A stretch of 20,000 nt of DNA from an uncultured virus (IMG/VR IMGVR_UViG_3300009378_001140) (lineage: Duplodnaviria > Heunggongvirae > Uroviricota > Caudoviricetes). A model generated the notes under the pieces. That model made no database searches. It was not told the origin of the DNA and saw only the letters and a program-made list of their open reading frames with translations. The DNA lies in the IMG/VR virus record IMGVR_UViG_3300009378_001140; one strand, given 5' to 3'. The position numbers were made by a program, and so were the translations under genes. Shown here in pieces: positions 1 through 20,000 of this stretch (position 1 is the stretch's first letter; each line of letters begins with the position of its first letter).

Positions 1-232
1 CTGAGCTCTTGACGTGATTAACTATATCGTCTCCGCTCTCAACTATTATAGCCTTCAACATTCCACCATTATGCGTTGTTATATCTCCGCTTGCATACCT
101 ATCATCTAACTTTGGCTTAAACGATAGAACAGTTTTATTCTGATACCTGAATCTATCAACTGCGCCTAACAGTCTCGTTGTCTTTGATCCAAACATTGGT
201 CCTGTAAATATTATAAACTCAGGCGATCTCAC
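1..232 (-). CDS. tdk: Thymidine kinase (TK1/type II family), N-terminal 77 aa; runs off the window
   Basis: Not in the ORF track. Manual translation from GTG at 232 (GTGA overlap with the cupin stop) gives MRSPEFIIFTGPMFGSKTTRLLGAVDRFRYQNKTVLSFKPKLDDRYASGDITTHNG..., matching the TK motifs GPMFxxKT, KPxxDxRY and I-x-T/S-H-x-G. Confidence 0.9.
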   Translation of the reverse strand, partial: MRSPEFIIFTGPMFGSKTTRLLGAVDRFRYQNKTVLSFKPKLDDRYASGDITTHNGGMLKAIIVESGDDIVNHVKSS

Positions 233-630
233 TTGCACGTTCTCCCATAGTCATCATCTAGTCTTGTGAATTGACTTTTCTTATTATTTCCTATTTCAAT
301 AATCTCACTATTTTCAATTGCAGTAATTCTATACGGGCTACATGACTGGACGTGCAACACATCACCTGGAAAAAACTCATCAATCACATACGGCCTTTCA
401 TCCTCTTTTGTCAATGTCAATTGATCTCCATGCTGTATTAAAACCTTTCCGCTAAGCACATATAACACCTCATCCTTATGATTATTATATTTTAAACTTG
501 TTCTATTTCCTGCTTCAATGGATAAAATTTTTCCATGAACTCCTGGTAGTGCACTCCAGACAATCTCATAACCCCATGGCTTTTTAACTTTTTCACTGCG
601 TCCTTTCCACGAGCACTTATTCATCTTCAT
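229..630 (-). CDS. Cupin-domain protein, similar to the C-terminal cupin of type II mannose-6-phosphate isomerase
   Basis: Pattern KPWG...KILxIxxG...SL...K-x-E-x-x-YVLSG...RLDDDYGR. The start may be ATG 624, which is better spaced from GGAG. Confidence 0.75.
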   Translation of the reverse strand: MKMNKCSWKGRSEKVKKPWGYEIVWSALPGVHGKILSIEAGNRTSLKYNNHKDEVLYVLSGKVLIQHGDQLTLTKEDERPYVIDEFFPGDVLHVQSCSPYRITAIENSEIIEIGNNKKSQFTRLDDDYGRTCK

Positions 631-1621
631 TTACTCCCCACCACCTAAGTGTTCTCTCAAGACCTTCCCAAAATCTCACTTGCACCTCATACCCGAGATC
701 TCGCTGAACCTTAGAGATGTCTGCCTGTGTATGCATTACATCTCCAGGACGCCACGGAGCGTGTCTAACAACAGCATGACTAAACCTATTAGTAAAAAAG
801 TCAAGAACTTCCTTGTTAGATGTCCTATCTCCACACGATACATTATATGCACTTCCTAAAAATGACTTGTTAGATGTTGCTGCTAAGACGTTTGCCTCAA
901 CTGCATTGTCAACATAGCACATGTCTCTTGACTGACTTCCATCACCGTCACTTCTTAGCGGGAGACCATTTTTAATTGCATTACACCACGCTGATATCGC
1001 TGTGGAGTATGGTGAATCTCCATACTGTCCTGGCCCGAATACATTAAAGTATCTTAAACACACGATGTCAAGATCATAAAGGTCGCCAAATAGCCTTGCA
1101 GCATCCTCTATTGCACTTTTTTGCCAGGCATATGGTGACTTAGGTGATTTTTGTGTTTCCTCTCCTGTAGGAAGAACTTCTGCGCCGCCATAGACTGACG
1201 ATGATGATGCCCACACGACACGGTCGACGTTATTCACGCATGCCTCAAAGAGCCTAATAGTCCCTGCTATATTTACATCAGTTGTCAGCGATGGATTTTC
1301 AACTGAATATGATACCCTTGGAATCGCTGCCTGATGAAATACCACATCATACATTTTTTCTGATATGTTCCTAATGATCTCCTTATGAGAAAAATCTCCC
1401 TGTATCACGAGAACTGCCTTATCATCTCTATCTGTTACAGCACTGTAAAAATTTTGCAATAAATCTACAGGAACAACTCTCATGGCTACACCTTCAAGCA
1501 ATTCAAGATGTCCATTTGACATATCATCAACTACATCAACCTTCCAGCCATCACTCACAAGACGCTTTGTTAGATTTGATCCAATAAATCCGCAACCTCC
1601 GGTCACTAAAGCTCTTTTCAT
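617..1621 (-). CDS. NAD-dependent NDP-sugar epimerase/dehydratase (extended SDR, UDP-glucose/UDP-GlcNAc 4-epimerase-like)
   Basis: TGGCGFIGS Rossmann motif, HQAA, SSSSVYG, catalytic YAWQK (YxxxK), LRYFNVFGP, GDGSQSRD. ATG at 1621 with GGAG upstream is preferred over the track start 1651. Confidence 0.9.
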   Translation of the reverse strand: MKRALVTGGCGFIGSNLTKRLVSDGWKVDVVDDMSNGHLELLEGVAMRVVPVDLLQNFYSAVTDRDDKAVLVIQGDFSHKEIIRNISEKMYDVVFHQAAIPRVSYSVENPSLTTDVNIAGTIRLFEACVNNVDRVVWASSSSVYGGAEVLPTGEETQKSPKSPYAWQKSAIEDAARLFGDLYDLDIVCLRYFNVFGPGQYGDSPYSTAISAWCNAIKNGLPLRSDGDGSQSRDMCYVDNAVEANVLAATSNKSFLGSAYNVSCGDRTSNKEVLDFFTNRFSHAVVRHAPWRPGDVMHTQADISKVQRDLGYEVQVRFWEGLERTLRWWGVNEDE

Positions 1622-1643
1622 CTTTTCTCCATTCTCATTAATT

Positions 1644-2555
1644 TTACTCAATTATGTGCGCAGAGTTTAAATTCATTCTAATTCTCGCAGATGTACAATT
1701 TACACCAATTCTTTTCCAACATTCCGACGCAAGATAGTAAAGAAACCTTAAGTCGTGTTCAAACAGCCTGACAACATCGCATGATCTTATCACACAATGA
1801 AAATCCATTATTTTATTTCTCTGACTAACTTGAATAAATGATATACAAGAATCATCAGTGTATACAAACCTTCTAGAAAAAATATCTTCCTTTCTCAGAT
1901 ACTCATTTTCTCCTGACATCTCTGATTCTATCTTTTTAAGAAGTGCTAAGAATATCTTTATGTAGTATTCTGACTCTGGCTCAAATTCTAAACTTTTTGG
2001 TGTTGCTTCCCTAAATTCTCCGTCGTCATGCAGTGTCAGCTGGAGCGGGAAGACCTCACTCCTCTCTGTCTGTCTTACAACCTTAGCTACAATACCTGCA
2101 ACATCTTTGAGCTGAAATTTTTCATGTGACGTTAATTCATCTATAACATGATCAGCTATATCATTTATTGGTGAGCTTTCAGATGTTATTCTTACAGCTA
2201 ACGGATGATCATTTAAACGCTTAAACTCTTTTTTAAACGACCTATGAACAGACTTTAAAGATCTAGCGTCGTGGATCTCATCTCCTCTCTTTTCAAATCT
2301 CTTCTTTATTACCCTAAACGGCAGATCGATGATAACATACCTGTTATTTAAATTGTACATCTCTCTGTGTAGATGGTCTTCCATATAGTCAATAGACCTA
2401 CCATACATCTCTGAAAACACCTTTCTAGATAGCTGTGATCTATCCATGAGGTGCCACCGATACCCAGTTTTTTTATGAATCTCCCGAATCAGAGACGTCT
2501 TTCCTGAACAGTCTGGACCCTCTACAAATATTGTATGTGCTGGAAATGATAACAC
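1644..2555 (-). CDS. Fusion: N-terminal dNMP (thymidylate-type) kinase + C-terminal thymidylate-synthase/dCMP-hydroxymethylase-like domain
   Basis: N-terminus VEGPDCSGKTS P-loop, DRS and RGDE lid. C-terminus SRR, C237-x4-Q, R257-S-C-D260-x7-D268 and terminal SAH(300). The GTG start overlaps the dnaE stop (TAGTG). Confidence 0.75.
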   Translation of the reverse strand: MLSFPAHTIFVEGPDCSGKTSLIREIHKKTGYRWHLMDRSQLSRKVFSEMYGRSIDYMEDHLHREMYNLNNRYVIIDLPFRVIKKRFEKRGDEIHDARSLKSVHRSFKKEFKRLNDHPLAVRITSESSPINDIADHVIDELTSHEKFQLKDVAGIVAKVVRQTERSEVFPLQLTLHDDGEFREATPKSLEFEPESEYYIKIFLALLKKIESEMSGENEYLRKEDIFSRRFVYTDDSCISFIQVSQRNKIMDFHCVIRSCDVVRLFEHDLRFLYYLASECWKRIGVNCTSARIRMNLNSAHIIE

Positions 2556-5500
2556 TATGCCACGTTCACCTGTTTCATCTTATATGACGACGTAGAACAC
2601 CCCCACGATTCACTGGACGAAACCTCAGCCAGCCATATTGTGTACAAGCCTGGGACAGTTTTAAACTTCGTCCACACGCGAAGCCAGGCGCTTTCTGAAT
2701 TATTGTCACATACCTTCATTCTATAGAACACCTTTCCATTTTTTGTAGTTCTCTCTTCAATAGATTGAATGCAGAACCATGCAACTGTCTTCTCGCTTCC
2801 ACTCATGCTAACAACTGACTTCACGCCAGACTCATTTATCTTTTTCATAAGCTGTGGAGGAAAAATTAGATCCTCATCTGCACCTGCCATTAGATCAACA
2901 CACATCTCAATTTTTTCAGACCTTGACCAGTCGCTAAGATCGTGACTTTCAAGAATCTTCTCGTTGATAAAGACAGGAACTCGACCTGTATCTTTTATCA
3001 TTCTCTTCACAGCTGTTTTTGTCATACCGTGTCTACCCTTCTTAAGAAGATCATAATTTCCAACAATTATCTCATGAAGCTGTCTATGATTTAAGATCTT
3101 TCCACTTTTCATCTCATCAAGAGATCCAAATGCCTCAACCTTACAAAGTGAATCGAAACACGTCTTATTCATCTTTGAAGGTTTCCACGTTCCTTCATCG
3201 GTAAATAGCATCTGGTCTATGCATGTAAATGGCCTTCGCATCATTATTTCCTGAACTGCTGACTTACCCACACCCTTTATTGCTGTGAGAGGAGGAACAA
3301 ATCCTTCTCGATCATCACTGTAAACCCAGACGTCAGATGATGTATTGATGTCAGGAGGAAGAAACTTATATCCAAGAGATTTTATTTCCGCCATTATCTT
3401 TCCAAACTTTGGTGAGCCGTTCCACGTCTGAAGGCATGTCGCCAGCCACTCTTTTTCATAATATGTGTGAAGCCATGCAGAGTAATATGAGTCAACTGCA
3501 TACGATACAGCGTGACTTGCGTTAAAGCCATATCCTGAGAAATATTCTATTGTCTCATATAGCTTCTCGGCCTTTTCCCTATCCATTCCGCTTAGGTTGA
3601 CTGACCCATCTACAAATTTCTTTCTAAGATCAATTCTTTCCTGAACCTTTGCTGCGTTTGAATCAAGAGATTTCTTTACAAGAGTCTTTCTCATCTTGTC
3701 AGACTCACCTTTATCAAACCCTGCTAGCTTCTGTGCTAACATCATAAACTGCTCTTGAAAACACAGATAGGAATATGTCTTGCCTGTAACCTCCTCTATG
3801 ACAGGATGGTCGTATGATATTTTCTTACCGGCATCAACTTCTTGCTTAGTCTTTACATACTTCTTATCGACCTTTGCTGCTAAAGGTCCTGGACGATATA
3901 TTGCGGTAATTGTAGCAAGATCATCAATCGATCGTGGCTTTGCATTTTGACAAAACTTTCTTGCACCAGAATTTACAAACTGAAAGATTTGAACGAATCG
4001 CCCACCATGATACACATATTCCCACACCCTTTGATCATCCATGTCATGATATCTGCTGTTTAAGTGATCATCAAAGAACTTATTTATCTGATCGAATGAA
4101 GGATTTTCAACACCTTTCTTTCTTAAAACTAGCCTAATGGTGTCCTCCACCATCTTCAATGTCGCAAGACCAAGAAAGTCAAACTTTAGAAATCCATTCT
4201 CTTCTAGATGCCTAAAGTTCATTCCTTCAGACCACGGTGTCTGCAACTCACCTCTGACTTTGACTATCGGCATGTGGGTCTCAAGATCAGGACACACCAA
4301 GACGCCGCCAGCGTGTCTGCCAATAGACCTCAACTCCATAAATAGTGTTTGAACATGCTCAGAAACCTTAGGGTATTTTTTCATAAACTTCTGGTATGGT
4401 TCACTATATTTCATGCAATCCTCATGAGTCAAAACATATGTTGATTTTTCCTCGTGGTCTCCCATAGCACGAGGCATCACCTCTCTTTCTAAAGGGTTTG
4501 TGAGCTTATTGACTTCATCAAATGGAATCCCGTAAAACTTAGACACATCTTTGATCAATGATTTGAGTTTTAATGTATTAAAATTTGATACAGGAATTAC
4601 AGAATCGTCTCCAAAGAGCTCTCTTGACACATCGATTAAAACATCTCGATCTCCGACGTCTGTATCAATATCAGGCCAGCTTGCTTTATGAAGACCCAAA
4701 AATCTCTCAAAGAGAAGATTATACTTTATTGGATCAACATGAGTTATTCCTAAGACATAATTAACAAGACTACCCGCACCTGATCCCCTTCCCGGACCTA
4801 TCAGGGTTTGATTCTTAGCCTTATCAAACACTTTAGTTAAGGTTAAAAAGTAGTTTTCAAACCCTAGTTCTTTAATGACAGAAAGCTCTTCTTTGACCCT
4901 GACGAGATATTCAGGCTTCTCATGAAGGTCTGACTTTATCATTCCTTCCTTTACCTGATCAACTAATTGTCCGAATGCTGACCTTTGGGGTGTTGTAAAG
5001 TCTGGAAGTTTTGCGCTGTTACCGTCAAACCAAACCTCATCACACATATCCCACGCAATGCCATAGGTTCTCCCAATTGAATCCTTTACTGTGTTCTCAT
5101 GACCGCGATAGAAGTCATATTGATCATAGCCTTTCTTAAATGACTCCCACATCTGTTGAGCATTCTTTGGGTATAGCTCGCACTTTAGCTCACTCTTCTC
5201 TGGAAGTTTTGGCATCTCATCATCTCTAGATCCCATTCTTCCTAAAATTTTATACATCTCTCGTGCCTCCCACATCTCAGGCCTGCAATAATGTGAGTCA
5301 GCAGTTGAGATAAGCGGGATACCAGTTTTATCTGACAGCTCTAGAAGACATCGATTTGTAAGGTGTTGTGCGACAAGATCGTTAAATTGCAACTCTAAAA
5401 AGAAATTTTCTCTGCCAACAGCATCAACAAATCTATCAGTCATGTTCTCAAGCTTTCTCATCACTGACTTGAGAACATAGGGATCATCAACTAATCCTGG

Positions 5501-6157
5501 TGATAGCTCATCAAATTGCTTATCTGGAAATTCCTGGAATATGTGACCTGATGCTCGGCCTCCCACACATGCTGTAGATACAATAAGCCCATCAGAATTT
5601 TCCTTTAGCATCTTGAAGTCAATCCTTGGAAATCTATAAAACCCTTCCTTATATGACATCTTAATAAGCCTAAAAAGATTTTGGAGACCTTTGAAATTTT
5701 TCGCTATAACAACAAGATGATATCTCCTCTTCCACTCTGGGTATTCACCTCTATCTTTCTTTGTCTCATTTTCATTTTCAACAATGAGACCCTCACTTTC
5801 GTCTCCGTCATCTACAGAGATCTTTCTTTTGGTCTCTCTCTCAAGCCTAACCCTCTCACGATGCTTATTGTAGTCATTTCTCCATTCTGATAGATCATCA
5901 ACGAAATAGCACTCACATCCGTATATGTGCCTATACTGCTTCCCTTTTGTCTTTAGCTTCTTTGCATAGTTATGCGCATGAGCTGCTGAATTCATGTGAC
6001 CGTGATTTGTTAAGGCTAGAGAATTCATTCCGTTCTCAAGAATGAAATCGATGTGCTCATTAGGATAGCCTAGACCGTCATAGACACTTGATCCATCATG
6101 TGCATGTAATCCGACAAATCGTCTGGGCGGAGAAATTTTATTAATTGACATTAGCAT
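2555..6157 (-). CDS. dnaE: DNA polymerase III alpha subunit (family C, DnaE-type)
   Basis: PHP motifs LHAH...DG, LTNHG, GCE, STAC, DSHY; GRGSGAGSL; catalytic PDIDTD; RHAGG; KFDFLGL; YGFNASHA; HhH IKGVG. Confidence 0.96.
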   Translation of the reverse strand: MLMSINKISPPRRFVGLHAHDGSSVYDGLGYPNEHIDFILENGMNSLALTNHGHMNSAAHAHNYAKKLKTKGKQYRHIYGCECYFVDDLSEWRNDYNKHRERVRLERETKRKISVDDGDESEGLIVENENETKKDRGEYPEWKRRYHLVVIAKNFKGLQNLFRLIKMSYKEGFYRFPRIDFKMLKENSDGLIVSTACVGGRASGHIFQEFPDKQFDELSPGLVDDPYVLKSVMRKLENMTDRFVDAVGRENFFLELQFNDLVAQHLTNRCLLELSDKTGIPLISTADSHYCRPEMWEAREMYKILGRMGSRDDEMPKLPEKSELKCELYPKNAQQMWESFKKGYDQYDFYRGHENTVKDSIGRTYGIAWDMCDEVWFDGNSAKLPDFTTPQRSAFGQLVDQVKEGMIKSDLHEKPEYLVRVKEELSVIKELGFENYFLTLTKVFDKAKNQTLIGPGRGSGAGSLVNYVLGITHVDPIKYNLLFERFLGLHKASWPDIDTDVGDRDVLIDVSRELFGDDSVIPVSNFNTLKLKSLIKDVSKFYGIPFDEVNKLTNPLEREVMPRAMGDHEEKSTYVLTHEDCMKYSEPYQKFMKKYPKVSEHVQTLFMELRSIGRHAGGVLVCPDLETHMPIVKVRGELQTPWSEGMNFRHLEENGFLKFDFLGLATLKMVEDTIRLVLRKKGVENPSFDQINKFFDDHLNSRYHDMDDQRVWEYVYHGGRFVQIFQFVNSGARKFCQNAKPRSIDDLATITAIYRPGPLAAKVDKKYVKTKQEVDAGKKISYDHPVIEEVTGKTYSYLCFQEQFMMLAQKLAGFDKGESDKMRKTLVKKSLDSNAAKVQERIDLRKKFVDGSVNLSGMDREKAEKLYETIEYFSGYGFNASHAVSYAVDSYYSAWLHTYYEKEWLATCLQTWNGSPKFGKIMAEIKSLGYKFLPPDINTSSDVWVYSDDREGFVPPLTAIKGVGKSAVQEIMMRRPFTCIDQMLFTDEGTWKPSKMNKTCFDSLCKVEAFGSLDEMKSGKILNHRQLHEIIVGNYDLLKKGRHGMTKTAVKRMIKDTGRVPVFINEKILESHDLSDWSRSEKIEMCVDLMAGADEDLIFPPQLMKKINESGVKSVVSMSGSEKTVAWFCIQSIEERTTKNGKVFYRMKVCDNNSESAWLRVWTKFKTVPGLYTIWLAEVSSSESWGCSTSSYKMKQVNVA

Positions 6158-6177
6158 CTTACCGCATGAATATCATA

Positions 6178-6206
6178 ATTTTACCACACGCATGCAAGAT
6201 GAACAA
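6178..6206 (-). promoter_or_regulatory. Putative sigma70-type promoter upstream of dnaE
   Basis: Minus strand TTGTTC-17 nt-TAAAAT with TG extended -10 (GTGTGG TAAAAT), in the dnaK-dnaE gap. Confidence 0.5.
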
Positions 6207-6224
6207 GAATTATGACTTAAATCG

Positions 6225-8090
6225 TTAGTCAACCTCTTCATACTCTGCTTCAGAGAAGTCATCGCTTTCATGAGATGTCTCTTCATTTTTTGATGCATTC
6301 TCATACATTTCCCTTCCGGCATTTTGAGATACCTCTTCAAGCTTCTCAAGAGCGCTTAAGAGAGCCTCTCTGTCATCCCCAGACAACGCATCCTTGGCAT
6401 CAGCAACTGCAGACGTAATATCAGCAAGAGTCTGATCTGATATCTGCCCACCTGAATCCTTTGTCATTTTTTCAACCTGATAGACTAGACTGTCGCATCT
6501 ATTTCTATCTTCTACGTCTTTCTTTCTAATTGCATCTTCCTCTTCATGTTGCTTTGCATCATTAATCATTCTTTCAATATCGTCATCAGACAGTGATCCT
6601 TTACCCTCTATTCTAATAGACTGATTTTTTCCTGTCGCCTTGTCTTTTGCTGAAACACTAACAATTCCGTTTGCATCGATATCAAATGTAACCTCGATCT
6701 GCGGGATCCCTCTCGGTGCGACTGGTATGCCGTCTAGCCTAAACCTTCCAAGACTCTTGTTGTTCTTTGCAAACTGCCTTTCACCCTGAAGAACATGAAT
6801 ATCAACAGACGTCTGACCATCAGCTGCTGTGCTAAATGTCTCATTTTTTGAACACGGTATTGTTGAATTTCTATCAATTAGCCTAGTCATAACACCGCCC
6901 AGAGTCTCAATTCCAAGAGACAAAGGTGTTACATCTAGCAAGAGAACATCGTGAACATCACCTGAGAATACCCCTCCTTGAACTGCTGCACCTAATGCGA
7001 CAACTTCATCAGGATTTACAGAGCTGTTAGACTTTTTGTCAAAGAGCTTCTCAACTGCAGACTTAACTGCAGGGATTCTTGTTGATCCGCCTACGAGTAT
7101 TACCTCATCAATGTCACCAACATTTAGCCCTGCATCCTTTAGGGCTCTCTTTGTAGGCTTCAGCGTTCTTTCAACAAATGACTCAATCATCTGTTCAAAT
7201 TTTGACCTTAGAAGCTCAACTTGAAGATGTTTTGGCCCTGTTGAATCTGCTGTTAAAAATGGCAAGTTTACCTCTGTTTTTTGGGTGCTGGAAAGCTCTA
7301 TTTTTGCCTTTTCAGATGCATCTTTTAGTCGCTGTAAGACCATCTTATCTCCGCTGACGTCGATACCTGTTTTGTTCTTAAACTCTTCAATCAGCCATGA
7401 TATTAATATCTGATCAACATCGTCGCCGCCTAGTCGAGTATCTCCATTTGTGCTAAGCACCTCAACAACGCCTTCTGCTATTTCAAGAATTGATATGTCA
7501 AATGTTCCACCTCCGAGATCAAATACAGCAATTTTTTGATCCTTTTTTTTGTCAAATCCATACGCTAATGCTGCAGCCGTCGGCTCATTAATAATTCTCT
7601 TTACATCAAGACCAGCAATCTGCCCAGCATCCTTTGTGGCCTGCCTTTGATCATCGTTAAAATATGCAGGAACAGTTACTACTGCTTCATTTATCTCACA
7701 TCCAAAATATGACTCAGCTGACCTTTTCAACTTTAAAAGAATCTGTGCACTTATCTCCTGTGGCGTATACTTCTTATCATCTATCTTTACGCTACATAGC
7801 TCACCCTCACCTGAGACAACATTGTACGGCACATTCTTAATATCATCTTTTGAATCTGAAAATCTCGCCCCCATGAACCTCTTGATAGAAAATACTGTGT
7901 TTTCTGGATTAACAACGGCCTGTCTTCTGGCAGGATCACCTACAAGCCTCTCACCCTCCTTTGTAAATGCAACAACAGAAGGTGTTGTTCTGCTTCCTTC
8001 TTCGTTTGTAATTATCTTTGGTGTATCACCCTCTATGACTGAAGCGCAACTATTTGTTGTGCCCAAATCAATTCCTAGTACTTTTCCCAT
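6225..8090 (-). CDS. dnaK: Hsp70 chaperone DnaK
   Basis: [48 protein letters not shown], linker [21 protein letters not shown] upstream. Confidence 0.98.
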
Positions 8091-8165
8091 TTTTATCTCC
8101 TAGATTTGTTTTATCGGAATTTTCCTATCATAAATGTAGACACGATTTTATAAGAGGAAACCCTT

Positions 8166-9212
8166 TTATTGATTTTTTTGTCTTATTTTTTCAAGCTTTT
8201 CAATTAAAGACCGTTCTTCTTCACTTATCTCTTTTGGAATGTCAATTTTAACATGAGCATAATGATCTCCCGGACTCATGTCCCCCCTTATCATTCCCAA
8301 TCCACATAGTGAAAATACATCTTTTTCCCTTGTTCCTGCAGGTATGTTAAATGTAACATCACCGTGGAGTGTCTCTATTCTAATACTGTCTCCTAAAACT
8401 GCCTGACCATAAGATATCAAAACATTTCCATGAATGTCATTCATCTCTCTTTCAAACTTCTCATGGGGCATGACATCAACTCTCACTATCAAATCTCCAA
8501 AAATATTTGAAGCGGGATGGCAATGTCCCATTTTTGAAATCCTTAGCATCTCTCCTGACATTATCCCCTTAGGAATTTTAATATTAATAGACTTACTCTC
8601 AGCAGTCCTTCCTGCACCACTGCACATCGAACAATGTTTAATTACCTTTTTTCCACTTCCACCACAAGATGAACATGTCATTGAAATGTTTAAAAATGCA
8701 GCTTTATGATGAACCTTTCCAGATCCCTTACAAGAGCCGCACTCTTGTAGATCATTAGAATTTTCAATTCCCTCGCCGAGACATCTACTACACTGAATGC
8801 CTCTCTCAAACATGATGTTTCTTTCTGTTCCTGAAAATGCATCTCTTAAAGAGACGTTGATTCCTATGTGTAAATTTTCACCCTGTTGTGGTGGAGGTCG
8901 AGTTCCTTGTCTTTGCTGGTTGAAGAAGTTGTTGTCAAACCCTCTGAATCCAGAAAAAAAACTTTCAAATATGTCGTTTGGATTACCAGAAAATGAAAAA
9001 TTATGAAGACCTCCTGAATCGTATTCGCTTCTTTTCTCTTTGTTCGAGAGAACCTCATATGCCTCAGTCGCTTCCTTGAACTTTTCTTCTGCGTCTTTGT
9101 CTTCCCTGTTTCTATCTGGATGATACTGTAATGCTAGCTTTCTATATGACTTCTTTATATCATCGACGCTTGCGTCTTTTTTTACACCTAGTATTTTATA
9201 GTAGTCTTTCAC
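8166..9212 (-). CDS. dnaJ: Class A J-domain chaperone DnaJ
   Basis: DYYKILGV...HPD J-domain, G/F-rich region, four CxxCxGxG repeats, C-terminal substrate domains. GTG start overlaps the upstream TGA. Confidence 0.95.
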
Positions 9213-9382
9213 GTCTTTTGTAGTTTCTTATCAGCTATAGCTATGTGTGCCTTACAATACTCATGATCACTGTTGCATGTGTTTGCTCGACAGGGTTTAT
9301 CACTATAGTATCCACCGCAGCACTTGCTAAAAAATGCTTTATTCCACAGCCTGACTCTTTCTTCCCTATTCAATTGTCCCAT
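9209..9382 (-). CDS. Small (57 aa) CCCH zinc-finger protein
   Basis: From ATG 9382: [46 protein letters not shown]..., a C-x-G-x6-C-x11-C-x2-H pattern. It fills the gap between NDT and dnaJ, and its stop overlaps the dnaJ start (GTGA). Confidence 0.6.
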
Positions 9383-9806
9383 AGTACGGCTCAAAAATGA
9401 GCTCTCCTTTTTTGCTACACCTGAAAAGATAGTCGTCAAGCTCATCAAATGTCGTACAAACCTTGATTCCACTTTGAGATAACATCAGATTGAACGGCGC
9501 GCCTTCGGGTAGCCCAGCACAGAAATACACGATCGGAGTATCTGACTGATATGCTACTCCCGCCTCAAAGATGCTACCCATATCTTTATCTCTGGTGTTG
9601 CACAGCACAAAATCATTTCCCAGTATGTGTTCAACATTACCGTCAAACGTTTCACGTTGTGTATTAAGATCAGCAGTTGGCGGGCAGATGAAAAAATCCT
9701 TTGGAGAGAAATACTCAAATGAATGTTTTGTTAACAATTCCTTTATTGTTTCTACCTCCTCATATGCAGTGGGTGTAAACCATGAGCTAGCAATATACGC
9801 CTTCAT
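9366..9806 (-). CDS. Nucleoside 2-deoxyribosyltransferase / (d)NMP N-glycosidase family protein (NDT/MilB/DNPH1 superfamily)
   Basis: YIASSWF, FSP, DMGSIFEAG (DxGxxxExG with catalytic Glu) and FNLML motifs. Coupled to the ThyX stop by TAATG; GGAG RBS. Confidence 0.85.
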   Translation of the reverse strand: MKAYIASSWFTPTAYEEVETIKELLTKHSFEYFSPKDFFICPPTADLNTQRETFDGNVEHILGNDFVLCNTRDKDMGSIFEAGVAYQSDTPIVYFCAGLPEGAPFNLMLSQSGIKVCTTFDELDDYLFRCSKKGELIFEPYYGTIE

Positions 9807-10792
9807 TATTCATTCTCCTTTATAAGATTATATTCAGCTTCAAGAGCGCTGATCTCACTCAAGATCTCGCGCCATATCTGTCTAAATTTTGTGTTTCCAG
9901 CTGACTCCTCATCAGGTGGATTCGTTCCATTGAGGTCAGATCTAAGAGCTTGATAGATCGTGTCGTTGGGGTGATACTCAACATGATCGTCGCTATCACT
10001 GTCAGGCCAGTACAGATTTGTTCCAGTTCCTGATCGAACATTCTTTACATAATGCCACGCCGGACTAGTTAGCGTTTTTGTTCCAATGACAGTGCTAGCC
10101 TCTGGTAACACCTTGATCACCTCTAACGCCATCTTCGCTGCGATCAGATTATCTGCAGCCGGCTGGATCTGCTTGTCAGCGCGCTGCTTGACAAAGCCTA
10201 TGATATCCTTGAGGTTGAACCTACCATAATAGAATGTTGACAGGCACTTAGGAAGAACTGTTCTAGCGTCCATCATAGAGATCTGCTTCGTGTCAACCAT
10301 GTCAGCGTAGAGCTGCTTTGCATCCTCAACATGACGCTTCCACCGACGATACATCTCTGGACTATTCTCAACAGATGATGGAACCAGGCATGGCTCGTGG
10401 TGAAGAAATCTGTCACCTGTACATTGAGCTGCGTACGATCCTGCCCTGTGCCTGATAAGATGTGTTACGGTTTGAAGGTCAATTCCTGCAAACTTAAACG
10501 TGAAGCTAAAGATCTCCATGGGCGTTGGTAATGCCCTGAAATTTAGCACATCTTCTAGGTTCTCGCTTAACTCATGTCTTGTAGCGCTGTCTGGATCTGA
10601 CATCTCTGGGCTATCTGCCCACGTCGCCTTGACATATCTCCACGCTGTATCTCTCATCTGCTCAGCGGTCGGGTGGTCAACAAGCTCAATTTGAAGAGCA
10701 TCGAGATCATTTAAAAATTCTGTTGTTGGATCCTCATTGAATCTCAGGGACATCGGTAGGGTTACGGGGTCAAGATCTTTATTTTGCGGCAC
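9806..10792 (-). CDS. Divergent flavin-dependent thymidylate synthase (ThyX-like)
   Basis: TPME-x-x-x-FTF, HLIRHRAGSY, DARTVLP, FNL...F...R-A-D-x-x-x-Q. Several canonical residues are altered (see findings). Confidence 0.8.
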   Translation of the reverse strand: MPQNKDLDPVTLPMSLRFNEDPTTEFLNDLDALQIELVDHPTAEQMRDTAWRYVKATWADSPEMSDPDSATRHELSENLEDVLNFRALPTPMEIFSFTFKFAGIDLQTVTHLIRHRAGSYAAQCTGDRFLHHEPCLVPSSVENSPEMYRRWKRHVEDAKQLYADMVDTKQISMMDARTVLPKCLSTFYYGRFNLKDIIGFVKQRADKQIQPAADNLIAAKMALEVIKVLPEASTVIGTKTLTSPAWHYVKNVRSGTGTNLYWPDSDSDDHVEYHPNDTIYQALRSDLNGTNPPDEESAGNTKFRQIWREILSEISALEAEYNLIKENE

Positions 10793-10793
10793 T

Positions 10794-11765
10794 TCATCTT
10801 TCCTTTTTTGTTAAGCTGTGCACTAGATCATATACCGAATTAACATCCGTGTACATGGTGACATCTGAAACTTTTTTAAGCTCCTGATTATATGACATCT
10901 CAGGTGATAAAACCTTAACGCCATGCTTAGCATACTCACTCGCATGCTTGGCTGAGTCATCTATCGCACACACAACACCGTCAGCATCGTAGAAATCCTT
11001 CTGAACAAGCCATCTAAACTTTTCTGGTGAAAAATCAAGGTGATGAAACTTTAATCCTGCGTGCTCAAGCCAGAAATATGTGTCATAGAGACAAAGAAGG
11101 TTATCGCTTGGCCTCGCTGTGATGATCTGAATCCAGTACCCTTCGTCATGTAACCTGTTCAAGACATCTATCATCTCACGATTTCTTGTGATGTGACGTA
11201 GCTTTCTCTCCTCAATGAACTCCTGAAACACCGCCTCTGGAAGAAGACCCGCTGCCTTTACCTCCTTTGAGGAGTAATATTCTGTTGAGTCATCAGGAAC
11301 GATCACACCCTTTCTTTCCTTTAGCCACTTTGTGAAATACCCTCTAAACTCATTTAACACATCGTCCATGTCAACGAGAAGGACAGGTTGACCATCCCAC
11401 TTATTCTTTTCCATCCTGTGGCGGGCGTGTAAGTAAAGATCCTTGTCCCAAAATGCGCCAATGAAGTCAGAGGGTTCAAACTCCCACATGTTCATCATTG
11501 CAAGAAGATATCGAAATGCGTCGACTGACTTATAGAGGATCTTGACCTTGTCGATGTCATGCTTGACCAATCGATGATCTTTAAAATTAACAGATGTCGC
11601 AAGCCCTGTCGCCTCTGCGTGAATCGCAAGGGCAAATGACTTGGTCATCTCCTCCTTCTGTCGATCGCTCATCTCATTCTTGTCAAAAAACAGAGATGAA
11701 AACTCATCCTGTCGATTAAACATCTTAAGAAATGTCGTGCTATGCTTTGTGTCGTCACTGCTCAT
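10794..11765 (-). CDS. Fusion: degenerate all-alpha NTP-pyrophosphatase domain + HAD 5'(3')-deoxyribonucleotidase-like domain
   Basis: N-terminus RQDEF...ALAIHAEATGL...FKDHR...SVDAFRYLL resembles dimeric dUTPase/MazG helices. C-terminus has HAD motifs LLVDMDDVL, ITARP, K, IDDS. Confidence 0.75.
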   Translation of the reverse strand: MSSDDTKHSTTFLKMFNRQDEFSSLFFDKNEMSDRQKEEMTKSFALAIHAEATGLATSVNFKDHRLVKHDIDKVKILYKSVDAFRYLLAMMNMWEFEPSDFIGAFWDKDLYLHARHRMEKNKWDGQPVLLVDMDDVLNEFRGYFTKWLKERKGVIVPDDSTEYYSSKEVKAAGLLPEAVFQEFIEERKLRHITRNREMIDVLNRLHDEGYWIQIITARPSDNLLCLYDTYFWLEHAGLKFHHLDFSPEKFRWLVQKDFYDADGVVCAIDDSAKHASEYAKHGVKVLSPEMSYNQELKKVSDVTMYTDVNSVYDLVHSLTKKER

Positions 11766-11815
11766 AATTTATTGTCCAATTGATATTTTTTCAAACGCAA
11801 ACATTGATTCAATAA

Positions 11816-11844
11816 ATTCTACACAGTTAAGGTAATTTTTACAA
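11816..11844 (-). promoter_or_regulatory. Putative sigma70-type promoter for the nucleotide-metabolism operon
   Basis: Minus strand TTGTAA-17 nt-TAGAAT in the intergenic gap. Confidence 0.5.
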
Positions 11845-11857
11845 CACTCTACGCGCT

Positions 11858-12223
11858 TTAATAGCCGCCGAGAATTCTCTTTACGTTTACCTCACCCTTT
11901 GACATGTATGTGTCAAAAAGCTCATCAGACGAGATACCTGAACAGATCACTATGCCAAAGAAATAGTGAAGCACATCACACAATTCCTCGACATAGGCCT
12001 CTCGATCAAACTCTGTCACCTCAGTCGCTCTGTGATACTTGCTATTTTTAAGAAGAATATTTGACTCAAACAGCTCACCCATACACTCATATGCTAGCAT
12101 TCTAAGAAACTGCTGTGATTTCTTTTCTGTGATTTCAAGCGGAACATCTGGGTGAGATCTATGTTCTTGCATGAGAGATATAAACTCTTCTTGCTGTTCA
12201 TACATCTTTTTTAGTCTATCCAT
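11858..12223 (-). CDS. All-alpha dNTP pyrophosphatase (dimeric dUTPase/dCTPase/MazG superfamily)
   Basis: MYEQQ, GELFES (ExxE), K-x-H-R, EELCDVLHYF (EExxD), Y-x-x-K-x-x-VN-x-x-R-x-x-x-GY C-terminus. Confidence 0.85.
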   Translation of the reverse strand: MDRLKKMYEQQEEFISLMQEHRSHPDVPLEITEKKSQQFLRMLAYECMGELFESNILLKNSKYHRATEVTEFDREAYVEELCDVLHYFFGIVICSGISSDELFDTYMSKGEVNVKRILGGY

Positions 12224-12225
12224 TT

Positions 12226-12462
12226 TTACGTCATCTCAGATGGGTTATTAAGACTGCTGATGTCAGACATAAGCTTTTCAACATGCTCCTCGCCAAGAGA
12301 TCTATACTCAGGTGTTAAAGTTAAAATAGACTCATCATCATCTGACGCTGTAACACGTATCATTCTAAGATTGTCAACGACGTCAGTTCCAGTTATGATT
12401 GCTAGCTGTACAAGTCTAGCTACCTGTGCAACAACCTCATCAGAAAGTTTAAATTCAGACAT
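12226..12462 (-). CDS. Hypothetical protein (78 aa)
   Basis: AGGAG RBS, ATG start, tightly packed against the next gene; no recognisable family. Confidence 0.75.
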   Translation of the reverse strand: MSEFKLSDEVVAQVARLVQLAIITGTDVVDNLRMIRVTASDDDESILTLTPEYRSLGEEHVEKLMSDISSLNNPSEMT

Positions 12463-12564
12463 TACTACTCCTAATCCATAAGCTTACATTGATATCATGA
12501 TATTTTTAAGCTTCTATATAAAACTATCATCATAATATTGTATGTTATAGTAAAGGCATGTTCA

Positions 12565-13224
12565 ATGAAAAGAGTTATCATTTCAGACACTCACATCGGA
12601 AGTAATTTCTATAAATCTGACATCCTCTTAGAATTTCTAAAAAATGAGACATACGATCAGTTAATTCTTGCCGGTGATATCATTGACTTTTTAAAGATTC
12701 CCATGTTTACAGAAAGGTGCATGGAGATTCTAAAGGTAATCAGTTGCAGCAGAGACATCATCTATATCGTTGGTAATCACGACGAGAGCTTTGTCAAGCT
12801 CGCAGGCAAGAATCTTCTTGGGATTAACTTTGTCAAAAAATACGAATTTTCTGAGGGTGGGAGGAAGTTTAGAATAGAGCATGGCGATGAGTATGACAAA
12901 GGTGTCATTCATAATAGGATCTTTGTCAAGCTTCTCTCTGTCATCCAAAACATACTAGAGATCGCATTTAGCTTTGATTTCACGTCATGGTGGACAGAGA
13001 AGCAGATCAAAAAGCACAAGCTACGAAGCGTGATCCACATTCTTAGGCACAATGACGACATTGACGTTTTTATCATGGGTCACACTCACAATCCTGAGGC
13101 GTTGATATGGATAAACGAGGATCAAAACATTAAAACATATATCAACGCCGGTGATTGGGTCACACACCAGACATATGTTACAATTTGTGACGGTGTCGCA
13201 CGATTACAAAAATTCAATAAATAG
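12565..13224 (+). CDS. Calcineurin-like metallophosphoesterase, LpxH/YbbF-like
   Basis: ISDTHIG, LAGDIID, VGNHD, EHGD, MGHTH, NAGDW. ATG 12565 is preferred over the track TTG start at 12538. Confidence 0.88.
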   Translation: MKRVIISDTHIGSNFYKSDILLEFLKNETYDQLILAGDIIDFLKIPMFTERCMEILKVISCSRDIIYIVGNHDESFVKLAGKNLLGINFVKKYEFSEGGRKFRIEHGDEYDKGVIHNRIFVKLLSVIQNILEIAFSFDFTSWWTEKQIKKHKLRSVIHILRHNDDIDVFIMGHTHNPEALIWINEDQNIKTYINAGDWVTHQTYVTICDGVARLQKFNK

Positions 13225-13636
13225 ATTTCAAAAAATTGTGATAATTTATCAATGCGCCATCTTTTGGTTTCACATCCTGCCACTCACCTAAGCAGAAGAT
13301 TCGATATGCATCTACGGCATACTTTCCGACTCCGTAGAGAACATCTGGACTATCCTTCCAGCTCTCATTGAGGTAACCAATAGACATCATCACCAAGGCC
13401 TTAGAACGTCTCTGGGACAGCCCTAACGGCTGTATCATCCTCTCTATCTCTACGGGATCTGTCGCTGCAGCTGTCTCAGGATCAGGATATCGCTCGAAAA
13501 ACTTCCACATGTAAGGTTCAGAGTCAACTCGTCTAGTTAGGTTGCAGAAGATACAAGCGACAAATATCTTCCACGGGTCATGCCACAGTTGTTCCTGAAT
13601 TAGATTATACGGTGACTTCGGCGGGGACCAGTACAT
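13214..13636 (-). CDS. Stand-alone MBD4-like HhH-GPD DNA glycosylase (G:T/G:U mismatch type)
   Basis: WSPPKSPYNLIQEQLWHDPWK, PLGL, GVGKYAVDAYRIFC, WQDVKPKD closely follow the MBD4 catalytic domain as recalled ([21 protein letters not shown]...GIGKYGNDSYRIFC...VHPED). Confidence 0.9.
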   Translation of the reverse strand: MYWSPPKSPYNLIQEQLWHDPWKIFVACIFCNLTRRVDSEPYMWKFFERYPDPETAAATDPVEIERMIQPLGLSQRRSKALVMMSIGYLNESWKDSPDVLYGVGKYAVDAYRIFCLGEWQDVKPKDGALINYHNFLKSIY

Positions 13637-13642
13637 GAGATG

Positions 13643-13672
13643 ATTATAGCATGCAAGATAGGATTTTTACAC
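13643..13672 (-). promoter_or_regulatory. Putative promoter giving a leaderless transcript of the MBD4-like gene
   Basis: GTGTAA-18 nt-TATAAT (extended TGC TATAAT), then only 6 nt (CATCTC) before ATG 13636; no SD sequence. Confidence 0.55.
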
Positions 13673-13675
13673 ATT

Positions 13676-14386
13676 CTATTCTTCTTCATCTGGCCTATTA
13701 TTCCACCCTCTTATGTTCGCAAATATGTTCATTATGTCTGACTTTACATCATCGTCTGCATGTGTCCATTGCCATATGGCACTGCTCTTTATTTCTAATA
13801 TCTTTTTCTCGAGAGCTGTTATCTCATCCCTAAGAAATAAAATGAACTCATCATCATCAACTGTAAAGTCAACACCAAGATCACCAGCAGACTCTAAGAG
13901 ATTTATATAGTTATCACTTTTATATGACTCAGCAGCTTTTTTATAAATACCAATTAACTTTTCCTTAAGCGTCTTATCTAGCGACTGCGGCACCTTGTCA
14001 GGATGTGTCATTAGTGCTATTTTTCTAAATATTTTTTTTACCCACGGAGGTTTCTCCACGATGTCGTTTTCATAAAATTTATCAGCATCCGTGTGATTTA
14101 TGTCATCTAGATCACCACTATCATCAGACTGTGACACCTCTATGTCTCTATCGTCATTTAAAAACTCATTGCTGACCTCGTCGTCTTCTATACCCAGCTT
14201 GTCTTTTTTCTCAACAGCGCTATTAAAGAATTCAATCTTTGCCTCATCATATATTTGCTGACACTCGTCAAGCTCAGCCTTGAGATATCGAATCTTAAGA
14301 GTTAGCTTATTAACTTTTGAGCTGTTATTCACCTTTGTCTTATCACAGGTCACGACGTCTAAACGCCGCAACAACATCTCTAACAA
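13676..14386 (-). CDS. Class C J-domain protein (coiled coil, acidic linker, internal HPD J-domain)
   Basis: VKKIFRKIALMTHPDKV J-domain helix II/HPD motif in mid-protein. The start is uncertain (14386, 14377 or 14353). Confidence 0.75.
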   Translation of the reverse strand: MLEMLLRRLDVVTCDKTKVNNSSKVNKLTLKIRYLKAELDECQQIYDEAKIEFFNSAVEKKDKLGIEDDEVSNEFLNDDRDIEVSQSDDSGDLDDINHTDADKFYENDIVEKPPWVKKIFRKIALMTHPDKVPQSLDKTLKEKLIGIYKKAAESYKSDNYINLLESAGDLGVDFTVDDDEFILFLRDEITALEKKILEIKSSAIWQWTHADDDVKSDIMNIFANIRGWNNRPDEEE

Positions 14387-14576
14387 TAAGAAACGGCCAT
14401 AACGCTGATAGCTTTACTCTATCTTTATGGTAATCCTGCATCTTTTTAAAGATCATCTTAAACTCTTTTGATCGTGAAGCCTCACAAGCATGTCTAAATG
14501 ACAAAAAAGAAGAAAGGTGTAGCAATAAATAAAATAAGAAAATTTTAAAATACGTTAAAAACATAGGTATCATCAT
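14343..14576 (-). CDS. Small hypothetical membrane protein
   Basis: Hydrophobic N-terminal stretch (FLTYFKIFLFYLLLHLSSFLSF) and LWPFLIV; packed between its neighbours. Confidence 0.55.
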   Translation of the reverse strand: MMIPMFLTYFKIFLFYLLLHLSSFLSFRHACEASRSKEFKMIFKKMQDYHKDRVKLSALWPFLIVRDVVAAFRRRDL

Positions 14577-14577
14577 C

Positions 14578-15087
14578 TTATAACTCCTCCTCTAAATAAT
14601 CCTTAAACATCCTTATGTCTCTCACTCTTTCAGGTCTTTGATCTGGAGTTCGTCTCTTTTCTATATCCTCAAGAGCCTCCCCGCGCTTAACTCTTCCGTC
14701 TATTCTCTTAAGAGTTTCTAAATCACCTTTCTTTTCATCTATGTGCTCGTCAATTGTCTGAATGTATATCTTAAAACCCTCTAACATCCCTTCTTTCCTT
14801 ATGATTTTCATTCGTTCATTTATGACATATTCATTAGAAAATTTATTTATCTGTATAAGTGCGGCGATAGCAATAGAGCACTTCTTGTCAATTGACTCCT
14901 GAGCATTTATCTCACCTTCAAGACTCTTTATAAACTCTGATATCTGTGAGCACGGTTTTTCAGCGCCAGGCAACAACTTTTTATCATTTTCTAAGTTTTT
15001 TTCTATCTTTTTAGAATTTTCATCTAAGCTTGACCTGATGTTGATAAGAGCATCGATCTCTCCGTTAATTTTTAAAAAATCTGGCAT
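14578..15087 (-). CDS. Hypothetical helical/coiled-coil protein (169 aa)
   Basis: GGGAG RBS before ATG; K/E/I-rich; no family recognised. Confidence 0.7.
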   Translation of the reverse strand: MPDFLKINGEIDALINIRSSLDENSKKIEKNLENDKKLLPGAEKPCSQISEFIKSLEGEINAQESIDKKCSIAIAALIQINKFSNEYVINERMKIIRKEGMLEGFKIYIQTIDEHIDEKKGDLETLKRIDGRVKRGEALEDIEKRRTPDQRPERVRDIRMFKDYLEEEL

Positions 15088-15110
15088 ATGACTCCCGACA
15101 TGTTAGACAA

Positions 15111-15150
15111 TTATAAATAAATCGACCCTGGGAATAAATCCCAGGGTCGA
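15111..15150 (-). terminator. Rho-independent terminator after the 996-aa fibre-like gene
   Basis: Perfect 12-bp stem TCGACCCTGGGA (15122-15133) / TCCCAGGGTCGA (15139-15150) with a 5-nt loop, followed on the minus strand by TTTATTTAT. Confidence 0.85.
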
Positions 15151-15183
15151 AGACTTTAGCAAAAAACTAAAATCAATTATATA

Positions 15184-18174
15184 TTACGCTCTATCGTGCT
15201 CAAAAGTTGTTACGACATCACCGCTCTCAAGTGTAAAGAAGAAAACGATATCAGCTGCACCAAACGAGTCACTAGCAACTGCAAACTCTGGACTAACTGT
15301 ATAGTCACCATTTGCTGCAGATGTACCTGATCTCATATACTGTCCATTAAGATAGACATCTAGAGCATCATAAGGATTATTTTGTGCTGTAGCATTTGTG
15401 AATCCAGTCCTTCCTGATTCTGTGTCTAACGTGAGATTCTGTCCATTTGCATGAGATGCTGTAACAGTGTAGAAGTTTCTAGACCTCTTGATCTCACCAG
15501 AAGGTGTTGAGATTGTAAGTTCACCACTTGACCCTGTTGTGATATCAATACCGCTTCCGGCAATGATGTAATCTGATCCATCGTCTAGCTTTGTTAATGA
15601 ACCACTGATGTTTGTTGCAATAAAAATACTACCTGCATCTACTGTCAGTGTATTAGAACTATGTGTTATAGTCACATCACCATTATCCCAGTTGATAACA
15701 CCGCCTTCTGCGAGGAAGAGGTCTGACCACTCACCTCCGTTGCCGATCCCGAGGGATGAACCATTATTAGAGGATGGCATCACAATACCAGCTGTAAACT
15801 TTACGTCTCCAGAGCTAACTACTGAGAGATCAGTTCCATCACCAGTGATATACTCACCAGCATTACCAAAAGCAAGCCTGTGGTTGGCGGTAGCCATGAC
15901 ACAGTTATTTGCTGCCTGATCAGTTAGAGTGAACTTGGATGTGCTACCAATGTTAATGATTGCGCTATCAGACAACAGATCCAAGTCATCACCGATAACT
16001 GCGCTTTTAGCAACACTCAAACCACCATCAGTTTGAAGTGAGCCGTCAGTTGTTGAAGTTGCTTCAGTTGCATCATCAGTTTTGAGAACGCCGCTGAAAG
16101 TACCTGCACCCGTTACATCAACTAAAGTAGCTGTTATATCAAGATCGCCACTAGAGATGATTTGTAAATCAGTTCCAGTACCAGCAATATAATCATTCGC
16201 ATCACCAAAGGCTAGACGATGATTTGCTGATGCCATCAGGGTGTTGCTTGCGTTTGAATGTGTCAACGTGAACGGTTGGTCACTTCCCACCTTGAAGATA
16301 GCTGCGTTGGAAAGTAGATCCAAGTCATCGCCGATAACAGCGCTCTTAGCAACTGATAGACCACCATCGGTCTGTAAAGAACCGTCAGTTGTTGAAGTTG
16401 CTTCAGTCGTGTCATTCTGATTGAAAGTACCGCCGTCTACTGCTAATGAGTTTCCAGTTTGGGTAAGAGTTACATCACCACTATCCCAGTTGATGACGCC
16501 ACCCTCAGCTAAGAAGAGATCAGACCATGCTGTCCCTGCGACGCCAAGTGCAGATCCATCATTAGCAGAAGGCTTAACATTTCCGCCGCCAGCGTTAATG
16601 GCAACATCAGCTGCTGCAACAATCTGAAGATCTGTAGAGACATCAAGATAATCACTAGCACCGTCGATCTGGAATTTGCTAGCTCTTATGTCAACAAGTG
16701 TCATATCTGCCAGAGTTGTTACAGATCCGTTGGTCACATCCTTTCTTCCAGCACCCCACACATCATTGGCCACTCGGCCAAAGACAAGTGATTGATTTGC
16801 TACCGATGAACCAGATGCCAGAGCAAGACCACCATTTGCATTTGATGATGCTGCGCCGCTACCAATGAGAACAATAGGATCCTCAACGAGAAGATTTGTA
16901 ACATCAGATGTAATAGATGTTCCTGCAACCTCGAGATTTCCGTTGACTCTTACATTAGCAGAGCCGTCGAATGTGAAAGCAGCGTTACCGCTACTATCAG
17001 CTATGTTATTACCATTGACCTGCAGATTACCATCGAAGTATCCTACTCCAGCGCTGTTAATTGAAAACTGCGTCTGATCAGCATTATCCTTTACAATAAA
17101 TCCATATGTTCCTGCTGCATCACCGAGGTTTGCAGCAATACCACCAGCTGAGGCAGTTAAAGCAATAGCATCTACTGCGGCCTCTGTTGATTTAATGATA
17201 ATTGCATTTGCCTGTGAAGCACCACCAATAGTTAGATCTCCTGAAGATGCGTGCCACGTTGAAGCTGCACCTGCAGTGATATCAACCTTTCCAGATGCTG
17301 CAAGCGTTCCACCTGTTCCATTGTCATGTGTAATGGTGACATCATCACCAGCACCAAGACTTAGAACTGCTGCATCAGAATCTAGCTTAAGATCATTAGA
17401 GATGTTAACTGAAGTAGAGGCATTGATATCAACAATTGGTGCTGTTATCTCTAACTCTGCATCTGCGTCGATGTCTAGCTGACCGTCAACTGAAGAGTGA
17501 ATGACAAGCGCGCTATCTCTAAACTGAAGCTGTATATTTGCTGATCCACTAAGCAGCAGACCTGTATCTGCTACGTGTGATAGTTGCACATCCTGATCTG
17601 AACCGAAATATGAGACACCACCGTCTGCAAGGTATAGATCTGACCACTCACCAGAAGTAGAACCAAGAGCACTACCATCAGCTGTTGCCGGATAGATAGA
17701 TGTTGCATTCATTCGAATTTCATCATTTCCATTAACTTCAAATGTTATATCAGTTGCTCCCTGTGATCGAACTGAAACTGTATCACCCGTATCAAGATCA
17801 ATGCGCCCTGTACCACCAATGCTAATGCTACCTTGACCATTTAGATCAATTGCATCAACATATAGGTTAGCAAATGCGATTCCAGACGCACCTAGATCTG
17901 CACCGCTATCGGCATCAGGTCTAAACCTTGTGTTAGCTGTAATTGTACCAGCTGTTAACGTTGAAAACGTCGGTGTGGCGCTGCTTGCGGCATCATACCA
18001 GTTTGTTGTTCCCTTGATGTCTTCAACTATCTTTCTCAGGTTGTTCATGTCCTGCTGTAAGTTTGATGCAGACAGCATTGTACTGTCGACAGTAATTGCA
18101 GTAACTGTCGCAACTGACATGTCAGAAGAACCTGTAATTTGCTGTTGTCTAAATTTTGTACTAGAACCAGCCAT
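15184..18174 (-). CDS. Large G/S/T/D/A-rich repeat protein, putative tail fibre/virion structural protein
   Basis: Beta-repeat composition; repeated P-x4-G-x2-LG...WSDL(F/Y)LA(D/E)GG, GSLQTDGGLSVAKS and NHRLAFG blocks; C-terminal VYLNGQ...DY module; AAGGA RBS. Confidence 0.7.
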   Translation of the reverse strand: MAGSSTKFRQQQITGSSDMSVATVTAITVDSTMLSASNLQQDMNNLRKIVEDIKGTTNWYDAASSATPTFSTLTAGTITANTRFRPDADSGADLGASGIAFANLYVDAIDLNGQGSISIGGTGRIDLDTGDTVSVRSQGATDITFEVNGNDEIRMNATSIYPATADGSALGSTSGEWSDLYLADGGVSYFGSDQDVQLSHVADTGLLLSGSANIQLQFRDSALVIHSSVDGQLDIDADAELEITAPIVDINASTSVNISNDLKLDSDAAVLSLGAGDDVTITHDNGTGGTLAASGKVDITAGAASTWHASSGDLTIGGASQANAIIIKSTEAAVDAIALTASAGGIAANLGDAAGTYGFIVKDNADQTQFSINSAGVGYFDGNLQVNGNNIADSSGNAAFTFDGSANVRVNGNLEVAGTSITSDVTNLLVEDPIVLIGSGAASSNANGGLALASGSSVANQSLVFGRVANDVWGAGRKDVTNGSVTTLADMTLVDIRASKFQIDGASDYLDVSTDLQIVAAADVAINAGGGNVKPSANDGSALGVAGTAWSDLFLAEGGVINWDSGDVTLTQTGNSLAVDGGTFNQNDTTEATSTTDGSLQTDGGLSVAKSAVIGDDLDLLSNAAIFKVGSDQPFTLTHSNASNTLMASANHRLAFGDANDYIAGTGTDLQIISSGDLDITATLVDVTGAGTFSGVLKTDDATEATSTTDGSLQTDGGLSVAKSAVIGDDLDLLSDSAIINIGSTSKFTLTDQAANNCVMATANHRLAFGNAGEYITGDGTDLSVVSSGDVKFTAGIVMPSSNNGSSLGIGNGGEWSDLFLAEGGVINWDNGDVTITHSSNTLTVDAGSIFIATNISGSLTKLDDGSDYIIAGSGIDITTGSSGELTISTPSGEIKRSRNFYTVTASHANGQNLTLDTESGRTGFTNATAQNNPYDALDVYLNGQYMRSGTSAANGDYTVSPEFAVASDSFGAADIVFFFTLESGDVVTTFEHDRA
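15974..16407. repeat. Intragenic direct repeat (two ~95-nt copies, 339 nt apart)
   Basis: Copies at ~15974-16068 and ~16313-16407 both encode TEATSTTDGSLQTDGGLSVAKSAVIGDDLDLL; they differ at synonymous positions. Confidence 0.9.
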
Positions 18175-18216
18175 AATTATTTTTCCTTTTGTTTTGTTGT
18201 GTTAAATTCCTAACTT

Positions 18217-18231
18217 ACACACACACACACA
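18217..18231. repeat. (AC)7A dinucleotide microsatellite in the leader of the 996-aa gene
   Basis: acacacacacacaca read directly in the intergenic region. Confidence 0.9.
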
Positions 18232-18305
18232 ACCAAATACAAAAACGAAACTTTTCATCTTTAAATATTACAGCTAGTCAAGATTTTAAAGATAAGGCTG
18301 ATCTT

Positions 18306-18524
18306 TTATGATCTGTAGAGAATTTTCTTTAACGTTCTAACGTGGTTGTCAAATTTTGAAAATTCACTATTGACAAATTCAATTGACAGTTGTATAGCCT
18401 TATTATCTGAATCATTAAAGATGAATTCAAATTTTCCACTAGTCCTTGTTGCATTGAGCAAAGGAAGTCCCCGCATCACAAGGAATGCTGCTAAGGCTAA
18501 ATCTGATGTTTTATATTCTGTCAC
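18306..18524 (-). CDS. DUF5659-like small protein
   Basis: YKTSDLALAAFL...G...FxF...LKK pattern recalled for this phage-associated family; GTG start. Confidence 0.65.
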   Translation of the reverse strand: MTEYKTSDLALAAFLVMRGLPLLNATRTSGKFEFIFNDSDNKAIQLSIEFVNSEFSKFDNHVRTLKKILYRS

Positions 18525-18572
18525 TTGCCATCTTCATTATGTAATCATAAATATTTGCTCCGAAAGATCATT

Positions 18573-20000
18573 TTAAGAAATATAGGGATATGTTGCAAAT
18601 ATAATGTCTGATGAAAGGGGTGCGGCATTAAATGTTACATCCTGACCGCTGACGACAACGTCATTATTTACACCTTGAGTGAGAAGCTGTCCGTTCATGT
18701 ATATCATTACACTGCTTGTCGTTGACGGAGTCTTTGATATCGTAAATGCTGTATTAGAGCCATTTTGTGTGCCAGCAGGTGTCTCATTGAACTTAACCGT
18801 CGCTGTTCCGCCCGTAACAGCCTTGCTATATGTTGACCTCATGACATCACCCACAATGGGTACCCATGACGCAGCAAACGTTATCGTGTCATCAACAAGC
18901 GTATAGTCTGAAGATGATCCAGACGTCTGAAGCGAACCATTTAGATATAGCATTAGGCTTGTGTCAGGGTTTGGTGTGTTGGCAAGCGTAAACACCCTGT
19001 TGACTCCGTTAATTGATCCAGACGGTGTCTCGTTGAATACCATCTGATTTTTTATCTGCTCGCTATCAGCATTGATGGTAATTTGGCCGTTTGATCCTGT
19101 TGATATTGTAACATTATCACCTGCAACAAGATATGGTAATCCGCTTGTTAGACTGATCAAAGAGCCTGATAATCCTGCATCAAACTTAACAGCTCCGTTA
19201 AACGTTGTGCCTGAAACTGTTGCGACAACGCTATCATCGATATTAAGTGTAACAGCTCCAGACGTTCCACCGCCTGTCAATCCGGTTCCTGCAGTAACAG
19301 AAGTGATATCGCCAGACCCTGCACCTCCGTCGCTTGTTATTGTTAGCGCTCCGCTGGAGCCAGTCGAGATAGAAATGCCAGATCCGGCAATGAGATAATC
19401 AGACCCATCAGACAATGATGTAAGTGACCCAGACAATCCAGCTGAGTGGACTGTTACACCTGTAAATGTCGTACCTGAAACTGTCGCAACGACGCTGTCA
19501 TCTATATTTAACGTCACTGCACCAGACGTTCCGCCTCCTGAGAGGCCTGTTCCGGCTGTAACTGATGTTATGTCACCAGTACCTGCGCTTCCGTCCGTTG
19601 ATATTGTTAAAGCACCGCTTGATCCAGTTGAAATTGATATGCCGCCACCTGCAACAAGATATTCTGACCCATCTGTTAGTGTTGTAAGAGAGCCGCTTAA
19701 TCCTGCGCTAAACCCAACTGATCCATTAAACGTTGTTCCTGACACTGTCGCAACAACACTATCATCAACTGAAAACTCTGTACTAGAAAGACTTAGACCT
19801 GTACCTGCGGTATATGTTGTATTTGTGTCTGTGGATGATATTGATATCTGTCCAGATGACCCTGTAGAAATGGTAACGTTGCTACCTGCAGCGAGGTATG
19901 ATGTTCCATTAGATAGATTCTGTAACGAACCAGACAAGCCAGACGATGCAACAACATTTCCTGAGAATGTTGTTCCTGAAACAGTTGCGACGACACTGTC
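18573..20000 (-). CDS. Repeat-rich putative tail fibre/virion protein, C-terminal part (5' end outside the window)
   Basis: The frame stays open to 20000 (DSVVATVSGTTFSGNVVASSGLSGSL...), so the track start at 19937 is not real. Contains VTAGTGLSGGG repeats and two C-terminal FNETPxG...NG...FT...YxNG modules. Confidence 0.8.
   Translation of the reverse strand, partial: DSVVATVSGTTFSGNVVASSGLSGSLQNLSNGTSYLAAGSNVTISTGSSGQISISSTDTNTTYTAGTGLSLSSTEFSVDDSVVATVSGTTFNGSVGFSAGLSGSLTTLTDGSEYLVAGGGISISTGSSGALTISTDGSAGTGDITSVTAGTGLSGGGTSGAVTLNIDDSVVATVSGTTFTGVTVHSAGLSGSLTSLSDGSDYLIAGSGISISTGSSGALTITSDGGAGSGDITSVTAGTGLTGGGTSGAVTLNIDDSVVATVSGTTFNGAVKFDAGLSGSLISLTSGLPYLVAGDNVTISTGSNGQITINADSEQIKNQMVFNETPSGSINGVNRVFTLANTPNPDTSLMLYLNGSLQTSGSSSDYTLVDDTITFAASWVPIVGDVMRSTYSKAVTGGTATVKFNETPAGTQNGSNTAFTISKTPSTTSSVMIYMNGQLLTQGVNNDVVVSGQDVTFNAAPLSSDIIFATYPYIS
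19070..20000. repeat. Four tandem ~79-88 aa repeat units within the fibre-like gene
   Basis: DDSVVATVSGTTF units start at 19238, 19502, 19766 (264-nt period) and just beyond 20000, each followed by GLSGSL...YLxAG...ISTGSxG. Confidence 0.88.

Follow-up and report, generated by a model that had tools for sequence, protein, structure and literature searches.

Why would a phage join a nucleotide kinase to a much shortened relative of thymidylate synthase (TS) in one protein, and on which nucleotide might such a protein act? The gene that raises this question lies in a window of 20,000 nucleotides, the whole stretch of DNA analysed, from an uncultured virus of the Caudoviricetes, a marine giant phage (IMG/VR record IMGVR_UViG_3300009378_001140). 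To our knowledge, TS-fold enzymes are the entry point of every known pre-replicative C5 modification of phage pyrimidines, these being methyl, hydroxymethyl and, from 2025-26 on, hydroxyl. New C5 chemistries have each brought further anti-restriction biology to light, and reagents as well.

The original prediction, made from the sequence alone, described the gene as a dNMP kinase fused to a minimal TS-fold domain (here the mini-TS), which might modify dCMP and channel the product to its own kinase. The observation itself, a kinase and a TS-type domain in one gene, is confirmed, and the interpretation is supported in part, with dCMP modification and the transfer to the kinase as its predicted elements. 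The analysis suggests that the fusion is an undescribed step toward an altered cytosine building block for phage DNA.

The fusion gene and its parts

The gene, its two domains and their motifs have the following window positions.

1644..2555, minus strand: whole gene, 303 aa, fusion of kinase and mini-TS; full-length homologues found
2115..2555, minus strand: N-terminal P-loop kinase domain, aa 1-147, with the YorR/dTMP-kinase/deoxynucleoside-kinase fold
2496..2519, minus strand: P-loop GPDCSGKT, aa 13-20; G13, D15, G18 and K19 invariant in the full-length alignment
2436..2444, minus strand: DRS motif, aa 38-40; D38 and R39 invariant in the full-length alignment; aligns to DR of YorR
2280..2300, minus strand: RFEKRGD, aa 86-92, a lid-like Arg-rich segment; R86, R90, G91 and D92 invariant; aligns to RLRVRGDE of YorR
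1647..2114, minus strand: C-terminal minimal thymidylate-synthase-fold domain, aa 148-303
1962..1976, minus strand: ESEYY, aa 194-198; E194 and Y198 invariant in the family, unfused forms included
1869..1877, minus strand: SRR, aa 227-229; R228 in 188/188 and R229 in 186/188 relatives; aligns to SRR of gp42, gp48 and ThyA
1845..1847, minus strand: Cys237, position of the catalytic nucleophile (E. coli C146, T4 C148); 187/188
1776..1787, minus strand: RSCD, aa 257-260, equivalent to E. coli R166-S167-C168-D169; R257 and S258 each 187/188
1752..1754, minus strand: Asp268, equivalent to E. coli N177 and T4 D179, the cytosine versus uracil selector; 188/188
1656..1667, minus strand: NSAH, aa 297-300, equivalent to GDTH of ThyA and VSAH of gp48; S298 183/188, H300 184/188

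The GTG start of the gene overlaps the stop codon of the polymerase gene 5' of it (TAGTG). Kinase and mini-TS are fused in all 79 related loci, each time in a single open reading frame of 289-342 aa, which rules out a gene-calling artefact or a frameshifted pair. The full-length alignment contains 59 of the 120 listed matches, picked for spread. Residue counts for the C-terminal domain refer to 188 fused relatives and to a set of 17 unfused sequences, the alignment of which leaves out P0241 and P0219 (N-terminal extension or fragment start).

A thymidylate synthase fold reduced to its core

The C-terminal domain has the three-dimensional fold of the TS superfamily, as the original prediction had proposed. 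Standard family models detect little of it: PF00303 (ThyA fold) has no match to the window protein at E<=0.01, the PHROG search matches phrog_160 over residues 237-301 only (E 0.0075), and searches of PDB sequences with the single sequence or a full-length profile match the kinase part only. When a profile of the C-terminal domain is compared by hhalign, it aligns with T4 gp42 (94.9%/4.1e-8), RB69 gp48 (90.8%/1.2e-6), the gp48 family profile (95.7%/8.4e-9) and E. coli ThyA (51.5%/1.5e-4). Run against PDB sequences, the same profile finds T4 dCMP hydroxymethylase (dCH) at 4.1e-4 and AfhB at 0.036, and ThyA is not matched at E<=10. By these profile comparisons, the mini-TS is closer to phage cytosine-type enzymes than to ThyA. 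Chance motif resemblance is ruled out by hhalign, structure alignment and the PDB-sequence profile search. The botulinum neurotoxin chains that appear in that last search at E 0.23-0.24 are chance matches.

The catalytic Cys, the RR pair and the phosphate-site Arg-Ser of the TS superfamily are all present in the mini-TS. Among the 188 fused relatives, C237 is kept in 187, D268 in 188, R228 in 188, R229 in 186, R257 in 187, S258 in 187 and H300 in 184, and all seven are also conserved in 17/17 unfused forms. E194, Y198 and S239 are, like H300, retained in fused and unfused proteins down to ~25% identity. Y198 may be the counterpart of TS Tyr94, the alignment there being weak and off by one. By alignment, SRR contains the Arg pair which in TS enters the phosphate site of the partner subunit. 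This invariant pair and a retained five-stranded sheet suggest that the mini-TS would work as a homodimer. The position of Asp268 has a described role in selecting between cytosine and uracil (PMC13326640 section 24), and the Asp first noticed there occurs without exception in the 188 relatives.

What has been lost is equally consistent. The mini-TS has 156 residues, of which ~142-145 align across ~210-216 residues of TS enzymes (with ThyA, ~140 are matched over residues ~1-210), and its N-terminal half has no confident hhalign alignment to TS homologues. Before the Cys there are 14-16 residues fewer than in gp42 and gp48 and 11 fewer than in ThyA, in agreement with the short RR-to-Cys loop first noticed. 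The elements that enclose folate in TS (helix B/small domain and the C-terminal tail) were looked for by alignment and are absent from the mini-TS, so that the expectation of reduced folate-binding parts also holds. W80 and W83 belong to the helix B/small domain part. The chain does stop soon after the conserved His, 3 residues past His300, as had been pointed out, but this trait is not unique to the mini-TS: RB69 gp48, AfhB and several short phage TS homologues likewise end soon after the His.

Two further positions bear on the chemistry. Position 260, equivalent to E. coli D169, is D in 108, N in 71 and E in 9 of the 188 relatives and switches between these residues at least 26 times on the tree; Asn260 is found, among others, in relatives that share 63-73% identity with the window protein. 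The proposed diagnostic of 5-hydroxy-dCMP synthases is an Asn at this very position (PMC13326640 section 28), and the window protein fails this only published sequence diagnostic because its residue 260 is Asp. The repeated switching argues against classical methylene-folate chemistry; according to the title of PDB entry 1bjg, D221(169)N does not promote opening of the cofactor ring. Position 234, at the L143 position of ThyA, is also variable (D 119, N 24, S 15, E 14, G 9) and is Asp in the window protein. An acidic residue there has been linked to hydroxymethylation, as opposed to methylation, of the product (PMC13326640 section 24).

The kinase domain and its tie to the mini-TS

The N-terminal domain has a dTMP-kinase-like fold, with a P-loop, lid arginines and a DR motif in place. 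Its score lies below every Pfam and NCBIfam kinase cut-off (TIGR00041 gives 19.3 bits against a cut-off of 83; Pfam gives AAA_18/28/33 only, all below cut-off), and an unfused kinase homologue in locus L098 passes PF02223 with 36.9 versus 27 bits. In the fold comparison, YorR, deoxynucleoside kinases and dTMP kinases are tied within ~2 Z units. The label 'dNMP kinase' is looser than first given. NMP kinases and deoxynucleoside kinases cannot be told apart by this fold, so that the kinase step might precede the TS-like step instead of following it. YorR of Bacillus prophage SPbeta (PDB 2axp, 3kb2) is a kinase-fold relative without a fused TS fold; dTMP kinases are not fused to a TS fold either, and are longer than the window domain. 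The DRS motif sits where dTMP kinases have their DR(Y/H) motif.

Mini-TS proteins also exist unfused, with 166-186 aa, and in 6/10 such loci a homologue of the kinase domain lies no more than two genes away. Searches with an HMM of the N-terminal domain place it directly upstream in two of these, L098 (E 3.9e-16) and L099 (6.5e-14). In the other four it is two genes away, on the downstream side in L100 and on the upstream side in L089, L092 and L093 (E 4e-10 to 6.5e-7). The kinase and the mini-TS are a functional pair. In the predicted structure of the fusion, both domains form one rigid body (pTM 0.91). Compared with the L089-type kinases, the fused kinase is ~40 residues shorter in the stretch that runs from the P-loop helix to the DR motif, where the NMP-binding part of such kinases usually lies. 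The same HMM matches RB69 gp45 at E 3.2e-6. In the RB69 cluster, gp45 is the 'nucleotide kinase', and DLP3 and RL38J1 have comparable kinases (PMC13326640, Table 1).

Genomic company and spread

The fusion gene is surrounded in the window by genes for replication, sugar-nucleotide and nucleotide metabolism.

2555..6157, minus strand: DnaE-type DNA polymerase III alpha (Pfam), 1200 aa, upstream of the fusion; on the same strand upstream in 79/79 loci
617..1651, minus strand: NAD-dependent NDP-sugar epimerase/dehydratase, downstream, probable start ATG at 1621; in 53/79 loci, within 300 bp in 31
229..630, minus strand: cupin-fold protein; 24/79 loci
2..238, minus strand: thymidine kinase, cut by the window end; 70/79 loci
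9806..10792, minus strand: divergent ThyX-like protein, 328 aa, a recurrent mini-TS companion
10794..11765, minus strand: NTP-pyrophosphohydrolase-like N-terminus fused to an NT5C/HAD-type nucleotidase
11858..12223, minus strand: dUTPase_2/all-alpha NTP pyrophosphohydrolase-like protein, candidate dCTPase or dUTPase

A dCMP deaminase gene is present in 65/79 loci. The mini-TS has the divergent ThyX-like gene (~330 aa) as its companion in the window, in 5/5 large related genomes and in L098-L100. Canonical ThyX for dTMP is encoded in all five of these genomes (202-284 kb, 70-100% complete), and no other ThyA-family gene is found in them (PF00303, E<=0.01). At the same threshold, PF00303 has no match in the window's own 97-kb record (~32% complete). 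Pfam recognises no glycosyltransferase in that 97-kb record, and GT1-family genes occur in 3/5 related genomes, far from the fusion gene.

The modules that contain unfused mini-TS genes also hold short Asp-type TS homologues, the divergent ThyX paralogue, HAD phosphatases, AfhE/AfhF-like sugar-activation genes and a DNA alpha-glucosyltransferase. HAD/NT5C genes adjoin the unfused mini-TS genes. Unfused mini-TS genes are flanked by a gp42-like TS homologue on one side and on the other by homologues of RB69 gp51 (35% identity, E 7e-16) and gp52/53, and in L090 the DNA alpha-glucosyltransferase gene comes next. As judged from gene content, these modules are of the cytosine-modification type. A longer Asp-type TS homologue lies within ~4 kb of the unfused mini-TS in the five examined loci (L089, L090, L098, L099 and L100); in L089 and L090 it is adjacent and gp42-like (DFMC/MRSND/NND). 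The mini-TS is not the sole candidate modifying enzyme in those loci, and its role there may be a different one.

The family is widespread. The C-domain profile matches 404 cluster representatives at E<=1e-3 among 1.84 billion. A tblastn search with the whole protein against 50,697 phage records matched the kinase part only, in 7 Bacillus phage records, with no full-length relative, and BFVD has no fused form among the 50 matches listed. No printed description of the mini-TS family was found in the literature. The unfused mini-TS, the proximity of the kinase, the module company, the absence of ThyA-family genes and the switching at position 260 are new here.

Likeness to known enzymes

Among the closest known relatives in the TS superfamily are the 5-hydroxy-dCMP synthases. 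Like the mini-TS, they have Asp at the N177 position (D268 in the mini-TS) and a residue that is acidic or polar at the L143 position (D234), and they share the 'SAH' motif and a chain end soon past the His. A YorR/dTMP-kinase-fold 'nucleotide kinase' gene lies two to three genes from theirs, with sugar-nucleotide genes close by, whereas the kinase is fused in the window protein. They are longer, however, with 217-238 residues, and compared with them the mini-TS lacks ~55 residues between the first strand and the Tyr94 equivalent and 16 residues before the Cys. Their diagnostic Asn (E. coli D169N) is not in the window protein and occurs in 71/188 relatives only. Positions ~64-120 of the gp48 family, which are rich in its invariant residues, have no counterpart in the mini-TS, and the deleted stretch may include the flavin site of that family. 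The structure of AfhB, from phage HY126 (PDB 9iqu, 9iqc), is reportedly the subject of a 2026 paper by He et al. in Nat Chem Biol. AfhB, RB69 gp48, DLP3 gp80 and RL38J1 gp216 are flavin/O2-dependent 5-hydroxy-dCMP synthases (PMC13326640, Lee et al., NAR 2026).

T4 gp42, the deoxycytidylate hydroxymethylase (PDB 1b49, 1b5d, 6a9a), is the best sequence-level relative with a solved structure. No gap interrupts the alignment at its Cys, RS-x-D, Asp179 and His, and a hairpin Arg past the Cys (R246) is common to both. In contrast to the mini-TS, gp42 has 246 aa, a complete folate site and ~30 residues past the His, and it relies on a separate dNMP kinase of another family (gp1). MilA, the CMP 5-hydroxymethylase of mildiomycin biosynthesis (PDB 5b6e, 5b6d), differs in being a folate-dependent enzyme of 318 residues from a bacterial antibiotic pathway that uses a ribonucleotide substrate; its Z score differs from those of AfhB and ThyA by ~1-2 at most and is not discriminating.

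A proposed role and its alternatives

The explanation that we tentatively prefer, and regard as possible rather than probable, is a bifunctional enzyme of a pyrimidine module, which would carry out a non-folate C5 modification of dCMP and then phosphorylate the product, feeding the phage's DnaE-type polymerase. From the observed folds, conserved residues, deletions, fusion or adjacency of kinase and mini-TS, and genomic company, we infer dimerisation, substrate, chemistry, order of steps and incorporation into DNA as follows. The mini-TS homodimer would bind a cytosine 5'-mononucleotide, most likely dCMP, with its phosphate held by Arg228/Arg229 of the partner subunit and by Arg257/Ser258. Asp268 would read N3/N4 of the cytosine, and His300/Ser298 would hold the sugar. 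Addition of Cys237 to C6 would then render C5 nucleophilic. Because the parts that enclose methylene-tetrahydrofolate are lost and the Asp169 equivalent drifts freely (D, N or E), folate is most likely not the carrier of the electrophile. A flavin hydroperoxide, loosely bound, is the leading candidate and would yield 5-hydroxy-dCMP, the product of AfhB and RB69 gp48; some other small electrophile may serve instead. The YorR/dTMP-kinase-like domain would phosphorylate the altered dCMP to the diphosphate, for entry into DNA. Several observations weigh against this explanation: the Asp260 of the window protein, the deletion of the stretch that may include the flavin site of the gp48 family, the longer Asp-type TS homologues near unfused mini-TS genes, the lack of a recognised glycosyltransferase in the 97-kb record with GT1-family genes of related genomes far away, and a kinase fold that leaves the order of the two steps ambiguous.

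Several other explanations account for parts of the evidence. The longer cytosine-type TS homologue close to the unfused mini-TS in 5/5 examined loci, and the divergent ThyX-like gene in the window, the five large genomes and L098-L100, would suit a second-step enzyme or partner subunit, which acts on a nucleotide pre-modified by the short Asp-type TS homologue or the ThyX paralogue, or forms a heteromer with such an enzyme. The ~40 residues missing at the usual NMP-binding place of the fused kinase agree with this too, as the substrate may be presented by the TS-like domain. One possible variant is that 5-hydroxymethyl-dCMP is re-activated by Cys addition and its 5-substituent exchanged, with the kinase phosphorylating the substituent or the nucleotide; we know of no precedent for such an exchange by a TS fold, which counts against it. 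Since the 5 large fused-type genomes have no other ThyA-family gene, a ThyA-type partner is not general, and the mini-TS keeps all the residues for independent nucleotide binding and Cys attack, leaving a second-step role rather unlikely. Harder to credit is that the mini-TS, though minimal, still depends on folate and acts as a dCMP hydroxymethylase or methylase of the T4 gp42 or XP12 type, with the fused kinase handling its product. T4 dCMP hydroxymethylase is indeed the best solved relative (E 4.1e-4; hhalign 94.9%), and the window protein has Asp260 (E. coli D169) and Asp234 at the L143 position. However, the small domain and C-terminal tail that enclose folate are gone, Asn260 occurs in 71/188 relatives (some 63-73% identical), position 234 varies as given above, and PF00303 is unmatched at E<=0.01.

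The loss of cofactor-binding parts could also mean that the TS-like domain has no catalytic role and serves as a cytidylate sensor, by which the kinase is regulated or localised, perhaps in a replication-coupled dNTP-synthesising complex. Tight coupling to the polymerase gene (the TAGTG overlap; 79/79 loci) and the modelling of both domains as one rigid body would fit such a sensor. Yet a pure binding module would be expected to lose the Cys, which is kept in 187/188 fused and 17/17 unfused proteins, as are E194, Y198, S239 and H300, and the mini-TS also occurs as separate genes. The purely regulatory cytidylate-binding domain that the original prediction offered as an alternative is less likely because this nucleophilic Cys is kept, and we consider a sensor distinctly doubtful. 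Ordinary thymidylate metabolism, with a degenerate thymidylate synthase and a dTMP kinase converting dUMP to dTDP, is very improbable: weak PHROG and NCBIfam labels ('thymidylate kinase', 'thymidylate synthase') and nearby thymidine kinase and dCMP deaminase genes suggest it, but the selector is Asp, not Asn, in 188/188 relatives, the folate parts are absent, and canonical ThyX is already encoded in 5/5 related genomes.

Possible implications for phage DNA modification

Beyond the preferred reading of a non-folate dCMP-modifying fusion lies a bolder one, to which we give a low likelihood. The mini-TS would represent a new catalytic class of the TS superfamily, a 156-residue nucleotide-activating core without a cofactor pocket of its own, which with the kinase (possibly in a composite active site) and the divergent ThyX paralogue would make a cytosine derivative not yet described.

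The mini-TS family indicates the extent to which the TS fold can shrink and yet keep all that is needed for attack on cytosine. It is widespread, tied to the replicative polymerase gene, and the sole ThyA-fold protein in the related genomes checked. Its link with the kinase suggests a role for the unexplained 'nucleotide kinases' of the RB69, DLP3 and RL38J1 cytosine-modification clusters. Should the enzyme make a new base, there would be consequences for the sequencing, restriction and quantification of marine viral DNA; and if the mini-TS is indeed a new catalytic class, hundreds of marine giant phages would replicate with a novel modified cytosine.

The fusion gene and its source genome

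The protein studied here joins an N-terminal P-loop kinase domain (aa 1-147) to a minimal thymidylate synthase (TS)-fold domain, the mini-TS (aa 148-303).

Window 1644-2555, - strand: kinase/mini-TS fusion, open frame of 303 codons

Its GTG start overlaps the TAG stop of a 1200-aa DnaE-type DNA polymerase III alpha gene by one base (TAGTG, window 2553-2557, - strand), which suggests translational coupling of the two genes. Fusion homologues share a Met start at the same position and conserved first residues, and the long (303-codon) form is therefore genuine. In the database, the same protein (P0002) is called 36 residues late, at 267 aa, with the P-loop lost.

The IMG/VR record carrying the window is 97 kb long at an estimated 32% completeness, and is thus a fragment of a giant phage. 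It also encodes DnaK, DnaJ, GroEL, a sigma factor, GreA, ClpP, ribonucleotide reductase, and many nucleotide enzymes. Full-length DnaK (621 aa, HSP70 E 4.6e-251) and DnaJ lie between the nucleotide genes and the polymerase (window 6225-9212, - strand); GroEL, a sigma-70 factor, GreA, and ClpP lie elsewhere in the record (G000:C1 about 63.9-65.5 kb and 66.6-67.4 kb). Two further genes have no evident phage role: one for a superoxide-dismutase-like protein (G000:C1 about 48.2-48.9 kb; L085:12159-12866), which matches Pfam in its C-terminal domain only and has a homologous cluster in 51 of the 79 related loci, and one for a pterin-4a-carbinolamine dehydratase homologue (G000:C1 about 53.2-53.6 kb; L085:17225-17620). 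A 996-aa ORF (window 15184-18174, - strand) matched no Pfam or PHROG family at the thresholds used.

Distribution and genomic neighbours

A word-indexed search returned 148 relatives at E<=1e-3, nearly all about 300 aa long and on contigs of up to 280 kb, many bearing Tara source labels. An IMG/VR scan gave 106 confirmed stretches, from which 79 distinct loci were kept, and in all 79 a single ORF of 289-342 aa spans both domains. No full-length relative occurs among 50,697 cultured phage records, and no fused form among the 50 BFVD matches listed. Neither the fusion nor a TS fold of about 160 residues is described in the full-text literature covered (most subscription journals lie outside its scope) or mentioned in passages of the jumbo-phage survey PMC7824862.

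Neighbouring genes in the fetched flanks of the 79 loci
Polymerase III alpha, upstream, same strand: 79/79
Thymidine kinase: 70/79
dCMP deaminase: 65/79
NDP-sugar epimerase/dehydratase: 53/79, 31 within 300 bp
DHH/DHHA1 phosphoesterase: 46/79
Nucleoside deoxyribosyltransferase: 30/79
Divergent ThyX-like gene: 26/79
Cupin: 24/79

A search for PF00303 at E<=0.01 gave nothing in the window's own record or in five related genomes (202-284 kb, 70-100% complete). All five large genomes carry two ThyX-family genes, one canonical (E 1e-47 to 1e-52) and one divergent (E about 1e-19 to 1e-20), which spans 327-351 codons and resembles window 9806-10792. Consequently, ThyX accounts for dTMP synthesis, leaving the mini-TS as the sole protein with a ThyA fold in the genomes checked. 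Three neighbours in the window are as follows.

Window 617-1651, - strand: epimerase, with a listed TTG start at 1651 that overlaps the end of the fusion
Window 9806-10792, - strand: divergent ThyX-like protein, 328 aa (Thy1 E 1.3e-17, under the thyX equivalog cut-off)
Window 10794-11765, - strand: NTP-pyrophosphohydrolase-like N-terminus (phrog_173, residues 6-112) fused to an NT5C/HAD-type 5'-nucleotidase, 323 aa

The likelier epimerase start is the ATG at 1621, with GGAG ahead of it and a canonical MKRALVTGGCGFIGS Rossmann start. The 323-aa fusion might take a dNTP to the nucleoside within one protein. The operon-like run also holds a nucleoside 2-deoxyribosyltransferase (window 9366-9806, - strand) and a thymidine kinase (window 2-238, - strand), and the phage seems to put resources into salvaging deoxynucleosides beside de novo routes.

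A reduced thymidylate synthase fold

The motifs on which the original prediction of a TS-type domain was built are all present at the residues it named. A profile of the C-terminal part (A2; 61 sequences, all from the window or the fetched loci) aligned to the dCMP hydroxymethylase T4 gp42 with an hhalign probability of 94.9% (E 4.1e-8, 83 columns), pairing SRR with the gp42 Arg pair, C237 with C148, R257-S258 with R168-S169, D268 with D179, and H300 with H216. The alignment bears out the ungapped Cys-to-Asp spacing proposed relative to gp42. Probabilities were 90.8% (E 1.2e-6) against RB69 gp48, a 5-hydroxy-dCMP synthase, 95.7% (E 8.4e-9) against a 28-sequence gp48 family profile, and 51.5% (E 1.5e-4) against E. 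coli ThyA. Among all PDB sequences, the best match of the A2 profile was T4 dCMP hydroxymethylase (E 4.1e-4), followed by the 5-hydroxy-dCMP synthase AfhB (E 0.036), and ThyA was absent at E<=10.

AlphaFold2 modelled the whole fusion, from a 59-sequence full-length family alignment, with pLDDT 95.6 and pTM 0.91, and the C-terminal domain alone with pLDDT 97.5. A Foldseek search of the PDB ranked AfhB top (E 1.1e-7) among 375 matches at E<=1e-3. These models and matches establish the TS fold. The lean toward cytosine-specific members is clearer in the sequence profiles than in structure, where the preference is small (about 1-2 Z units).

The mini-TS keeps five strands and four helices and, aligned to ThyA, matches about 140 residues over a span of about 1-210. 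The loop between the RR strand and the Cys is indeed short, lacking 11 residues relative to ThyA, 14 relative to gp42, and 16 relative to gp48. The chain does end just past the His, as predicted, by three residues, but this is no special feature: RB69 gp48 and AfhB stop about 14 residues past it, and several short phage TS homologues stop right at it. Secondary structure and one weak alignment place the other missing residues, tentatively, between the first strand and the E194/Y198 helix, a segment that corresponds in TS enzymes to helix B and the small domain.

Residue conservation

Conservation was scored over the query, 72 distinct ORFs from the loci, and 115 database proteins, 188 different family members in all. 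R228 and D268 are invariant (188/188); C237, R246, R257, S258, and E194 are kept in 187, R229 and Y197 in 186, Y198 in 185, S239 and H300 in 184, S298 in 183, and E167 in 181.

The position of E. coli D169 is variable, with Asp in 108 members, Asn in 71, and Glu in 9. On a FastTree tree rooted at the midpoint, it has changed 26 times or more, and it differs already in relatives 63-73% identical to the window protein. According to its PDB title (1bjg), the D169N mutant of TS fails to open the imidazolidine ring of folate. The free exchange of Asp, Asn, and Glu here argues against the family relying on the classical activation of methylene-folate. Asn at this position has been proposed by Lee et al. 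(PMC13326640) as diagnostic of 5-hydroxy-dCMP synthases; the window protein, with Asp, therefore fails this published diagnostic.

Unfused forms and the kinase link

When the A2 profile was run exhaustively against 1.84 billion cluster representatives, 404 proteins scored E<=1e-3; of these, 169 reached E<=1e-10 and 77 reached E<=1e-30. The best 150 of the 404 include complete unfused mini-TS proteins of 166-186 aa, with a Met start and an end at or just past the His. Of 19 that were fetched, one was set aside for an N-terminal extension and one for a fragment start; in the remaining 17, aligned as A3, the Glu and Tyr counterparts of E194 and Y198 are retained, as are the first Arg, Cys-x-Ser, R246, Arg-Ser, the Asp, and Ser-x-His. 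A2 and A3 match with an hhalign probability of 99.8% (E 2e-30). The mini-TS is thus a domain family in its own right. Its unfused genes occur in two contexts.

Unfused mini-TS genes: L089:5950-6495, L090:1960-2499, L092:3845-4384, L093:5944-6486
Short Asp-type TS homologues: L098:2039-2785, L099:2207-2863, L100:4471-5115

Loci L089-L093 are T4-like, with a clamp-loader gene in L090. Their order is a 189-aa P-loop kinase, a 223-aa PF00303 gp42-type TS homologue (motifs DFMC, MRSND, and NND), a mini-TS of about 180 aa, a HAD phosphatase (35% identity to RB69 gp51, E 7e-16), and an NTP-transferase/APH-kinase fusion related to RB69 gp53 (E 5e-5) and gp52 (E 4e-7), which PMC13326640 gives as AfhE/AfhF analogues of the arabinosyl-cytosine pathway. 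In L090, a DNA alpha-glucosyltransferase comes next, and a C5 DNA methylase is present as well. The mini-TS of these T4-like contigs appears to be an additional, so far undescribed part of clusters for cytosine hypermodification.

Loci L098-L100 hold a dUTPase_2-like NTPase, a short Asp-type TS homologue (214-248 aa), a divergent ThyX-like gene, an NT5C/HAD nucleotidase, a kinase, the mini-TS, dCMP deaminase, and the polymerase. In size, the short homologues fall between gp42/gp48 and the mini-TS; they carry Asp at the N177 position and T/N-R-Q in place of SRR, and their C-terminus lies at or just past the His.

An HMM of the fusion's kinase domain matched neighbours in six of ten unfused loci: directly upstream of the mini-TS with a 13-nt overlap in L098 (E 3.9e-16) and L099 (E 6.5e-14), two genes downstream in L100 (E 4.7e-14), and two genes upstream in L089 (E 4.3e-10), L093 (E 1.9e-8), and L092 (E 6.5e-7). 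It had no match in L101, L102, L091, where the sequence ends just upstream of the mini-TS, or L090, where about 1.3 kb with three small ORFs precedes the TS homologue. The HMM also matches RB69 gp45 (E 3.2e-6), which is the RB69 cluster's 'nucleotide kinase'. In Table 1 of Lee et al. (PMC13326640), DLP3 gp78 (top hit YorR 3kb2) and RL38J1 gp214 appear next to their 5-hydroxy-dCMP synthases, and the text of that paper says no more about them. From the neighbouring kinases and the gp45 match, it follows that the kinase and TS-fold protein are a recurring pair, fused in the window's lineage.

A possible role in cytosine modification

The mini-TS keeps the residues with which TS enzymes grip a 5'-mononucleotide across a dimer interface, recognise cytosine, add Cys to C6, and handle C5, whereas the parts enclosing folate are lost. 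On these grounds, we take it to be a putative catalytic, non-folate C5-modifying enzyme. Most likely it would modify dCMP at C5 with a non-folate electrophile, and flavin/O2 hydroxylation of the AfhB type would be the nearest precedent. Several points weigh against this reading: the Asp at the diagnostic D169 position, a flavin site that may fall within the deleted region, and the absence of any recognised glycosyltransferase near the fusion.

The actual modifying enzyme could, speculatively, be the divergent ThyX paralogue, a candidate flavin-dependent pyrimidine-modifying enzyme, whose gene adjoins the short Asp-type TS homologues in L098 and L099; equally speculatively, this paralogue could be a flavin reductase. 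Also against the C5-modifying reading, in the five loci examined the unfused mini-TS has a longer TS homologue of Asp type for company, and may thus act in a second step or as a partner; moreover, the kinase fold fits NMP kinases and nucleoside kinases alike.

In T4, nucleotides are cleared from the pool and replaced. The dUTPase_2-like and MazG-like NTPases, NT5C/HAD nucleotidases, and dCMP deaminase would, by analogy, fit such clearing and replacement. With the mini-TS as a C5-modifying enzyme, the kinase domain would commit the modified product to the dNTP pool, feeding the polymerase encoded directly upstream.
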